Of a DNA stretch of 64,000 bases, positions 1 through 64,000 are shown in pieces. Made by a program: the position numbers and the translations under genes. This stretch comes from Dehalococcoidia bacterium (GTDB taxonomy: Bacteria > Chloroflexota > Dehalococcoidia > UBA6926), in NCBI GenBank assembly GCA_963666115.2, contig CAXXET010000004.1, positions 416,001-480,000 on the forward strand, written 5' to 3'. The notes beneath the pieces are model-generated. The model was not told the DNA's origin and searched no databases. It was given only the letters and a program-made list of their open reading frames with translations. The number at the start of each line of letters is the position of its first letter. Position 1 is the first letter of the stretch.

Positions 1-534
1 ACGGACGAACGGATCGCAATCGAGGACATCGCGCGGCGCTTCGGCGAGCCCGTCGGCGCGCGGACGGACGAGATGGAGGGCTTCGACAGCCCATGGAACG
101 GGTACGGCGTCCACGTGGTGGACGTTTCGGTCGACCCGGACACGGCGGAGGTGACGCCGCTGCGGTATACGGCGGTGCATGAGACGGGCCGGGTGCTGAA
201 TCCGATGGGGTTCACGAGCCAGATCGAGGGCGGCATCGTGCAGTCCATCGGCTCGGCGCTGATGGAGGGGCTGTTCTACGACGAGAGCGGGCGGGTGATG
301 AATCCATCGTTCGCGGACATGAAGCTGCCGACGGCGCGCGACATTCCGAGCCTGGACGTTGTGGTGATGGAGTCCGACGACGGCCACGGGCCGCTGCGGG
401 CGCGGGGCATCGGCGAGCACGCGAACAGCATGGCGGCGCCGGCGATTGCGAACGCGGTGGCGGACTCCATCGGGGCGCGCGTTGAAAGCCTGCCCATCAC
501 GGCGGAGAAGGTGTATGGGGCGCTCCAGGGATAA
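1..534 (+). CDS. Xanthine dehydrogenase/CoxL-family molybdopterin-binding subunit, C-terminal part (truncated by window start)
   Basis: Frame is open from base 1; motifs VHETGRVLNP, QIEGGIVQSIG, GARGIGE-like RARGIGE, AIANAVADSIG..LPITAEKV. Confidence 0.9.
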   Translation, partial: TDERIAIEDIARRFGEPVGARTDEMEGFDSPWNGYGVHVVDVSVDPDTAEVTPLRYTAVHETGRVLNPMGFTSQIEGGIVQSIGSALMEGLFYDESGRVMNPSFADMKLPTARDIPSLDVVVMESDDGHGPLRARGIGEHANSMAAPAIANAVADSIGARVESLPITAEKVYGALQG

Positions 535-546
535 GTCACAGGCAGA

Positions 547-978
547 GTGAGGGGGCATCCAAACGTGACTTTCGAGCCGGACCCATCACTGATTGTCCAG
601 GCTATCGACAGGCAGCGCGAGCTCGAGGCACGGGCCGCAGCGGTTGAGTTGAGCGCGGAATTGGTGGAGCGAGCGCGGCAAATCCTGATTCCGGCGGCGC
701 GCAACGGGCAGCGGATGAGCTACGCGCAGTTTGCGGCGCAGCTTAACGTGCCCGACATCGAGGGGACGACGTGTGATCCACTGCTCGTGCACGTGGCGGA
801 GAGCGAGGCGGAGGCGGGACGCCCCCTGCTCAGCGTCATCGTCGTCAACAGCCACAACCGGCGGCCCAGCGCGGCGCTGTGCGAACTCATTCGTGAGATG
901 CGCGGGTGGGACTGTGACGCCGAAGAGGCGTACCTGAAGGAGTTCACGCTCGTCGTGGACTACTGGCGGCCGGTGTAG
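547..978 (+). CDS. Hypothetical protein (possible winged-helix-like fold)
   Basis: 143 aa ORF, co-directional with neighbours; ...MSYAQFA...GRPLLSVIVV... pattern. Confidence 0.6.
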   Translation: MRGHPNVTFEPDPSLIVQAIDRQRELEARAAAVELSAELVERARQILIPAARNGQRMSYAQFAAQLNVPDIEGTTCDPLLVHVAESEAEAGRPLLSVIVVNSHNRRPSAALCELIREMRGWDCDAEEAYLKEFTLVVDYWRPV

Positions 979-1008
979 CGCGCCATAGCCGGCAACAAGG
1001 AACATCCG

Positions 1009-1950
1009 ATGCCGATAGACCTGCGTGATCTGGCGCGGCTGCCGCCGTCTATCGAGAACATGGCGTTCTCGAAGATCCGGGTGGAACGGCTTTCGGAGGA
1101 TGAGGTGGTTCGATTCTTCAATGGGCTGTATCAGGCTGCCCTGCTTTCGCACGACGACGGCGATTGGTCGCGGGTTGATTCGTATCTCAATGAGTGGGAG
1201 CGCGACCTGGTTTCACGGGTCAATCCCAACGCGATTTCGTTTGATTCGTCGCCGTGGGCGGCGTTCGAGAAGCCGCTTTCGGAGGCGCGCATTGCGTTGA
1301 TAACGACGGGCGGCGTGTACGTTCGGGAGGGGCAAGAGCCGTTCGTGGACGACGATCCGTCTTACCGCGTGATTCCGTCCGCCGCACCAACTTCAGACCT
1401 GGCGATCTTCCATGAGCACTACGACACGTCGAACGCGGAGAAGGACATCAACGTCATCTTTCCTATTGAGCGGCTGCGGGAGATGGAGGCGGAGGGGGCG
1501 ATTGGGTCGCTCGCTATAGACGCTTTCGGGTTCATGGGCTATATCGTCGGGGACAATATCCCACGCCTGATGGAGGAGACCGCGCCGGGGGCGGCACGGG
1601 CGCTGCGCGCAGATAACGTTGACGCGGCGCTTGTGGGCACGACTTGACCGATCTGCAATCAGTCCGGGGGGCTGATCGCGCGAGCGCTGGAGGAGCACGG
1701 CATCTCAACGGTGGTGGTGAACCAGGGTTTGCAGCAGCCGATGCGCGTCAAGCCGCCCCGCACGTTGTACGTGAAGCATCCCTACGGGCAGCCGTTCGGG
1801 CAGCCGGGGGCGGTGGATCAACAGCGGACAATCGTGGAGGACGCGCTCAACCTGCTGGAGACGGTCACGGAGCCGGGAACAATCGCCCACTCGCCGTACA
1901 AATGGCGGCGGGAGGATTTTTCGGCTATCCGGAGAGAGCGGCGGGGTTAA
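1009..1950 (+). CDS. PrdB/GrdB-family (proline/glycine reductase selenoprotein B-like) selenoprotein; UGA 1645-1647 = Sec
   Basis: ORFs 1009-1647 and 1711-1950 share one frame separated only by TGA: ALVGTT-U-PIC-NQSGGLIARALEEHGISTV (UxxC); family motifs PW..KPLSEARIALITTGG, DINVIFPIERLRE, KPPR, PYGQPFG. Confidence 0.88.
1654..1680 (+). promoter_or_regulatory. Bacterial SECIS-like hairpin
   Basis: GC-A-ATCAGTCC GGG GGGCTGAT-C-GC stem-loop with G-rich apical loop ~18 nt after the in-frame UGA. Confidence 0.7.
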
Positions 1951-1953
1951 GCT

Positions 1954-2799
1954 CTAGTCGCCGGTTTCCTGGATGGGCGTGTCGGACTGCGCGTACTCCA
2001 GGGTCGACAGGTCTTTCTTGAGGCTGCGGGCCATGGGCAGCATGGTGGTGGCCGTCATTCCAGCGCCGAGGATTCCGCCCAGGAGAGGGATGGCCTTGGA
2101 GAGTCCGCGGGTGAAGGTGTGCTTGGTGATCTTGACACCGATGTAGCGGCCAACACGCTTGGCAAGCATGGCGGACGCATGGTGTGTCACGGCGCGGGCG
2201 GAGAGCTGCTGGAGGCCCTGCTTGGCCGCGCCGACGCCCATCATCGCGCCGATGAACATGGTGATGTCCGCCTGCGCGATGTCATCCAACTCGCCATCGT
2301 GCAGGAGGTCCGGCCAGCCGTAGAGATAGGCGAGCTCCTGCGCCATCACGGTTAGGTGGTAGAAGTACTGGGCGAGGTCAGCCGGAATCGTGCCCAGCAT
2401 GGCAAATCCGCCGGGGATGCCGGTTGCGAATGAGATGCCGGACGCGCGGGCTACGTGCTTCCTGATGAGGACGTTTGCGCGGCCATCGATCTTTTCGATT
2501 TCGATGCCCGCCAGCGCGGGGCGGGTCGCGATGGCCCTTTCAATCTGTTCCTCATCGGCAACCGACTTCAGGGCTGAACGCAGGAATTTCTCGCGATTGA
2601 CCGTGACGCCGGGGACGGCGAGCGCGGCGTGAAGGACACGCTGCCAAACGCGGTCGTCGTGGCCGGACTCAACAAGCTCAAGGGTGCCGTTATCGTCCTC
2701 AAGCGCGGTTGCCTCGTGCTCAAGGCGTTCCTCGGCAATATGAGCCTTGCTCTCGACTTCCAGTGTCGGAGCTTCGCTGTCCGCTCGTTCATCCGACAT
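1954..2799 (-). CDS. EcsC-like protein
   Basis: TGIPGGFAMLGTIPADLAQY...ELAYLYG, KAIPLLGGILG pattern. Confidence 0.65.
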   Translation of the reverse strand: MSDERADSEAPTLEVESKAHIAEERLEHEATALEDDNGTLELVESGHDDRVWQRVLHAALAVPGVTVNREKFLRSALKSVADEEQIERAIATRPALAGIEIEKIDGRANVLIRKHVARASGISFATGIPGGFAMLGTIPADLAQYFYHLTVMAQELAYLYGWPDLLHDGELDDIAQADITMFIGAMMGVGAAKQGLQQLSARAVTHHASAMLAKRVGRYIGVKITKHTFTRGLSKAIPLLGGILGAGMTATTMLPMARSLKKDLSTLEYAQSDTPIQETGD

Positions 2800-2866
2800 G
2801 CTGCCCTCCCCGGGCGACCGTTTATCCCTGTCTCATCATACACGCGCCGCGACGCCTAATGTTACG

Positions 2867-3985
2867 TCAGTATGAACGGAACAGTTCTCCCCACGGCGTT
2901 TCCAGGGCTTTCCCGGCTCGACGCCGGCCAATCGTGTTGTACCAATAGCCGTTGAAGTAGAGGTTTGACGCGACATAGGACCAGGGGGCGATGACGGTGC
3001 GCAGGAGCAGGTGTTCAAGGCGTTTGAGGGGGCCCCAGTAGATGAGCTTTTGGCCGCGGCTGGCGAACGTATCCTCCGTGGCCTTGAGACGCCAGTTCAC
3101 CTCGGACACGTCCTCGCCAACGATTTCGATTTCGCGCGGGTCGCCAGTTCCCAGTCCTGCCTCATGGGCAAGACGAATGAACTTGACGGACATGGGGTCG
3201 ATTCCCATGAGCTTGGCGGAGACAGCGTCGATGGCCACCTGATCCGCCGATGCGAGCAGGATGTTCTTGGTTTGCCACTGCATGGCGCGGGGGCCGGGTC
3301 CATCGCCGACAAAGGTGCCGTCCATGACGGCGAACAGGCCGGGGTGGATCTCTTTCTGGATGGCGAGCAAGTCGACGAGGGTTTCGTGGATGACGGAGTG
3401 GGTCCAGTGGCGGCGGTGGTTGAGGAGGCCGCCGAACGCATTCTTCATCGCGCCGGTCATCGTGGTGAAGACGTGGGTTTTCATTGTTGGCAGGTGAATG
3501 ACGTTCTTGCCGGGAAACATGGCGGGGATGCGGAGGCCGTCAGGGAAGATGTCACCCAATACCCGCATCTCTTCGCGGGGGTGGAACTCCATCCATTCCA
3601 CGTCTTCGAGATGGGTATTCGGGATGCCGTGCTTCTCGATAACCGGCAAGTGCTTGTTGTTGACCTCGCCGACCTTTGCGTCAACGACGACCGTGCCGTT
3701 ATGCGCGGCGATGATGTCCTGGTATCCATCCTCCTTGAGCGTTTTGATCACGCCGTCCAACTGCCAGGGCGTAGTGGAGCAGGCCGGGTACCAGAGCTGC
3801 CAGGAGATGTTGACCTTGAGGAGGGTCGCGGCGGCGGCATCAAGGGTTTCGTGATAACCGGCGAGGCGCATCAGGCGGCCAATATCGTCCAGCACCGTTT
3901 CAGGCGTCGTGTAGACGACGGCTACGCGGGAGCGGGAGGGCGGCGCGGCATCCGGGGCCGGGTTGTCCAGAACTGTTTGCGTCAT
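2867..3985 (-). CDS. DUF362 domain protein (putative Fe-S protein)
   Basis: LLKVN..STTP, LPTMKTH..TTMTGAMKNAFG, DG..GDGPGP, SADQVAIDAV. Confidence 0.85.
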   Translation of the reverse strand: MTQTVLDNPAPDAAPPSRSRVAVVYTTPETVLDDIGRLMRLAGYHETLDAAAATLLKVNISWQLWYPACSTTPWQLDGVIKTLKEDGYQDIIAAHNGTVVVDAKVGEVNNKHLPVIEKHGIPNTHLEDVEWMEFHPREEMRVLGDIFPDGLRIPAMFPGKNVIHLPTMKTHVFTTMTGAMKNAFGGLLNHRRHWTHSVIHETLVDLLAIQKEIHPGLFAVMDGTFVGDGPGPRAMQWQTKNILLASADQVAIDAVSAKLMGIDPMSVKFIRLAHEAGLGTGDPREIEIVGEDVSEVNWRLKATEDTFASRGQKLIYWGPLKRLEHLLLRTVIAPWSYVASNLYFNGYWYNTIGRRRAGKALETPWGELFRSY

Positions 3986-4027
3986 TGATTGTCTGGAGGG
4001 ACTGGGAATACTCCGTTCCTTTCTCTC

Positions 4028-4033
4028 TATACT
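4028..4033 (+). promoter_or_regulatory. -10 box (TATACT) 7 nt before ATG; probable leaderless transcript
   Basis: TATACT-ttagcgg-ATG with no Shine-Dalgarno. Confidence 0.45.
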
Positions 4034-4040
4034 TTAGCGG

Positions 4041-4913
4041 ATGAGCACGGTAGGCCGCATTGACGCGCACGTTCACGTTTTCCACCCGGACGTGGCGGAG
4101 AATCGATTCCGCTACTTCCCGCAGGATGCCGCGTTCCACGAGATGTACCAGGCGCCAGACGCGCAGATCATCGTGACGGAGCAGCTCATAAACGCGATGG
4201 ACACGGCGGGGATTGCGCGATCGATTACGTGCGGATTCGGGTGGAGCACGAACGACCTGTGCCGGCAGGGGAATGACGCGATCATCGAGGCCGCGCGGCT
4301 GTATCCGAGCCGTGTGGCAGGGTTTGGCACGGTTGCGCCGAGGGACTCACTCTCGGAGGCACTGGCAGAAATTGACCGCCTGGCCGCAGCGGGCATCCGG
4401 GGATTGGGGGAGCTCCGGCCCGATACGCAGGGGCTGCTTGAGATGCAGGCGCAGGACATCGACGCATTTGCGGAGCATGTCCGGGGGCACGGCATGGGGC
4501 TGTTGATGCATGCGTCGGAACCGGTGGGACGAACGTACCCGGGCAAGGGGACGGCGACGCCCGAGCGGGTATACAGGCTGTTGGAGCGGCTGCGGGGAAT
4601 CCCCGTCATCCTTGCGCACGCGGGGGGCGGTTTGCCGTTCTACGCGAACCTCCGGGCCTCCGAGGACGTGTTTGCGGACGTGTACGTGGACACGGCGGCG
4701 ATGCCGTACCTATATGATCCGGCCACGGTTCGCGCGCTCATCAACTCCATCGGCCTCGACCGGGTGCTGTTCGCGACGGATTACCCACTGATGCGGCAGG
4801 AGCGGGTGATTCAATACCTCGATAGGGCGGGGCTGACATCGGACGAAATGGAGCGTGTGCTCCAGCACAATGCGGAGGAATTCTTGAGGAGAGTGGGAGC
4901 TTCGCGCAGGTGA
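4041..4913 (+). CDS. Amidohydrolase_2 family metal-dependent hydrolase
   Basis: IDAHVH, GLGEL, MHAS, AHAGG, VLFATDYP. Confidence 0.9.
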   Translation: MSTVGRIDAHVHVFHPDVAENRFRYFPQDAAFHEMYQAPDAQIIVTEQLINAMDTAGIARSITCGFGWSTNDLCRQGNDAIIEAARLYPSRVAGFGTVAPRDSLSEALAEIDRLAAAGIRGLGELRPDTQGLLEMQAQDIDAFAEHVRGHGMGLLMHASEPVGRTYPGKGTATPERVYRLLERLRGIPVILAHAGGGLPFYANLRASEDVFADVYVDTAAMPYLYDPATVRALINSIGLDRVLFATDYPLMRQERVIQYLDRAGLTSDEMERVLQHNAEEFLRRVGASRR

Positions 4914-4951
4914 CGGCCGGCGGTGTATGTGGGGGGGGGGAGGGGGTTGGA

Positions 4952-4981
4952 TTGACAGGTTGGGGTGATTGAACGTAGGAT
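4952..4981 (+). promoter_or_regulatory. Sigma70-type promoter of trp leader
   Basis: TTGACA-18 nt-TAGGAT just upstream of the T-box leader. Confidence 0.65.
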
Positions 4982-5008
4982 TTTTGGAAATTGAATAGGA
5001 GAATCTGA

Positions 5009-5211
5009 GGCGACGAACGAGAGTAGTACCGCCCATCGCCGGGCAACAGAGAGTCGGGGAACGGTGGAATCCCGACGCCGGGCAGGACGGGAATGGACTC
5101 GGGAGCCGACGTAGCAAGCAAGCGCTCTCGTCTTACGGGCGGGAGAATAAGGGTGGCACCGCGGGAATCCACGCGAATCGAGGACCCGTCCCTTTGAGGG
5201 GCGGGCTTTTT
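5009..5211 (+). ncRNA. T-box riboswitch, Trp specifier
   Basis: AGTA box, AGAGA, GGTGGAA loop motifs, GAA-TGG-A specifier at 5094-5096, T-box AATAAGGGTGGCACCGCG at 5146-5163, terminator; lies upstream of trpE. Confidence 0.93.
5185..5211 (+). terminator. T-box intrinsic terminator
   Basis: CCCGTCCCT-TTG-AGGGGCGGG followed by CTTTTT. Confidence 0.85.
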
Positions 5212-5267
5212 GTTTGTCCCTCTTCGTTAGAGGCGGACACGGGAGAAGCAGAAAGGCGGGAGTTCCA

Positions 5268-6785
5268 ATGGCGACGTATTTCCCGAGCGTGGATGAGGCG
5301 CGCGCGATGCGCGGCCAGGGAAACATCGTGCCCGTCTGGCGCGACATTCCCGCAGACATGGAGACTCCCGTCACGGCCTATCTCAAGGTTGCGCGGGAAG
5401 CGCCTTCGTTCCTGCTGGAGAGCGTGGAGGGCGGCGAGCGGGTCGCGCGGTACAGCTTCATCGGCACGCTGCCGACAAAGGTCATCCGAACCGGCCCGGC
5501 AACCGACGCCGGCAGCATCGACCCGCTGACGCTGGTGGAGAAAGAGCTTGAGGGCGTCAAGCCGGTGCAGGCGCCCGGCTTGCCACGGTTTCTCGGCGGC
5601 GCGGTGGGTTTTGTCGCGTATGAGGCGGTTCACCATTTCGAGCCGCGCGTACCGTACAACGAAAACCCGGACCCGATGGAACTGCCTGAGTCCGTGTTCC
5701 TGCTGACCGACACGCTGCTGGTCTTCGATCACGTTAAACACGTCATCAAGATCGTGAGCCATGCCTCGCTGGAGGGGAGCGACGAGCAGATAGACGAGTC
5801 GTACCAGAAGGCGGTGGAACGAATCGACCGCCTGGATGAGCGCCTCGAAAGGGGACCCATCGAGGGGAACAGCGTGCTGACGCCCGGCCTATCGGACGAC
5901 TACAGGGGAGAGTTGACGTCCAACCACACGGCGGAGTCGTTCATGCGGCAGGTTGAGGAGGCGCGGGAACTCATCACTGACGGGGAGTGCATCCAGGTGG
6001 TGCTGTCGCAACGGCTGGCACGCCGCACGTCCGCCGCGCCTTTCGACATCTACCGTGCGCTGCGAACGCTGAACCCTTCGCCGTACATGTACTTCCTGGA
6101 CATGGGCGACTTTCACATCATTGGGTCGTCGCCGGAGATGCTCGTGCGCGTGGAGGACGGGACGGCGACGACGCATCCGATTGCCGGGACGCGGCGGCGG
6201 GGCGGGACGCCAGAGGAGGACAACGCGCTCGCGGAGGAGTTAATCACGGATGAGAAGGAGCGCGCGGAACACATCATGCTCGTTGACCTTGGCCGCAACG
6301 ACCTGGGGCGCGTGTGCGAGCCGGGCACTGTGAGCGTGCCGCAGCTCATGGAGATCGAGCGGTATTCGCACGTGATGCACATCGTCTCTACCGTGGTCGG
6401 CAAGCTGCATCCGGATTACACGGCGTACAACACGCTGCGCTCCTGCTTTCCGGCGGGAACGCTGTCCGGCGCGCCCAAGGTGCGGGCGATGGAGGTCATC
6501 GCGGACAAGGAGCCGCACGAGCGCGGGCCGTACGGCGGCGCGGTGGGCTACTTCTCCAATGAGGGCAACATGGACATGGCGATTTGCATCCGCACCATCG
6601 TCATGAAGGACGGCGTGGCAACCGTGCAGGCGGGCGGGGGCCTTGTATACGACAGCGTGCCGCGCGCCGAATACGAGGAATCGCTGGCCAAAGCGCGCGG
6701 GATGCTGGCTGCGCTGGACGCGGGCGAGGACCTGACTATCGACCGTATGAACAGGGCCGCTGCCGGAGTGGCGGGAGGCGCGTGA
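5268..6785 (+). CDS. trpE: Anthranilate synthase component I
   Basis: FLLESVEGG..RYSF, QVVLSQR, NPSPYM, PIAGTR, EHIMLVDLGRND, FPAGTLSGAPK; ATG 5268 follows GGGAG. Confidence 0.95.
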   Translation: MATYFPSVDEARAMRGQGNIVPVWRDIPADMETPVTAYLKVAREAPSFLLESVEGGERVARYSFIGTLPTKVIRTGPATDAGSIDPLTLVEKELEGVKPVQAPGLPRFLGGAVGFVAYEAVHHFEPRVPYNENPDPMELPESVFLLTDTLLVFDHVKHVIKIVSHASLEGSDEQIDESYQKAVERIDRLDERLERGPIEGNSVLTPGLSDDYRGELTSNHTAESFMRQVEEARELITDGECIQVVLSQRLARRTSAAPFDIYRALRTLNPSPYMYFLDMGDFHIIGSSPEMLVRVEDGTATTHPIAGTRRRGGTPEEDNALAEELITDEKERAEHIMLVDLGRNDLGRVCEPGTVSVPQLMEIERYSHVMHIVSTVVGKLHPDYTAYNTLRSCFPAGTLSGAPKVRAMEVIADKEPHERGPYGGAVGYFSNEGNMDMAICIRTIVMKDGVATVQAGGGLVYDSVPRAEYEESLAKARGMLAALDAGEDLTIDRMNRAAAGVAGGA

Positions 6786-7351
6786 TGATTTTCTTGCTCG
6801 ACAATTACGACAGCTTTACGTACAACCTGTACCAGTACCTCTCGGAGCTTGGCGAGGACGTTGTCGTTGATCGGAACGACAAGACGACAGTCGAGAATAT
6901 CGCCGAGATGCAGCCGGAGAGGGTTGTGATCTCGCCGGGGCCGTCGAATCCGGCGAACGCGGGCATTTCCAAGGACGTTGCGCAGCATTTCGGCGAGCGG
7001 GGCACGCCGGTGCTGGGCGTGTGCCTCGGCCACCAGTGCATCGGGGAAGTCTTTGGGGGGACGGTGGCGGGAGCGGGCGAGATCATGCATGGCAAGTCAA
7101 GCATGATTTACCATGACGGCAAGGGAATCTACGAGGGGCTGCCGAATCCGTTCGAGGCGATCCGCTACCATTCGCTTGCGATTCTACCGGAGACGGTTCC
7201 GGACGAGTTGGAGGTGACGGCGCGGACGGACAAGGGCGTGGTGATGGGCGTGCGGCACCGCGAACACCCCATCGTGGGGATCCAGTTCCACCCGGAGAGC
7301 ATCCGGACGGAGGTCGGGAAAGACCTGCTTCGCAATTTCCTGAAGATGTAG
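6785..7351 (+). CDS. trpG: Anthranilate synthase component II (glutamine amidotransferase)
   Basis: DNYDSFTYNL, ISPGP, GVCLGHQ, RYHSL, QFHPES; overlaps trpE stop. Confidence 0.95.
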   Translation: MIFLLDNYDSFTYNLYQYLSELGEDVVVDRNDKTTVENIAEMQPERVVISPGPSNPANAGISKDVAQHFGERGTPVLGVCLGHQCIGEVFGGTVAGAGEIMHGKSSMIYHDGKGIYEGLPNPFEAIRYHSLAILPETVPDELEVTARTDKGVVMGVRHREHPIVGIQFHPESIRTEVGKDLLRNFLKM

Positions 7352-7364
7352 GCGCGAGGGCACT

Positions 7365-8628
7365 TTGGCGCAAGACACCGAACGGCAGGGCGGAGGTTCG
7401 ACGGCAACGGCGGGCGCTGGAGCGCGAACTGACGCGCGGTCAGCGGCTGACGCTGCTCATCACAGCTGTTGCCGGCCACGGCATCAAGCACCTGATGAAC
7501 GCGGCCTTTGCGGTGCTGCTGCCGGAGATAAAGACCACGCTGGGCCTAACGAACACCCAGGTAGGCATTCTTTCAACATCGCGGTTTCTCGCGGGCGGGC
7601 TGGTCAACTTCCCCGGCGGGATACATCGCCGACCGATTCACGAACCTGCGCGCGATCGTCCTCGGCATCTCGATCGCGGGCATCGGCGTCACGTATTTCC
7701 TCGTCGGCATCACAACGTCATTCTGGCTGGTCACCGTCTTCTCGTCGCTCATGATCGTGGCCATTTCGCTGTGGCATCCGGCGGCCATCGGCTCGCTTTC
7801 GCGGCAGTTCACGTCGAACCGGGGCTTCGCCATATCCCTGCACGGGACGGGGGGGAGCGTCGGTGAGGCAGTTGGGCCGCTCATCGCCGGAGTCCTCCTG
7901 GCCGTTTTCACGTGGCAGTTCATTTCACAGGGCGCGATCATACCGGGGCTGATCCTTGGATTTGCGATCTGGTTGATCCTGCGGCGCATCCCCGCAGACA
8001 TTGGACAAGGCGGCGTCGTTCGGCGACTATTTTGTCGGGGTCCGCAGCCTGTTGAGCAACAAGCGCCTGCTGCTTGTGCTGTTCTTCACCGGGGGCTTCG
8101 CGGGGGCGCAGGCCACCATGTACACGTTCCTGCCGGTCTACCTGCGGGAGGACATCGCGCTGGAGCCGGAAGTCGTTTGGGGTGTACCTGGCGCTGCTCA
8201 ACTTGCCCGGGCTTGCCTCACAGCCCGCGATGGGCTATCTCTCCGACCGCTGGGGGCGCAAGGCCGTGCTGTTCCCGGCGATGGCCTCCCTGGGCGTCTT
8301 CTACTTGCTTCTCGGAACCGTGCCGGGCGGCTGGCCGCTTGTAGCCACGGTTATCGCAGCCGGCCTGTTCTTCTACCCGATGATGGCCATATTCCTGGCT
8401 TCCGCCGCCGACCTCGCTCCATCGGACGTGCAATCGACGACCGTGTCGCTGGTGTTCGGCGTGGCAACGCTCGTCGGCTCGTTCGCCCCGCTCTTTGCAG
8501 GCTACCTTGCCGACGAGTACTCGTTGAAAGCGACATTCTATTTCTGCGCCGCCCTGGTGCTGGCGGCGGCGCTTGTTGCCCTGGTAACGCGATGGGAGCG
8601 GCCGCGCGACCATGCGGCTGCCGAGTAA
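7365..8628 (+). CDS. MFS transporter, split by about four frameshifts (assembly error or pseudogene)
   Basis: Hydrophobic MFS segments continue across frames; GYIADRF and GYLSDRWGRK motifs, HPAAIGSLSR..RGFAISLHG. Confidence 0.75.
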
Positions 8629-8641
8629 TGGAGCGTATCCG

Positions 8642-9659
8642 ATGATTCGAGAGGCGATTGCACACCTGATTGAGGGCCGCAGCATCTCACAGGCCGAGGC
8701 CGAGCAGGTGATGACGGAGATCATGGATGGCGAGGCGACCCCGGCGCAGTTGGGCGCGTTCCTGATGGCGCTTCGCACCAAGGGGGAGGGCGTGGACGAG
8801 ATCGCGGGGCTTGCGCGGGGTGATGCGCGCGCGGGCGCTGCGCGTCGAGGTGGACGACCCGGATTCACTGCTGGACACCTGCGGCACGGGCGGGGACGCC
8901 TCACACACATTCAATATCTCTACGACTGCCGCGCTTGTGGCGGCGGGGGCGGGGGGCTGCGCGTTGCCAAGCACGGGAACCGGGCCGCGTCGTCCGCGTG
9001 CGGCTCTGCCGACGTGCTGGAGGCGGCGGGCGTGACCATCGAGCTTGAGCCTGAGCAGGTGGCGCACTGCATCGAGTCCGCGGGCATCGGGTTCATGTTC
9101 GCACCGAAGTACCACCCGGCCATGCGGCACGCGGCAGGGCCGCGGCGTGAGATCGGCGTGCGGACGGTGTTCAACATCCTCGGGCCGCTCACAAATCCGG
9201 CGCACGCAGGGCATCAGCTTGTCGGCGTGCCGCGCCCGGAACTCGTGGAGACCATCGCGCGGGTGCTGGGCGAACTGGGCGCAAAGCGGGCAATCGTCGT
9301 GCATGGCGCGGACGGGTTGGACGAGATCGCGCTGAGCGGGCCGTCGATCATGGCGGAGTACCGCGACGGTTCAGTGGCCGTGCGGGAAATCACGCCGGAG
9401 GAGTTTGGGCTGGCGCACGCGGGCGTGGACCAGATACGAAGCGAGGACGTGGAGTCGAGTTACCGCATCTTCACGAACGTGCTCAACGGGGAGCCGGGGC
9501 CGTATCGAGACATCGTGCTGATCAACGCTGCCGCCGCGCTGGTGGCAGGAGAGGCGGCGGATGATCTGGCGGGCGGGCTGGAGGCGGCGCGGGAATCTAT
9601 CGACTCGGGGGGCGGCGCGGGACAGGCTTGAGCGGCTAGTGGCGGCGAGCAAGGTTTAG
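8642..9659 (+). CDS. trpD: Anthranilate phosphoribosyltransferase with three G-run frameshifts
   Basis: [13 protein letters not shown] in alternate frame, [28 protein letters not shown]; removing extra Gs near 8817, 8955 and 9610 gives a full TrpD ending LVAASKV. Confidence 0.9.
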
Positions 9660-9676
9660 GGAGGATTACAACGTCC

Positions 9677-9724
9677 TAGATTCCCGCTTTCGCGGGAATG
9701 ACGAGGGGGACGCGGGAATGACGG
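9677..9724 (+). repeat. Palindromic repeat family A with duplicated right arm
   Basis: TAGATTCCCGCTTTCGCGGGAATGACG then CGCGGGAATGACG 20 nt later. Confidence 0.9.
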
Positions 9725-9736
9725 ACGGGGGCAACC

Positions 9737-9919
9737 CTATAGGAAAAGGGGAGGTTCAGGTTCGAAAACGACGAACCACGTGAACACGACCAGAGTGAAA
9801 ACGACAAGGGTTATGAGAGCAACGAGGAGCCGCCGGCCTGCGAATTTCTTGAAGCTCTCGCCGCCTTTGCGGCGCTCGCCCTCCCGGAACTCCTGGTCAA
9901 ACATGGAAAGCCTATCCAC
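9737..9919 (-). CDS. Small membrane protein
   Basis: 60 aa, single C-terminal hydrophobic helix. Confidence 0.55.
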   Translation of the reverse strand: MDRLSMFDQEFREGERRKGGESFKKFAGRRLLVALITLVVFTLVVFTWFVVFEPEPPLFL

Positions 9920-9935
9920 AAAGGCGCCGCTGAGC

Positions 9936-10127
9936 TCAGGCGGCGCGGCTGCCGATCATGAGGAGGGCGACGATGGGGAGCGCGGAGATGCCTGCGATGA
10001 TCGCAAGGTAGACGAGGGCGCGCTCAAGGGTGACGGGGCGCCGGTGGCCGTCATGGGTCTCGCGGTGCTTCTGCACCGCCTCCTGGGGGTCCGGGGTGTT
10101 CAGGTGAAACATGTCCCAGTTGGACAT
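9936..10127 (-). CDS. Small membrane protein
   Basis: 63 aa from ATG 10127 with GGGAGG RBS; C-terminal hydrophobic helix. Confidence 0.6.
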   Translation of the reverse strand: MSNWDMFHLNTPDPQEAVQKHRETHDGHRRPVTLERALVYLAIIAGISALPIVALLMIGSRAA

Positions 10128-10165
10128 GGAAGCCTCCCTCGCGGCGTCAAGCCGCAATGAATGGC

Positions 10166-10193
10166 ATTATAGACGTGCTCACCTACACGTCAA
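10166..10193 (-). promoter_or_regulatory. Sigma70-type promoter for the antisense small genes
   Basis: Minus strand TTGACG-16 nt-TATAAT; overlapped by inverted repeat GACGTG-N8-CACGTC (10172-10191). Confidence 0.55.
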
Positions 10194-10205
10194 GGAACTG
10201 CATCA

Positions 10206-11087
10206 ATGACGACGGGCACATACCTGGATAGAATCCTGCCGCAGACGCGGGAGGACCTGGATGACCGCATGTCTTCGCAGCCGCTCAACGAGATCAAGGC
10301 GCGCGCCAAAGACGCGGAGGACACGCGGGGCTACTACGACGCGCTTGCGGAGGACAGGCTCCACCTGATTGCGGAGGTCAAACGGGCGTCGCCGTCCAAA
10401 GGCGATCTTGCGCCGGAGATCGACGCCGCAGAGCTTGCGCGCGTCTACGTCGACAACGGCGCGTCGGCGCTCTCCGTGCTGACGGACAGGCCGTTCTTCA
10501 AGGGATCGCTGGACGATCTCACGGCGGTTCGAGAGGTAACGACGGAATCGGGCACGCCGATCCTGCGCAAGGATTTCGTGATCGATGAGTACATGATCTA
10601 CGAGGCGCGGGTGTGGGGCGCGGACGCCATCCTGCTGCTCGTGATCAGCCTGTCCGACGGGCAGCTGCAGGATTACCAAGGACTGGCAGACGAGTTGGGC
10701 ATGGCCGCGTTGATCGAGACGCACGACGAGTTGGAGTTGTACCGCGCGCTGGACATTACGCCGCGTTTGGTGGGCATCAACAACCGTGATCTACGCACTT
10801 TTGAGACCGACCTGGCCACGACACACGGCCTCGCGCCGCGCATCGGCGGCAGCACGCGGGTCGTTGCGGAAAGCGGCATTCATTCTATCGAGGACGCGCG
10901 CAGCATGAGGGCAGCGGGGGCGGACGCGATACTCGTTGGCGAGTCGCTGATTACTGCTGCGGACACGGCGGCGAAAACGCAAGAGTTGAGTTCAATACGG
11001 ATTCCGCGCCTGACGGGCATGGAGACATCGGTGCCACCGGAGTTCATCCAGGAGTCGATGCCGCAGTTCGGGAGGGGCGGACCCTGA
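10206..11087 (+). CDS. trpC: Indole-3-glycerol phosphate synthase
   Basis: IAEVKRASPSKG, SVLTD, PILRKDF, GINNRDL, VAESGI, LVGESL. Confidence 0.95.
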   Translation: MTTGTYLDRILPQTREDLDDRMSSQPLNEIKARAKDAEDTRGYYDALAEDRLHLIAEVKRASPSKGDLAPEIDAAELARVYVDNGASALSVLTDRPFFKGSLDDLTAVREVTTESGTPILRKDFVIDEYMIYEARVWGADAILLLVISLSDGQLQDYQGLADELGMAALIETHDELELYRALDITPRLVGINNRDLRTFETDLATTHGLAPRIGGSTRVVAESGIHSIEDARSMRAAGADAILVGESLITAADTAAKTQELSSIRIPRLTGMETSVPPEFIQESMPQFGRGGP

Positions 11088-11782
11088 TGGGCCTCGTCAT
11101 CAAGATGTGCGGCAACCGCACGGCGACGGACTTGATCAATGCCGCCGACGCGGGGGCGGATTTGCTTGGGATTATCTTTGCGGACGCGTGGCGGCGCGTA
11201 TCCGTCGATCATGCCAGGGAGATGGTGGCGACGCTGCGCGGCGAGGCGGACAACGTTCCGACGGTGGTCGGCGTGTTTGTGGATCAGCCCGTCGAGGAGG
11301 TGAATGAGACGGCTGAGCAGGTTGGGCTGGACATGGTCCAACTGCACGGCACGGAGCCTCCGGCGTACTGGGAGCAAGTGGAGAGGCCGTTGATCATCGC
11401 GCGGCGCATTTCGTCCACGTTGACGCCGGAACAGGTTGAGGACGAGCTGGGCGTGGTAAAGGAATTCACGCTGCAGACGGGTTCGCTCAGCCTAATCGAG
11501 CCGCACGTGGAGGGAGAGCCGGGCGGGGCCGGGGTCAGCCTGGATTTTGCGCTGGCGGAGCGGCTGGCGCGGCGGCAGTCGTTCATTTTGGCGGGGGGCC
11601 TGGGGCCGGGGAACGTCGGGGAGGCGATTCACGCCGTGCGACCATGGGGCGTGGACGTTTCAAGCGGCGTTGAGACGGATCGCGTGAAGGACCCGTCCAA
11701 GGTGGGGCGCTTTGTGTATGAGGCGCGGCGGGCGGCGGCGGATGCCATCGGCGGGCGCACGGGCGGCGGAGCAGCGCGATGA
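11087..11782 (+). CDS. trpF: Phosphoribosylanthranilate isomerase
   Basis: [30 protein letters not shown]. Confidence 0.92.
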
Positions 11783-12990
11783 CCATCGTCAAGACGGGGG
11801 CGGACGCGGAGGCGCCGGGGCGCTTCGGGCAGTTCGGCGGGCGGTACGTGCCGGAGACGCTGATGGCGGCGGTCACGGAGCTCGAGGAGTCGTACGCGGC
11901 GGCGCGGGAGGACACTGAGTTTTTGGCGCGGCTGGATCATCTCTCACGCACGTACGCGGGGCGGCCAACGCCGCTGACGCTGGCGGAACGGCTGACGGAA
12001 CAGAGCGGCGGGGCGCGCATCTATCTCAAGCGGGAGGACTTGGCGCACACGGGGGCGCACAAGATCAACAACGCGCTCGGCCAGGTGCTGCTTGCCCAGC
12101 GCATGGGCAAGACGCGGATCATCGCGGAGACGGGCGCGGGGCAGCACGGCGTGGCGGCGGCGACGGTGTGCGCGCTGCTGGGGCTGGAATGCGTCGTCTA
12201 CATGGGCGAAGAGGACATCCACCGGCAGGCGCCAAACGTGTTCCGCATGAGGCTGCTTGGAGCGGACGTCGTGTCCGTGACGTCCGGTTCGCGGACGCTC
12301 AAGGACGCCGTGAACGAGGCGATGCGCGACTGGGTGACGAACGTGGCGAACACGTACTACGTCATCGGCAGCGTCGTGGGGCCGCACCCCTACCCTGTCA
12401 TCGTGCGCGATTTCCAGTCCGTCATCGGACGGGAGGCGCGCGAGCAGATGCTGGAGGCGGAGGGTCGGCTGCCGTCGCATCTCGTGGCGTGCGTGGGGGG
12501 CGGGAGCAACGCGATGGGGCTGTTCCATGCGTTTTACGGCGACCAGAACGTCGCGATGGTCGGCGTGGAGGCGGCGGGGCACGGCATCGATACGGGCGAG
12601 CACAGCGCGAGCTTAGGGGCGGGCAAGCCGGGCGTGCTGCACGGGTCGTTCTCGCAAGTTCTGCAGGACGAGTGGGGGCAGGTGACGGAGACGCACAGCA
12701 TCTCCGCAGGGCTGGACTACCCGGGCGTGGGGCCGGAGTTGTCGTACTACCAGGAGACGGGTCGGGCGCGGTTCACGAGCGTGACGGACACGGAGGCGCT
12801 GGAAGGTTTTAAGCTCTTGGCGCGGACGGAGGGGATCATCCCGGCGCTGGAGTCGTCACACGCGATATTTGAGGCGGCGCGGCTGGCGTCGACGCTGCCG
12901 TCGGAGGACATTATCCTGATCAACCTGAGCGGCCGCGGGGACAAGGACCTGGCGACCGTGACAGACGCTTTGGGCATCGACCTGGGCTGA
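11779..12990 (+). CDS. trpB: Tryptophan synthase beta chain (TrpB1 type)
   Basis: [60 protein letters not shown]. Confidence 0.97.
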
Positions 12991-13184
12991 CCGGCGAGCG
13001 GCGGGCATCGTTCATCGGCTCCCAAAAAGACGCTACCCCCTGACATTCGCTCGGCCTCGAATGAGAGGGGGCAGCGCAGCGCGGGGAAAGCAGTGAGGTA
13101 CAGTTCACATAGTGACTGCCGTCCCGCGCGCGAACACACCAACGGGTAGTCTACCACAGTTTGGGTAGATAGGGAACGGGGGCA

Positions 13185-13239
13185 CCCTTCGACTGCGCTC
13201 AGCGTGAGCGGATTTGGGGTCAGCGTGAGCGGATTTGGG
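13185..13239 (+). repeat. Repeat family C with 21-nt duplication
   Basis: CCCTTCGACTGCGCTCAGCGTGAGCGG; CAGCGTGAGCGGATTTGGG twice. Confidence 0.8.
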
Positions 13240-13977
13240 CGGGGGGGGGGTTATGTTCTTCGGGGGTGGCGGGGCGGGGGGCGGGCACGCCTGCGCGCTA
13301 TGCTTTCGCGGCTCATCGGGGGCTGTCTCCTTTCGGTTTGGGGCTTTCTGCCTGGTCTTGGAGGGAACGCATCGCTGCCGGTTCCTGGCTGTTCGTCGGT
13401 TCGGGCCGGTGGCGCGCTTGGGTCGCAGCCAGGGGACGCCTGACGCTGGGCGGGTCTGCTGCGCCTGCAGGCTCCTCGCCCCATGTTGGGTGGTCACGGG
13501 CCTTTCGATGGCGTTGGCCGTGTCCGCCTCCCGCCAAGCGATCACGTCGCCGGACGGGAAGTTCGTCCCTCGCGCGCAACACGCGGTTAACGTGAGCGGC
13601 GGCGGTCCATCCTCGCACAGCCGCGATGCCACTTCGCGGATGTACGGCATGCCCCTAACGCAGACGCCGATGGCATCTGACCCGCGTCGGACGTTGCGCA
13701 GGGCGGCCCGCCAGGGTCATGGCATGTTTTGGGCCGCTACGCGCTCCCGTCAGCCCACCGTCACTGATCGCCCGTGGCCACGAGCAAACCCGTCGTGGTT
13801 TCCTGGCCGGGTATGTTGAGGAACCTTGGCAGCGATGCGTTCTCTTTTCCCGTGCAGGGGGCGCCCTCCTGTGCGCTCCCGGGGATGGTGGCGGCTCAGT
13901 TGCTAGCGTGTCGGGCCGCCGTGGGATGGCTCGATGTGGGTGACTTTAGGACAGGTGTTTGGGGTGCGTCAAATGGT

Positions 13978-14035
13978 GGTGTCACATGGGGGTGTCACAT
14001 GGGGGCCTGCTCGTTCACCCTGCGACAGGCTCAGC
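13978..14035 (+). repeat. GGTGTCACATGGGGG tandem plus family C copy
   Basis: Two tandem copies followed by CCCTGCGACAGGCTCAG. Confidence 0.7.
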
Positions 14036-14088
14036 ACCCGCCCAATCAGGTATACTCTGCCTAAAGACAGCAAGAGAGGACTCATTCA

Positions 14089-14286
14089 ATGGCCGCCCAA
14101 CAGACAGCGCCTTCCGAAGAACGACTGACCCGCCTTGAGGCCAAGATGGGCGAGCATTCCCGCGAGATTGGCGGCATGCGGCAGGACATTCGCGATCTGC
14201 GGTCTTCGATCGACACGCTGCGGAACATCATCATCGTGGCCGCCATCGGCGCCGTTGTTACTCTCATCATTGGGGCTTTCATATAG
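14089..14286 (+). CDS. Small coiled-coil protein with C-terminal membrane anchor
   Basis: 65 aa, AGAGGA RBS, heptad-like ERLTRLEAKM..IRDLRSSIDTLR then TM helix. Confidence 0.7.
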   Translation: MAAQQTAPSEERLTRLEAKMGEHSREIGGMRQDIRDLRSSIDTLRNIIIVAAIGAVVTLIIGAFI

Positions 14287-14402
14287 GGTGCGACCACACG
14301 GGCGAGCGGAGAAGAGGGTGGCTGCGCCGATTGTGAACATGTATAGGGCGGGGTAGGAGAGTTGGGGCTTACTGGGCGTTGCTCATGGCCTGCGTCAAGG
14401 CG

Positions 14403-14447
14403 GGGTGTCACATGGGGGGCACCCTCGATGGGCTCAGGGTGAGCGGG
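14403..14447 (+). repeat. GGTGTCACATGGGGG plus family C copy
   Basis: GGGTGTCACATGGGGGGCACCCTCGATGGGCTCAGGGTGAGCGG. Confidence 0.75.
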
Positions 14448-14465
14448 GGGCTGCAGGCGCGGCAG

Positions 14466-14696
14466 TTAGGATGGTCCGGTTTCCGCCTCGAACGTAAAGA
14501 ACGCGCTGGTAGGAACATTCATGGCTTCGGCAATGGCGCGGATGTTTTTAAGCGAGGGATTACGGATGCCTCGCTCGATACCTGACAGATAGGTTACGTG
14601 GACGCCGGCTCGGTGAGCCACCTCTTCCTGTGTGGCTCCCTGCAGCGTCCTCAGATGGCGTATGTGTCGGCCAAACGCGGCCAAGTAAGCATCCAC
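14466..14696 (-). CDS. XRE-family HTH, restriction-modification controller (C) protein-like
   Basis: 76 aa from GTG: FGRHIRHLR..TQEEVAHRAGVHVTYLSGIERGIRNPSLKNI..IAEAM.V..S.FF. Confidence 0.85.
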   Translation of the reverse strand: MDAYLAAFGRHIRHLRTLQGATQEEVAHRAGVHVTYLSGIERGIRNPSLKNIRAIAEAMNVPTSAFFTFEAETGPS

Positions 14697-14720
14697 TTGA
14701 CGGGACGCTATCAAGACATA

Positions 14721-14746
14721 GATTATTAGTCCATAGACTATAAGTC
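14721..14746 (-). promoter_or_regulatory. Tandem C-box operator
   Basis: Minus strand GACTTATAGTC-TATG-GACTAATAATC, 24 nt upstream of the GTG. Confidence 0.8.
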
Positions 14747-14853
14747 TATATGGCGTCATGGGCGGGGCGACCAACACATCCCCCAGGGCTGCCAGCTAAT
14801 CCCAAGGAGACGGTGAGGTCAGCGCCACAGCCGAGGTGGCAGGGGGCATTTGA

Positions 14854-15336
14854 ATGAAGAGGCTACAGGTCTTGTTCCTGGTTGTCTTGGCGAGCATGAT
14901 CCCGTTCGCCGTGCTGGGGTGTGAGGAAGGCGGCGAAGAACCAACAGCATCAACCTTCGAGATGGAGCAACCTACGGTGACACCCGAACCTATTGCGACA
15001 ACTATAGCCACGGCGACGCCTACACCGGTAACGGACAATTCGGCGATGGCGGTACCGTCCATCCAGGAGTATGTGGAGGTTAGAGACGCTGCTATAAGTC
15101 AGGATGGCGACACCTACAGCTTGGTTCTGGTCGTTGACAGGGCAACTAGCACGGAGCGAGCCAAGGAGTTGGGCGATAACTTCGTTAGGATGGTGAAGAG
15201 CTTTGGCCCCGACGATTCACCCGGGCAGGAGATTGGCAGCGGTACCTACGACTACCTCATCGGAATCTACTACCCTGACGGAGAGCAGGTGGCACTCGGC
15301 GCCAAGTCCAGAATTTCGACGCGGATAACCTGGTAG
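14854..15336 (+). CDS. Lipoprotein with Thr/Pro linker
   Basis: Signal peptide ending VLG-C, TPTP-rich linker, small globular domain. Confidence 0.75.
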   Translation: MKRLQVLFLVVLASMIPFAVLGCEEGGEEPTASTFEMEQPTVTPEPIATTIATATPTPVTDNSAMAVPSIQEYVEVRDAAISQDGDTYSLVLVVDRATSTERAKELGDNFVRMVKSFGPDDSPGQEIGSGTYDYLIGIYYPDGEQVALGAKSRISTRITW

Positions 15337-15376
15337 CGGCAGTCCTACTCCCCTCGTGTGCAATATGACTTCGACA

Positions 15377-16378
15377 TCATCTGCGGCGTGTGCTGTCCAA
15401 GGCGAGGCCATCTCGGATCAGCGGTTGAACGCTCATCATCTGTGGATCTAACCCCTCAAGGTCAAGTAATGCCTCGAAGCGCTTCCTTAGCTTGTCATCA
15501 ACACGCTGAATTTCCCTTATCTCGGCTAACTCAACGCCCAACCTTCCGAAGACTCCTTCTGCAGTTCCGTTGAGGCGGTATCTCTTGCCGTTTGCCTCAA
15601 TCCACACGGCATTGTCCTTTGCACATAGAAGGGCCGATCCCAGAGTAAGGGGCCATTTGTCGCCATAATCGCTTGCATTGATCCTCCTTTTGGCTGCACT
15701 CCACAGAAACCAAGTTCGTTCCCAAGTCACTAGACACCTGACATACAAGAGGGAGGGGATGGCAAGGCATACTGGCAGCAGCAGCGATTGGAGTATGGAT
15801 ATTGCGATCGAAGAGTCCTCAATGACGCGAAGTGTCGCCAGGGCGAGAGAAAGCAGCACATACGACGCAAGGAGGGTAGCGATGGTCGTGTAGCCGAAAC
15901 CATCAGACCTGTTCGACTGAAGGGAGGCAAACACAAGTGATAGGAACGACAACACTGGGAAGATGAGCAACTCCAGCAGCAAAGGCAATGTAGATGCGCT
16001 CAAGACTGCTGTCGCGAATGCCGCCAGCAGAACCCCCTTGGTCGGGAATTTTAGTGCGCTCTCACCTTCAAGATACTTGTCGTAGTTCATGAGAAAACCG
16101 ATGCCAGAGAACAAAAACCAGGATAAGGCGCCAACTACTGGCAGGATCTCCCAAAACCCAGCAATTCTGCCCAGCAACACGGCCATGATCGTTGCTAGAA
16201 CCACCGTAAGGAAGAGCCCCAGCAATGGCAAAAGAAGGCCCCAATGCAACAGCGTTCTGGCTATCCCCCACAAGGACGTGCGAAATGAGGCGCTGAAGCC
16301 AATTGTCAGCGTGGCTACGGACAGAGCCCACAACATCGTGGCCTGATGTCGCGCATTAAGGTCGTAGAATTCAATCAC
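15377..16378 (-). CDS. Multi-pass membrane protein with C-terminal YebY/DUF2511-like domain
   Basis: About 7 hydrophobic segments, then DYGDKWPLT..LLC..AVWIEANGKRYRLNGTA..MSVQPLIRDGLAL; lower GC than flanks. Confidence 0.6.
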   Translation of the reverse strand: MIEFYDLNARHQATMLWALSVATLTIGFSASFRTSLWGIARTLLHWGLLLPLLGLFLTVVLATIMAVLLGRIAGFWEILPVVGALSWFLFSGIGFLMNYDKYLEGESALKFPTKGVLLAAFATAVLSASTLPLLLELLIFPVLSFLSLVFASLQSNRSDGFGYTTIATLLASYVLLSLALATLRVIEDSSIAISILQSLLLPVCLAIPSLLYVRCLVTWERTWFLWSAAKRRINASDYGDKWPLTLGSALLCAKDNAVWIEANGKRYRLNGTAEGVFGRLGVELAEIREIQRVDDKLRKRFEALLDLEGLDPQMMSVQPLIRDGLALDSTRRR

Positions 16379-16475
16379 AGGATTAAGCCGTATGCATTAG
16401 GATGGCAGTGGCGCGCCTGACGGTGTCTATAGGCATGGTTTCGCTCTGATAGTACAGCACAGGGAAGGGTGTCCA

Positions 16476-16501
16476 CCCTTCGACGAGCTCAGGAGGAGCG
16501 G
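16476..16501 (+). repeat. Repeat family C
   Basis: CCCTTCGACGAGCTCAGGAGGAGCGG. Confidence 0.75.
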
Positions 16502-16575
16502 CTGGGAAGGGCTCAGTTTAGCAAGGGAAATCTACGTAGCCACGACCATTAGCTCTGAAGGGGGAGCCACCCGTT

Positions 16576-16830
16576 CTACCGATAAGGGTACTTGTTGCTC
16601 TTTCTCCGGTTGGCCGAAGTCTGCATGGCTTGCAAATTCCTAGGGGAATTAGTTCCGCCCTTCGACTTGGGCTTGGAATGGTCGACCTCCCAACTCTTCG
16701 GTCCGTTCTTTCCGTAGGCAGGCTTATAGATCTCGTTGCCCAGTGGGTCTCTCCGAAAGAGACCTGGGTTCTTTCCTCGGATTGGTTGCGCCTTATCCCA
16801 AGCCGTGTTCCGTCGACGTTTGCTCGCCAT
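16576..16830 (-). CDS. Stand-alone small HNH endonuclease
   Basis: WEVDHSKPKSKGGTNSPRNLQAMQTSANRRKSN; AAGGAG RBS. Confidence 0.85.
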   Translation of the reverse strand: MASKRRRNTAWDKAQPIRGKNPGLFRRDPLGNEIYKPAYGKNGPKSWEVDHSKPKSKGGTNSPRNLQAMQTSANRRKSNKYPYR

Positions 16831-17067
16831 ATCAGTTCAACTCCTTGCTAGAGTGCTCTAGCACCTACGATCCATCTGTTTTTGCTCCGGCACACACTTG
16901 GCGGTGCTGCCGGGACGCCCTGCACCTCTCCCGGCCCCTCCCTCTTAAGACGACTCTGGCCACACTTGGCCCCACCAGCCATACCGAACACCGACCAGTA
17001 TACTCAGCGGTTTCTGGCCGTCAATGCCTACGGGTAGAGACTTTACGGGGTGGTGCCGCGTCCGCTG

Positions 17068-17305
17068 GATTCCCGCTTTCGCGGGAAAAAGGGGGGCGGC
17101 GGCGCTAGGGGGTTTGGTTGGCGCTATGAGATTCAGATTCCCGCGTGCGCGGGAATGACGGAGGGGGGGGCCGCCGGCGCGGGGGATTCGGGGGTAGGTG
17201 TGCGGGATGTGACCCTGCGGGCCACGCGATGGATTCCGGCCTACGCCGGAATGACGGAGGGGTGAACCCCGCTCGTTCTTCGACGGGCTCAGGGTGAGCG
17301 GGGGG
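17068..17305 (+). repeat. Cluster of three family A variants and one family C copy
   Basis: GATTCCCGCTTTCGCGGGAA (17068), GATTCCCGCGTGCGCGGGAATGACG (17136), GATTCCGGCCTACGCCGGAATGACG (17232), TTCTTCGACGGGCTCAGGGTGAGCGG (17276). Confidence 0.85.
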
Positions 17306-17316
17306 GAGAGGGGATT

Positions 17317-18291
17317 TTATGGGAGGGTTAGGAGGTGGGATTCCAGGGTTAGGCGGGCGTTGGCGTTTTGGCGGAGGGCCTGGATGGTGAAGAGGGTGTT
17401 CATGAGGGCGGATTGGGATTGGTGCAGGGTGGCATCGATTTGGCGGATGTTGTCCAGGGTTTGTGGGTCTGTTATGTCTTCGGGGGAGCCTGCCGCTACG
17501 ATTAGGGCGTCTCGCCAGATTGAGGCCCATGCTTCCAGGCGGGTTAGGAGGCGTTGGCGGTCTGCGTAGAAATCTTCGGCCATTTTGCCTGCTCGCTTTA
17601 GGCGGTCGGCGACGGGTTCGTTTCGGAGGGCGATGATTTCATCGAGGGCGGCGCGGCGGGCTTCCAGCGGGGCGGCATCGGCCAGGAGGCTGAGGGCGAA
17701 TTCGAGGCGGCCGCCGGAGAGTTTTGCCAAGCGGTTCGCGTCGTCATCGTCGGCGCCGTTCTGGCGCAATGCCTCCGCGACCTGGTCAAACGGGATCGGG
17801 CGGAGCGGAACGATCTGGCAGCGGGAGCGGATCGTGTCGAGCAGCGCCTCATCGTTGGCCGTGACGAGGATGAGGGTGACGTTCGGGTGCGGCTCTTCCA
17901 GGACCTTGAGGAGGGCGTTTGCGGCTTCGCGGGTGAGGGTGTCGGCATCGTCGATGATGATGACGCGGCCCTTCGCTTCATAGGGCTGGAGGTTGGCGGC
18001 GGCCTGGAGGTCTCTCGCGGCCTCGATGCCGATGGAGCCTGCGCTGGTGGGCGAGATAACCAGAACATCGGCGTGGTTGCCGCTTTCGATGCGCCGGCAG
18101 TGGCGGCAGTCAACGCACGGCCTCTCTTGCTCCGATTCACACAGCAGGGCTTTTGCGAACTCACGGGCGAGGGCCATGCCGCCGACGCCCTGGGGGCCGG
18201 TCAGCAGCCACGCGTGGGCTAGCCGTCCTTGTTTGACTGAGCGGTCAAGGAGGGCGATTGCGTCTTGGTCGGCGGGGACAGTCCAAGCCAT
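17317..18291 (-). CDS. holB: DNA polymerase III subunit delta prime
   Basis: HAWLLTGPQGVG, C..PCVDCRHC, ANALLKVLEEP, TIRSRC. Confidence 0.92.
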   Translation of the reverse strand: MAWTVPADQDAIALLDRSVKQGRLAHAWLLTGPQGVGGMALAREFAKALLCESEQERPCVDCRHCRRIESGNHADVLVISPTSAGSIGIEAARDLQAAANLQPYEAKGRVIIIDDADTLTREAANALLKVLEEPHPNVTLILVTANDEALLDTIRSRCQIVPLRPIPFDQVAEALRQNGADDDDANRLAKLSGGRLEFALSLLADAAPLEARRAALDEIIALRNEPVADRLKRAGKMAEDFYADRQRLLTRLEAWASIWRDALIVAAGSPEDITDPQTLDNIRQIDATLHQSQSALMNTLFTIQALRQNANARLTLESHLLTLP

Positions 18292-18297
18292 GGCGGG

Positions 18298-19617
18298 TTA
18301 GGCGTCGAGGCGGAGGAGGTCTTCTATGGTTTCGCGGCGGCGGATTGTGCGGGGTTCGCCGTTGGAGACGAGGACGACTTCGGGGCGGGGGTTGGCGTTG
18401 TAGGTGGATGACATTGCGATGCAGTATGCGCCGGAGACGGGGATGGCAAGGATATCGCCGGCGGCAGGGGTCGGCAGGGGGCAATCGCGGACGAGGATGT
18501 CGCCGGATTCGCAGTATTTGCCCGCGATGGTGACGGTGATTTCCTCGGCGTCCGCCATGCGGGAGGCCAGCACGGCCTCATATTGCGAGCCGTAGATGGC
18601 GGGGCGGATGTTGTCGCCCATGCCGCCGTCGACGGAGACGTAGGTGCGGATGTCCGGGAGGAGCTTGGTCGCGCCGACGGTGTAGAGGGCGACGCCTGCC
18701 GTGCCGACCATAGAGCGGCCCGGCTCGATGGATATGGCGGGGAGTTCAAGGCCGTGAACATCACAGCCCTGGATGACGGCCTTTGAGATAGTGGCGATGT
18801 ATGAGTCCGGGGCGGGGGCTTCGTCCGTGGCGAGGTAGTTGACGGCAAAGCCGCCGCCCGGGCTGAACATTCGCATCGTGAAGCCGTGCTTCTCCTTCAT
18901 CTGCGCGGCAAACTCCATCGTAATCTGAATGGCCTCTTCATAGGGCTCAAGCTCAAATATGGGGGAGCCGAGGTGGAAATGGAGGCCGGCAACGTCGAGG
19001 CGCGGCGACTGCATGGCGCGCGCGATTGCCTCTTCCGCCTGGCCGGTCTGGATGGCGAGACCGAACTTGCTGTCCAGCACGCCGGTGGTGGTGTGGGCGT
19101 GGGTGTGCGGATCAACGCCGGGTGAGACGCGGAACGACACCTGCTGCGTTTTTTCCAGCCGCTCAAGGATGTACTCAAGCAGTGCGAGTTCATGGAGGTT
19201 GTCAACGACGATTGCGCCGATGCCGGACTCGACGGCCTGTTCAAGCTCCGCAGCGCTCTTGTTGTTTCCATGGAAGTGGACGTTGGCGGGGTCGATGCCC
19301 GCCGCCTGCGTGGTGATCAGTTCGCCGCCGCTTACAACGTCAAAGCCGACGCCCTCTTCGGCAAGCAGGCGGAAAAGGGCGACGTTGGAGAACGCCTTGG
19401 AGGCGTAGATGATGGAGCTTTCGCCGGGGTAGTGGGCGTCCAGGGCGGCGCGGAAGCGGCGGGCTGAGTCACGCAGTTCGGCCTCATCAAAGACGTAGAG
19501 GGGGGTGCCGCGTTCTTGGGCGAGCTGGACGGTGTCCAAGCCGGCGATTTCAAGGTTGCCGTTGGGGCGTGCCTTTGCGGAGGCTGGGAAAACGGGAAGG
19601 GCGTCAATTCCTCTCAT
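18298..19617 (-). CDS. lysA: Diaminopimelate decarboxylase
   Basis: GTPLYVFD, YASKAF, DVVSGGEL, SKFG, HFHLGS, EPGRS, GKYCESGD, GAY. Confidence 0.95.
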   Translation of the reverse strand: MRGIDALPVFPASAKARPNGNLEIAGLDTVQLAQERGTPLYVFDEAELRDSARRFRAALDAHYPGESSIIYASKAFSNVALFRLLAEEGVGFDVVSGGELITTQAAGIDPANVHFHGNNKSAAELEQAVESGIGAIVVDNLHELALLEYILERLEKTQQVSFRVSPGVDPHTHAHTTTGVLDSKFGLAIQTGQAEEAIARAMQSPRLDVAGLHFHLGSPIFELEPYEEAIQITMEFAAQMKEKHGFTMRMFSPGGGFAVNYLATDEAPAPDSYIATISKAVIQGCDVHGLELPAISIEPGRSMVGTAGVALYTVGATKLLPDIRTYVSVDGGMGDNIRPAIYGSQYEAVLASRMADAEEITVTIAGKYCESGDILVRDCPLPTPAAGDILAIPVSGAYCIAMSSTYNANPRPEVVLVSNGEPRTIRRRETIEDLLRLDA

Positions 19618-19629
19618 TTGTATGGATCT

Positions 19630-19663
19630 CCCTCACCCTAACCCTCTCCCTGAGGGAGAGGGG
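19630..19663 (+). repeat. CCCTCACCCTAACCCTCTCCC-GGGAGAGGG palindromic element (family D, single copy here)
   Basis: Hairpin CCCTCTCCC-TGA-GGGAGAGGG adjoining a family B copy. Confidence 0.65.
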
Positions 19664-19669
19664 ATTTTG

Positions 19670-19717
19670 GATTCTTCGCTGCGCTCAGAATGACAGTGGT
19701 AACGCTCAGAATGACAG
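19670..19717 (+). repeat. Repeat family B with duplicated right arm
   Basis: GATTCTTCGCTGCGCTCAGAATGACA then CGCTCAGAATGACAG 21 nt later. Confidence 0.88.
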
Positions 19718-19746
19718 TCATTGTAATCAATTGATAGTCATTGTAA

Positions 19747-20640
19747 TCATGGGAGGCGGTATGTGATTCCTGGGGTGGTTTCGGCGGTTTTGCCTTCGGC
19801 GGTTAGCTTGATTAGGTGGGCGACGATCTGTTCGCGGGCGGCGTTCCAGCGCCATTCTTCAAGGTTTGCCGCACCGTAGAGCCGCTCACGCATGGCGTCC
19901 ACATCCGTTACGCCGTCGCGCAGGCATTCCAATATGGACTCATCGCGGGAATTGCGGTGCCCGATGAGTTCCGCGAGCTTGGCGGCGGGGTCTGCGACGG
20001 GCGGGCCGTGGAACGAGAGGAGCAGGCTGGCGTTTTGGTCGGCGAGCCTCTGTAGGGAGTCTACGTAGGCGGCCATATCGCCGCCCTGGTCGAGGTGGAC
20101 GGCGGTGGTGCCGCGGCTGAGGACGCAATCGCCGGAGAAGAGGACGCCGTCGGGTTGGAGGATGTAGCACATGCTGCCGCCGACGTGGCCGGGGGTGGCG
20201 ATGGCGTGGATTGTCCTGCCGCCGCCGAGGTCGAATGTTTCGCCACCGTTGAGGGGCGTGTCGACGACGTGGCCGGCGTGTTCGTTGATGGCGTCTACGT
20301 CTGCGGCGCCGGCGTGGACTGTGAGGCGGGGGAATGCGGATTTGAGGGTTTTTGCGCCGCCGCTGTGTTCGTCGAAGCGGTCTGTGAGCAAAAGGAGGTG
20401 TAGATTCCCGCTTTCGCGGGAATGACGGACGGGGGGGCGGGAATGACGGACGGGGGGGATGGCGGTGGGGGATGAGTTGATGGCGTTGATGATGCGTTGG
20501 GAGACGTCTTGTTCGTTGTGGCCGGCGTCTATTAGGGCGGCGGCGGTTTCGCCCTGGACCCAGTAGACGTGGGGGGAGTCGTCGTCATCGGGGCGCAGGG
20601 TTATGGCAGTGACGTTGGGGGCGACATTCGTGGTGGTCAT
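19747..20640 (-). CDS. MBL-fold hydrolase (LACTB2-like with C-terminal wHTH), degenerate metal motif, internal repeat insertion
   Basis: ALIDAG, LLLTDRFDEHSGG, TPGHVGGS, LFSGD, SFHGP, AHLIKL. Confidence 0.8.
   Translation of the reverse strand: MTTTNVAPNVTAITLRPDDDDSPHVYWVQGETAAALIDAGHNEQDVSQRIINAINSSPTAIPPVRHSRPPVRHSRESGNLHLLLLTDRFDEHSGGAKTLKSAFPRLTVHAGAADVDAINEHAGHVVDTPLNGGETFDLGGGRTIHAIATPGHVGGSMCYILQPDGVLFSGDCVLSRGTTAVHLDQGGDMAAYVDSLQRLADQNASLLLSFHGPPVADPAAKLAELIGHRNSRDESILECLRDGVTDVDAMRERLYGAANLEEWRWNAAREQIVAHLIKLTAEGKTAETTPGITYRLP
20401..20458 (+). repeat. Family A repeat inside coding sequence
   Basis: TAGATTCCCGCTTTCGCGGGAATGACGG with 21-nt duplication; encodes PPVRHSR-PPVRHSR-ESGNL on the minus strand. 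Confidence 0.9.
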
Positions 20641-20747
20641 GGAAATCCTCCGATGGCGCGGCGGCGCAGTCTCAAGACACGCGCATTTTTGGCCGCGTCG
20701 TGTAAGAATCCTAAGAAAGCGCGTTAAGGGGTGTCAACGTGGGGGCG

Positions 20748-20823
20748 CCCTTCGACAGGCTCAGGGTGACCGGAGGGGGGCTCAGGGTGGACGGAGAGAT
20801 TCTTCGCTGCGCTCAGAATGACA
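20748..20823 (+). repeat. Family C (with duplication) plus family B
   Basis: CCCTTCGACAGGCTCAGGGTG..GCTCAGGGTG; GATTCTTCGCTGCGCTCAGAATGACA at 20798. Confidence 0.88.
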
Positions 20824-20856
20824 GGTAAGTGAGACCGGTGGTTATGGCAGGGGAAA

Positions 20857-21510
20857 ATGAGTATGACGGTGGCGCATAGCGGGATGGATTTGCGGATTTT
20901 TTCGTTGATGGATGTTGGGAGCTGGGGGAATAACTGCTACGTGGTGACGGATCCGCTGCGGAACGTCGCGGCGATCATCGACGCGGCGGCGGAGGCGGAC
21001 AGGATTCTCACGGCCGTCGAGGGGCTTGAGGTTAGCTATATCCTGACGACGCACCGGCACGCGGATCACTTTGGGGCGTTGGAGGAGGTGTCCGCGGCGC
21101 TGCCGGACGCAGTTGTGGCGGCGACGGCAGCCGACGCGGGGGAGCTGCCCGTCACCCCTACCCTGCTGCTGGAGGACGGTGAAACGCTCCAGATTGGAAC
21201 GGTGCCGCTGCGGGTGATCACGACGCCGGGGCATACGCCGGGGAGCGTATGCTTCATAACGGGACAGCACCTGTTCTCAGGCGATACTCTTTTCCAGGGC
21301 GGGCCGGGACATTCAACCAGCCCCGAGGCTCTCCGGCAGGTGATCACGAGCATTACGACGAAGCTGTACACGCGTCCCGACGAGACGATTGTGTACACAG
21401 GGCATGGAGGGGGAACGACGATCGGCGAGAGCAAGGCGGAATACGCGGTGTTCGCGGCCAAGCCGCACGCCGATGACCTGCACGGCGACATAGTATGGCT
21501 CGAATCGTGA
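20857..21510 (+). CDS. MBL-fold metallo-hydrolase (glyoxalase II/YcbL-like)
   Basis: NNCY, THRHADH, TPGHTPGS, FSGDTLF, YTGHG..TTIG. Confidence 0.92.
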   Translation: MSMTVAHSGMDLRIFSLMDVGSWGNNCYVVTDPLRNVAAIIDAAAEADRILTAVEGLEVSYILTTHRHADHFGALEEVSAALPDAVVAATAADAGELPVTPTLLLEDGETLQIGTVPLRVITTPGHTPGSVCFITGQHLFSGDTLFQGGPGHSTSPEALRQVITSITTKLYTRPDETIVYTGHGGGTTIGESKAEYAVFAAKPHADDLHGDIVWLES

Positions 21511-21560
21511 GCGGCGACACGCGCGCCATGCCGGCGCCCACCACCATTAGCGGGTACACG

Positions 21561-22844
21561 ATGACGGAGGCGCTCGCGCCGTATACGAAGAGCGTGCTGC
21601 TGAACGGCATCCGGCTGCTGACGGCATCAATGCCGGCGACGCGGGCCGTCTCGGTCGCGTTCTACGTCGGCACCGGCTCGCGTTTCGAGCGCGAGGACGA
21701 GTCCGGGGCGTCGCACTTTTTGGAGCACATCCTTTTCAAGGGGACTGAGAAGAGGCCGCTGGCGCAGGACGTGTCCGAGACCATCGAGCGCGTCGGCGGG
21801 TTCATGAACGCCAGCACGGACCGTGAGGTGACGATCTATTGGGCGCGGGTGGCGCGGCCTCACCTGTCCATCGGCATCGATATTTTGTCGGATATGCTTT
21901 TGAACTCGACGTTCCCGCCGGAGGAGATCGAGAAGGAACGGGACGTCATCCTGGAGGAGATTCACACGTCGGTCGATTCGCCTGCGCAGCGCGCGTTTCA
22001 AATGGCAGACAAGATCATGTGGCCGGACCAGCCGCTCGGCCGGGACATCGCGGGGACGGAGGAGAGCGTCCGCGAGCTTTCGCGGGACACGATCATGTCC
22101 TATATGCGGGAGCAGTATGACCCGTCGCAGATTGTGATGGCGGTGGCGGGGCAGATCGAGCACGCGGAGATCGAGCAGGTGGTGGGCGAGTTGCTGGAGA
22201 CGTGGCCGAGCGGGAGTCCGCGCGCGATGCCGCCCGTGGACGACACGGCGCCGGAGAGCCGCGTTGCGGTGGAATACCGCAAGACGGAGCAGGCCAACAT
22301 CTGCCTGATGTTCCCGGGGATGTCCGCGCATGATCCGGACCGGCGCGCGCTGTGGCTGCTGAACGCAATTCTCGGCGACGGGATGGCGTGCCGCCTGTTC
22401 CTGGAGCTGCGCGAGCGGCTGGGCCTCGTCTATGAAGTGGATACGGACGTGATGTATCTACAGGATACGGGCGCGATGGCGGTGTACGCGGGGACGGCAC
22501 CGCAGCGGGGGCCACAGGCGCTGGAGGCGGTCATCACGGAGCTGGAGCGGGCGACCACGGACATCACGCAGAGCGAACTGGAGCGGGCGCGCGAGTTGTC
22601 CAAGGGACGGATGCTGCTGCGGCTGGAGGATACGCGCAGCATTTCCGGCTGGCTGGGTGGGCAGGAGATCACCTTTGGGCATATCGAGACGCCGGAGGAG
22701 GTTGTCGGACAGTTGGACAGCATTACGGTGGACGACGTGCAGCGGGTGGCGCGGCGCGTCTTCAACCCGGACAACTACCGGCTAACGGTGGTGGGGCCGT
22801 ACCGGAGCGACCGCAAGTTCAGGAATATCATCGAGGGCCGGTAG
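21561..22844 (+). CDS. M16 family zinc peptidase
   Basis: HFLEH inverted zinc motif, NAST, RLFLELRERLGLVY; start uncertain (21495-21561). Confidence 0.92.
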   Translation: MTEALAPYTKSVLLNGIRLLTASMPATRAVSVAFYVGTGSRFEREDESGASHFLEHILFKGTEKRPLAQDVSETIERVGGFMNASTDREVTIYWARVARPHLSIGIDILSDMLLNSTFPPEEIEKERDVILEEIHTSVDSPAQRAFQMADKIMWPDQPLGRDIAGTEESVRELSRDTIMSYMREQYDPSQIVMAVAGQIEHAEIEQVVGELLETWPSGSPRAMPPVDDTAPESRVAVEYRKTEQANICLMFPGMSAHDPDRRALWLLNAILGDGMACRLFLELRERLGLVYEVDTDVMYLQDTGAMAVYAGTAPQRGPQALEAVITELERATTDITQSELERARELSKGRMLLRLEDTRSISGWLGGQEITFGHIETPEEVVGQLDSITVDDVQRVARRVFNPDNYRLTVVGPYRSDRKFRNIIEGR

Positions 22845-22865
22845 GCGGGAATTGGCGAGGCGGCT

Positions 22866-23129
22866 ATGTTTCGGAGGCTAACGCAGATTCTCACGGTCAT
22901 CGTCATCATTGCGGTGATCTACGAGGAGTTGAGAAAGGACCCGGAGAGCGAGCGGTGGCATGGGCGGGCGCTCGGATTCGTGCCGTATGATTTGCGTCCG
23001 CCGAGTCTTCGGCAGATACGGGAGACGTATTGGAATCCGAAGGATAAGCGGATCTTTCCGGGCAAGGTGGCCGGCATTGGGTGGGGCATTAATTTCGCGG
23101 CGCTGTTCGACCGGATCAGCCGGATGTAG
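22866..23129 (+). CDS. Small membrane-anchored protein (DUF5808-like)
   Basis: N-terminal TM, WNPKDKRIFPGKVAGIGWGINF. Confidence 0.7.
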   Translation: MFRRLTQILTVIVIIAVIYEELRKDPESERWHGRALGFVPYDLRPPSLRQIRETYWNPKDKRIFPGKVAGIGWGINFAALFDRISRM

Positions 23130-23212
23130 CGGGTTGTTATGTCGGCGGGGGAGTTGTGCTATAGTCCACGCGATACCTGCCTGGGATCACGGGGGAGTGG
23201 GGGAAGGCCGTC

Positions 23213-23545
23213 ATGACGTTCAACGACCGCACGCTGACGTGCTCCGAGTGCGGCGAGGATTTCGTTTTTACGGCGGGCGAGCAGCAGTATTACGCGGATC
23301 GGGGCTTCCGCAACGAGCCGAAGCGGTGTCACGCGTGCCGCGTTGTGCGGCGGGCGGACATGGCGCGGCGGCGGGAGACGCGCGATACGGCAGCGCCGGT
23401 AGAGCAGGATCGTCCTCGTCGGCAGATGTATCCGGCGACGTGCGCGGAGTGCGGGCGCGAGACTGAGGTGCCGTTCGAGCCGCGCGGAATCAGGCCGGTG
23501 TATTGCGCGACGTGTTTCACGCGTCAGCGGAATGCGCCGCGGTAG
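23213..23545 (+). CDS. Zinc-ribbon / CxxC-x17-CxxC domain protein
   Basis: DRTLTCSECGEDFVFTAGEQ..EPKRCHAC; CAECG..VPFEP..PVYCATC. Confidence 0.9.
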   Translation: MTFNDRTLTCSECGEDFVFTAGEQQYYADRGFRNEPKRCHACRVVRRADMARRRETRDTAAPVEQDRPRRQMYPATCAECGRETEVPFEPRGIRPVYCATCFTRQRNAPR

Positions 23546-23602
23546 GGTTGTGTTATTAATGGATGTGCGGGAGCGGGCAACTGAAAGGGAGGGAAGCGGC
23601 GA

Positions 23603-23776
23603 ATGACGTATGTAGTCCTGCGCGAGGGTGAAAGCCAGGAGCAGTTGATCAAGCGGTTCCGTTCCGTGGTTGAACGTTCCGGCATCCTGAGGCAGGCGAA
23701 GGAGAAGCGCCACTTCATCTCCAAGCAGGAACGAGCCCGGCTGAAGGCCCGCAAGGCGCGGCGCCGACGCAACTAG
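23603..23776 (+). CDS. rpsU: 30S ribosomal protein bS21 (missing from ORF track)
   Basis: MTYVVLREGESQEQLIKRFRSVVERSGILRQAKEKRHFISKQERARLK; GGGAGG RBS. Confidence 0.92.
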   Translation: MTYVVLREGESQEQLIKRFRSVVERSGILRQAKEKRHFISKQERARLKARKARRRRN

Positions 23777-23805
23777 CGCGAGTGCATGGCCTGGGACGAA
23801 CGACC

Positions 23806-24651
23806 ATGACTCACTCACAATCAGCATCCTCCACCACGGCCGGGGCCGAGGATTACTCATTCAACGCATTCGCCCGGCAGCCGTTCTACCAGGAAGAGAA
23901 CAGCCGGCTGGTCGATCTCATCGGCTTGCAGAGCGGGAACCGGGTCATCGACCTGGCATGCGGCCCGGGCGAGATCACGCGGAAGATCCTGGACAAGGTG
24001 CGCGGCGGGGATGCATGGATCCTTGGCGTTGATATGTCGCCTGAGACGCTTGAGGAGGCGCGGCGGCAGTTCACGGACGTGACCGACGCCGAGGTCTCGT
24101 TTCAAAACGCCCGGGCGGAGGACCTGACACGCGTGGTCTCGGAGCCGGTTGACGCGGTGGTTTTCTGCAATGCGATACACCTGGTGGACAACAAGCCGGA
24201 CGTGCTCACGGGAATCTCCGGGGCGCTCAAGCCCGGCGGGCTTTTCGCGTTCAACAGCACGTTTTACTCGGGTTCCATCGTGGAGGGCACGGACCCGTTC
24301 TACCGCCGATGGATGATGCGCTCTCTGCGCCTGCTCAAGTCGGAGCATGGTCTGAGCCCTGTGAAGAACAAGGTGATGGCGCGGCAGCAGTTGACAGCGG
24401 AGGAATACAAGGCGCTGCTGACAGACGCGGGTTTCAGCATCCGGGATGAGCGCGTTATTCCAATTGAAGTGCCGATCGAGGGGTGGCTTTCGATCTGCTC
24501 GTTCTCGGATTTCGTGGAGGGGGCGCTGCCGGGGGTGCAGATAGAAACGGCGAGCGACGTGCTGCGCGCAACCATCCACGAGATTTTCCGCGACATGGAG
24601 TTGTCCTTCGTTCCCCGCAACTGGCTCGAAATCGTAGCCGTGCGCGATTAG
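23806..24651 (+). CDS. Class I SAM-dependent methyltransferase
   Basis: VIDLACGPG, GVDMS, ALKPGGLF. Confidence 0.88.
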   Translation: MTHSQSASSTTAGAEDYSFNAFARQPFYQEENSRLVDLIGLQSGNRVIDLACGPGEITRKILDKVRGGDAWILGVDMSPETLEEARRQFTDVTDAEVSFQNARAEDLTRVVSEPVDAVVFCNAIHLVDNKPDVLTGISGALKPGGLFAFNSTFYSGSIVEGTDPFYRRWMMRSLRLLKSEHGLSPVKNKVMARQQLTAEEYKALLTDAGFSIRDERVIPIEVPIEGWLSICSFSDFVEGALPGVQIETASDVLRATIHEIFRDMELSFVPRNWLEIVAVRD

Positions 24652-24685
24652 CGGCACGGCACGCCGCCGGACGGAGACCTATCCG

Positions 24686-25210
24686 ATGCCGGACATCACT
24701 CCAGACGAGTTTCGCCGTGTGATGGGACGGTTCGCCACCGGCGTGACCGTCGTTACGACGCGCGCGGGGGATGACGCGCATGGGACGACGATGAGCGCAG
24801 TCTGTTCTGTGTCCTTGCAGCCGCAGCTCGTGCTCGTCTGCGTCGACCACGCATCCGACATTCACGCGCTCATCCACGAGAGCGGCGTCTTCGCCGTGAA
24901 TATCCTGCACGAGGGGCAGGCGGATTTGGCCGCCCAGTTGTCCCACAAGGGCACAGCCGAACTGCTGGCGGCACATCGACTGGAAAACCTGCCGCATCGA
25001 ACCGGCGAGTCGGGCGCGCCGCTCCTGGAGGACAGCCTGGCCCACGTGGAATGCCGCGTTGAGAACACTGTCGAGGCGGGGGATCACACGATATACGTTG
25101 GGGTTGTCGTGGGGGCGGGGGTGAACGGGGGGGCGGAGAGGCCGCTGCTGCATTATGAGGGGGAGTACCGGGGGTTAGGGGATCATAGATTCCCGCTTTC
25201 GCGGGAATGA
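24686..25210 (+). CDS. Flavin reductase family protein
   Basis: FRRVMGRFATGVTVVTT, SVSLQP, FAVNIL, GDHTIYVG; last codons come from a repeat. Confidence 0.92.
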   Translation: MPDITPDEFRRVMGRFATGVTVVTTRAGDDAHGTTMSAVCSVSLQPQLVLVCVDHASDIHALIHESGVFAVNILHEGQADLAAQLSHKGTAELLAAHRLENLPHRTGESGAPLLEDSLAHVECRVENTVEAGDHTIYVGVVVGAGVNGGAERPLLHYEGEYRGLGDHRFPLSRE

Positions 25211-25233
25211 CGAAGTGGGCGCGGGAATGACGG
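25186..25233 (+). repeat. Family A repeat with duplicated right arm
   Basis: TAGATTCCCGCTTTCGCGGGAATGACG then GCGGGAATGACG 20 nt later. Confidence 0.9.
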
Positions 25234-25243
25234 AGTTCGTTTG

Positions 25244-25272
25244 TTGACACGGATTCCGTTCCTACCTACAAT
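25244..25272 (+). promoter_or_regulatory. Sigma70 promoter of the ribosomal superoperon
   Basis: TTGACA-17 nt-TACAAT. Confidence 0.8.
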
Positions 25273-25412
25273 TTGAAATCGCGCCCCCATAGCGGGACGC
25301 AGGGTTTTTGTGCCCGTTTTTCGCGTTGCGAAACACGCCGGATGAAACGCCCAGTGGAACGCGCCCTGCCCGCACGCGCGAAACGCGGGGCGGGAGCAAG
25401 GAAAGCGACAGG

Positions 25413-25823
25413 ATGCCGACAGTCAATCAACTGGTACGGAAGGGGCGAAAGCGCCCGCGGACGAAGTCGAAAGCGCCCGCGCTGCAGGTGAGCTACAACG
25501 CTCTGACCAATCGGGTCGTGCGGAACCAGCCGTCGCCGCAGAAGCGCGGCGTGTGCACGCAGGTGCGGACGATGACACCCAAGAAGCCGAACTCCGCGCT
25601 GCGCAAGATCGCCCGTGTCCGGCTGACGAACGGCACCGAAGTGACGGCGTATATCCCGGGCGAGGGGCACAACCTGCAGGAGCACTCGACGGTGCTCATA
25701 CGCGGGGGCCGCGTGAAGGATCTTCCGGGCGTGCGCTACCACATCATCCGCGGCGCTTTGGACTCGGGCGGCGTGAACGGGCGCAAGCGGGGCCGAAGCA
25801 AGTACGGGGCGAAGAGCAGCTAG
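25413..25823 (+). CDS. rpsL: 30S ribosomal protein S12
   Basis: [33 protein letters not shown]. Confidence 0.98.
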
Positions 25824-25827
25824 GGCC

Positions 25828-26295
25828 ATGTCACGACGTCGACGGGCGGTCAAACGCCCGATACTTCCCGATCCACGCTACGGCAGCGTCCTGGTGACGC
25901 GGTTCACGAACCGCGTGATGCAGCGAGGCAAGAAGAACACGGCGCGGCGGATTGTGTACGGGGCGCTGGCGAATATCGCCACGAACGGGGACGACCCAAT
26001 CGAGACGTTTGAACGGGCAGTACGCAATGCGACGCCGCTGCTGCAGGTTCGGCCCCGGCGCGTGGGCGGCGCAACGTACCAGGTGCCCGTTGAAGTGCGA
26101 GGCGAACGCGGTTTGACGCTTTCCATGCGATGGATCATCGACTCCGCGCGACAACGGAGCGGGCGACCGATGCTCGACAAGCTGACGACGGAGATCGTGG
26201 AGGCGGCGCAGGGACAGGGCAACGCGGTTCGCCGCCGCGAAGAGATGCACCGCATGGCAGAAGCCAACCGCGCCTTTGCGCACTACCGTTGGTGA
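25828..26295 (+). CDS. rpsG: 30S ribosomal protein S7
   Basis: RRVGGATYQVPVEV, MAEANRAFAHYRW. Confidence 0.98.
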   Translation: MSRRRRAVKRPILPDPRYGSVLVTRFTNRVMQRGKKNTARRIVYGALANIATNGDDPIETFERAVRNATPLLQVRPRRVGGATYQVPVEVRGERGLTLSMRWIIDSARQRSGRPMLDKLTTEIVEAAQGQGNAVRRREEMHRMAEANRAFAHYRW

Positions 26296-26331
26296 AGCGG
26301 ACTATCTGACACAGCGCAAGGGAAAACAGTC

Positions 26332-28422
26332 ATGTCCACCGACTTACCACTCTCCAAGATTCGCAATATCGGCTTCATCGCGCATATCGACGCCGGCAAG
26401 ACAACGGTGTCCGAGCGCGTGCTGTATTTCACGGGCCGGACGTACAAGCTGGGCACCGTTGACGAGGGCACGGCGGTGATGGACTGGATGCCGCAGGAAA
26501 AGGAACGCGGCATTACCATCGTGTCCGCAGCGACGACCGTGGACTGGAAGGGTTTTACAGTCAACATCATCGACACGCCCGGACACGTCGATTTCACCGC
26601 GGAGGTTGAGCGCAGCCTCCGCGTTCTCGATGGGGGTGTTGTCATTCTCGACGCCAATGCGGGCGTCGAGCCGCAGTCGGAGACTGTGTGGCGACAGGCG
26701 GACAGGTACCACGTGCCGCGCGTTGTTTTTGTGAACAAGATGGACAAGATCGGGGCGGATTTCTTCGCGTCGATCGATTCGATTCACGTGCGCCTGAACG
26801 CCATTCCCGTGCCGGTACAGATTCCGTGGGGGAAGGAAGATGATTTCCGCGGGGTCATCGATCTCATCCGGCAGGTCGCCATCACGTGGGAGGACGCGGA
26901 CGGGGCGACGATGGTGGAGCAGCCGATTCCGGACGAGTTGATGGATGACGCCGCCCGCTACCGCGACGCGATGATCGAGCGGGCGGCTGAGCAGGACGAT
27001 GAGCTGCTGGTCAAGTACCTCGAAGGGGAGGAGTTGACCGAGGAGGAGATTCGCAAGGGGCTGCGCGCCGGCACGGTGAAGATGGCCATCTATCCCGTCT
27101 TCTGCGGCACGGCGCTCCGCAACAAGGGCGTGCAGCCGCTGGTCGACGCCATCACCGATTATTTGCCATCCCCGCTGGACGTGCCCCCGGTGCAGGGAAC
27201 CGACCCGCGCGACGAGGACGTTGTGATGGAGCGCGCGCCGGACCCGTCCGAGCCGTTCTCCGCGCTCGCGTTCAAGGTTGTCACCGATCCATTCGCGGGC
27301 CGGCTCGTCTACCTGCGGGTCTACTCCGGCACGTGCAAGGCCGGGGCGACGGTTCTCAACACGAGCAAGCAGGGGCGAGAACGACTGGGACGTCTTATCC
27401 AGATGCACTCCAATCACCGGGAGGAACTCGAGGAGGCGACAGCGGGGAATATCGTCGCCGCCGTCGGGCTCAAGGACACTTTTACCGGCGATACGATCAG
27501 CGCCGTGAACAGCCCCGTCATTCTTGAATCCATTCGCTTCCCGGAGCCGGTCGTGTCCGTGGCCATCGAGCCAAAGACGCGGGAGGAAGAGGAGAAGCTG
27601 GTAGACGCCCTGGTCAAGCTGGGGCAGGAAGACCCGACGTTCCGGTCGTCGCACGACCTGGAGACGGGCCAGACGGTTATTTCCGGCATGGGCGAGCTTC
27701 ATATCGAAGTTATCGTGGACCGCCTCAAGCGCGAGTTTCGCGTCGACGCGCGGACAGGCAGGCCGCAGGTGGCGTATCGCGAGACGATCACGCGGCCGGC
27801 GCGGGCGGAGGGCCGCTACGTGCGGCAGACGGGCGGACGCGGGCAGTACGGCCACGTGTGGCTTGAGGTTGAGCCGCTGGAGCCTGGGAGCGGCATCGAG
27901 TTCGTGAACAAGATCGTGGGCGGCGCGGTGCCACGCGAGTACATCCCCGCCGTTGAGCAGGGCGCGCGGGAGGCGGCGCAGAACGGCCAGTTGACGGGAT
28001 TCCCGATTGTCGATCTCCGCATCACCGTCGATGACGGGTCTTTCCACGAGGTGGACTCGTCCGAGATGGCGTTCAAGATGGCGGGGTCGATGGGATTCAA
28101 GGCCGCTATCGGCCGGGCGCATCCGGTGGCGCTTGAACCGATCATGAAGGTAGAGGTTGTTGGGCCTGCGGCGTCCATCGGCGACGTGATGGGCGACTTG
28201 CAGAGCCGGCGGGCGCAGGTGCAGGGCATGGAGAGCCGGGGCGATCTAGGAATCGTGACGGCATTCGTTCCCCTTGCGGAGATGTTCGGGTATGCTACAT
28301 CTCTGCGCTCCGCCACGCAGGGGCGGGCAAGCTACAGCATGGAGTTCGATCACTACAGCCACGTCCCGCACCAGGTGGTGGAAACTCTCACGCGGCGTCC
28401 GGCAAGCGTCGGGGCGCGCTAG
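26332..28422 (+). CDS. fusA: Elongation factor G
   Basis: [38 protein letters not shown]. Confidence 0.98.
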
Positions 28423-28443
28423 GCGGGGCTACTGGATAGAAAC

Positions 28444-28770
28444 ATGACGACAACGACGGTACGGCAACGGCAGAAGATACGGATCACGCTGAAGGCGTTC
28501 GACCACCGCCTGCTGGATGCGTCTGCCGTGCAGATCGTGGAGGCTGCGGAGGGGACGGGCGCGCAGGTGTCCGGGCCGATTCCGCTGCCGACGCGCATCA
28601 AGCGGTTCACCGTGATTCGCTCCCCGCACGTGGACAAGGATTCGCGCGAGCAGTTCGAGATACGGACGCATAAGCGAATCGTCGATATTCTCGACCCGAC
28701 ATCACGCACCATCGATTCGCTGACGCACCTGGATTTGCCGGCGGGCGTCAGTATCGAGATCAGTTCATAG
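28444..28770 (+). CDS. rpsJ: 30S ribosomal protein S10
   Basis: [21 protein letters not shown]. Confidence 0.98.
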
Positions 28771-28794
28771 GAATCACGCCAGGTATTTTCGACA

Positions 28795-29427
28795 ATGCTC
28801 TCCGCACTCTTAGGAACCAAGCTCGGCATGACGCAGTACATCCATGAGGATGGGACGGTGTCCGCCGTGACTGCCATCCGGGTGGGGCCGTGTACGGTGA
28901 CGCAGGTCAAGACGGCGGCGACGGACGGCTATGACGCAGTGCAGATCGGCTACGGGGAGATTCCCGAACGCAAGCTGAACGGGCCGCGTCTCGGCCACCT
29001 TTCCAAGAATGACATCAGCCCGCTGCGGCACCTCCGGGAGGTGCGGGCGCAGGGCGATATGCCCGAGGTTGGAACCGTCGTGACGGCGGACCAGGTCTTT
29101 GAGGCCGGGGAGCAGGTCGACCTGACGGCGCGGTCCAAGGGCAAGGGTTTCGCGGGCGGGGTGAAGCGCTGGCATTTCCGCGGCGGCCCCAAGACGCACG
29201 GACAGGGCGACCGATGGCGAGCGCCGGGCTCGGTTGGGGCGGGCACGACGCCGGGGCGGGTTCGCAAGGGCTTGAAGATGGCCGGCCAGATGGGCAATAA
29301 ACGAACGACACAGAAGAGCGGTCTCGTTGTGGCCGTGGACGCGGAGCGCAACCTGGTGTTTGTGCGCGGCTCCGCGCCTGGGGCGCCGGACGGAATCGTC
29401 CTGGTGCGCAAGAAGGCGAGCCGCTGA
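28795..29427 (+). CDS. rplC: 50S ribosomal protein L3
   Basis: KLGMTQ, SKGKGFAG, RAPGS. Confidence 0.97.
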   Translation: MLSALLGTKLGMTQYIHEDGTVSAVTAIRVGPCTVTQVKTAATDGYDAVQIGYGEIPERKLNGPRLGHLSKNDISPLRHLREVRAQGDMPEVGTVVTADQVFEAGEQVDLTARSKGKGFAGGVKRWHFRGGPKTHGQGDRWRAPGSVGAGTTPGRVRKGLKMAGQMGNKRTTQKSGLVVAVDAERNLVFVRGSAPGAPDGIVLVRKKASR

Positions 29428-29428
29428 T

Positions 29429-30073
29429 ATGGAAGTTGACGTCCTGAATACAAGCGGGCAGGTCGTTGAGCGCGCGGAAGTAAGCGACCTGCTCTTCAAT
29501 GCGCCGATCTACGAGGCGCTGGTTCACCAGGCGCTCGTGCGGCAGCACGCAAACGCCCGCCAGGGCACGCACTCCGCCAAGACGCGCGCCGAGGCGCGCG
29601 GCGGGGGGCGCAAGCCGTGGCGGCAGAAGTATACGGGCCGATCGCGGCAGGGCAGCATCCGCTCCCCCCTGTGGCGTCACGGCGGCGTGACGTTCGGCCC
29701 CAAGCCCCGCGACTACCGGCAGGATTTACCGGTTCGCATGAGGCGGCAGGCGCTGCGGAGCGTGCTCACGAGCAAGCTGGCGGAGGGCGACCTGATCATC
29801 GTCGACAGCTTCGGGCTGGAGAGGCCGCGCACGAAGGACGTCGTGGCGGCGCTCGCGAGTCTTGAGGTCAGTTCCCCTGCCCTGCTGGTGACGGCGGAGC
29901 CGGAGGAGAACCTGATTCGCTCGGCGCACAACGTGCCGCGGGTGAAGACGCTGCCGGCACGGTATTTGAACATTGGAGACTTGCTGGCGCATCGCAAGCT
30001 GGTGATCACGCTGGACGGTGTCCGCAGCGCGGAAGAGCTGTGGGCGAAGAGCGGCAGAAAGGCGGAGCGGTAG
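29429..30073 (+). CDS. rplD: 50S ribosomal protein L4
   Basis: RQGTHSAKTRAE, KPWRQK.TGR.RQGS. Confidence 0.97.
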   Translation: MEVDVLNTSGQVVERAEVSDLLFNAPIYEALVHQALVRQHANARQGTHSAKTRAEARGGGRKPWRQKYTGRSRQGSIRSPLWRHGGVTFGPKPRDYRQDLPVRMRRQALRSVLTSKLAEGDLIIVDSFGLERPRTKDVVAALASLEVSSPALLVTAEPEENLIRSAHNVPRVKTLPARYLNIGDLLAHRKLVITLDGVRSAEELWAKSGRKAER

Positions 30074-30075
30074 TC

Positions 30076-30366
30076 ATGGATCTGCATCCGCTGGAAGTCT
30101 TGCGCCGCCCCGTGATCACGGAGAAGTACACGTCGCTCCAAGACCGGGGCAAGTATGCATTTGAGGTGCATCGCAAGGCCAACAAGAAGCAGATACGCGA
30201 GGCGGTGGAGGTTGCATTCCGCGTGCGCGTGTCCAGCGTGAACGTGATGAACGTGAAGGGCAAGACCAAGCGCGCCGGACTGAAGGTTTACCAGACGAAG
30301 CCGTGGAAGAAGGCGGTGGTGACGTTGCAGGCGGGCGAGCGCATCGAGGTCTTCGAGGGCGTGTAA
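30076..30366 (+). CDS. rplW: 50S ribosomal protein L23
   Basis: [21 protein letters not shown]. Confidence 0.96.
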
Positions 30367-30376
30367 GGCGAGAGCG

Positions 30377-31222
30377 ATGGCAGTCAAGACAGTCAAACCC
30401 ACATCGCCCGGCCGCCGCGGCATGGTGCTGGACGCCTTCGACGACATCGACAAGGTGCGGCCTGAGAAGACGCTGCTGGAGCCGCTGAAGAGCAACGCGG
30501 GGCGGAATCATTCGGGCCGCATTACCGTTCGCCACCGGGGCGGCGGCGTGAAGCGTTCATACCGCGTTGTCGATTTCAAGCGCAATAAGCACGGCGTTCC
30601 GGCGTCCGTCAAGACGATCGAATACGACCCCAACCGCTCGTCGCGGATCGCGCTGCTGCACTACCACGACGGGGAAAAGCGTTATATCATTGCCCCTCTT
30701 GGGCTGCAACGCGGCGACGTGCTGCAGTCCGGCCCGGAGGCCGAGGTTCGCGTCGGCAATGCCCTGCCGCTGGGAGTGATCCCAACGGGCACGACAGTGC
30801 ACAACATCGAGATTCATCTCGGCAAGGGCGGGCAGCTTGTCCGCGGGGCGGGCACGGGCGCGCAGGTCATGGCGCATGAGGACAAGTACACGCTGATCCG
30901 GCTGCCCTCCGGTGAACTGCGGCGCGTGCTCTCCGCCTGCTATGCGACCATCGGGCAGGTCGGAAACCCCGACCACAAGAACCTGTCCTGGGGCAAGGCG
31001 GGACGGAAGCGCCTCAAGGGATGGCGCCCGACGGTGCGCGGGTCCGCAATGTCGCCGCGGGATCACCCGCACGGCGGCGGCGAGGGACGCTCGCCAATCG
31101 GGATGCCGGGACCGAAATCGCCGTGGGGCAAGCCGACACTCGGCAAGCGGACACGGAGGAACAAGAAGACGGACGTGTTCATCGTGCGTCGACGGGGCGG
31201 CCGCAGAGGCTCGCGCCGCTAG
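30377..31222 (+). CDS. rplB: 50S ribosomal protein L2
   Basis: [27 protein letters not shown]. Confidence 0.98.
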
Positions 31223-31266
31223 GCAGACGGAACGAGAACGGACGAGAACAGGAACGCTGAGGAACA

Positions 31267-31545
31267 ATGTCGCGATCAGTCAAGAAGGGGCCGTACATCG
31301 AGCCCAAGCTCTTGCGCAAGGTGACGGTGGCGCAGCAGACGAACTCGCGGGCGGTGATCCGCACGTGGTCGCGCGCGTCAACCATCGTGCCGGAGATGGT
31401 GGGGCTGAACATGGCGGTGCATGACGGCCGGCGGCATATTCCGCTGTTCATCACGGAGAACATGGTGGGTCACAAGCTGGGCGAGTTCGCGCCAACACGG
31501 ACATTCCGCGGCCACGTTCGCAATGAGCGGCAGGCGAGGCGGTAG
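31267..31545 (+). CDS. rpsS: 30S ribosomal protein S19
   Basis: [24 protein letters not shown]. Confidence 0.98.
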
Positions 31546-31562
31546 GACGGGGAGGCGCTCTG

Positions 31563-31904
31563 ATGCAGGTAACAGCCCGGGCACGCCGCATGTCACTCTC
31601 CGTGCGGAAGCTGCACGTCATCACGCAGATGCTGCCCGGCATGTACGTGGAGGACGCGCTGACGCAGCTACAGTTCATGGCGAGTCCGTGGGCGAAGGAG
31701 GTCGCGAAGGTGGTGCGCTCCGCAGCGGCGAACGCGGAGAACAACTACGAGCTGGACCCGAGCATGCTGCGGATCACGCGGATGGACATCGGGCCGGCGG
31801 AGACGCTGCGGCGCTACAAGCCGAGGGCGCGGGGACAGGCCGGCAAGCATTTTCGCAGGCACAGCAATCTGACGGTCATCGTGGATGACGAGGAGAACGG
31901 CTAA
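31563..31904 (+). CDS. rplV: 50S ribosomal protein L22
   Basis: SAAANAENN, PRARG; operon position. Confidence 0.95.
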   Translation: MQVTARARRMSLSVRKLHVITQMLPGMYVEDALTQLQFMASPWAKEVAKVVRSAAANAENNYELDPSMLRITRMDIGPAETLRRYKPRARGQAGKHFRRHSNLTVIVDDEENG

Positions 31905-32671
31905 TGGGTCATAAGGTTCACCCGTTTGGGTTCCGCCTCGGGTACATCCGCGATTGGCAGACACATTGGTTCGCGGACCGGGCGGAGCAGTACCGGACGA
32001 ATCTGCTGGAGGACCTGCAGATTCGCGATTACATCATCGATAAGCACCGCGACGCCGCGGTTGCGAAAGTGGAACTTGAGCGGAAGGCGAGCGAGGTGCG
32101 GGCGCTAATTCATACGGCGCGTCCGGGCGTGGTCATTGGGCGCGGCGGGCAGCGCGTCGAGGAGCTGCGGCAGGAGCTTGAGGCACTGACGGGCAAGCGC
32201 GTGCGCGTGGACATCAACGAGATTCGTCAGCCGGAGCTCGAGGCGACGCTGGTCGCGCAGAGCATCGCGGACCAGATACAGCGGCAGGTCTCTTTCCGGC
32301 GCGCCACACGGCAGGCCGTCCAGCGATCCATGCAGGCCGGGGCGCAGGGAATCCGCGTCGCGGTATCGGGGCGGCTTGGGGGCGCGGAAATCGCGCGGAC
32401 GGAGAAGGCGATGGACGGGCGGGTTCCGCTCCACACGCTGCGCGCCGATATCGACTTCGGCACCGCGGAGGCGCGAACGCAGATGGGGCAGATCGGCGTG
32501 AAGGTCTGGGTCTATCGCGGCGATATTGTGACAGAGGCGACGCCGGAGGAGCTGGCGCGGCGCAGCGCCCTGATGTCCACGCCGGTGGCGTCCTCAGAGA
32601 GCGAAGCTCCGGCCCAAACGGACGCGCCGGCGGCTGCCGACGAATCAAACACTGACGGGAACAACGAGTAG
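31904..32671 (+). CDS. rpsC: 30S ribosomal protein S3
   Basis: MGHKVHPFGFRLG, RPGVVIG, GRVPLHTLRADID. Confidence 0.98.
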   Translation: MGHKVHPFGFRLGYIRDWQTHWFADRAEQYRTNLLEDLQIRDYIIDKHRDAAVAKVELERKASEVRALIHTARPGVVIGRGGQRVEELRQELEALTGKRVRVDINEIRQPELEATLVAQSIADQIQRQVSFRRATRQAVQRSMQAGAQGIRVAVSGRLGGAEIARTEKAMDGRVPLHTLRADIDFGTAEARTQMGQIGVKVWVYRGDIVTEATPEELARRSALMSTPVASSESEAPAQTDAPAAADESNTDGNNE

Positions 32672-32686
32672 TCCGGGCTATCCGAC

Positions 32687-33100
32687 ATGCTGCAACCACG
32701 ACGAGTCAAATACCGCAAGCAACACCGGGGCCGGATGCGCGGGATGGCGCAGAAGGGCAACACGGTGGCTTTTGGCGAGTTCGGCATCCAGTCGATGGAG
32801 CCAGTCTGGCTGACGGGCCGCCAGATCGAGGCGGCACGGCGGGCGATGACGCGCCACGTCCGGCGCGGCGGGCAGATATGGATTCGCGTGTTCCCGCATA
32901 AGTCGATCACGAAGAAGCCGCTGGAGACGCGGATGGGTTCCGGCAAGGGCAACGTGGACGGCTGGGTGGCCGTGGTGCGCCCCGGCAAGATACTCTTCGA
33001 GATTGCGGGGGTTCCCGAAGAGGCAGCACGGCGGGCGATGCGCCTTGCGCAGGACAAGCTGCCCATCCGCACGCAGATCGTCACCCGTGACATGGAGTAG
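32687..33100 (+). CDS. rplP: 50S ribosomal protein L16
   Basis: [18 protein letters not shown]. Confidence 0.98.
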
Positions 33101-33106
33101 CGCAGG

Positions 33107-33322
33107 ATGGACATGGACGAGATACGAGCGCTGAATGACGACCAGCTCCAGGAGGAGCTGGAGAATGCGCATCGGGAGTTGTTCAACCTGCGCTTTCGCG
33201 CGGTCACGCGGCAGTTGGCCAACACGAGCGAGGTTGGCAAGGCGCGCAAGACCGTCGCCCGTATGAAGACAGTTATTCGTGAGCGGCAGTTGACGTCCTT
33301 CGCGGTAGAGGAGACAGCGTAA
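33107..33322 (+). CDS. rpmC: 50S ribosomal protein L29
   Basis: ELFNLRF..QLAN..RKTVARMKT. Confidence 0.95.
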   Translation: MDMDEIRALNDDQLQEELENAHRELFNLRFRAVTRQLANTSEVGKARKTVARMKTVIRERQLTSFAVEETA

Positions 33323-33607
33323 ATGCCCGGTCAGAAGACACGCGTGGGCCGCGTGGTGAGCACGAAGATGGAGAAGACGGTCGTGGTGACCGTTGAGCGG
33401 CAGCGCACGCACCGCTTGTACAAGAAGGCGGTGCGCCGCCAGACACGGTTCAAGGCGCACGATGAGAACGGGGTGTGCGCCGAGGGCGACCTGGTGCGAA
33501 TCCAGGAGACGCGGCCGTTGTCCAGGGATAAGCGGTGGCGCGTGACAGACGTGCTGGAGCGGGGCGTCGTTGCGGCGCTGCCGGATGAGGCGAGGGCAGG
33601 TTCGTAA
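33323..33607 (+). CDS. rpsQ: 30S ribosomal protein S17
   Basis: [20 protein letters not shown]. Confidence 0.97.
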
Positions 33608-33975
33608 TGATCCAGGTGCAGACACGCCTTCGCGTCGCGGACAATTCCGGCGCCCGCGAGATCCAGTGCATCAACGTGCCGGGCGGCACGCGGCGGCACT
33701 ATGCGTCCGTGGGGGACATCATCGTGGCGTCCGTCAAGGAGGCGCAGCCGAACGCGGGCGTGCGCAAGGGCGACGTGGTGAGAGCGGTGGTCGTGCGCGT
33801 GGTCAAGCCGTATCGGCGGCCCGACGGATCGTATATCCGGTTCGATGAGAACGCGGCGGTTATCCTGACCGAGCGCGATCTGCCGCGCGGCACCCGCATC
33901 TTCGGACCCGTCGCGCGAGAACTGCGAGACAAGAATTTCATGCGGATCATATCCCTCGCCCCGGAGGTCTTGTAG
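33607..33975 (+). CDS. rplN: 50S ribosomal protein L14
   Basis: [22 protein letters not shown]. Confidence 0.98.
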
Positions 33976-33977
33976 CG

Positions 33978-34295
33978 ATGGCGGCAAAGATCAAGCGAAA
34001 CGACATGGTGTACGTGGCCGCGGGCAAGGACCGGGGCAAGCGCGGCACGGTCGAGCGCGTGATTCCGTCCAGGAACCGCGTGGTCGTGCAGGGCGTGAAT
34101 ATCGTCAAGAAGCATCAACGCCCACAGCCGGGCGTGCGGCAGGGCGGCATCATCGAGATGCCCAACCCACTGCATATATCGAACGTGCTGCTGATATGCC
34201 CCCACTGCGACAAGGCTGTGCGGGTGAGTTTTGGCACACTTGAAGACGGACGCAAGGTTCGACGGTGCAAGGCATGCGACGAGACAATCGACTAG
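33978..34295 (+). CDS. rplX: 50S ribosomal protein L24
   Basis: [22 protein letters not shown]. Confidence 0.97.
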
Positions 34296-34306
34296 ACAAC
34301 GACGAC

Positions 34307-34927
34307 ATGGAGCGCGGCGTTCCGTTCCCCGTTCCGGCGGGGGCGTCGACGGACGACGCGCAGCCTGCGGAGCTTCCGCGCCTGCGGCAGATGTATATCG
34401 ACGAGGTGGCCCCTGCCCTGATGCAGGAGTTCAACATCACGAACACGATGCGCGTGCCGAAGATCACCAAGATCGTTCTGAATATCGGCGCGGGAGACGC
34501 GCGCGATGAGGCGCGGGCGCTGGAGGGCATCCAACGCGACCTGACGACGATTTCCGGCCAGAAGCCGGTGGTCACGCGGGCCCGGAACTCCATCGCGGGA
34601 TTCCACATCCGCGAGGGGAACACCATCGGCGCGTCCGTGACGCTGCGCGGCGCGCGCATGTGGAACTTTTTGGACAGGCTGATGAACGTTGCGCTGCCGC
34701 GCACGAGAGACTTCCGGGGCGTTTCAACAAAGGCGTTTGACAGGCGCGGCAACTACAGTGTCGGGCTGCGGGAGCAGATCATCTTTCCGGAGATCGATTA
34801 CAACCGCGTTGACAGGATTCGCGGCTTGCAAGTGAACATCGTGACGACGGCGCAGACGGACGACGAGGGGCGGAGGCTGCTGGCCCTGCTGGGGATGCCG
34901 TTCGCGCGTGAGGAGATCACCAACTAA
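34307..34927 (+). CDS. rplE: 50S ribosomal protein L5 (short N-terminal extension)
   Basis: [26 protein letters not shown]. Confidence 0.97.
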
Positions 34928-35112
34928 TGGCGAAGAAGTCAAAGATTGCCAGTTGGAAGCGAGAGCCCAAGTACAAGGTGCGGGCGTACAACCGCTGCTA
35001 CGTGTGCGGCAGGCCGCGCGCGTATTACCGCATGTTCGGCCTGTGCCGCATTTGCCTGCGGGAACGGGCGCTCACGGGGCAGCTTCCGGGCGTGCGCAAG
35101 GCGAGTTGGTAG
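34927..35112 (+). CDS. rpsN: 30S ribosomal protein S14 (zinc-binding type Z)
   Basis: [18 protein letters not shown]. Confidence 0.97.
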
Positions 35113-35130
35113 AGGGGAGAGCGTAAGCAG

Positions 35131-35532
35131 ATGACCGTTAGCGATCCCATTGGCGATATGCTCACCCGCATCCGCAACGGGTTGATGGCGCGGCACGAAA
35201 CCATCACGGTGCCGGCGTCCAAGACCAAGGTCGCCATTGCAGAGATTCTCAAACAGGAGGGGTTCATCCGCGACTTTTCGATCCTGAAGGGGTCAACGCC
35301 CCAGCAGATCGTGCGGATGCAGATGGCGTACCGCGAGGGCAACAGCCCCGTGATCAACGGGCTGCGGCGCGTGAGCAAGCCGGGACTGCGCGTGTACGTG
35401 CAGCGCGGCGAGATTCCGCGCATCTTCGGCGGTCTCGGCATCGCGGTTGTTTCAACGTCGAGCGGCGTGATGACGGGCCGGGAGGCGTGGCGGAAGGGTA
35501 TTGGAGGGGAGCTTTTGGCGTATGTGTGGTGA
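35131..35532 (+). CDS. rpsH: 30S ribosomal protein S8
   Basis: [25 protein letters not shown]. Confidence 0.98.
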
Positions 35533-35538
35533 GGGGAA

Positions 35539-35600
35539 GATTCTTCGCTGCGCTCAGAATGACAGATTTGGTCGAAATGACAGGTTTGGTCAGAATGAGA
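35539..35600 (+). repeat. Family B repeat with two decayed right-arm copies
   Basis: GATTCTTCGCTGCGCTCAGAATGACAG then AATGACAG and CAGAATGAGA at 18-nt steps. Confidence 0.85.
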
Positions 35601-35630
35601 TGGGAATGAGAGGGAGTTAGGTTTTAGGAG

Positions 35631-36188
35631 ATGTCACGGGTAGGACGGATGCCGATACCGGTGCCGGGGGGCGTGCAGGTCACGATGACCGAGGGCGCGC
35701 AGGGCACAACTATTGCCGTCACGGGGCCGCGCGGCGAGCTGACGCGCCGGTTCCACCCCACGGTGCGATTCGAGCAGGAGGACGGCGTGATCACCGTCCA
35801 CCGCAAGAACGAGAATGACCGCGCATCCGGAGCGTTCCACGGCCTTTCGCGCGCGCTGCTGGCCAACATGGTCATCGGCGTATCCGAGGGATACCGGCGG
35901 ACGCTGGAAATCCAGGGGGCGGGCTACCGCGCGCAGCAGACGGGCAAGGGCATCACGCTGAGCGTCGGATACTCGCACACGGTGGAGGTTCAGCCGCCGG
36001 AGGGGGTCACGCTGGAGGCGGAGAGCAATACGCGCCTGCACGTGGACGGCATCGACAAGGAGCTTGTCGGGCAGGTCGCGGCCAATATCCGCAAGGTGCG
36101 CAAGCCGGGCGTCTATACCGGCAAGGGCATTCGCTACCAGGGCGAGCAGGTGAGGCGCAAGGCGGGCAAGGGCGCCGGACGCAGATAG
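35631..36188 (+). CDS. rplF: 50S ribosomal protein L6
   Basis: MSRVGRMPI, GPRGEL, YTGKGIRY. Confidence 0.97.
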   Translation: MSRVGRMPIPVPGGVQVTMTEGAQGTTIAVTGPRGELTRRFHPTVRFEQEDGVITVHRKNENDRASGAFHGLSRALLANMVIGVSEGYRRTLEIQGAGYRAQQTGKGITLSVGYSHTVEVQPPEGVTLEAESNTRLHVDGIDKELVGQVAANIRKVRKPGVYTGKGIRYQGEQVRRKAGKGAGRR

Positions 36189-36205
36189 GCGGAGTTTAAC
36201 CAGAC

Positions 36206-36574
36206 ATGCCACGGATCAAGACAGCGAGAGAGGGACGCAGCCGACGCCACCTACGGCTGCGCCAACGAGTTTCCGGCACGGAACAGCGGCCCCGGCTGTG
36301 CGTGTTCCGCAGCCTGAACCATATCTACGCGCAGGTGGTCGACGATTCGCGGGGCGTGACTCTCGCCGCCGCCTCGACGCGCGACAAGGACATTCGAGAC
36401 GAGGCGGACGGGCGCAACAAATCGGACCGATCCAAGATGGTGGGGGCGGCAGTGGCTCAGCGGGCGATTGCAGGCGGCATCACAACCGTGGTTTTCGACC
36501 GGGGCGGGTACCACTATCATGGGCGTATCAAGGCGGTTGCGGACGCGGCGCGCGAGAACGGGCTTGTTTTCTAG
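36206..36574 (+). CDS. rplR: 50S ribosomal protein L18
   Basis: [23 protein letters not shown]. Confidence 0.97.
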
Positions 36575-36598
36575 GGACGAGGAGCGGACGGAGAAACG

Positions 36599-37441
36599 AT
36601 GACACTAGGACGCACACGCGGGGCGCGGGGACGCACACGGGAACGACAGCGCGACGCCGACCGGGAATCGGACGGCCTGACCGAGAGCGTGGTGTCGATC
36701 CGGCGCGTGGCGAAGACCGTCGCGGGCGGGCGCCGTTTCACGTTCAACGCGCTCGTCGTCGTTGGCGACGGCAAGGGCAAGATCGGCTACGGGCTCGGCA
36801 AGGCGGCGGAGGTGCCGCTCGCGGTGCAGAAGGGCGGCGCGATCGCCCGCCGTTCGCTGATCGAGGTCGCGACGCTGGAGAGCAGCGTTCCGCAGCAGGT
36901 GGTCAGCCGATTCGGAGGCGCGCAGGTGCTTCTGCGTCCCGCCGCGCCGGGCACGGGCGTCCGCGCCAGCGCCGCCGTGCGCGCGGTGGTGCAGGCCGCC
37001 GGCGTCCGCGATATTTTGACGAAGTCGCAGGGCAGCAACAACCCCATTAACGTTGTCCAGGCCACCATCAAGGGCTTGCAGATGATGCGCGACCCGCGCC
37101 AGGCAATTTCACTGCGCCGCCTGGTGCGTGGCGAGGAGCCTCTCCCCGAGAAGGAGGCCGAGGCGACCAGCGACTATGCCGGGCCGACGCCCGTCGATCC
37201 GCAGCCGGTGAGCAGCGACCAGATCCTCGCGGAGAACGCAGAGGAGGAGCAGGCCACGGCTACGGAATCGGAGGCAATAGAGGTTGAGGCAGAAGCCGAC
37301 GCCGAGACGGAGACCGCGGACGCTGAGACGGATTCTGCCGAGGAGACGGACGCGCCCGCCGCCGACACTGAGGAGTCTGCGACGGGAGAGGCGGAAACCT
37401 CTGACGACAGTGAGGACGAGAACGAGGGCGCAGGGTCATGA
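36599..37441 (+). CDS. rpsE: 30S ribosomal protein S5 with long acidic C-terminal tail
   Basis: RVAKTVAGGRRF, ALVVVGD, PAAPGTG. Confidence 0.96.
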   Translation: MTLGRTRGARGRTRERQRDADRESDGLTESVVSIRRVAKTVAGGRRFTFNALVVVGDGKGKIGYGLGKAAEVPLAVQKGGAIARRSLIEVATLESSVPQQVVSRFGGAQVLLRPAAPGTGVRASAAVRAVVQAAGVRDILTKSQGSNNPINVVQATIKGLQMMRDPRQAISLRRLVRGEEPLPEKEAEATSDYAGPTPVDPQPVSSDQILAENAEEEQATATESEAIEVEAEADAETETADAETDSAEETDAPAADTEESATGEAETSDDSEDENEGAGS

Positions 37442-37629
37442 CAAAGGTGCGTGTGACGCTCACCAAGAGCCCGATCAACCAGAAGTCGGACCAGGTCAAG
37501 ACGCTGCGCGCGCTTGGCCTGCGGCGGATTGGCGATGAGCGGGAGCACGACTACTCGCGCTCGATTCGCGGGATGTTGATCAAGGTGCGCCACCTGGTGA
37601 CGACGGAAATCAGGGACGAGGGGGCGTGA
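37438..37629 (+). CDS. rpmD: 50S ribosomal protein L30
   Basis: KSPI..TLRALGLRRI..GMLIKVRHLV. Confidence 0.95.
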   Translation: MTKVRVTLTKSPINQKSDQVKTLRALGLRRIGDEREHDYSRSIRGMLIKVRHLVTTEIRDEGA

Positions 37630-37635
37630 GCGCCA

Positions 37636-38106
37636 ATGCGTGAGAATGAACTGCGAGCGCCTGCGGGGTCCCGCAAGCGCAGGCGGCGGGTGGGACGCGG
37701 AAACTCTTCAGGCCGCGGCACCTATGCCGGCAAGGGTATGAAGGGGCAGAAATCCCGTTCAGGCGGCGGGGTGCGCGCGAGTTTCGAGGGCGGGCAGCTA
37801 TCACTGGTCAAGAGGCTCCCGCACAAGCGGGGATTCAAGAACCTGTTCCGCGTGGAGTATGAGCCGGTGAATCTTTCAAGCCTGATGGATCTGCCCGCCG
37901 GTTCGGAGGTCAGCCCGGAATCGCTGCGCGAGCAGGGAATCATCAGGTCGGTCAGGAAGCCCATCGTCATCCTGGCGGACGGGGAAATCGAGCAGCCGCT
38001 GACCGTTCGCGCGCACCGCGTGTCGCGCACGGCGCGTGAGAAGATCGAGGCGGCGGGCGGCAGTATTGATACCCTGCCCAAGCCCGTCATTCACCGGCCC
38101 CGCTAG
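37636..38106 (+). CDS. rplO: 50S ribosomal protein L15
   Basis: RVGRG, KGQKSRSG, FEGGQ, KIEAAGG. Confidence 0.97.
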   Translation: MRENELRAPAGSRKRRRRVGRGNSSGRGTYAGKGMKGQKSRSGGGVRASFEGGQLSLVKRLPHKRGFKNLFRVEYEPVNLSSLMDLPAGSEVSPESLREQGIIRSVRKPIVILADGEIEQPLTVRAHRVSRTAREKIEAAGGSIDTLPKPVIHRPR

Positions 38107-38124
38107 CAGGGAGCGAATCGCGTC

Positions 38125-39462
38125 GTGAGCTACTCATCGACGACAGAACGGCGTCAGCCGCGTCCGGCGCTGATCCAGGCGATGATCGATGCCTGGTACC
38201 AGCCGGATCTGCGCCGCCGCATTCTCTTCACGTTCGCAATCCTCGTGATCTTCCGGTTCATCGCGCACGTTCCGGTGCCGGGGGCGGACATTGTCGCATT
38301 GCGGCAGCTTTTCCAGAGCAACCAGCTCCTGGGGTTCCTGGATATTTTCAGCGGCGGCGCGATGCGGAACTTGTCCGTGGCCGCGATGGGCGTGTACCCG
38401 TACATCACGGCGAGCATTATCTTGCAGATCATGGTTCCGGTGATTCCGCGCCTGTCCGCGCTGGCGCGGGAGGGGGAGGCCGGACGGCAGAAGATCAACC
38501 AGTACACGCACTGGATGACGGTGCCCATCGCCGCAGCGTCCGCGTACGGGCAGCTTGTGCTGCTGAACAGGCTTGGCGTCCTAGGGGCGCTGTGGCCGTA
38601 CCCGGGCGGCGAGTTCCTGCCGACGCTGGCGATGATCGTGAGCATGACAGGCGGGACGATGCTGCTGGTGTGGCTGGGCGAGTTGATCACGGAGAGCGGC
38701 ATCGGCAACGGCATCTCCGTCATCATCTTCGGGGGCATCGTAGCCGGACTGCCGACACTGTTTGGGCAGGGCGTGTTCGCGAACGATCCAATCGCACTGG
38801 CGCTCGTGGGCTTTGCCGGACTGGCGACCATCTATTTCATCGTGGTCTTCACGGAGGCGCAGCGGCGTATTCCGGTTCAATATGGGCGAAGCGTGACGCG
38901 GCAAGGACGGGTGTACCGGCAGAGCGGCTCGACGTTCATCCCACTGCGCGTTAACTCCGCGGGCATGATCCCGCTCATCTTCGCGTTCTCCATCCTGATC
39001 TTCCCGCCGACGGTGGCGAGCTATTTCCAGGAGGCGGACAACAACGTTGTGGCGGGGGTCGGCGACTTCTTCGCGCGGAACCTGGGGCCCGAAGGGTTCA
39101 TGTACTGGCTGCTGCTCTTCTGGCTTGTCGTCGCGTTCACGTTCTTCTACACGATGGTCACGTTCCAGCAGCAGAATCTCGCGGAGTCCTTACAACGCAA
39201 CGGGGGGTTCATCCCGGGCATCAGACCGGGGCAGCCGACGCACAACTATCTCATCCGGGTGTTGACGCGCATCACGTGGGGCGGCGCGATATTTTTGGGG
39301 ATCGTCTCGATCGTGCCGTTCTTCCTGCTGTTGGCGACGGGTGTGAGCACGCTGTCGATTTCCAGCACTGCCCTGCTCATCGTCGTTGCAGTTGTGCTGG
39401 ACACGATGCGCCAGCTGCAATCGCAGCTCCTGATGCGGCAATACGAGGGATTCTTGCGGTAG
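38125..39462 (+). CDS. secY: Preprotein translocase subunit SecY
   Basis: [41 protein letters not shown]. Confidence 0.98.
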
Positions 39463-39475
39463 GGAGGCTTCACTA

Positions 39476-40126
39476 ATGCGAATCATTCTTCTTGGAGCGC
39501 CGGGCGCGGGCAAGGGCACGCAAGCGGCGACGCTCCATGAGCAACTGGACGCGCCGCACATCGCGACGGGCGACCTGTTCCGCGCCGCGCTCTCTGAGGG
39601 CACGCCGCTTGGGCTGGAGGCCAAGTCGTATATGGACCGCGGCGAGCTGGTGCCGGACGACGTGACGGTTCGGATGCTGCTGGAGCGCATTTCAGAGCCG
39701 GACGCGGCGGACGGGTACATCCTGGACGGGTTCCCGCGCAGCCTGGCGCAGGCGGAGGCGTTGGACGAGGCGCTCACGAGCCGCCATGAGAACATTGACA
39801 AAGTTCTATTGGTCGACGTGTCTGAGGATGAGCTGGTTCGCCGCCTGAGCGGGCGTCTGATCTGCCGCGGATGCCCAACGCCCTACCACGTCATCAACAA
39901 GCCGCCAAAGACGGAGGGCATGTGCGACACGTGCGACGGGGACGAGGGCAAACTCTACCAGAGGGACGACGACAAGCCCGAGACGGTGCGGAATCGGCTG
40001 GGCGTATACCGGGATCAGACCGCGCCGCTGATTGACTACTATACGGCCCAAGAGATTTTGACGAGCATCAACGGCGAGCAGGATATCGAGGGCGTGCGGG
40101 CGGACCTGCTCGCAGCGCTGGAATAG
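39476..40126 (+). CDS. adk: Adenylate kinase (Zn-LID type)
   Basis: GAPGAGKGT, GELVPD, LDGFPR, QRDDD. Confidence 0.97.
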   Translation: MRIILLGAPGAGKGTQAATLHEQLDAPHIATGDLFRAALSEGTPLGLEAKSYMDRGELVPDDVTVRMLLERISEPDAADGYILDGFPRSLAQAEALDEALTSRHENIDKVLLVDVSEDELVRRLSGRLICRGCPTPYHVINKPPKTEGMCDTCDGDEGKLYQRDDDKPETVRNRLGVYRDQTAPLIDYYTAQEILTSINGEQDIEGVRADLLAALE

Positions 40127-40147
40127 GCCTCGCCTCCCGGCATCGCA

Positions 40148-40957
40148 ATGGTATTCGGCGGCGGCCAGCAATCTCCAACGGTAAAGTCTGCGCGTGAGAT
40201 CGATCTCATGCGCAAGGCCGGGCACATCGTCGCCGACGTCCTGAACATTGTGCGCGACGCGGCCAAGCCCGGCATGACGACGGCGCAGTTGGACGAGATC
40301 GCGGGGCGGGAGATACGCGGGCGGAACGGCGTGCCGTCGTTTCTCGGCTACCAGGGCTTTCCGGCTCACATCTGCACGTCTTTCAACGAGGAGGTCGTTC
40401 ACGGCATTCCCGGTCCGCGCACGATCAAGGACGGGGACATCCTGTCCGTCGACTGCGGGGCAATTTACGACGGGTATCACGGCGATTCCGCGATTACGTT
40501 CGCGGTGGGCGACATTCCCGACGAGACCAAGAAACTGATCGAGGACACGCGCCAGTCATTAATCGCGTGCATCAACGCGGCCCGGCCGGGAAACGGGCTG
40601 CTTGACCTGACGAAGGCGATTCGGGACTACGCGGAGCCACGGGGCTACGGCATCGTTCGCGGGTACGGCGGGCACGGGATCGGCACGGAGATGCACGAGA
40701 GTCCCTGGATTCCCAACAACGTGGCCGATTTCGACAGCACGGGCCGCCGGGGACTGCGGCGCTTCCGGCTGCGCCCCGGGTCGACGGTGGCGCTGGAGCC
40801 GATGCTGACGCTGGGGGGCGGCTGGGAGACGGTCGTGGAGGAAGACGATTGGACGGTCTCGACGGCGGACGGGAGCCTGTCCGCCCACTGGGAGCACACG
40901 ATCGTCGTGACGGAGGACGGCCCGGAGGTTCTGACCAGCCGAACGGGGCAGCCGTGA
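40148..40957 (+). CDS. map: Methionine aminopeptidase type I
   Basis: VVHGIP, DSAIT, GHGIG..MHE, EPM, SAHWEHT. Confidence 0.96.
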   Translation: MVFGGGQQSPTVKSAREIDLMRKAGHIVADVLNIVRDAAKPGMTTAQLDEIAGREIRGRNGVPSFLGYQGFPAHICTSFNEEVVHGIPGPRTIKDGDILSVDCGAIYDGYHGDSAITFAVGDIPDETKKLIEDTRQSLIACINAARPGNGLLDLTKAIRDYAEPRGYGIVRGYGGHGIGTEMHESPWIPNNVADFDSTGRRGLRRFRLRPGSTVALEPMLTLGGGWETVVEEDDWTVSTADGSLSAHWEHTIVVTEDGPEVLTSRTGQP

Positions 40958-41022
40958 CGTAGCATTTTGTATTCGGGCTATGGCATACTGTTAGTTCGTG
41001 CGGCGCATCTGATGGGCGAGGT

Positions 41023-41250
41023 ATGACTCAAAAGAACAAGAAGGAAACAATCGAGGTTGAGGGCACCGTGCGGGAAGCTCTCCCGAACGGCATGTTCCGC
41101 GTGGACTTGCCGAATGAGCATTCCGTGCTGGCGCATGCCTCCGGAAAGATCAGGCTTAACTTCATTCGCATCCTGCCCGGGGACCGCGTTTTGGTTGAGC
41201 TTTCGCCGTATGACCTGAAGCGGGGACGGGTGACGTACCGGTTCCGCTAG
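41023..41250 (+). CDS. infA: Translation initiation factor IF-1
   Basis: [24 protein letters not shown]. Confidence 0.98.
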
Positions 41251-41298
41251 ATTTCACAGACGACGGGATGAACGAGCAGGGAAAAGGGACAGCGCGAC

Positions 41299-41412
41299 AT
41301 GAAGGTATCAGCGTCCGTCAAGGTGCGGTGCAACAAGTGCCGCATCGTTCGGCGCAAGCGCCGCCTGTTCGTGATCTGCGTGAATCCGAAGTGTAAGCAG
41401 CGACAGGGCTGA
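41299..41412 (+). CDS. rpmJ: 50S ribosomal protein L36 (missing from ORF track)
   Basis: [37 protein letters not shown]. Confidence 0.95.
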
Positions 41413-41434
41413 ACGGGGAGCACGGGACGGACTG

Positions 41435-41818
41435 ATGGTACGAATAGCCGGGGCGGATATTCCTGACAACAAGAAGGTTGCCTATTCACTTCGTTACATC
41501 TACGGCGTCGGTCCGCGTCGAGCGAGTGAAATCCTCGATCGGTCCGGGGTCGATCCCGACCGCCGAGTACACGACCTGACCGAGCAGGATATGGCGTTGC
41601 TGCGCGAGGCCATCGAGCGGGGCGGGTATCCGATCGAGGGCGATCTGCGTCGTGAGATCGCCATGAACATCCGCAGGCTCATCGAGATTGGCAGCTACCG
41701 CGGCGTCAGGCATCGAATGGGGCTGCCTGTGCGCGGCCAGCGGACGCGCACCAACGCGCGCATTCGCAAGGGGCCCAAGCGCACAGTGGCCGGCAAGCGC
41801 CGGGCTGCCCGCAAGTAA
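41435..41818 (+). CDS. rpsM: 30S ribosomal protein S13
   Basis: [23 protein letters not shown]. Confidence 0.98.
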
Positions 41819-41849
41819 GAATCGGCCCATCAAGGAGCAATAAGAGCAT

Positions 41850-42242
41850 ATGGCGAGACGAGGACGCCAGCGCGTGCGCCGCAGGGAGCGCAAGTCCGTG
41901 CCCTATGGGCGCGCGTACATCTACGCCACGTTCAACAACACGGTTGTCACGCTGACCGACCCTGTTGGGAACGTGATTGCGTCCGGCAGCGGCGGCGCGG
42001 TTGGATTCCGCGGTTCTCGCAAGGGGACGGCGTTTGCGGCGCAGCGGGCCGCTGAAGAGACCGCGCGGCGCGGCATGGAGCACGGGCTGCAACACGTGGA
42101 AGTGCGCGTGAAAGGCCCGGGCAGCGGCCGCGAGGCGGCGATCCGCTCCCTGCAGGCCACCGGCCTCGTCGTCACCGCCATCAGGGATACCACGCCGATA
42201 CCGCACAACGGCTGCCGACCGCGAAAGCGCCGCCGCGTTTAG
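41850..42242 (+). CDS. rpsK: 30S ribosomal protein S11
   Basis: [21 protein letters not shown]. Confidence 0.98.
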
Positions 42243-42287
42243 TTGTCAGAAGCGGCCATGCGGGCAACCAGGAGGAGCACGTAAGGG

Positions 42288-42923
42288 ATGGCTCGATATA
42301 CGGGGCCGGTCTGCCGGCTGTGCCGGCGACAGGGAATCAAGCTCTTTCTCAAGGGAGAGCGGTGCTATACGCCGAAATGCGCCATCGAACGGCGGCGCAG
42401 CGCACCCGGCGAATCGACGACGAGCAACCGTCGACGGCGGCGGCTCTCGGAGTGGGGCATCCACCTGAGGGAGAAGCAGAAGGCGCGGCACATCTACGGC
42501 GTGCTGGAACGCCAATTCCGCAGGCATTATGCAGTCGCGGCCCGGCAGCGGGGGGCGACGGGCGAGAACCTGCTCAAGATACTGGAGACGCGGCTGGACA
42601 ACGTGGTTTATCGACTCGGATGGGCCAACTCGCGCAAGGAGGCGCGTCAGATGGTGTCGCACGGCCACCTGGCAGTGAACGGCCGCCGGGCGCGCACGCC
42701 GTCCATCAGCATCAAGGAAGGGGCAGAGATTACGTGGGTGCCCAGCTCCACCAGCACGACGCAATATGAGATCGTTCAGTACCAGGCACAGCGGCGGCAG
42801 GCGCCGGAATGGCTGCAAATGGACGCGCGCAACATGGTCGGGCGGATGCTGCGGCAGCCTGAGCGGTCCGATATGGACATCCGCATCGACGACCGCCTGA
42901 TCGTTGAGTTCTATTCGCGGTAG
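42288..42923 (+). CDS. rpsD: 30S ribosomal protein S4 (zinc type)
   Basis: MARYTGPVCRLCRR, LETRLDNVVYR, VEFYSR. Confidence 0.98.
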   Translation: MARYTGPVCRLCRRQGIKLFLKGERCYTPKCAIERRRSAPGESTTSNRRRRRLSEWGIHLREKQKARHIYGVLERQFRRHYAVAARQRGATGENLLKILETRLDNVVYRLGWANSRKEARQMVSHGHLAVNGRRARTPSISIKEGAEITWVPSSTSTTQYEIVQYQAQRRQAPEWLQMDARNMVGRMLRQPERSDMDIRIDDRLIVEFYSR

Positions 42924-42935
42924 GGAGGCCAATTC

Positions 42936-44120
42936 TTGACCTTGATGACTGAGGCAGAGCTACAGCTAGAGTCGGGCGCGAGCCTGGCCCCGGAAATCAC
43001 GACCGACCGGTCGCAGGACTCGTACGGCCGGTTCATCATCGAGCCGCTATCCCAGGGTTTTGGGGTGACGCTTGGCAACGCCATCCGGCGCGTGCTGCTG
43101 AATTCGCTGCCCGGCGTGGCGATTACGGCGGTGCGGATCGAGGGCGCGCAGCATGAGTACTCCACCCTGCCGCACGTGCGCGAGGACATGGTGGACTTTC
43201 TGCTGAACGTGAAGGAAATCCGCATCCAGTCCATCACGGGACGCCCCGGCACACTGCGGCTTGACGTGAGCGGGCGGGCGGGAACGATCACGGCAGGCGA
43301 TATGCAGAAGCACGGCGATTACACGATCGTGAATCCCGATCTCGTGCTGCTGAATGCGGACAGCACGGACGCCCAACTGTCAATCGAGTTCACCGTCGAG
43401 CCGGGGACCGGCTTCAGGGCGGCGGAGACCTCCGTGGAGGACCCAATCGGCATCCTGCCCGTGGACGCCATCTTTACGCCCATTCGGCGCGCAAACTTCG
43501 AGGTTGAGGCGACGCGCGTCGGCCAGGTGACGGACTTCGACCGGCTGGTGCTGGAGGTGTGGACCGACGGCACGATCACGCCCGAGGACGCCGTCCGCAA
43601 GGCGACACAGATCATCATCGAGCAGCTGCAGCCGTTCACTGCCCTCGGGGAGCCGGATGAACTCGCCGGGGAGCAGGAGTCGGGCCTCAACGTTCCCCCT
43701 TCGTTGTCATCGATCAACGTCGAGGACCTGCGCCTCTCGACGCGAACGCAGAACAGCCTGCGCCGCGGCAACCTGGCAACAGTGGGACACGTGCTGGAGA
43801 AGTCCGCGCAGGAGCTTCTTGAGCTGCGCAACTTTGGCGAACAGTCTCTCAACGAACTGATCCAGCGGCTGCGCGATATGGGCCTGGCCATTCCCGGTGA
43901 CGATGAGGACCGCGCGTGGCGGCGGATACCGCTGGCGACGCTTGTTCCGAGCGCCGAGGGTGTCGCGGGCGCCGAATCCGAGCCGAGGGCCGATGGGGAC
44001 TCCGAGGAATCTGATGAGGGGGCGGTCTTTTCGATGCGCCCAGACGACGGTGTGTCCGAGGTGGACCTGACACACTACTCGCGCCGCTCATTCGCCCCGG
44101 ACGACGAGGACGAGGGATAG
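42936..44120 (+). CDS. rpoA: RNA polymerase subunit alpha with C-terminal extension
   Basis: EPLSQGFGVTLGNAIRRVLL, VDAIFTP, LELRNFG; start TTG 42936 or ATG 42945. Confidence 0.97.
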   Translation: MTLMTEAELQLESGASLAPEITTDRSQDSYGRFIIEPLSQGFGVTLGNAIRRVLLNSLPGVAITAVRIEGAQHEYSTLPHVREDMVDFLLNVKEIRIQSITGRPGTLRLDVSGRAGTITAGDMQKHGDYTIVNPDLVLLNADSTDAQLSIEFTVEPGTGFRAAETSVEDPIGILPVDAIFTPIRRANFEVEATRVGQVTDFDRLVLEVWTDGTITPEDAVRKATQIIIEQLQPFTALGEPDELAGEQESGLNVPPSLSSINVEDLRLSTRTQNSLRRGNLATVGHVLEKSAQELLELRNFGEQSLNELIQRLRDMGLAIPGDDEDRAWRRIPLATLVPSAEGVAGAESEPRADGDSEESDEGAVFSMRPDDGVSEVDLTHYSRRSFAPDDEDEG

Positions 44121-44132
44121 GATACCGCAGAC

Positions 44133-44483
44133 ATGAGACACCGAGTTTCAGGCCGCACGCTTGGCCGAAAGACGGCACCGCGGATGCTGATGTACCGCAA
44201 CCTGACGCGGGACCTGTTCCTGCGCGAGGCCATCGTGACGACCGAGGCCAAGGCCAAGGAGACGCGCAGCTTCGCGGAGCGCATGGTGACGCTTGGCAAG
44301 GACGGCGGACTCCCCGCGCGTCGGCGCGCGCTCAAGTTCATCCCGGACAAGGACGTTGTGGACAAGGTCTTCCGGGTATACGGGGAGCGGTACCAGGACC
44401 GTCCCGGCGGGTTCACGCGAATCACGAAGATCGGGCCGCGACAGGGCGACGCCGCGCCGATGGCGCGGCTGGAGCTCGTCTAG
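44133..44483 (+). CDS. rplQ: 50S ribosomal protein L17
   Basis: MRHR..LGR, TTEAKAKE, RPGGFTRI, GDAA. Confidence 0.97.
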   Translation: MRHRVSGRTLGRKTAPRMLMYRNLTRDLFLREAIVTTEAKAKETRSFAERMVTLGKDGGLPARRRALKFIPDKDVVDKVFRVYGERYQDRPGGFTRITKIGPRQGDAAPMARLELV

Positions 44484-44494
44484 GACATCGAACG

Positions 44495-45313
44495 ATGCAG
44501 ACTGCCGCCCTCAGCACACCTGACACCGGCGCAGGCCACGCGCCTGCCGCGGCGGATCGTCTCGTCGTGCTCACCGTGGAATACGCGGGGGCGCGCTACC
44601 AAGGGATGCAGCTACAGAAGCCGGGCGTGCCGACGGTCCAGGGCGAGATCGAGGACGCGCTCTTCAAGCTGACGGGGCAGCGCTACCGGATTGCCGCCGC
44701 AGGACGCACCGATTCAGGGGCGAGCGCGCGCGGGCAGGTGATCAGCTTTCGACTGGAGACCGAACTGCCTCTCGATCGCTATGTGACAGGACTGAACCAC
44801 TATCTGCCGAATGACATCAGCGTAACCGGGGCGCAGCGGGCGCCCGGCAACTTTGACGTCACGCGGGACGCCCGCTCTCGCCACTACCGCTACACCATCA
44901 TCAACCGCCCGTCGCCGTCCGCGCTTCTTCGACAGCAGGCGGCGCACGTCAAGGACCCTCTCGATGAGGCTGCGATGGCGGAGGCGATACGAGCATTGGA
45001 CGGCTGGCTGGACGCCCGCCCGTTCACGGGCCCGCTGCCTGCGGATCGCAACCCGCTGCGCCGCTACGACTACGCAGCCGTGGCGCGTGACGGCGATATC
45101 GTGACGATTGACCTGCGCGGGAGCGGTTTCCTGCCCCACCAGGTGCGGCGGGTCGCGGGCGCTCTCGCGCGGGTGGGCGCAGGTCAGATGAGCGCGGACG
45201 AGTTTCACCGGCTTGCGCGTGAGGGCGCGCCGGGGGAGGCGACGTGGACAATGCCCGCCGCCGGTCTTTGCCTGATGGGCGTCACCTATGACGACGGAAT
45301 CCTGGACGACTGA
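44495..45313 (+). CDS. truA: tRNA pseudouridine(38-40) synthase
   Basis: AGRTDSG, RHYRY, GFLPHQVR, PAAGLCL. Confidence 0.93.
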   Translation: MQTAALSTPDTGAGHAPAAADRLVVLTVEYAGARYQGMQLQKPGVPTVQGEIEDALFKLTGQRYRIAAAGRTDSGASARGQVISFRLETELPLDRYVTGLNHYLPNDISVTGAQRAPGNFDVTRDARSRHYRYTIINRPSPSALLRQQAAHVKDPLDEAAMAEAIRALDGWLDARPFTGPLPADRNPLRRYDYAAVARDGDIVTIDLRGSGFLPHQVRRVAGALARVGAGQMSADEFHRLAREGAPGEATWTMPAAGLCLMGVTYDDGILDD

Positions 45314-45323
45314 GGCAATCTCC

Positions 45324-46100
45324 ATGGCGCGTATACGCACATACAGCCCCAAGAAGAGCGAAATCGAGCGCGGGTGGCACGTCATCGACGCGGACGGCGA
45401 GACGCTCGGACGCCTGGCGACGCGCATCGCGTCCGTCCTGCGCGGCAAGGACAAGCCGACGTATACGACGCACATGTCAGTCGGCGACAACGTGATTGTG
45501 ATCAACGCGGAGAAGGTGCGCGTGACGGGGCAGAAAGAGAACCTGAAGACGTACTATCGCCACACGCAGTACCCGGGCGGGCTGCGCGCGGTGACGCTGT
45601 CCACGCTGCGGGAGAAGCACCCGGAGCGCATCATCCAGAACGCGGTGAAGGGGATGCTGCCGCACAACCGGCTTGGTCGGCAGAATCTGCGCCGCCTGCA
45701 CGTCTACGCGGGGCCTGAGCATCCGCACGAGGCGCAGGTGCGCGCGGGCATGGGCGCTGCGGGCCGACGCAAGCAGGCCGAGCTGGAGGCGCAGGCTGCC
45801 GCGCCCGCGCCGGAGGCCGCTCCCGAGGAGGCTGCGCCGGTGGTGCCGCCGACACGGCGACGGCGTCGGCGGGCCGCTGAGCAGGAATCACAGGAAACAG
45901 CGCCGCCGGAGGCAGAGGCCACCGAGACGCCGACTGCTGAGGAGTCCGTGGCAGAGAACGAGGACGCCGTCGCGGAGAATGATCAGGCGCCCGAAACCGA
46001 CGAGACAGTAGAGACGGCCGATTCAGCAGATGAGACGGCAGATGACACCGAAGAGGACAAGGAACAGGAAGAGACCAAGGAAGACTCCCAGGGAGGATAG
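45324..46100 (+). CDS. rplM: 50S ribosomal protein L13 with long acidic C-terminal tail
   Basis: WHVIDA..LGRLA, GKDKP, AVKGMLP, HPHEAQ. Confidence 0.96.
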   Translation: MARIRTYSPKKSEIERGWHVIDADGETLGRLATRIASVLRGKDKPTYTTHMSVGDNVIVINAEKVRVTGQKENLKTYYRHTQYPGGLRAVTLSTLREKHPERIIQNAVKGMLPHNRLGRQNLRRLHVYAGPEHPHEAQVRAGMGAAGRRKQAELEAQAAAPAPEAAPEEAAPVVPPTRRRRRRAAEQESQETAPPEAEATETPTAEESVAENEDAVAENDQAPETDETVETADSADETADDTEEDKEQEETKEDSQGG

Positions 46101-46109
46101 CGGAGAGGC

Positions 46110-46511
46110 ATGACGACAGCAGGTCGATTTTTCCAGGGGACGGGGCGGCGCAAGCGCGCGGTGGCGCGTGTGCGCGTGACGCCGGGGGGCGAGTCCATGT
46201 TTGTGGTGGACGGCAAACCGCTCGAGGAGCGATTCCCGCTGGAAATCCATCGCCGCTCGATCTTGCAGCCGCTGGTCGCGACGGACTCGCTGCGCCGGTT
46301 CGCGATTTCAGTGAAGGTCACGGGGGGCGGGGTAACGGGGCAGGCTGAGGCGATCCGTCACGGCCTGGCGCGGGCGCTTTCGCGCCTCGATGAGTCGATG
46401 CGGCCGGTGCTCAAGAAAGTCCGCTTTCTCACGCGGGACGCGCGTGAGAAGGAGCGGAAGAAGTACGGCCTGTTCCGGGCGCGGAAGAAGCAGCAGTATT
46501 CGAAGCGGTAG
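46110..46511 (+). CDS. rpsI: 30S ribosomal protein S9
   Basis: GTGRRK, GGGVTGQA, ERKKYG, QYSKR. Confidence 0.98.
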   Translation: MTTAGRFFQGTGRRKRAVARVRVTPGGESMFVVDGKPLEERFPLEIHRRSILQPLVATDSLRRFAISVKVTGGGVTGQAEAIRHGLARALSRLDESMRPVLKKVRFLTRDAREKERKKYGLFRARKKQQYSKR

Positions 46512-46607
46512 ATTCCCGCTTTCGCGGGAATGACGGAGTTGGGACGGGAATGACGGAGTGGGGGCCGGGTTAAGGCCTTTGGATTCTTCGCTGCGCTCAG
46601 AATGACA
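46509..46607 (+). repeat. Family A (with duplication) plus family B between convergent genes
   Basis: TAGATTCCCGCTTTCGCGGGAATGACGG, CGGGAATGACGG 20 nt later, GATTCTTCGCTGCGCTCAGAATGACA at 46582. Confidence 0.9.
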
Positions 46608-46643
46608 TTGGCGGGTATTGGCAGGCGCGGCGGGTGGGGGTGG

Positions 46644-48094
46644 CTAGATTCCGGTTAGGGCGCGGCCTGCGCCTATGAGGCGTTGGACGCGCTCCATGGA
46701 GCGGGCCTCGGCGTAGATTCTCAGCAGCGGCTCCCGTGCCGGGAGAAGCGGATCAGGAGCCATGAGCCGTCCTCCAAGCATGAACCGGTAGCCGTCGCTC
46801 GTTGAGATGTCCGTGACGGCCACGCCGGCAAGCTCTGCCGGTTGACTCTCCGACACCCTGCCCATGACGTCGGCGCGGAGAGCCGCCGGGAACTCAAGGT
46901 CAAGGCGGTCATACTGGTGCGGCCCGACGGTTTCATAGAGCCAGTCAATCAGACTCGACAGGGAGCGCCCTGTCTGCGCCATCGCGTCGAGGACGTAGAG
47001 CGAGGAAAGCACGCCGTCGCGCTCCGGAACGTGCCCCCGGAAACCAAATCCGCCGCTCTCCTCGCCGCCAATCAGCGCTGTCCGTCTCCATCATGCGCGG
47101 CCCGACGTACTTGAAGCCGACCGGCTCTTCATACACCGGCACATCGTATCTCTCACCGAGGATGTCAATCATGCGCGAACTGGTGATGGACTTCACCAGC
47201 GGGCCGCGCTCGCCGCGGATCTCCAGCAGGTAGAAAGGCGAGCAATGCAAAGAATTGCAGCGGGGTCAGGAAACGGCCTCGCTCGTCCACGCCGCCAACA
47301 CGGTCCGCATCGCCGTCAGTCGCCAGGCCAACCGTGTATCCGTACCGAACGACGGCCTCACGCAAGTCGCCGAGGTTGTGAGAAATAGGCTCCGGCTGTC
47401 TCATGCCGGGGAAGGCGGGGTTGGTGCTCGCTGTGGATCTCCATCAACTCCGTTTGCGCCGCCACTGAGCATGTCCGCCACATAGCCGATGCCCGCGCCG
47501 TACATGGGGTCGATGACGACACGCAGACCGGCGGCCTTGATGCGCTCCACATCCACCAGCGAGTGAAGCCGGTCCATGTACAGGGGGCGGGGATCGATCA
47601 TGGTGACGATGCCATCGCGCCGCGCGTCATCGAGAGGCATCACGGCAGGCGGCCCGCCTGCCTCAACCGCGTGAATCTCACGCTCAACGGCAGCGATAAT
47701 CTCCGGCGACGCGGAGCCGCCATATTCGGGCTTGTACTTGAAGCCGTTCCATTCAGGAGGGTTGTGGCTGGCGGGTGACGATGACCGCGCCGGCGGCCTT
47801 GTGGGCAATGACGTTGTAGCTGACGGTGGGCGTGGGGGCCCACGTGTGGCTCAGGTAGGACGGCACGCCCTCGGCGGCCAGCCCCTCCGCGACGGCGGCG
47901 GCAAAGCGTTCCGAGCCGAATCGCGTGTCATAGCCGACGACGACACCCTGTTCCGCCGTGCCCCGCCCTTTCAGATACTGCGCGACGCCTTTCGCGCAAT
48001 AGCGGACGTTTTCAAACGTGAACTCCTCCGCGATGACCGCCCGCCAGCCGTCGGTTCCAAAGGCGATCTGCGATTGAGTTGTCGTAATGGTCAC
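46644..48094 (-). CDS. Phosphoglucomutase/phosphomannomutase family, multiple frameshifts
   Basis: FGTDGWR, ASHNP, DGDADR, PVGFKY, EPLLRIYAEA spread over several frames. Confidence 0.85.
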
Positions 48095-49234
48095 GATTCT
48101 GCGGCCTCCATTCCGTGGATGGGAAAAATGAGTTCTCGCACGCGCTTGACGGACTCTTCCGCCTCCCGCCACACACGCGCCTCGTCTGCCTCGAGAAGAT
48201 CGGGGGCGGGGGCGTCCCGCAGCTGCTTGAGTCCGTACGCCTCCTGGTACGAGTCCGGGTATGTCATCAGGCAATTCCACGCCCGCCATGACAGCATAGT
48301 CCATCGCCCAGCAGCGCGCGACGGCGGAGAGATCATACCCGCCGCCACCCATGGCCAGCCATTTGCCGGGGGAGAGCGCACCCAAAGCCGCGACGGCTGA
48401 CGTATGGCCTGCAGAGGTGAGGCGCAGGTGAGTGAGCGGGGTCGTCCACGTGCGTATCAATGCCCTGCTGCGTGACTAGGATGTCGGGTTGGAAGGCGCG
48501 GATGAGCGGCGCGACGGCGTTTTCGATGACATGCGCGTACGCCTCATTGTGCGTGCCGGGCGCGAGCGGAAGATTGACGGCGTAGCCGATGCCCGCCTCT
48601 TCACCCATCTCGGTTGTGTGTCCTGTGCCAGGGAAGATAGTGTCCCCCGACTGGTGGATGGAGACGGTCAGCACACGGTTGCTGGCGTAAAAGGCGTTCT
48701 GCACGCCGTCGCCATGGTGGGCGTCGATGTCAATGTAGGCGACGCGCTTCGCGCCAAGCGCAAGCAGGCGCAGGATGGCAATAACGGCGTCATTGAAGAC
48801 GCAGAACCCGGAGGCGAAATCCGGGGCCGGCGTGGTGGTAGCCGCCGCCCGCGTTGAAGACGACATCGGCCTGGCCGTTCCACACCGTTTCCGCCGCCAC
48901 GAGGGATGCGCCGGCGGCGAGCGCCGCGGCTTGGTACATGCCCTCCGAGATGGGGTTGTCGCCCCAATCACTGAAGCCATAGCGGTGCTGGCGATGGAGG
49001 TCCTCGCCGCGGCTGAACGCCTGCACGGATTCCACGTAGTCGCGGCCATGGAACGTCATCAGCTCCTGCTCGGTGGCAAGGCGCGGCTCGATCACGACTG
49101 CGCCAGGCTTCTCAAAGACGCCGTACGCCTGTAGAAGCTCATAGACGAGGCGCAGGCGCATGGGGGCGCAGCACGTGATCTTCGCGAAGAATGTTCCGCG
49201 TGAGTTCCGGGCTGTACATGAATCCTGCCGTCAT
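48091..49234 (-). CDS. AcuC/histone-deacetylase-like protein, frameshifted
   Basis: GGYHHA, ASGFCVFND, IDIDAHHGDG, FPGTG, GGGGY in different frames. Confidence 0.85.
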
Positions 49235-49293
49235 CGAAAATACCGCGTTTCCCCTGCTTTCCCCTGTCGCTATGGTACAGGGCGGCGGACGGG

Positions 49294-50068
49294 TTAGACA
49301 GTCATTGTCATGTCCGCCATGCCGAGCGCGATATTCCAACCGGTCTCGGCGCGGACAGCTTCTATTTCATGGGCGATCTGTTGGTCATGGGCCGGGTTGC
49401 GGTGAACGACGAGGACGCGGGGTGTCCAGCCGGATTCCGCAACGATGCGCTCGATTTCGCCGCACAGGAGCGCGGGAGTCATGTGGCCGTTGCGCTCAGC
49501 GTCTGCCGCGCCGGCGTTCGAGTACGTAACCTCTGAAATGAGGATGTCCGGCGGGGATTCTGCGAGGGGCGCGGAGAAGCCCGGCGCGGTATCGCCGGTG
49601 TAGTAGAGGCTTCTTGCGCCGTTGGAGACGACAAAGCCGACGGCGGGCGCGGTGTGATTGGCAGGCAACGGCGTCACGGAAAGACCGGCAACCGCAACCG
49701 AACGGCCGGGCTCCAGCGGATGGAATTGGGCGCGGGGCTTGCCGTCCTCGCCCGTTCGCGTCTGGTAGGCGGAATAGATGACGTTGTTCATCAGGTGAGT
49801 TGAGAGGGCATCCAGCGTTGTCCGGGATGCCATAGACGTGCAGCGTGCCTGCTGACGGGGTCGCGTACGCCAGCGCGGGAAGATCGCGAATGTGATCGTA
49901 GTGGCGGTGCGTGAGGAAGACATGGCGGAGGGCTCGCAGTTCCTCACGGGGGAGGGATCGCGTTCAGGCTTCCCGGCAATCCAGGGCAAGGCGACCATCA
50001 ATGACGACGCCCGCAAGCCTCGTTGCGGACGATTCCGCGTTATGGACGCCGGTCAAGTGGACAATCAT
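49294..50068 (-). CDS. MBL-fold hydrolase (cyclic-nucleotide phosphodiesterase/RNase Z-like), frameshifted
   Basis: FLTHRHYDHIRD in one frame; NHTAPAVG, YTGDT, EVTY, GHMTP, VH in another. Confidence 0.75.
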
Positions 50069-50127
50069 GCGCCAATCAAATTATGACCCCGGCCCAATCG
50101 AGGACTGTCACCGGGCAGGACACGGGG

Positions 50128-51360
50128 TCAAGTCGTCGTGAGGATCAAATCAATGGTCACCAGTGGGTTGGAGAGATCGGAGACGTAGACATTCTTCTCC
50201 GGATCATCAATCGAGATTTCGAAGCAGTTGACGTAGAATCTCACTTCCTGTCCCACGTACCCTGTCTCTTCAGGCGGCTGCACGGTCATGAACGGGAGCA
50301 CGCCGGGTTCAACGACTCTCTTGATCCCTGTGATGTAGCCCGCAATCCTTGCCTGAACCCTGGTGCCGACGGGCGCCGGCTGGCCATTGACGATGACAGC
50401 GCCCTGGTAAATCCGCGGGAAGGGGTGGAGCGGATTGACACCCTTGGGGAGCGGATTATGGGCGCCGAAGCAGGACGCGCCCTGCTTGAGGTCTTCCACG
50501 TTGGACATGATCGATCGAATGGAAACGCCCAGGCCGGAGCCGGCGGCGCTGGGCCCAAGCACGTCCACGGTCCTTGCCGAGATGATGCCGACAACGTCCG
50601 CGTTCAGGTTGAAGAGGGGCGCTCCGCTAAAGCCTTCCGCAAATACCCTGTCGAGCCGGAAGAACACGGTTGCGTCCACTTCGTGCCGGGACTGAATCCT
50701 GCCAGCCACCCCAATGGGCGCCTGTCCGGCGGCCCCGCCCTGGTACCCAATGCCGACAACGCTCTCACCGGAGGGGACATATGCCTCCCCCACCAGGTTG
50801 AGCGGCGGAATGTCGGTATCGACGGTGAGCCGCAGAATGGCCACGTCTTTAAGTTCGTCCCGGCCGACAAGAGCGGCGGGAACCGAACCGGTCGTCGCAT
50901 GCGTCACGTAGATTAGCGAGGCATCCAACGGAATGAGCTCAGAACTGGTGACGATGTACCCCTCGTCATCGAGAACGAATCCCGTTCCCTGCAAGTTGCC
51001 GACGTTGACGCGAACAGTCGAACCCTGGACCTCTGCGACCACTTCTTCCGGCGTCCGAATCGGCCGTGGAGTGGCCGTTGCAGTCGGCCGGGGCGTCGCC
51101 GTGGGCAGAGGGGGGCGCGGCGTCGCGGTTGGGGTCGGCGTGATGGTTGGCGTCGGTGTAACGGTCGCGGTGTGGGTTGGGAGGGGAGTATACGTCGGGA
51201 TGGGCGTTGCCGTAGCGACGGGCGCCGGCTCCCCGTCACAGGCGCCGCTTAGCCCGATGGCAAGCGCGATGCCCACCGCAATGATGACGCCGAGCGGCAC
51301 ACGTCTCAGCAATCCACGTACTCCTCTATGCCCCACATGCTGACAGCTATACTTTTGCAA
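50128..51360 (-). CDS. Lipoprotein with trypsin-like (S1C) protease domain, catalytic His apparently replaced
   Basis: SGA-C lipobox, PT-rich linker, GTGFVL..IVTSSEL, DVAILRL, GFSGAPLFN; start uncertain. Confidence 0.75.
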   Translation of the reverse strand: MQKYSCQHVGHRGVRGLLRRVPLGVIIAVGIALAIGLSGACDGEPAPVATATPIPTYTPLPTHTATVTPTPTITPTPTATPRPPLPTATPRPTATATPRPIRTPEEVVAEVQGSTVRVNVGNLQGTGFVLDDEGYIVTSSELIPLDASLIYVTHATTGSVPAALVGRDELKDVAILRLTVDTDIPPLNLVGEAYVPSGESVVGIGYQGGAAGQAPIGVAGRIQSRHEVDATVFFRLDRVFAEGFSGAPLFNLNADVVGIISARTVDVLGPSAAGSGLGVSIRSIMSNVEDLKQGASCFGAHNPLPKGVNPLHPFPRIYQGAVIVNGQPAPVGTRVQARIAGYITGIKRVVEPGVLPFMTVQPPEETGYVGQEVRFYVNCFEISIDDPEKNVYVSDLSNPLVTIDLILTTT

Positions 51361-52298
51361 TGGTCGAAACAGGCAACCGCTCCACCCAGCCTCCCCGCGT
51401 TGCTACCCATTCTACCGTACTTGTGACGGGCGGGACGGGAGTGATGGGAACGATCGTGGCAAATCGTCTCCTTGCGGACGGGCACGCCGTTCGCGCGTAC
51501 TCGCGCCGGGCAACGCAGGCGGGCGTCTCGCCAGGGATTGAGCCGTTCGACGGCGATATTCGCGATACCAATGCGCTGGCGCCGGCGCTCACGGGTGCGG
51601 ATGCCGTGGTCCACCTTGCGGGCATCCTGCGCGAGACCGGACGCGCGCAGACTTTTGGCGGGGTTTTCCTGGAGGGGACGCGGGCCGTCATCGAGGCGGC
51701 TCGCCAAGCGGGTATCCGGCGGTTCATCCACGTGACGGGAATGGGCGCGAACCCGGACTCCGCCGATGCCTTTGAGCGAACGCGGGGGTTGGCCGAACGT
51801 GAAACGCGGGAGTCAGGCCTTGACTGGGTTATTTTGCGGCCATCGGTGATTTTCGGCGTGCGCGGCAGCATGTTCGACCGCATGGAACGGAGTTTGAGGG
51901 TAACATGGCCATTCGCATTCGTGCCGCGACGGGACGGGTTGTACCAGCCCGTGTGGCGCGATGATGCCGCGCTGTGCGTCGCCGCCGCGCTGCGAGACGA
52001 CAGTCTGCTGGGCGGCACGTACGAACTCGGCGGGCCGGACACGTGGGCGTACAGGGACCTGGTCCGGCTGGCGCTGCGCCAACTCCGGCTCAGGCGAATC
52101 GTGCTGCCCCTCCCGTCCTTCCTGTTGCTGGCCGGGGCAGCCTTGCCGCGGGTGGCAGGAAGGAGAGCGCTGGTCACTGCGTCCGAGCTGCGGCAGCTCA
52201 CGCGGGATAACCGGACCGACCCCTCCGTGATGAGCGCGGCATTCGGCATCGAGCCGGTGGGACTGTTGGAGAAAGCGGATGAAGTATTTGCCCTCTAA
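51360..52298 (+). CDS. NAD(P)-binding epimerase / NDUFA9-like SDR
   Basis: VLVTGGTGVMG, VVHLAG, ILRPSVIFG, YELGGP. Confidence 0.88.
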   Translation: MVETGNRSTQPPRVATHSTVLVTGGTGVMGTIVANRLLADGHAVRAYSRRATQAGVSPGIEPFDGDIRDTNALAPALTGADAVVHLAGILRETGRAQTFGGVFLEGTRAVIEAARQAGIRRFIHVTGMGANPDSADAFERTRGLAERETRESGLDWVILRPSVIFGVRGSMFDRMERSLRVTWPFAFVPRRDGLYQPVWRDDAALCVAAALRDDSLLGGTYELGGPDTWAYRDLVRLALRQLRLRRIVLPLPSFLLLAGAALPRVAGRRALVTASELRQLTRDNRTDPSVMSAAFGIEPVGLLEKADEVFAL

Positions 52299-52459
52299 TG
52301 AGCCCCTAGCGGGCATGTCATAGAATAGAGCGGGTTGGGAGTGGATGCCGCCACCGGGCGGCAGCGCCTCACCAAGCAAGCGCAAGGGGAAAGTTGATAG
52401 TGGCCACGCGTTGGACAGGGCAATCGCCCGTGACACGGCGCGCTCCGGACGCGCCGCAG

Positions 52460-53143
52460 ATGGATCCGAATCGCGTTGCGCCGGCACGCACCGCAGGCCG
52501 GCGGCGCGGACGCGCCGGCGTGCGCCGCCCGGATGAGCATGAGCATTTGCGCGACCGCCTGAGCAGGTTCAGCCCGACACAGTTCCGGCTGACGATGCAG
52601 ATGAAGCTCGCCCTGAGCGGCCTGTTTTTCGGCACGTTTCTTGTCGCGGGCGGCCTATTCGTCGCATACCTGAACGCAGACGAGGCGCGCGTTGAGCAAT
52701 TCGGCTTGATCGGCGCTTTCGTGATCAGCCTGACATCAAGCGCGACGGTCGTTCTGCCCGCGCCCGGCATCCTGATCATCCTGAGCATGGCGGAGATCAT
52801 CGATCCGTGGCGGCTGGGGATTGTTACCGGCATCGGCGGGGGGCTTGGCGGCGGCACGGCGTACCTGGCCGGGGCGCTTGGCCGCAACGCGATGGGGGAA
52901 TCAAGCAGGATCAAGCAGCGCATGACGGACCTCTTCAACAGCAAGTGGGGACCGGTTCTTCTCTTCCTCGGCAACCTGATACCCTTTGCGCCCGGGGACG
53001 CAATCAGCGCCATCGCGGGCATCTCGCGCTTCCCGTTGATTGCCTTTTTCATCTACGTCATCATTGCCTCAATCATCAAGATGATTGCGCTGTCATGGCT
53101 TGGGCGCATTGCGCCGGACATCGCAGGGACTTTCCTGGGCTAA
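52460..53143 (+). CDS. DedA/VTT-domain membrane protein
   Basis: SATVVLPAPG, AYLAG..GR, PFAPGDAISAIAG; start uncertain. Confidence 0.75.
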   Translation: MDPNRVAPARTAGRRRGRAGVRRPDEHEHLRDRLSRFSPTQFRLTMQMKLALSGLFFGTFLVAGGLFVAYLNADEARVEQFGLIGAFVISLTSSATVVLPAPGILIILSMAEIIDPWRLGIVTGIGGGLGGGTAYLAGALGRNAMGESSRIKQRMTDLFNSKWGPVLLFLGNLIPFAPGDAISAIAGISRFPLIAFFIYVIIASIIKMIALSWLGRIAPDIAGTFLG

Positions 53144-53159
53144 AGAGGAGCGTCATTCC

Positions 53160-53621
53160 GTGCGAATCGCCATCGGGACCGATCATGCGGGCCTGCCTCT
53201 CAAGGACACGGTCATCGCGCGGGTGTCCGCGCTGGAGCACACGCCAATCGATCTCGGCGCGCACGAGTACGACGCGAATGACGACTACCCGGACTACGCT
53301 CTCGCCGTTGCCACGGAGGTCGCGGAGGGCCGCGCGGACCGGGGCGTTTTGCTGTGCGGGAGCGGCGTGGGGGCGAGCATCGTGGCCAACAAGGCCGCCG
53401 GCGTTCGCGCCGCCGTTTGCCATGACACGTATTCGGCGCGGCAGGGTGTTGAGCACGACGACATGAACGTGCTGTGCATCGGCGCGCGCATCATCGGATC
53501 GTCCCTAGCCGAGGCCGTCGTCGATGCATTTATCGGGGCCGCTTTCAGCGGCGAGGAGCGGCACGCGCGGCGGCTGGAAAAGGTCAGGGCAATCGAGGCT
53601 GCGCGCGGCGTGCCACAATAG
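53160..53621 (+). CDS. rpiB: Ribose-5-phosphate isomerase B
   Basis: IAIGTDHAG, DYPD, CGSGVGASIVANK, RHARR; GAGGAG RBS before GTG. Confidence 0.95.
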   Translation: MRIAIGTDHAGLPLKDTVIARVSALEHTPIDLGAHEYDANDDYPDYALAVATEVAEGRADRGVLLCGSGVGASIVANKAAGVRAAVCHDTYSARQGVEHDDMNVLCIGARIIGSSLAEAVVDAFIGAAFSGEERHARRLEKVRAIEAARGVPQ

Positions 53622-53657
53622 ACGGAGACACGCGAGGGAATCCGAGGGGGTGTTGGC

Positions 53658-54887
53658 GTGGCAACGCCGGATTTGAAACCGAACGAGTTCGTCGACGCAG
53701 TATCCGCAGCCGTCGATGAGTTGAGTGATGAGCTTGTCCGCATCAGCAAGGACATTCACGCGCATCCTGAACTCAACTACGAGGAGTTCTATTCGTCGGC
53801 GCTGCTGGCGGATGCGATGGAACGGCACGGCTTCGCGGTTGAGCGGGCAACCGGAGGCGTTGAAACCGCATTCAGCGCCACGCTGGCGGGCGGCGCGGGA
53901 GACGGGCCGACAGTCGCGTTCCTGGCGGAATACGACGCGCTGCCGGAGATCGGACACGGCTGCGGGCACAACCTCATCGCAATCTCGAATATCGGCGCGG
54001 CCCTTGCCCTCAAGGCGCTGATGCCGCGTCTGCCGGGCACGATACAGGTGCTTGGAACGCCGGCGGAGGAAGGCGGGGGCGGCAAGATTCGCATGATCGA
54101 CGCAGGCTCCTTCGGCGACGTGGACGTTGCGCTTTCGTCGCATCCGGCGGCCAACCGCACCGTCATCCCCACCTCGATTCCCATTGAGGAGAGCTGGAGC
54201 CTCGCGATGGTGGGCTACCGGTACGCGTACCACGGCAAGGCCGCCCACGCGGCGGTCTCTCCCCACCACGGCATCAACGCGCTCAACTCCGTCATTCACC
54301 TGTTCACGGGAATCGACGCGCTCAGGCAGCACCTGCGGGAGGACGTCCGCATTCACGGGGTCATCACGGACGGGGGGCGCGTTCCCAACATCGTGCCGGA
54401 CTTCGCCGCCGCGAACTTCATGCTGCGGTCACGCGACCGCGACTACCTCGGCGAGGTCGTCGAACGGGTGAAACAGGTGGCGGAAGGAGCGGCGACGCTG
54501 ACGGGCGCGACGCTGGAGATACTGGACGCCCACCCGATGTATGAGAACGTGCGGCCAAATGAACCGCTTGCGCGCGCTGCGCGGCAGTACGCGGAGGCTG
54601 CGGGAATGCACGTTCACGATCCGCGGCCCGGCTCTCGCGGAGGCGCATCGACGGACTTTGGAAACGTGAGCCAGCGGATGCCGTCGTTTGCAGTGAACTT
54701 TGCGGTGAGCGAGACGCCGATAGCGGCACATTCGATACAGATGACGGAGGCGGCGCTGTCCGACCTGGCGCACGACAGCGCGCTGGGGGTGGCAAAGTCG
54801 CTTGCGCTGACCGGGATCGACGCGCTGACCGACGCGGATTTCATGCAGGCCGTTCGCGCAGACTTTGAGGCGAGGAACAGCAACTGA
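53658..54887 (+). CDS. M20 family amidohydrolase (Acy1L2/AbgB-like)
   Basis: HAHPEL, AEYDALP.IGHGCGHN, GTPAEEGGGGK, STDFGNVS. Confidence 0.92.
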   Translation: MATPDLKPNEFVDAVSAAVDELSDELVRISKDIHAHPELNYEEFYSSALLADAMERHGFAVERATGGVETAFSATLAGGAGDGPTVAFLAEYDALPEIGHGCGHNLIAISNIGAALALKALMPRLPGTIQVLGTPAEEGGGGKIRMIDAGSFGDVDVALSSHPAANRTVIPTSIPIEESWSLAMVGYRYAYHGKAAHAAVSPHHGINALNSVIHLFTGIDALRQHLREDVRIHGVITDGGRVPNIVPDFAAANFMLRSRDRDYLGEVVERVKQVAEGAATLTGATLEILDAHPMYENVRPNEPLARAARQYAEAAGMHVHDPRPGSRGGASTDFGNVSQRMPSFAVNFAVSETPIAAHSIQMTEAALSDLAHDSALGVAKSLALTGIDALTDADFMQAVRADFEARNSN

Positions 54888-54906
54888 TACCGTAAGGGCC
54901 AGTTCA

Positions 54907-56283
54907 ATGACACGTGTCAAGATCGACAATGCCCGGTTCATCATGACGATGAACGAGTCGCGCCGCATCATCAGCGACGGGACGATCATCCTCGACGACG
55001 ACCGCATCACGCACGTGGGCAAGGCGGCGGACCTGGGCAACGCGCCGGCAGACCGCGTTATCGACGCGACGGAGATGGTGATAACGCCGGGGTTCGTCAA
55101 CGGGCACATGCACATCTCCTACGCGCACGCGACGCGCGGCATCTTTCCCGACGATCTCAGCCCGCGCGACTATTTGGCGGGCGTGTTTGCCCTGCAAAGC
55201 TCTATGACCGAGGAGGAGGAGCGAGACACGTCGCTCCTGGGGATCACAGAGCTGCTTCGCGGGGGGACGACGACATTCGTGGACCCGGGGAGCACGCGCT
55301 TCCTCGACGCGTGCATGGACGCCTATGAGCGGGCCGGATGCCGCATCGTCGTCGGCAGGCAGGTCACCGACCGGACGAATCCCCTGAACCTGCCCGTCTA
55401 TGAGACGCGTGACGCGGTGTCATTGACCGGCCGGATCATCGATGCGTATGACGGCGGACTTGACGGGCGCGTTCACGCGTGGGCGATGCCGTTCTCCGTG
55501 GACTACTGCTCGCCGGATTTGCTCAAGGAACTCAAGGCGATGGCGGACTCCATGAACACGCGGCTCACGCTGCACCACGGGAACGGGCCGGGCACCGTGC
55601 GGTCATTCCTGGAGCGGTACAGCATCCGCCCGACGCTGTGGCTGGAGGACCAGGACATTTTGGGCAGGAACGTCGTGCTGTCCCATGTGATTGGGCTGGA
55701 CGATAAAGAGGTTGCGTCGATGGCGCGGACGCACACCTCCGGCATCCTGTGCCCCACTGCCGCCATGAAGATGGGCTCCGGCTTGTCACAGCACGGCATG
55801 GCGCCGGAGATGCTGCGGAGCGGTGTGACGCTTGGGCTGGGCACGGACGCGGGCAACAACTCGAATCTCGTTGAGACGCTGCGCTCCATGTACCTCATCG
55901 CCATCCTGTTCAAGGACGCGCGGACGGACACGCGCATGATACCGGCGGAGAGCGCGCTGGAGATGGCGACGATCGGGGGCGCGACGGCGCTTGGCATGGA
56001 CGATGAGATCGGTTCCATCGAGCCGGGCAAGAAGGCCGACCTCGTAATGTTCGACACGCGGCGGGCCGAGTGGCGGACACTCTTCAACCCGGTGAACAGC
56101 CTTGTGTACAACGCGGACGGGCGCAGCGTTCACACGGTCATGGTTGACGGGCGCACGGTTGTGGAAAACGGCCAGGCGCTGTACGTGGACGAGTGGGAAC
56201 TGGCGCAGCGCGTGCAACGGCACGGCGAGTCCATGCTGGAGCGCACCAACACGTCATACCAGCCCAATTGGCCGGTGATGTAG
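54907..56283 (+). CDS. Amidohydrolase, MTA/SAH-deaminase/AtzA-like family
   Basis: PGFVNGHMH, GLGTD, EMATIGGA, GSIEPGKKADL. Confidence 0.9.
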   Translation: MTRVKIDNARFIMTMNESRRIISDGTIILDDDRITHVGKAADLGNAPADRVIDATEMVITPGFVNGHMHISYAHATRGIFPDDLSPRDYLAGVFALQSSMTEEEERDTSLLGITELLRGGTTTFVDPGSTRFLDACMDAYERAGCRIVVGRQVTDRTNPLNLPVYETRDAVSLTGRIIDAYDGGLDGRVHAWAMPFSVDYCSPDLLKELKAMADSMNTRLTLHHGNGPGTVRSFLERYSIRPTLWLEDQDILGRNVVLSHVIGLDDKEVASMARTHTSGILCPTAAMKMGSGLSQHGMAPEMLRSGVTLGLGTDAGNNSNLVETLRSMYLIAILFKDARTDTRMIPAESALEMATIGGATALGMDDEIGSIEPGKKADLVMFDTRRAEWRTLFNPVNSLVYNADGRSVHTVMVDGRTVVENGQALYVDEWELAQRVQRHGESMLERTNTSYQPNWPVM

Positions 56284-56314
56284 CGGCTAACGGCTTGCGG
56301 GCGGGTGGCTGAGC

Positions 56315-56989
56315 CTACTGTCCGGCGAGGTCCGTGACGTCCAGGACTGCCGGTGAGCCGTCGGAGCCGTAGCCGTACGACCTGAGTTCGAGATCTGTGG
56401 GATCGGTGTCCATGAACAGGGGCGAGTACGCGCGGAAGCTGAACGTGCCGGCCTCATATTCAAAGTCCATCGGCGCGACGGTGAGGTTCGTATTCCACTG
56501 CTCCATTGGGCCAAGGTCCGGGAGGAGGGCGACCATCGGCTCATCGTGGCCCTTGTAGAAGACGAGGAACATCGCGCCGTCATCTTCGCCGGGCGGGAGG
56601 AATAGCTGGCCGCCGCCGGTCACGATTCCGGCGCCGCTCAACTCTCCCGGGGCGAGCGTCGGCGGCTCGCTCCACGTGATCAGGCCGGCCGGCGAATCAC
56701 CGGCGAGGGCGAGGTTGGCATCGTAGTTGAGCGCCGGGCCGAGGCCGTCGGGGTTTTGGTTTGTGTTGCTGACCGTGCCATCATCGCCCGAACCGGACGA
56801 CGACGCGCCGGAATCACCCGAATCCGATGAGGACGAGGATGAACCCGCGCCGGAATCGCCAGAATCGGTCGAGGACGAGCTCGCGGCGGAATCTGAGTCG
56901 GAGTCCTCGCTGCTTTCTCCGTTGGTACACGCGGCCAGGGCGGAAATCGACAGGATAAGCGCAAGAAGCAGAATCGCCGCGAGTTTCAT
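56315..56989 (-). CDS. Lipoprotein with Ser/Asp/Gly-rich linker
   Basis: Signal peptide ending LAA-C, low-complexity linker. Confidence 0.75.
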   Translation of the reverse strand: MKLAAILLLALILSISALAACTNGESSEDSDSDSAASSSSTDSGDSGAGSSSSSSDSGDSGASSSGSGDDGTVSNTNQNPDGLGPALNYDANLALAGDSPAGLITWSEPPTLAPGELSGAGIVTGGGQLFLPPGEDDGAMFLVFYKGHDEPMVALLPDLGPMEQWNTNLTVAPMDFEYEAGTFSFRAYSPLFMDTDPTDLELRSYGYGSDGSPAVLDVTDLAGQ

Positions 56990-57106
56990 GGCCGTTTCCT
57001 TTCCCTACCGGGCGCATCTCTATCTGCCCATGATAACGCTCGCCAGTGGCAAAACGTTACGGCATCCGGCAGAATTCCGTCGCGTCCGGGCGCGGGGGGG
57101 CAGAAT

Positions 57107-58300
57107 CTAGATTGCGTTCTGCTCCCGCATGACGGTGGCGAGGAGGCCGACGCCTTCCTGGATTTCGTCCGGGGTGGGGAAGCTGTAGTTGAGGCGGGCG
57201 CGGTTGGGGCCTTCGCCGACGGGGGAGAACTGGTGGCCGCCGAGGTAGCGGACGCCGCGCTCCTGCGTGATCGGTTCAAGCGCCTGCATATCGGTATTCT
57301 CCGGGAACTCCGCCCAGACGAACATGCCGGCCTTGGGGACGGTCATCGAAACGAGCGGGCCGAAGTTCTCTCCGAGCGCGGCGATCATGGTGTCACGCTT
57401 GTGGCGCATCCGCATGTTGAGGTGGCTGATGCGGGCATCCATGTGGTCTTCCATGAACTTGGCGACGATGAGGCCGGAGAGATAGTCGTTGCCGACGTCC
57501 TGCTTGTACGCCGCCATCCGCTCAACAAGACGCTCATCCGCGGCCACCCACGCGACACGGACGCCGGGCGAGAGAATCTTGGAGAACGTGGCGATGTAGA
57601 TGACGCGCTCCTGCGCTCCGTCCAGCGACGCGATGGCGGGCGGCATCTCATCGACGTCCAGCGTCTGATCCACGTAGCAGTCGTCCTCGATGATCAGCGT
57701 GTCGTATTCCTGCGCGAGGGCGAGCATTTTCTCGCGGCGGTCGGACGGCATGATGGAGCCGTCCGGGTTCTGCGGGCTGGGGATGGTGTAAATGAACTTG
57801 GGCGTGACGCGCTCAGCCTTGAGTTCGGCGAGCTTCTGTTCAAGAAGGTCCATCCGCATCCCGTCGTCGTCCCTGTCGATGGTGACGATGCGGAGTCCGC
57901 TGGCGATGAAGGCGCGCACTGCGCCCTGGTAGAAGAATCGGTCGGTGATGATGGTGTCGCCCCGGGTGGTGAGCGTTTCCAGGCAGAGGGTGATGCCCTG
58001 CGCGGAGCCGTTGGTGGTGAGCACTTCATTGATGGCGGGCCACGTCATGCCGCGGTGGGCGGCCATCTTGTGGAGGATGATCTCGCGCGTGCGAACGGGG
58101 CCGTAGGTGGGCGGGTAGCGGGCGATGATCTCCTTCTCTTCATGGATGACCGCCCGCGCGGCTTCCGCCAGTTCTTCGATGGGCATGACGTCCGGGCCGG
58201 GATTGGCGCCGCCAAAATCGTACCGGAAGACTTCTTCCTGCCACGTGGGAACGGGCTTCTCAGGAACCGTCCAAAAACGGGAATAGTCGATGCTGCCCAT
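57107..58300 (-). CDS. PLP-dependent aminotransferase (class I, 2-aminoadipate/MocR-like)
   Basis: TNGSAQG, QNPDG, IIEDDCY, TFSKILSPGVRVAW, RLNYS. Confidence 0.92.
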   Translation of the reverse strand: MGSIDYSRFWTVPEKPVPTWQEEVFRYDFGGANPGPDVMPIEELAEAARAVIHEEKEIIARYPPTYGPVRTREIILHKMAAHRGMTWPAINEVLTTNGSAQGITLCLETLTTRGDTIITDRFFYQGAVRAFIASGLRIVTIDRDDDGMRMDLLEQKLAELKAERVTPKFIYTIPSPQNPDGSIMPSDRREKMLALAQEYDTLIIEDDCYVDQTLDVDEMPPAIASLDGAQERVIYIATFSKILSPGVRVAWVAADERLVERMAAYKQDVGNDYLSGLIVAKFMEDHMDARISHLNMRMRHKRDTMIAALGENFGPLVSMTVPKAGMFVWAEFPENTDMQALEPITQERGVRYLGGHQFSPVGEGPNRARLNYSFPTPDEIQEGVGLLATVMREQNAI

Positions 58301-58362
58301 TACGCCCTCCGCCTCTCATTCCCCATGACGCGGCTCGCTGCCGCGCTGCGCGGAGAGTAGCA

Positions 58363-58411
58363 CAAAGCGTCTCCCGCTGCCGACTCGTAAGCAGTCAGCA
58401 GCGGGAGACGC
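58363..58411 (-). terminator. Hairpin downstream of proX-like gene
   Basis: GCGTCTCCCGCTGC / GCAGCGGGAGACGC 14-bp stem with short T tract on minus strand. Confidence 0.65.
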
Positions 58412-58424
58412 CAAGGATTCGGGT

Positions 58425-59471
58425 TTACTCGGTTGGCCAGCCGGCGGGGACGACGCCCTCGTCAAGGGACTCCTGGATGGCGTCCGCAGCATCACTCGTG
58501 ACCCACTGGGTCCAGAGGTCTACGTTGTTGTTGAGCCACCACATAGCGGAGTCGGCGATGTCCGCGCCCTCGTTGTCCTGCTGCCACGCGACAACCGTGC
58601 CGAATTCAGGGATGTCAAAGCCCCACTTCTCGAACATGTCGATGACTTCAGGAGCTCGCTCCGCGAGGTCGGTGCGGACGGCAATCTTGATCTCGGCGTC
58701 GCGGTAGGCGCAGCCCACCGTCGGCTCGGGTCCGCCGTCAATGAAGGCCTGCATGCCGGACCAGCAGTCGTCCGTGTACGCGGGTTCATCCAGCCTGACA
58801 AGGTCAAGGAGGAGCGCCGGGTCGTTGGTGCCCCACTGGAAGCCAAGCCACGGCTCCTGGCGGTCGTAGGCGCCGTAGAGGTCCGCGTTTGCGGCTGCGC
58901 CGTCACCGGGCTTGATGACGTGGACGTGGTCAGTCAGGCCATAGGCTATGATCTGCGCGTCATTCACGCCCTCGCAGGCCCATCCGATAACGCAGGACAC
59001 CAGGCGCGCCTTGCCGTCCGAGTCCGGCGTGGCGAACAGTTCCTTGTACTGCGGGTCCTTCAGATCCTCGATGTTGTCCAGGTCCGGGTGTTGGTCCTGG
59101 AGATACTTCGGGATCACGAAGGCCGACTGCCAGTCCGCCCCGAGGCTAAAGCCGACTTCCTGCACCGTTCCCTCGGCAAGCGCGTCAACCCAGGCGGCGT
59201 CCTGGTTGGGCAGCCAGATTTCCATGGTCACGTGCGTATCACCGGCGCGCAGGCCCTGCAGCAGCGGGAGCGTTGCGCCGAATACGACGTCCGTGGGATA
59301 GCCATAGCCCTCTTCCACGATGTACTGGGCGATGCGGTTCTGAATCTGGGCGCTGGGCCAGTTCAGATCGCTAAAGACGATCGGATCCTTTTCTTCTTCC
59401 TGCGTGCATCCCGCCACGGCTGCAACGGCAAGCGCGGCGATCGCAATCGCAAGAACGGCAAACTTCCTCAT
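58425..59471 (-). CDS. Glycine betaine/proline ABC transporter substrate-binding lipoprotein (ProX-like)
   Basis: VAG-C lipobox, LNWPSA, MEIWLP, SCVIGWAC. Confidence 0.85.
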   Translation of the reverse strand: MRKFAVLAIAIAALAVAAVAGCTQEEEKDPIVFSDLNWPSAQIQNRIAQYIVEEGYGYPTDVVFGATLPLLQGLRAGDTHVTMEIWLPNQDAAWVDALAEGTVQEVGFSLGADWQSAFVIPKYLQDQHPDLDNIEDLKDPQYKELFATPDSDGKARLVSCVIGWACEGVNDAQIIAYGLTDHVHVIKPGDGAAANADLYGAYDRQEPWLGFQWGTNDPALLLDLVRLDEPAYTDDCWSGMQAFIDGGPEPTVGCAYRDAEIKIAVRTDLAERAPEVIDMFEKWGFDIPEFGTVVAWQQDNEGADIADSAMWWLNNNVDLWTQWVTSDAADAIQESLDEGVVPAGWPTE

Positions 59472-59548
59472 GTGTTCCTCCCCTCCCTTTCCGGAGTTTA
59501 TTTTAGCGAATCCTTGCAAGCATTTCAGAGTGAGCAGGTTTAGGCCCT

Positions 59549-60622
59549 CTAACCGGCGGTCATGGCCTCTGCCCTGCGGGCGGCAACGGCCTGTGTAAGA
59601 CGGTCGATGATGATGGCAAGAAAGACGATGGCGAGCCCGGCAAGGAGTCCGTTGCCGGGCTCATTCCTCTGCAATGCCCTGTTGACGTTGTCGCCGAGTC
59701 CGCCGGCGGCCACGAGGCTTGCGATGGTGACCATGGCGAGCGCCATCATCGTGGTCTGGTTGATACCGGCCATGATAGTGGGCAGGGCCATGGGAATCTG
59801 CACCTTGAGCAGTATCTGGCGCGGCGATGAGCCGAATGCGCGCGCCGCGTCCACAACTTCCGGCGAGACCTGGCGGATGCCAAGAATGGTGAGGCGGATA
59901 ACGGGCGGCGCGGCATAGAGGATGGTGGCGAACACGCCGGCGGGCTTGCCCAGCCCGAAGAACAGGATTCCCGGCAGGAGATAGACAAAGCTCGGCATCG
60001 TCTGCATCCCATCAAGGATTGGACGCAGGAACCCCTCGATGACGCGGCTGCGCGCGCCGATGATGCCGACGGGCAGGCCGATTGAGACTGAGATCGCCAC
60101 GGCCACAACCATGAGGGCGAGGGTGTCCATGGTGTTGTTCCACAGGTCCATGAACCCCACGAACAGGAGCGCGAGCACGCTGAACGCGAGGAGCGGCTTG
60201 CGCCCTACCGCATAGGCCAGGAGGCCAATGCCCGCAACGACGGCGGGCCACGGGAACCACTTCAGGACGCGCTCGATGTAGACGAGCGAATACGTGACGC
60301 CGGTGGCCATGGTGTCAAAGGCGAACGAGGCCGTCGTCGTCAGCCAGCCCACGCCGCTGTCGATACCGTCTGCCACGACCTCGCGCACGGTGGTCTCCAG
60401 CATGAATGAGCCGTCGGTAGACAGTTCGCTGCTCACGGTGGTCGGGAAATCCATGCCCGGGCCCCATACAGCGAGGGAAATAATCAGAACGAGGAGGACG
60501 AATGCCGCGCCGAACCACTGCCAACTGGGCAAATCCCGGCCGGCGGGCGCCTGTGGCCGCGCGTCAGTCTCTTCGGTCGTTGACGCGGCCTTGTCAACGG
60601 CGACGTCGTCTGTGCTAGCCAC
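59549..60622 (-). CDS. Glycine betaine/proline ABC permease (ProW-like)
   Basis: PILDGMQTMPSFVYL, RLTILGIRQV, GINQTTMMALAM. Confidence 0.92.
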   Translation of the reverse strand: MASTDDVAVDKAASTTEETDARPQAPAGRDLPSWQWFGAAFVLLVLIISLAVWGPGMDFPTTVSSELSTDGSFMLETTVREVVADGIDSGVGWLTTTASFAFDTMATGVTYSLVYIERVLKWFPWPAVVAGIGLLAYAVGRKPLLAFSVLALLFVGFMDLWNNTMDTLALMVVAVAISVSIGLPVGIIGARSRVIEGFLRPILDGMQTMPSFVYLLPGILFFGLGKPAGVFATILYAAPPVIRLTILGIRQVSPEVVDAARAFGSSPRQILLKVQIPMALPTIMAGINQTTMMALAMVTIASLVAAGGLGDNVNRALQRNEPGNGLLAGLAIVFLAIIIDRLTQAVAARRAEAMTAG

Positions 60623-61817
60623 TGTCGTCTCCGTTTTCTACCCCGCCGGACAGAAGCTCGTCGCGCCGGATTGCGCCGACGAGGACGCCGTCTTCAACGA
60701 CGGCCAGAGGATACGGCGCATCCTCGACAATCGGGAGGAGTTCATCGAGCGATGTATCCGGGTCAACGATGACGGGGTCCTGCAGCGCGGCGTCTTCCAG
60801 GGTCTCCTTATGGCGGTCGGCGAGCGATTCCACTTCCTGCTTGGTGAGCATCCCCTTCAGCCTGGAGCCTGCGTCCACCACGAAAAGGGCGTCGGTGTTC
60901 ATGTTCTCCATGATGACGAGCGCCGCGCCGGGGCCCTGCCGCGTGTGGATCGCGTCCGTCGCCTCGCTCATCACGGTGCGGGCCTGGATGAGGCGCGTCG
61001 AGGAGACATCGCGGACGAATTCGGTCACGTAGTCGTCGCTCGGCATGGAGACGATCTCATCCGGCGTTCCCTCCTGGATGATCTCGCCGTCGCGCATGAT
61101 GGCAATGCGGTTTCCGAGCTTGATGGCCTCATTGAGATCATGGGTGATGAAGATGATGGTCTTGTGCAGGTCTTCCTGGAGCGTGAGCAGTTCATCCTGC
61201 ATCTGGCGGCGGATGAGGGGGTCGAGTCCGCTGAACGGCTCATCCATGATGAGGACGGAGGGATCGACGGCAAGGGCGCGGGCAAGGCCGACGCGCTGCT
61301 GCATTCCGCCGCTCATCTCACGCGGGAAATAGCGTTCCCAGCCGCTGAGGCCGACCTTCTCAACCGTTTCATGGGCGACGCGGAGCCGCTCATCCTTGTC
61401 AACGCCCCTGACCTCAAGGCCGTAGGCGACGTTCTCCAGGACGCGGCGATGCGGCAGAAGGGCGTAGTTCTGGAAGACCATCGCGACGGTCGACCGCCTG
61501 AACTCCATGAGTCGATCCTGCGAGAGCTGGAGGATGTCCTCGCCCTCATAGAGGAGCTCACCGGCGGTGGGGTCGCTCAACCTGATGAGCGCCCTGGCAA
61601 GAGTGGACTTGCCGCTCCCGGAGAGTCCCATCAGGACGTAGACCTGGCCGCGGTCAACGCTGAAGGACACGTCGCGCAGCGCGGTGACGAGTCCCAACTC
61701 CTCCTGTATCTCCGCCCGTGACTTTTCGGTGTGCTCAGGATCGAGAGCCCGTTCGGGATTGTCCCCAAACACTTTCCATAGATTCTTCGCGTCTATCTGA
61801 CGTTCAGTTTCGATCAT
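60615..61817 (-). CDS. Glycine betaine/proline ABC ATPase with CBS domains (ProV-like)
   Basis: MGLSGSGKST, MSGGMQQRVGLARALA, MDEPFSGLDPLIR. Confidence 0.93.
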   Translation of the reverse strand: MIETERQIDAKNLWKVFGDNPERALDPEHTEKSRAEIQEELGLVTALRDVSFSVDRGQVYVLMGLSGSGKSTLARALIRLSDPTAGELLYEGEDILQLSQDRLMEFRRSTVAMVFQNYALLPHRRVLENVAYGLEVRGVDKDERLRVAHETVEKVGLSGWERYFPREMSGGMQQRVGLARALAVDPSVLIMDEPFSGLDPLIRRQMQDELLTLQEDLHKTIIFITHDLNEAIKLGNRIAIMRDGEIIQEGTPDEIVSMPSDDYVTEFVRDVSSTRLIQARTVMSEATDAIHTRQGPGAALVIMENMNTDALFVVDAGSRLKGMLTKQEVESLADRHKETLEDAALQDPVIVDPDTSLDELLPIVEDAPYPLAVVEDGVLVGAIRRDELLSGGVENGDDSG

Positions 61818-61980
61818 AACGTTGGCGCGCCAACTATCCTCCCCCCCTGATTGCGACAACATACTGTAACGGATTAGCCCGCAACCGTCCAATCGCGCGC
61901 CGGAGAGCAACTATTGGCGTCTTCATCCGATTCATGGCAAACTATACGGTGAGTCTTATAGGAATAACCAGGAGGGACAC

Positions 61981-63057
61981 ATGACGAGCAGACTTATGCT
62001 ACTTGCGCTAGCCGTCGTGGCAGGCCTGATGATCTTTGCGGCCTGCACAACCGAGGAAGACACACCTGTGCCGGCCGACGAGCCAACAGCGGCGCCGGTG
62101 GAAGAGGAGATGAGCAGGCTCGCCACCGTCATACAGCGTGGCAAGGTCATCTGCGCGATCAACACGGTGCTTCCCGGATTCGGCGCGCTGGACGCGAACG
62201 GAAACAACGTGGGCTTTGACATCGATCAGTGCCGCGCCGTTGCAGCCGCCGTTCTTGGCGACGCCAACGCGGTTGAGTATCGACAGACCACCGCCGCGCA
62301 GCGCGGGCCGGTCATGCAGTCCGGCGAAGTCGATCTGATGGTTCGGAATACAACGTGGACGACTTCCCGCGACGCGACGTGGGGCAACTTTGCCCAGACG
62401 ACGTTCTACGACGGGCAGGGATTCATGGTCCCGGCAGACCTGGGCGTGAGCGATCCGGTTGAGCTGGACGGCTCCAGCATCTGCGTGCTCCAGGGCACGA
62501 CGACGGAGCAGAACCTCCAGGACTTCATCAACCAGAACGGCCTGGACATCGAGGTTCTCACGTTCAGCGAGCAGCCGCCGCTGACGGAGGCATACCTGGC
62601 GGGACAGTGCCAGGGTGAGACGACCGACAAGTCCGGCCTCGTCTCGCTCCGCACGACGTATGACAACCCCAATGACCACGTCATCCTGGGCGCCACGATT
62701 TCCGAGGAGCCTCTTGGCCCCGTCGTGCCGCACGGCGACGACCAGTGGTACGACATCGTGAAGTCCGTCATCGCCATCCTGATCTACGCGGAGGCATTCG
62801 GGATCGATTCGATGAGCGTGCCGACGGCAGCGACGGGCGACACAGCAGTTGACCGGCTGCTTGGCCTGGGCGACACGAGCTGGGGCCAGGAAGCGCTGGG
62901 CCTGGAGCAGGACGTGGGACAGAAGGTCATCCGGCAGGTTGGCAACTACGGCGAGATCTACGACCGGCACCTGACGCCGCTGGGCGTCACCCGTGAGGGC
63001 AGCCGCAACGCGCTGTGGCTGAACGGCGGAGAGATCTACGCCGCTCCGCTCCGATAG
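61981..63057 (+). CDS. General L-amino acid ABC substrate-binding lipoprotein (AapJ/BztA-like)
   Basis: RNTTWTTSRD, FYDGQGF, ICVLQGTTTE, ISEEPLGP, VGNYGEIY. Confidence 0.92.
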   Translation: MTSRLMLLALAVVAGLMIFAACTTEEDTPVPADEPTAAPVEEEMSRLATVIQRGKVICAINTVLPGFGALDANGNNVGFDIDQCRAVAAAVLGDANAVEYRQTTAAQRGPVMQSGEVDLMVRNTTWTTSRDATWGNFAQTTFYDGQGFMVPADLGVSDPVELDGSSICVLQGTTTEQNLQDFINQNGLDIEVLTFSEQPPLTEAYLAGQCQGETTDKSGLVSLRTTYDNPNDHVILGATISEEPLGPVVPHGDDQWYDIVKSVIAILIYAEAFGIDSMSVPTAATGDTAVDRLLGLGDTSWGQEALGLEQDVGQKVIRQVGNYGEIYDRHLTPLGVTREGSRNALWLNGGEIYAAPLR

Positions 63058-63107
63058 ACAGCGGGACAAGCGCGTTCTGACGGCGTCCTGACGGACGCGA
63101 CAGGAGC

Positions 63108-63154
63108 GAATAAAGCGGGGGGCCGAATGCACGGCATTCGGTTCCCCGCTATTC
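63108..63154 (+). terminator. Long intercistronic stem-loop after the binding-protein gene
   Basis: AGCGGGGGGCCGAATGC-ACG-GCATTCGGTTCCCCGCT. Confidence 0.6.
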
Positions 63155-63164
63155 TATTGGCGAG

Positions 63165-64000
63165 ATGGCGGAACCAACACGAAGCTTCCTGACCTACCAG
63201 GGCATCCCTGTCTGGCGCCACGCGGTCATCATCAAGTGGGCGCTGCAGATGGTATCGGCTGTCGCCGTCGTCACGCTGGTCTTCTGGTTCTTCTCCAACA
63301 TCGCGTTCGCGATCAATGACCGCGAGATTCCCTTCGGGTTCTCGTTCCTGAGCCGCGCGTACGGCACGCCGGTTCCGGAGCACGTGCTGCCGTATGAATC
63401 GACGGACAGCTACGGCTACGCCCTTATCGTCGCCGCCGTCAACACAATCGTGTTGGCAATTGCGGGCGTGATCCTGGCAATTCTTCTCGGCACGCTCATC
63501 GGCATTGCGCGCATCTCCTCCAACTGGCTGGTCTCGCGCCTCGCCCTCGCCTACGTGGAGTTCTTCCGCAACGTGCCGCTGCTGGTGCAGCTTCTTTTCT
63601 TCTTCTACTTCATCCTGCTCCTGCCGCCGCTTGCGGAGAGCTACAACCCGTTCGGCGTCATGTACATCAACAACGCGGGCTTTGCCGTGCCGTCGCCCAT
63701 GCCCGCGGGCGAAACGGCATTCGCGATTGCGTGGGGCGTCGTGGCACTGGTCGGCATCGCGGCGGGGTTCGCTGCGCACAGGTCCCTCTCACGGCGGGAG
63801 ACGCTGACGGGGCGGGTGTCCTATCCGTTGACGGCGGGCATCGCTGTGGCCGCCGGCATCGCGTTTGCAGCGTGGCTCGCGATTTGGGCGCTCGCCGGGG
63901 AGGCGCCGCTTGCAATCAGCACGCCCGAGCCCGAGGGGCGATTCGGCAGGATCGAGGGCGGTCTGCGCGTCCGGTCCGGGGCGATCGTGATGCTGATCGG
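63165..64000 (+). CDS. Amino acid ABC permease (AapQ/BztB-like), truncated by window end
   Basis: FGFSFL, GIARISSNWLV, YVEFFRNVPLLVQ; frame open to the end. Confidence 0.9.
   Translation, partial: MAEPTRSFLTYQGIPVWRHAVIIKWALQMVSAVAVVTLVFWFFSNIAFAINDREIPFGFSFLSRAYGTPVPEHVLPYESTDSYGYALIVAAVNTIVLAIAGVILAILLGTLIGIARISSNWLVSRLALAYVEFFRNVPLLVQLLFFFYFILLLPPLAESYNPFGVMYINNAGFAVPSPMPAGETAFAIAWGVVALVGIAAGFAAHRSLSRRETLTGRVSYPLTAGIAVAAGIAFAAWLAIWALAGEAPLAISTPEPEGRFGRIEGGLRVRSGAIVMLI

What the first reader, a model, noticed from the sequence alone, without database searches (positions are those of the whole stretch)
17300..17600. Strand-specific C-depleted mutation halos around the repeats
Seen: next to repeats the + strand becomes G/T-rich irrespective of coding direction. 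The last 17 sense codons of rpsH (before the 35539 repeat) have no C-ending codon (GGT ATT GGA GGG CTT TTG TAT); the 3' end of minus-strand holB uses CTA, GTA, ATA, ACA, CCA, CAA; similar patches at 19750-19830, 20280-20640, 20850-20950, 25090-25190, 46610-46700. Proteins stay intact. Inference: recurrent local single-strandedness or error-prone repair (C loss on one strand) initiated at the repeats, a localized mutagenesis process that, with the polarity and 20-nt duplications, may be one undescribed system. Caveat: similar patches near 1050-1330 and 22960-23160 have no visible repeat.
Basis: partly seen in the sequence, partly recalled or inferred. Interest (0 to 1): 0.7.

Follow-up and report, generated by a model that had tools for sequence, protein, structure and literature searches.

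The report
Strand-specific C-loss zones beside hairpin repeats
Genes next to a known kind of hairpin repeat in this sponge-symbiont genome have had their silent codon positions rewritten so that one DNA strand has lost most of its C, a lasting footprint of some strand-specific process at these repeats that has not been described before.

Summary
At fourfold-degenerate sites genome-wide, C on the regionally G-rich strand falls from 0.31-0.32 (more than 2 kb from a repeat) to 0.12 (under 50 nt). The fall is monotonic and the same for both gene orientations. 577 repeat-free gene junctions show no fall beyond 50 nt.

It arose in this lineage. At 27 gene ends with a repeat only in G000, C3 is 0.228 in G000 and 0.352 in relative G007. 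In the conserved rpsH and rpsI tails, five relatives agree and G000 alone changed C to G or T.

The repeats are not an unknown system. They are NTS/SRM (dRS3-core) hairpins, targets of the Ssn single-strand nuclease (PMC11893778). G000 encodes a 98-aa GIY-YIG gene flanked by them.

Three results go against simple "mutagenesis started at the repeats". 95 of 158 extreme patches have no repeat nearby. Sites where only G007 has a repeat are depleted in G000 and not in G007. Total synonymous divergence is not raised (0.340 against 0.315).

Best reading (0.45): the G-rich strand is repeatedly single-stranded at these structured arrays.

The scan noted similar zones in another genome (e1-4796194), and the same repeat family elsewhere (e1-2156569).

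The parts
17300..17600 (+). C-depleted patch named in the finding; it covers the last ~95 codons of the minus-strand holB-like gene plus 17 nt beyond its stop
   Evidence: C=0.166, lowest 0.08% of windows of that length. 11 same-genus relatives without a repeat downstream have sense G3 0.29-0.43 in the last 70 codons, against 0.10 here.
17317..18291 (-). holB-like gene (DNA polymerase III delta-prime); protein intact and full length
   Evidence: Pfam PF13177 at 185.9 bits. Aligns over residues 1-324, or 2-324 in 2 of the 11 fetched loci, at 80-84% identity to those same-genus orthologues.
17063..17255 (+). array of three NTS/SRM-type hairpin repeats (17063-17087 partial, 17136-17159, 17232-17255) with G-rich tails, just beyond the holB stop
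   Evidence: absent at this place in 11 relatives
9679..9702 (+). SRM hairpin repeat, family B (GATTCCCGC..GCGGGAATGAC)
19670..19694 (+). hairpin repeat, family A (GATTCTTCGC..GCTCAGAATGAC) with a duplicated 3' half; flanked by C-poor patch 19750-19830
20403..20426 (+). SRM repeat inserted in frame inside the MBL-fold ORF 19747-20640(-); patch 20280-20640 around it
   Evidence: The alignment with 5 relatives shows extra repeat-encoded residues in G000 only.
20798..20822 (+). family A repeat; patch 20850-20950 lies in the 5' end of the next gene
25188..25211 (+). family B repeat that supplies the stop codon and last residues of the flavin-reductase-like gene 24686-25210; patch 25090-25190 lies before it
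35480..35563 (+). rpsH tail (C=0.068) followed by the family A repeat at 35539-35563
   Evidence: Five relatives agree on cgc, ctc, gcc, tac; G000 reads cgg, ttg, gcg, tat.
46470..46606 (+). rpsI (S9) tail with G000-only C-to-G/T changes, then repeats at 46511-46534 (B) and 46582-46606 (A)

Best explanation
The patch is the silent-site-rewritten 3' end of holB. It is one of about 200 zones in this genome that flank arrays of NTS/SRM-type hairpin repeats, which have a dRS3 core, G-run tails and 20-nt tandem units.

In these zones the regionally G-rich strand has lost C, mostly to G and partly to T, and has also gained G from A. That strand carries the non-cleavable complement of the Ssn target. 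Protein sequences are kept.

I read this as a local intensification of the genome's own strand-asymmetric substitution bias. The proposed cause is that the G-rich strand is single-stranded unusually often or for unusually long around these structured arrays. Two triggers are possible and are not resolved here:
(a) Hairpins and G-runs on the lagging-strand template stall Okazaki synthesis and leave post-replication gaps, as the E. coli RRS elements do.
(b) The resident Ssn-like nuclease nicks the opposite, C-rich strand when it is transiently single-stranded, and enlargement of the gap exposes the G-rich strand on both sides.

Damage to exposed C and A, followed by gap filling, fixes the changes. 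A genome-wide preference for G/C at third positions turns the C loss into G gain.

Shown: the composition gradient, its strand, its independence from coding direction, its origin in this lineage, the direction of the substitutions, the identity of the repeats, and the presence of a candidate ssn gene.

Inferred: single-strandedness, the trigger, the lesion chemistry, and that the G-rich strand is the lagging-strand template.
For: 1. Gradient. At fourfold sites, C is 0.12 under 50 nt, 0.13-0.18 at 50-100 nt, 0.18-0.25 at 100-200 nt, and 0.31-0.32 beyond 2 kb. It is nearly identical for genes on either strand. First and second codon positions shift far less. This fits a DNA-level bias filtered by protein constraint, and does not fit translation or transcription effects.
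2. Same strand on both sides. C is 0.099/0.144/0.205 on the 5' side and 0.129/0.129/0.202 on the 3' side of 198 clusters. The zone is slightly longer on the 5' side of the G-rich strand (200-300 nt: 0.195 [0.175-0.217] against 0.247 [0.223-0.274]). A lagging-strand gap, or resynthesis starting from a nick in the opposite strand, would extend in that direction.
3. Origin in this lineage. In the syntenic 64 kb, five relatives have 0-2 repeats against 11 in G000. At codons within 100 nt of G000 repeats, C3 is 0.07-0.10 in G000 and 0.24-0.26 in the relatives. With the relatives' consensus as ancestor, C-to-G is 0.34 and C-to-T 0.23 near repeats, against 0.11 and 0.07 far away. T-to-C is 0 of 12 near, against 0.37 far. 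Over 465 orthologue pairs with G007, G000-only repeat sites have C3 0.228 against 0.352; 22 of 27 gene ends are lower, Wilcoxon p 8e-5.
4. Direction. Near G000-only repeats, C>G is 97 against 14, C>T 63 against 20, and A>G 58 against 13. C>T and A>G are the two deamination transitions expected of exposed single strands (established knowledge, recalled).
5. The same direction is seen genome-wide but weaker: C>G 5206 against 2454, A>G 4600 against 2389. Repeat density also tracks regional skew measured outside 500 nt of any repeat (rho 0.44, p 5e-6).
6. Structure-forming content. 337 of 384 G4 motifs in regions of clear skew (|skew| at least 0.03; 448 motifs genome-wide) lie on the G-rich strand. 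Repeats with a G4 motif nearby have deeper and wider halos.
7. Precedent. RRS elements with a G4 on the lagging-strand template cause single-strand gaps of up to 2 kb (PMC11194060: abstract and section 21 read).
8. Repeat identity. The reverse complement of family B reads CGTCATTCCCGCG-AAA-GCGGGAATC, which is the NTS motif. Ssn binds and cuts only that strand, and only as single-stranded DNA (PMC11893778: sections 6-8 read). A 98-aa single-domain GIY-YIG gene flanked on both sides by the repeats is present.
Against: 1. Halos are not exclusive to repeats. 95 of 158 extreme patches oriented with the G-rich strand have no repeat within 200 nt. About 9-13% of repeat-free gene 3' ends have C3 of 0.15 or less.
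2. Gene ends where only G007 has a repeat are depleted in G000 (0.267) but not in G007 (0.357). So a repeat is neither necessary in G000 nor sufficient in G007.
3. G007 and G010 carry 159 and 243 copies and small GIY-YIG genes, yet show only weak halos.
4. Halo strength does not depend on how consensus-like a copy is (Spearman -0.06 and -0.10, not significant).
5. Silent-site divergence is not clearly raised near repeats (0.340 against 0.315, p 0.32). Gains of C are suppressed. A fixation bias would also produce this.
6. The largest component, C-to-G, is not a deamination product.
7. The 64 intergenic hairpins among 124 unrelated perfect hairpins (stem of at least 9 bp, more than 500 nt from family repeats) have only a weak effect (0.25 and 0.29 against a 0.35 baseline). 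Hairpin formation alone is therefore not enough.
8. The G-rich strand is not proven to be the lagging-strand template. Skew changes sign at least six times on contigs C4 and C6. dnaA (C8, about 66 kb) is not at a sign change. Only 52.7% of coding bases have their sense on the G-rich strand.
9. For trigger (b), the halo should follow repeat orientation. In 4 of the 5 isolated opposite-oriented copies with clear regional skew it follows the regional G-rich strand instead. These numbers are small.
Confidence: 0.45

Rival explanations
1. Common cause, or target preference. Certain junctions, mostly gene 3' ends, are intrinsically prone to being single-stranded on one strand. In G000's strongly asymmetric mutational regime they lose C. 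Independently, the hairpin repeats insert or persist there. The repeats mark the zones but do not make them.
For: There are halos without repeats: 95 of 158 patches, and intergenic G4 motifs more than 500 nt from repeats have C3 0.20/0.25/0.29. G007-only repeat sites are depleted in G000 (0.267 against 0.345 background). There is no dependence on repeat score. Repeat positions turn over quickly between species while using the same kinds of junction.
Against: At G000-only repeat sites G007 shows no pre-existing depletion (0.352 against 0.363 background). 577 repeat-free junctions in G000 are flat beyond 50 nt. Extreme 40-codon windows are about 10 times commoner within 200 nt of a repeat (231 of 1575, against 493 of 32179 beyond 1 kb). 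Repeat-free halos could be left over from repeats that were later lost, and part of the G007-only signal could be the 0.5-2 kb tail of nearby G000 repeats.
Confidence: 0.25
2. Selection at the DNA level. C-free flanks on the repeat-bearing strand are favoured because they keep the hairpins and G-runs unpaired and accessible in single-stranded DNA, or because they prevent very stable long-range G-run:C-run structures that would block replication.
For: Overall silent-site divergence is not raised, while gains of C are suppressed. T>C is 0.179 against 0.403 and G>C is 0.032 against 0.070. This is what a fixation bias predicts. C is lost in every sequence context. The effect is specific to these families and is not seen at any hairpin.
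Against: It would need effective selection on hundreds of individual silent sites per locus over about 200 loci, in a 2-Mb symbiont genome. Relatives with the same repeats and a similar GIY-YIG gene show little of it. The same direction of change occurs genome-wide far from any repeat. Saturation can also hide gains of C when the rate of C loss is high.
Confidence: 0.12
3. Shielding from recombination. Ssn cuts incoming single-stranded DNA at the repeats, so flanking DNA is replaced less often by homologous recombination and drifts further towards the lineage's skewed mutational equilibrium.
For: In Neisseria, Ssn with NTS lowers integration of transforming DNA. [quoted passage not shown] In the halos the direction of change equals the genome-wide direction.
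Against: Recombination among conspecifics that share the same bias would not restore C. A range of 100-200 nt is short for recombination tracts. Competence in this organism was not examined. Divergence near repeats is not clearly higher here.
Confidence: 0.08
4. Artefact or ordinary feature: a gene-end codon effect, the background GC skew, chance, or assembly or sequencing error.
For: Gene ends in general lose some C in the last 50 nt (0.29-0.31). The window has a positive skew throughout.
Against: Controls matched for gene ends and oriented by the same skew are flat beyond 50 nt. The decay survives at fourfold sites. Reading frames are intact and the proteins are 80-100% identical to relatives. 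Substitutions are codon-synonymous and directional, which errors would not be.
Confidence: 0.03

Closest known systems
NTS / SRM hairpin repeats and the Ssn (SsnA) GIY-YIG single-strand nuclease (Chenal et al. 2025, PMC11893778; outline/abstract, sections 6, 7, 8, 12 and a term search read)
   Same: The dRS3 core ATTCCC-N8-GGGAAT with the orienting CGTC flank. Hundreds of mostly intergenic copies in mosaic arrays. A roughly 95-aa single-domain GIY-YIG gene flanked by the repeats on both sides. A symbiont host.
   Different: The paper describes an effect on transformation. It has no occurrence of 'skew', 'lagging' or 'leading strand' in its main text. It describes no compositional or substitution halo and no orientation bias relative to the G-rich strand. 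Family A here (GATTCTTCGC..GCTCAGAATGAC) is a variant not named there. Its supplementary tables were not opened and might list this lineage.
Raised divergence of dRS3-adjacent genes in Neisseria meningitidis (as cited in the Discussion of PMC11893778, its refs 31, 41, 42; the originals were not read)
   Same: Genes next to the same kind of repeat evolve differently from the rest of the genome.
   Different: That work reports lower identity between strains and attributes it to recombination. Here divergence is not clearly raised; what changes is the direction (loss of C on one strand).
E. coli RRS elements (Pham et al. 2024, PMC11194060; abstract and section 21 read)
   Same: GC-rich structured repeats whose G4 lies on the lagging-strand template, leaving that strand single-stranded nearby. 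Strand-specific and dependent on orientation.
   Different: There are two copies per genome, each 222 bp. The gap runs to one side for about 2 kb. No evolutionary footprint is reported. No sequence relationship was tested.
Replication-associated GC skew, and the G+T-rich heavy strand of vertebrate mitochondrial DNA (established knowledge, recalled)
   Same: The strand that spends more time single-stranded loses C and A and gains T and G, irrespective of gene orientation.
   Different: Those are gradients over a chromosome or replichore. Here the signal peaks within 200 nt of about 200 points, the main gain is G by way of C-to-G, and the skew of this genome does not form two clean replichores.
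Strand-coordinated mutation clusters at resected breaks (kataegis-like), and the scan's earlier finding e1-4796194 in an alphaproteobacterium
   Same: Localised, strand-coordinated base changes next to a defined DNA feature. The earlier finding also concerns silent rewriting of housekeeping genes beside palindromic repeats.
   Different: Resection exposes opposite strands on the two sides, so polarity flips across the site, as e1-4796194 reports. Here the same strand is depleted on both sides.

Membership tests
NTS/SRM (Ssn-related motif) repeats | Palindromic dRS3 core ATTCCC-N8-GGGAAT | tested here: met
   The commonest family B core is GATTCCCGCTTTCGCGGGAATGAC (28 copies with one exact 27-mer). 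Variants keep the stem through paired changes (CCGGC/GCCGG). Family A has a related but imperfect stem.
NTS/SRM (Ssn-related motif) repeats | Conserved non-palindromic flank that gives orientation (CGTC before the palindrome, C after it) | tested here: met
   The reverse complement of the + strand copies reads CGTCATTCCCGCGAAAGCGGGAATC, against the published CGTCATTCCCGCGMAVGCGGGAATCYRG. The final YRG is only partly matched.
NTS/SRM (Ssn-related motif) repeats | Hundreds of copies, mostly intergenic, clustered | tested here: met
   205 regex copies, 273 with profile search; 154 of the 205 are intergenic; they form mosaic arrays. All 22 genus genomes have matches: 59-243 copies in 21, and 4 in one fragmented assembly.
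NTS/SRM (Ssn-related motif) repeats | An ssnA homologue in the genome, flanked by the repeats | tested here: met
   A 98-aa ORF at G000:C4, about 200.7 kb, with PF01541 at 58.9 bits, repeats 40-100 nt upstream and downstream, and five 20-nt tandem units.
Ssn nuclease family (cd10448) | Single-domain GIY-YIG protein of about 94 aa with catalytic Tyr, Tyr, Glu | tested here: met
   98 aa, GIY-YIG only. Y10, Y21 and E68 have the same spacing (11 and 47) as the Y6, Y17 and E64 mutated in the paper. The spacing was read by eye.
Ssn nuclease family (cd10448) | Sequence homology to characterised SsnA, or assignment to cd10448 | not tested
   No CDD library and no SsnA sequence were at hand. NCBIfam gave only sub-threshold hits and there was no PDB match.
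Ssn nuclease family (cd10448) | Cuts only the NTS-sense strand, and only as single-stranded DNA | not testable with these tools
   Needs biochemistry.
REP/REPIN with RAYT (Y1 transposase) | A Y1 transposase (PF01797) in the genome | tested here: not met
   0 matches in G000 (100% complete); the control rang in 6 of 14 genomes.
Replication-driven GC skew | Asymmetry independent of gene orientation | tested here: met
   Fourfold sites more than 2 kb from repeats: C 0.320 and G 0.511 for genes on the G-rich strand, C 0.310 and G 0.522 for genes on the other strand.
Replication-driven GC skew | Two sign changes per chromosome, at origin and terminus | tested here: not met
   At least six sign changes on C4 and C6. 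dnaA at C8, about 66 kb, has negative skew on both sides. Rearrangements or misjoins at repeats could explain this, so replication is not excluded.
Break-resection mutation clusters (kataegis-like) | Polarity switches across the initiating site | tested here: not met
   The same strand loses C on both sides.
Motif-specific DNA cytosine deaminase footprint | C loss restricted to a sequence context | tested here: not met
   C is depleted after A, C, G and T alike, with halo/background ratios of 0.47-0.73.

The most novel reading that the evidence does not exclude
The resident Ssn-like nuclease acts on the cell's own chromosome. Whenever the C-rich (NTS-sense) strand at an array is briefly single-stranded, it is nicked. 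Gap enlargement and refilling then repeatedly expose and copy the G-rich strand for about 200 nt on each side. The roughly 200 arrays would thus act as built-in, strand-specific local mutators that rewrite neighbouring genes and contribute a sizeable part of this genome's unusual, patchy GC skew. The near-uniform repeat orientation would be what survives selection against cutting the strand exposed at the replication fork.
Probability: 0.15. Interest if true: 0.85.

Novelty: new variant of a known kind. Interest (0 to 1): 0.68.

Why it matters
Ssn nucleases and their hairpin targets were described only in 2025, and their role outside Neisseria transformation is open. A strand-specific substitution footprint centred on these repeats, and specific to one lineage, would be the first sign that the arrays have a physical consequence on the host chromosome in vivo, namely a particular strand being exposed or repaired there. 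It would offer a sequence-only way to find such sites in uncultured bacteria.

It also matters for methods. Codon usage, GC skew and dS near such repeats are distorted. In this genome, regional skew tracks repeat density, so calling origins from skew would mislead.

If the cause is a gap-forming structure, it links to the RRS idea that some sequences are built to leave post-replication gaps.

Tried and rejected
- Polymorphism spectrum from public runs. Only Logan contigs of related strains were available (best word share 0.30). The lay showed 40 of 987 differing places and no raw reads, so no analysis of distance against spectrum was possible. Nothing is claimed from it.
- Rfam on 12500-26000: no family. 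The low-GC stretch at 14-17 kb is therefore not rRNA, contrary to my first guess.
- RAYT/IS200-type transposase as the mobiliser: absent.
- Context-specific deaminase: no context preference.
- Repeat 'age' (profile score) against halo strength: no relation.
- 'Any hairpin does it': 64 unrelated intergenic perfect hairpins give only a weak effect.
- G4 motifs as the better predictor. They do mark halos without repeats. The test is partly circular, because G-rich and C-poor DNA makes G4 motifs by composition.
- Transcription or R-loop origin: rejected. The 5' regions of genes transcribed away from the repeat on the other strand are equally depleted, and fourfold skew is equal for both gene orientations.
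- Translational selection: rejected, because the change is opposite in sense-strand terms for the two gene orientations.
- NCBIfam and PDB gave no useful match for the 98-aa GIY-YIG protein.
- One literature search failed on a syntax error and was not repeated.
- The literature searches found no paper describing compositional halos around bacterial intergenic repeats. That is a statement about those three searches only.
Full report
**What is at the coordinates**

Window 17300-17600 is 42.5% G, 26.9% T and only 16.6% C. Only 0.08% of windows of that length in the 64 kb have as little C. It is coding DNA. It holds the last ~95 codons of a minus-strand gene with a DNA_pol3_delta2 domain (holB-like, 17317-18291). 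In the gene's last 60 sense codons the sense-strand third base is G only 6 times and A 15 times. On the + strand that means C has been replaced.

Just beyond the stop codon lie three hairpin repeats with G-rich tails (17063-17255).

The last 17 sense codons have no C-ending codon, against C3 0.42 in the rest of the gene. Four of the five other patches named as lying next to repeats are in the lowest 0.35-1.6% for C. One (46610-46700) is not unusual. The two 'no repeat' patches are mild.

**Is it more than chance, gene ends and background skew?**

The own genome (2.07 Mb, 9 contigs) has 205 copies of GATTC-N10-16-GAATGAC. 183 of these lie on the locally G-rich strand and 154 are intergenic. A profile search raises the number of loci to 273.

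I called genes with a simple codon-usage scorer: 1621 genes covering 81% of the genome. This is a rough call that over-extends some 5' ends.

- Oriented by the repeat, third-position C falls from 0.37 to 0.16-0.28 for genes on the repeat strand. It falls from 0.28 to 0.15-0.20 for genes on the other strand. It is back at baseline by 200-300 nt. First and second codon positions barely move beyond 50 nt.
- 577 repeat-free junctions, oriented by the same local skew, show nothing beyond 50 nt.
- At fourfold-degenerate sites C rises monotonically with distance: 0.12, 0.13-0.18, 0.18-0.25, 0.21-0.26, 0.24-0.29, and finally 0.31-0.32 beyond 2 kb. The curve is the same in both gene orientations.
- Per gene end, repeat-adjacent ends differ from the ends of repeat-free genes with p from 5e-5 to 7e-13.

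One correction: the main gain is G (0.51 to 0.65). T gains only 0.09 to 0.15.

**Did it arise here?**

The genus has many sequenced species, and holB is 64-86% identical among them. In 11 relatives no repeat follows holB, and the last 70 codons have sense G3 of 0.29-0.43, against 0.10 in G000.

The whole 64 kb is syntenic in five relatives. They carry 0-2 repeats there, against 11 in G000.

- At aligned codons within 100 nt of G000 repeats, C3 is 0.07-0.10 in G000 and 0.24-0.26 in the relatives.
- I took sites where at least four relatives agree and the amino acid is conserved as a proxy for the ancestral state. Within 100 nt of a repeat, G000 kept only 43% of C, against 80% far away. C-to-G was 0.34 and C-to-T 0.23, against 0.11 and 0.07. 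No site became C, and T-to-C was 0 of 12 against 0.37.
- The clearest single cases are the slowly evolving rpsH and rpsI tails. All five relatives read cgc, ctc, gcc, tac; G000 reads cgg, ttg, gcg, tat, directly before a G000-only repeat.

Over 465 orthologue pairs with 0.8 Mb of G007, gene ends with a repeat only in G000 have C3 0.228 in G000 and 0.352 in G007. The G007 background is 0.363. 22 of 27 ends are lower (p 8e-5).

**What speaks against simple causation by the repeats**

- Of 169 extreme 100-nt patches, 158 are depleted in C on the G-rich strand. 63 of those are within 200 nt of a repeat, although only 4.5% of the genome is that close. The other 95 are not.
- Gene ends where only G007 has a repeat are depleted in G000 (0.267) but not in G007 (0.357). 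Several are tight convergent junctions with no trace of a repeat in G000.
- G007's own halo is weak, and only 67 of its 102 copies lie on its G-rich strand. G010 also shows a weak halo.
- Consensus-like and diverged copies have equal halos.
- Total silent-site difference from G007 is 0.340 near G000-only repeats against 0.315 in the background, which is not significant. What changes is the direction: C>G 97 against 14, C>T 63 against 20, A>G 58 against 13, with fewer gains of C.
- The same direction, weaker, holds genome-wide: C>G 5206 against 2454 and A>G 4600 against 2389. So G000 as a whole has a stronger one-strand G enrichment than its relatives, and the halos are its local peaks.
- Repeat density tracks regional skew measured more than 500 nt from any repeat (rho 0.44).

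**Which strand?**

The depleted strand is the same on both sides of a repeat cluster. The zone is slightly longer on the 5' side of the G-rich strand. This excludes a resected double-strand break, which would flip polarity.

It is independent of transcription direction. That excludes codon selection and simple transcription-coupled effects.

In 4 of the 5 isolated opposite-oriented copies with clear regional skew, the halo follows the regional G-rich strand and not the repeat's own orientation. These numbers are too small to rely on.

The G-rich strand is the natural candidate for the lagging-strand template. This is not shown, for three reasons. Skew changes sign many times. dnaA is not at a sign change. 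Genes are not biased to the G-rich strand. Rearrangements or misjoins at repeats could account for all three.

**What the repeats are**

The reverse complement of family B is the published NTS motif: CGTCATTCCCGCG-MAV-GCGGGAATC, with the dRS3 core. SsnA binds it only as single-stranded DNA and cuts a few bases upstream. It does not cut the reverse strand.

In G000 the cleavable strand is therefore the C-rich strand in 183 of 205 copies. G000 encodes a 98-aa single-domain GIY-YIG protein whose Tyr-Tyr-Glu spacing equals that of the residues mutated in SsnA. The gene is flanked on both sides by the repeats and by 20-nt tandem units. That is the arrangement the paper reports for 42% of homologues. 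No Y1 transposase is present.

The paper's main text never mentions skew, leading strand or lagging strand. It cites older work saying that dRS3-adjacent Neisseria genes are more diverged.

The repeat system is therefore known. The strand-specific halo and the orientation rule are not described in that paper, nor in the hits of three literature searches. Its supplementary tables were not opened.

**Most likely mechanism**

A DNA-level, one-strand, two-sided, short-range bias points to repeated exposure of the G-rich strand as single-stranded DNA around the arrays. The bias is strongest at silent sites and follows the same direction as the genome-wide asymmetry.

Two triggers fit.

- The arrays combine hairpins with G-runs. 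337 of 384 G4 motifs in regions of clear skew (448 genome-wide) are on the G-rich strand, and repeats with a G4 motif nearby have deeper and wider halos. Such structures could stall lagging-strand synthesis, as the E. coli RRS elements do (PMC11194060).
- Alternatively, the Ssn-like nuclease could nick the opposite strand, and enlargement of the gap would expose the G-rich strand on both sides.

C>T and A>G are the changes expected of exposed single strands. The dominant C>G is not. It may reflect a preference for G/C at third positions that turns C loss into G gain. That last point is inference.

I put this reading at 0.45. The rivals are a common cause or target preference (0.25), DNA-level selection for C-free flanks (0.12), shielding from recombination (0.08), and artefact (0.03).

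**Verdict**

The repeats belong to a family described in 2025. The halo is a new variant of known strand-asymmetry phenomena. A related case, with polarity flipping across the repeat, was noted by this scan in another genome (e1-4796194; not checked here).

Noticed in passing
window 20380-20450, inside ORF 19747-20640(-): An SRM repeat plus its 21-nt duplicated half sits in frame inside an MBL-fold gene, just before the degenerate HxHxDH strand. G000 has about 16 extra repeat-encoded residues (..IPPVRHSRPPVRHSRESGNL..) that are absent from five relatives.
   Followed up: yes
window 25188-25211: The flavin-reductase-like gene 24686-25210 ends inside a repeat. The TGA of GAATGAC is its stop codon, and its last ~6 residues are repeat-encoded. 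Relatives align only to residue 164-168 of 174.
   Followed up: partly
window ~12990-17300: A G000-specific insertion of about 4.3 kb with lower GC (54-59%) between the gene ending at 12990 and holB. Relatives have only ~200 nt there. It carries an XRE-type HTH ORF, a lipoprotein-like ORF and a 333-aa membrane ORF. It is bounded by repeat arrays and has no Rfam match.
   Followed up: partly
G000:C4 ~200.6-201.0 kb (L106 1330-2000): A candidate ssn gene (98 aa, GIY-YIG) lies between SRM repeats. Downstream are five tandem 20-nt units (CCCCACCCCCGTCATCCCCA). In G010, three small GIY-YIG genes each lie within ~250 nt of a repeat.
   Followed up: partly
whole genome G000: There are other short repeat families. 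These include CCCTCTCCC-N3-GGGAGAGGG hairpins, GTAGGGGCGGTTCGCGAACCGCCCCTAC hairpins, GGCTCAGGGTGAGCGGGGG modules, GGTGTCACATGGGGG units (window 13960-14418), and tandem GGAATGACGGAGGGGG-type 20-21-nt units. Together they form mosaic intergenic arrays.
   Followed up: no
whole genome G000 compared with relatives: G000 has gained G on one strand genome-wide relative to five relatives (third-position G 0.47 against 0.37, with C equal). Its GC skew is patchy (0 to 0.24), with many sign changes. dnaA (C8, ~66 kb) is not at a sign change.
   Followed up: partly
window 5030-5210: A structured-looking, conserved-looking leader follows a C-free intergenic stretch (4915-5020) that contains a GGATTGACAGG remnant resembling the repeat tail. 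It could be a riboswitch; it was not scanned.
   Followed up: no
L002-L012, downstream of holB in relatives: A ~150-nt sequence (CCCCAAAAAGACGCTACCCCCTGACATTCGCTCGGCCTCGAATGAGAGGGGGCAGCG...) is almost identical in 10 of the 11 relatives, downstream of holB. No counterpart was evident in the ~240 nt displayed downstream of holB in G000. It could be a small RNA gene.
   Followed up: no
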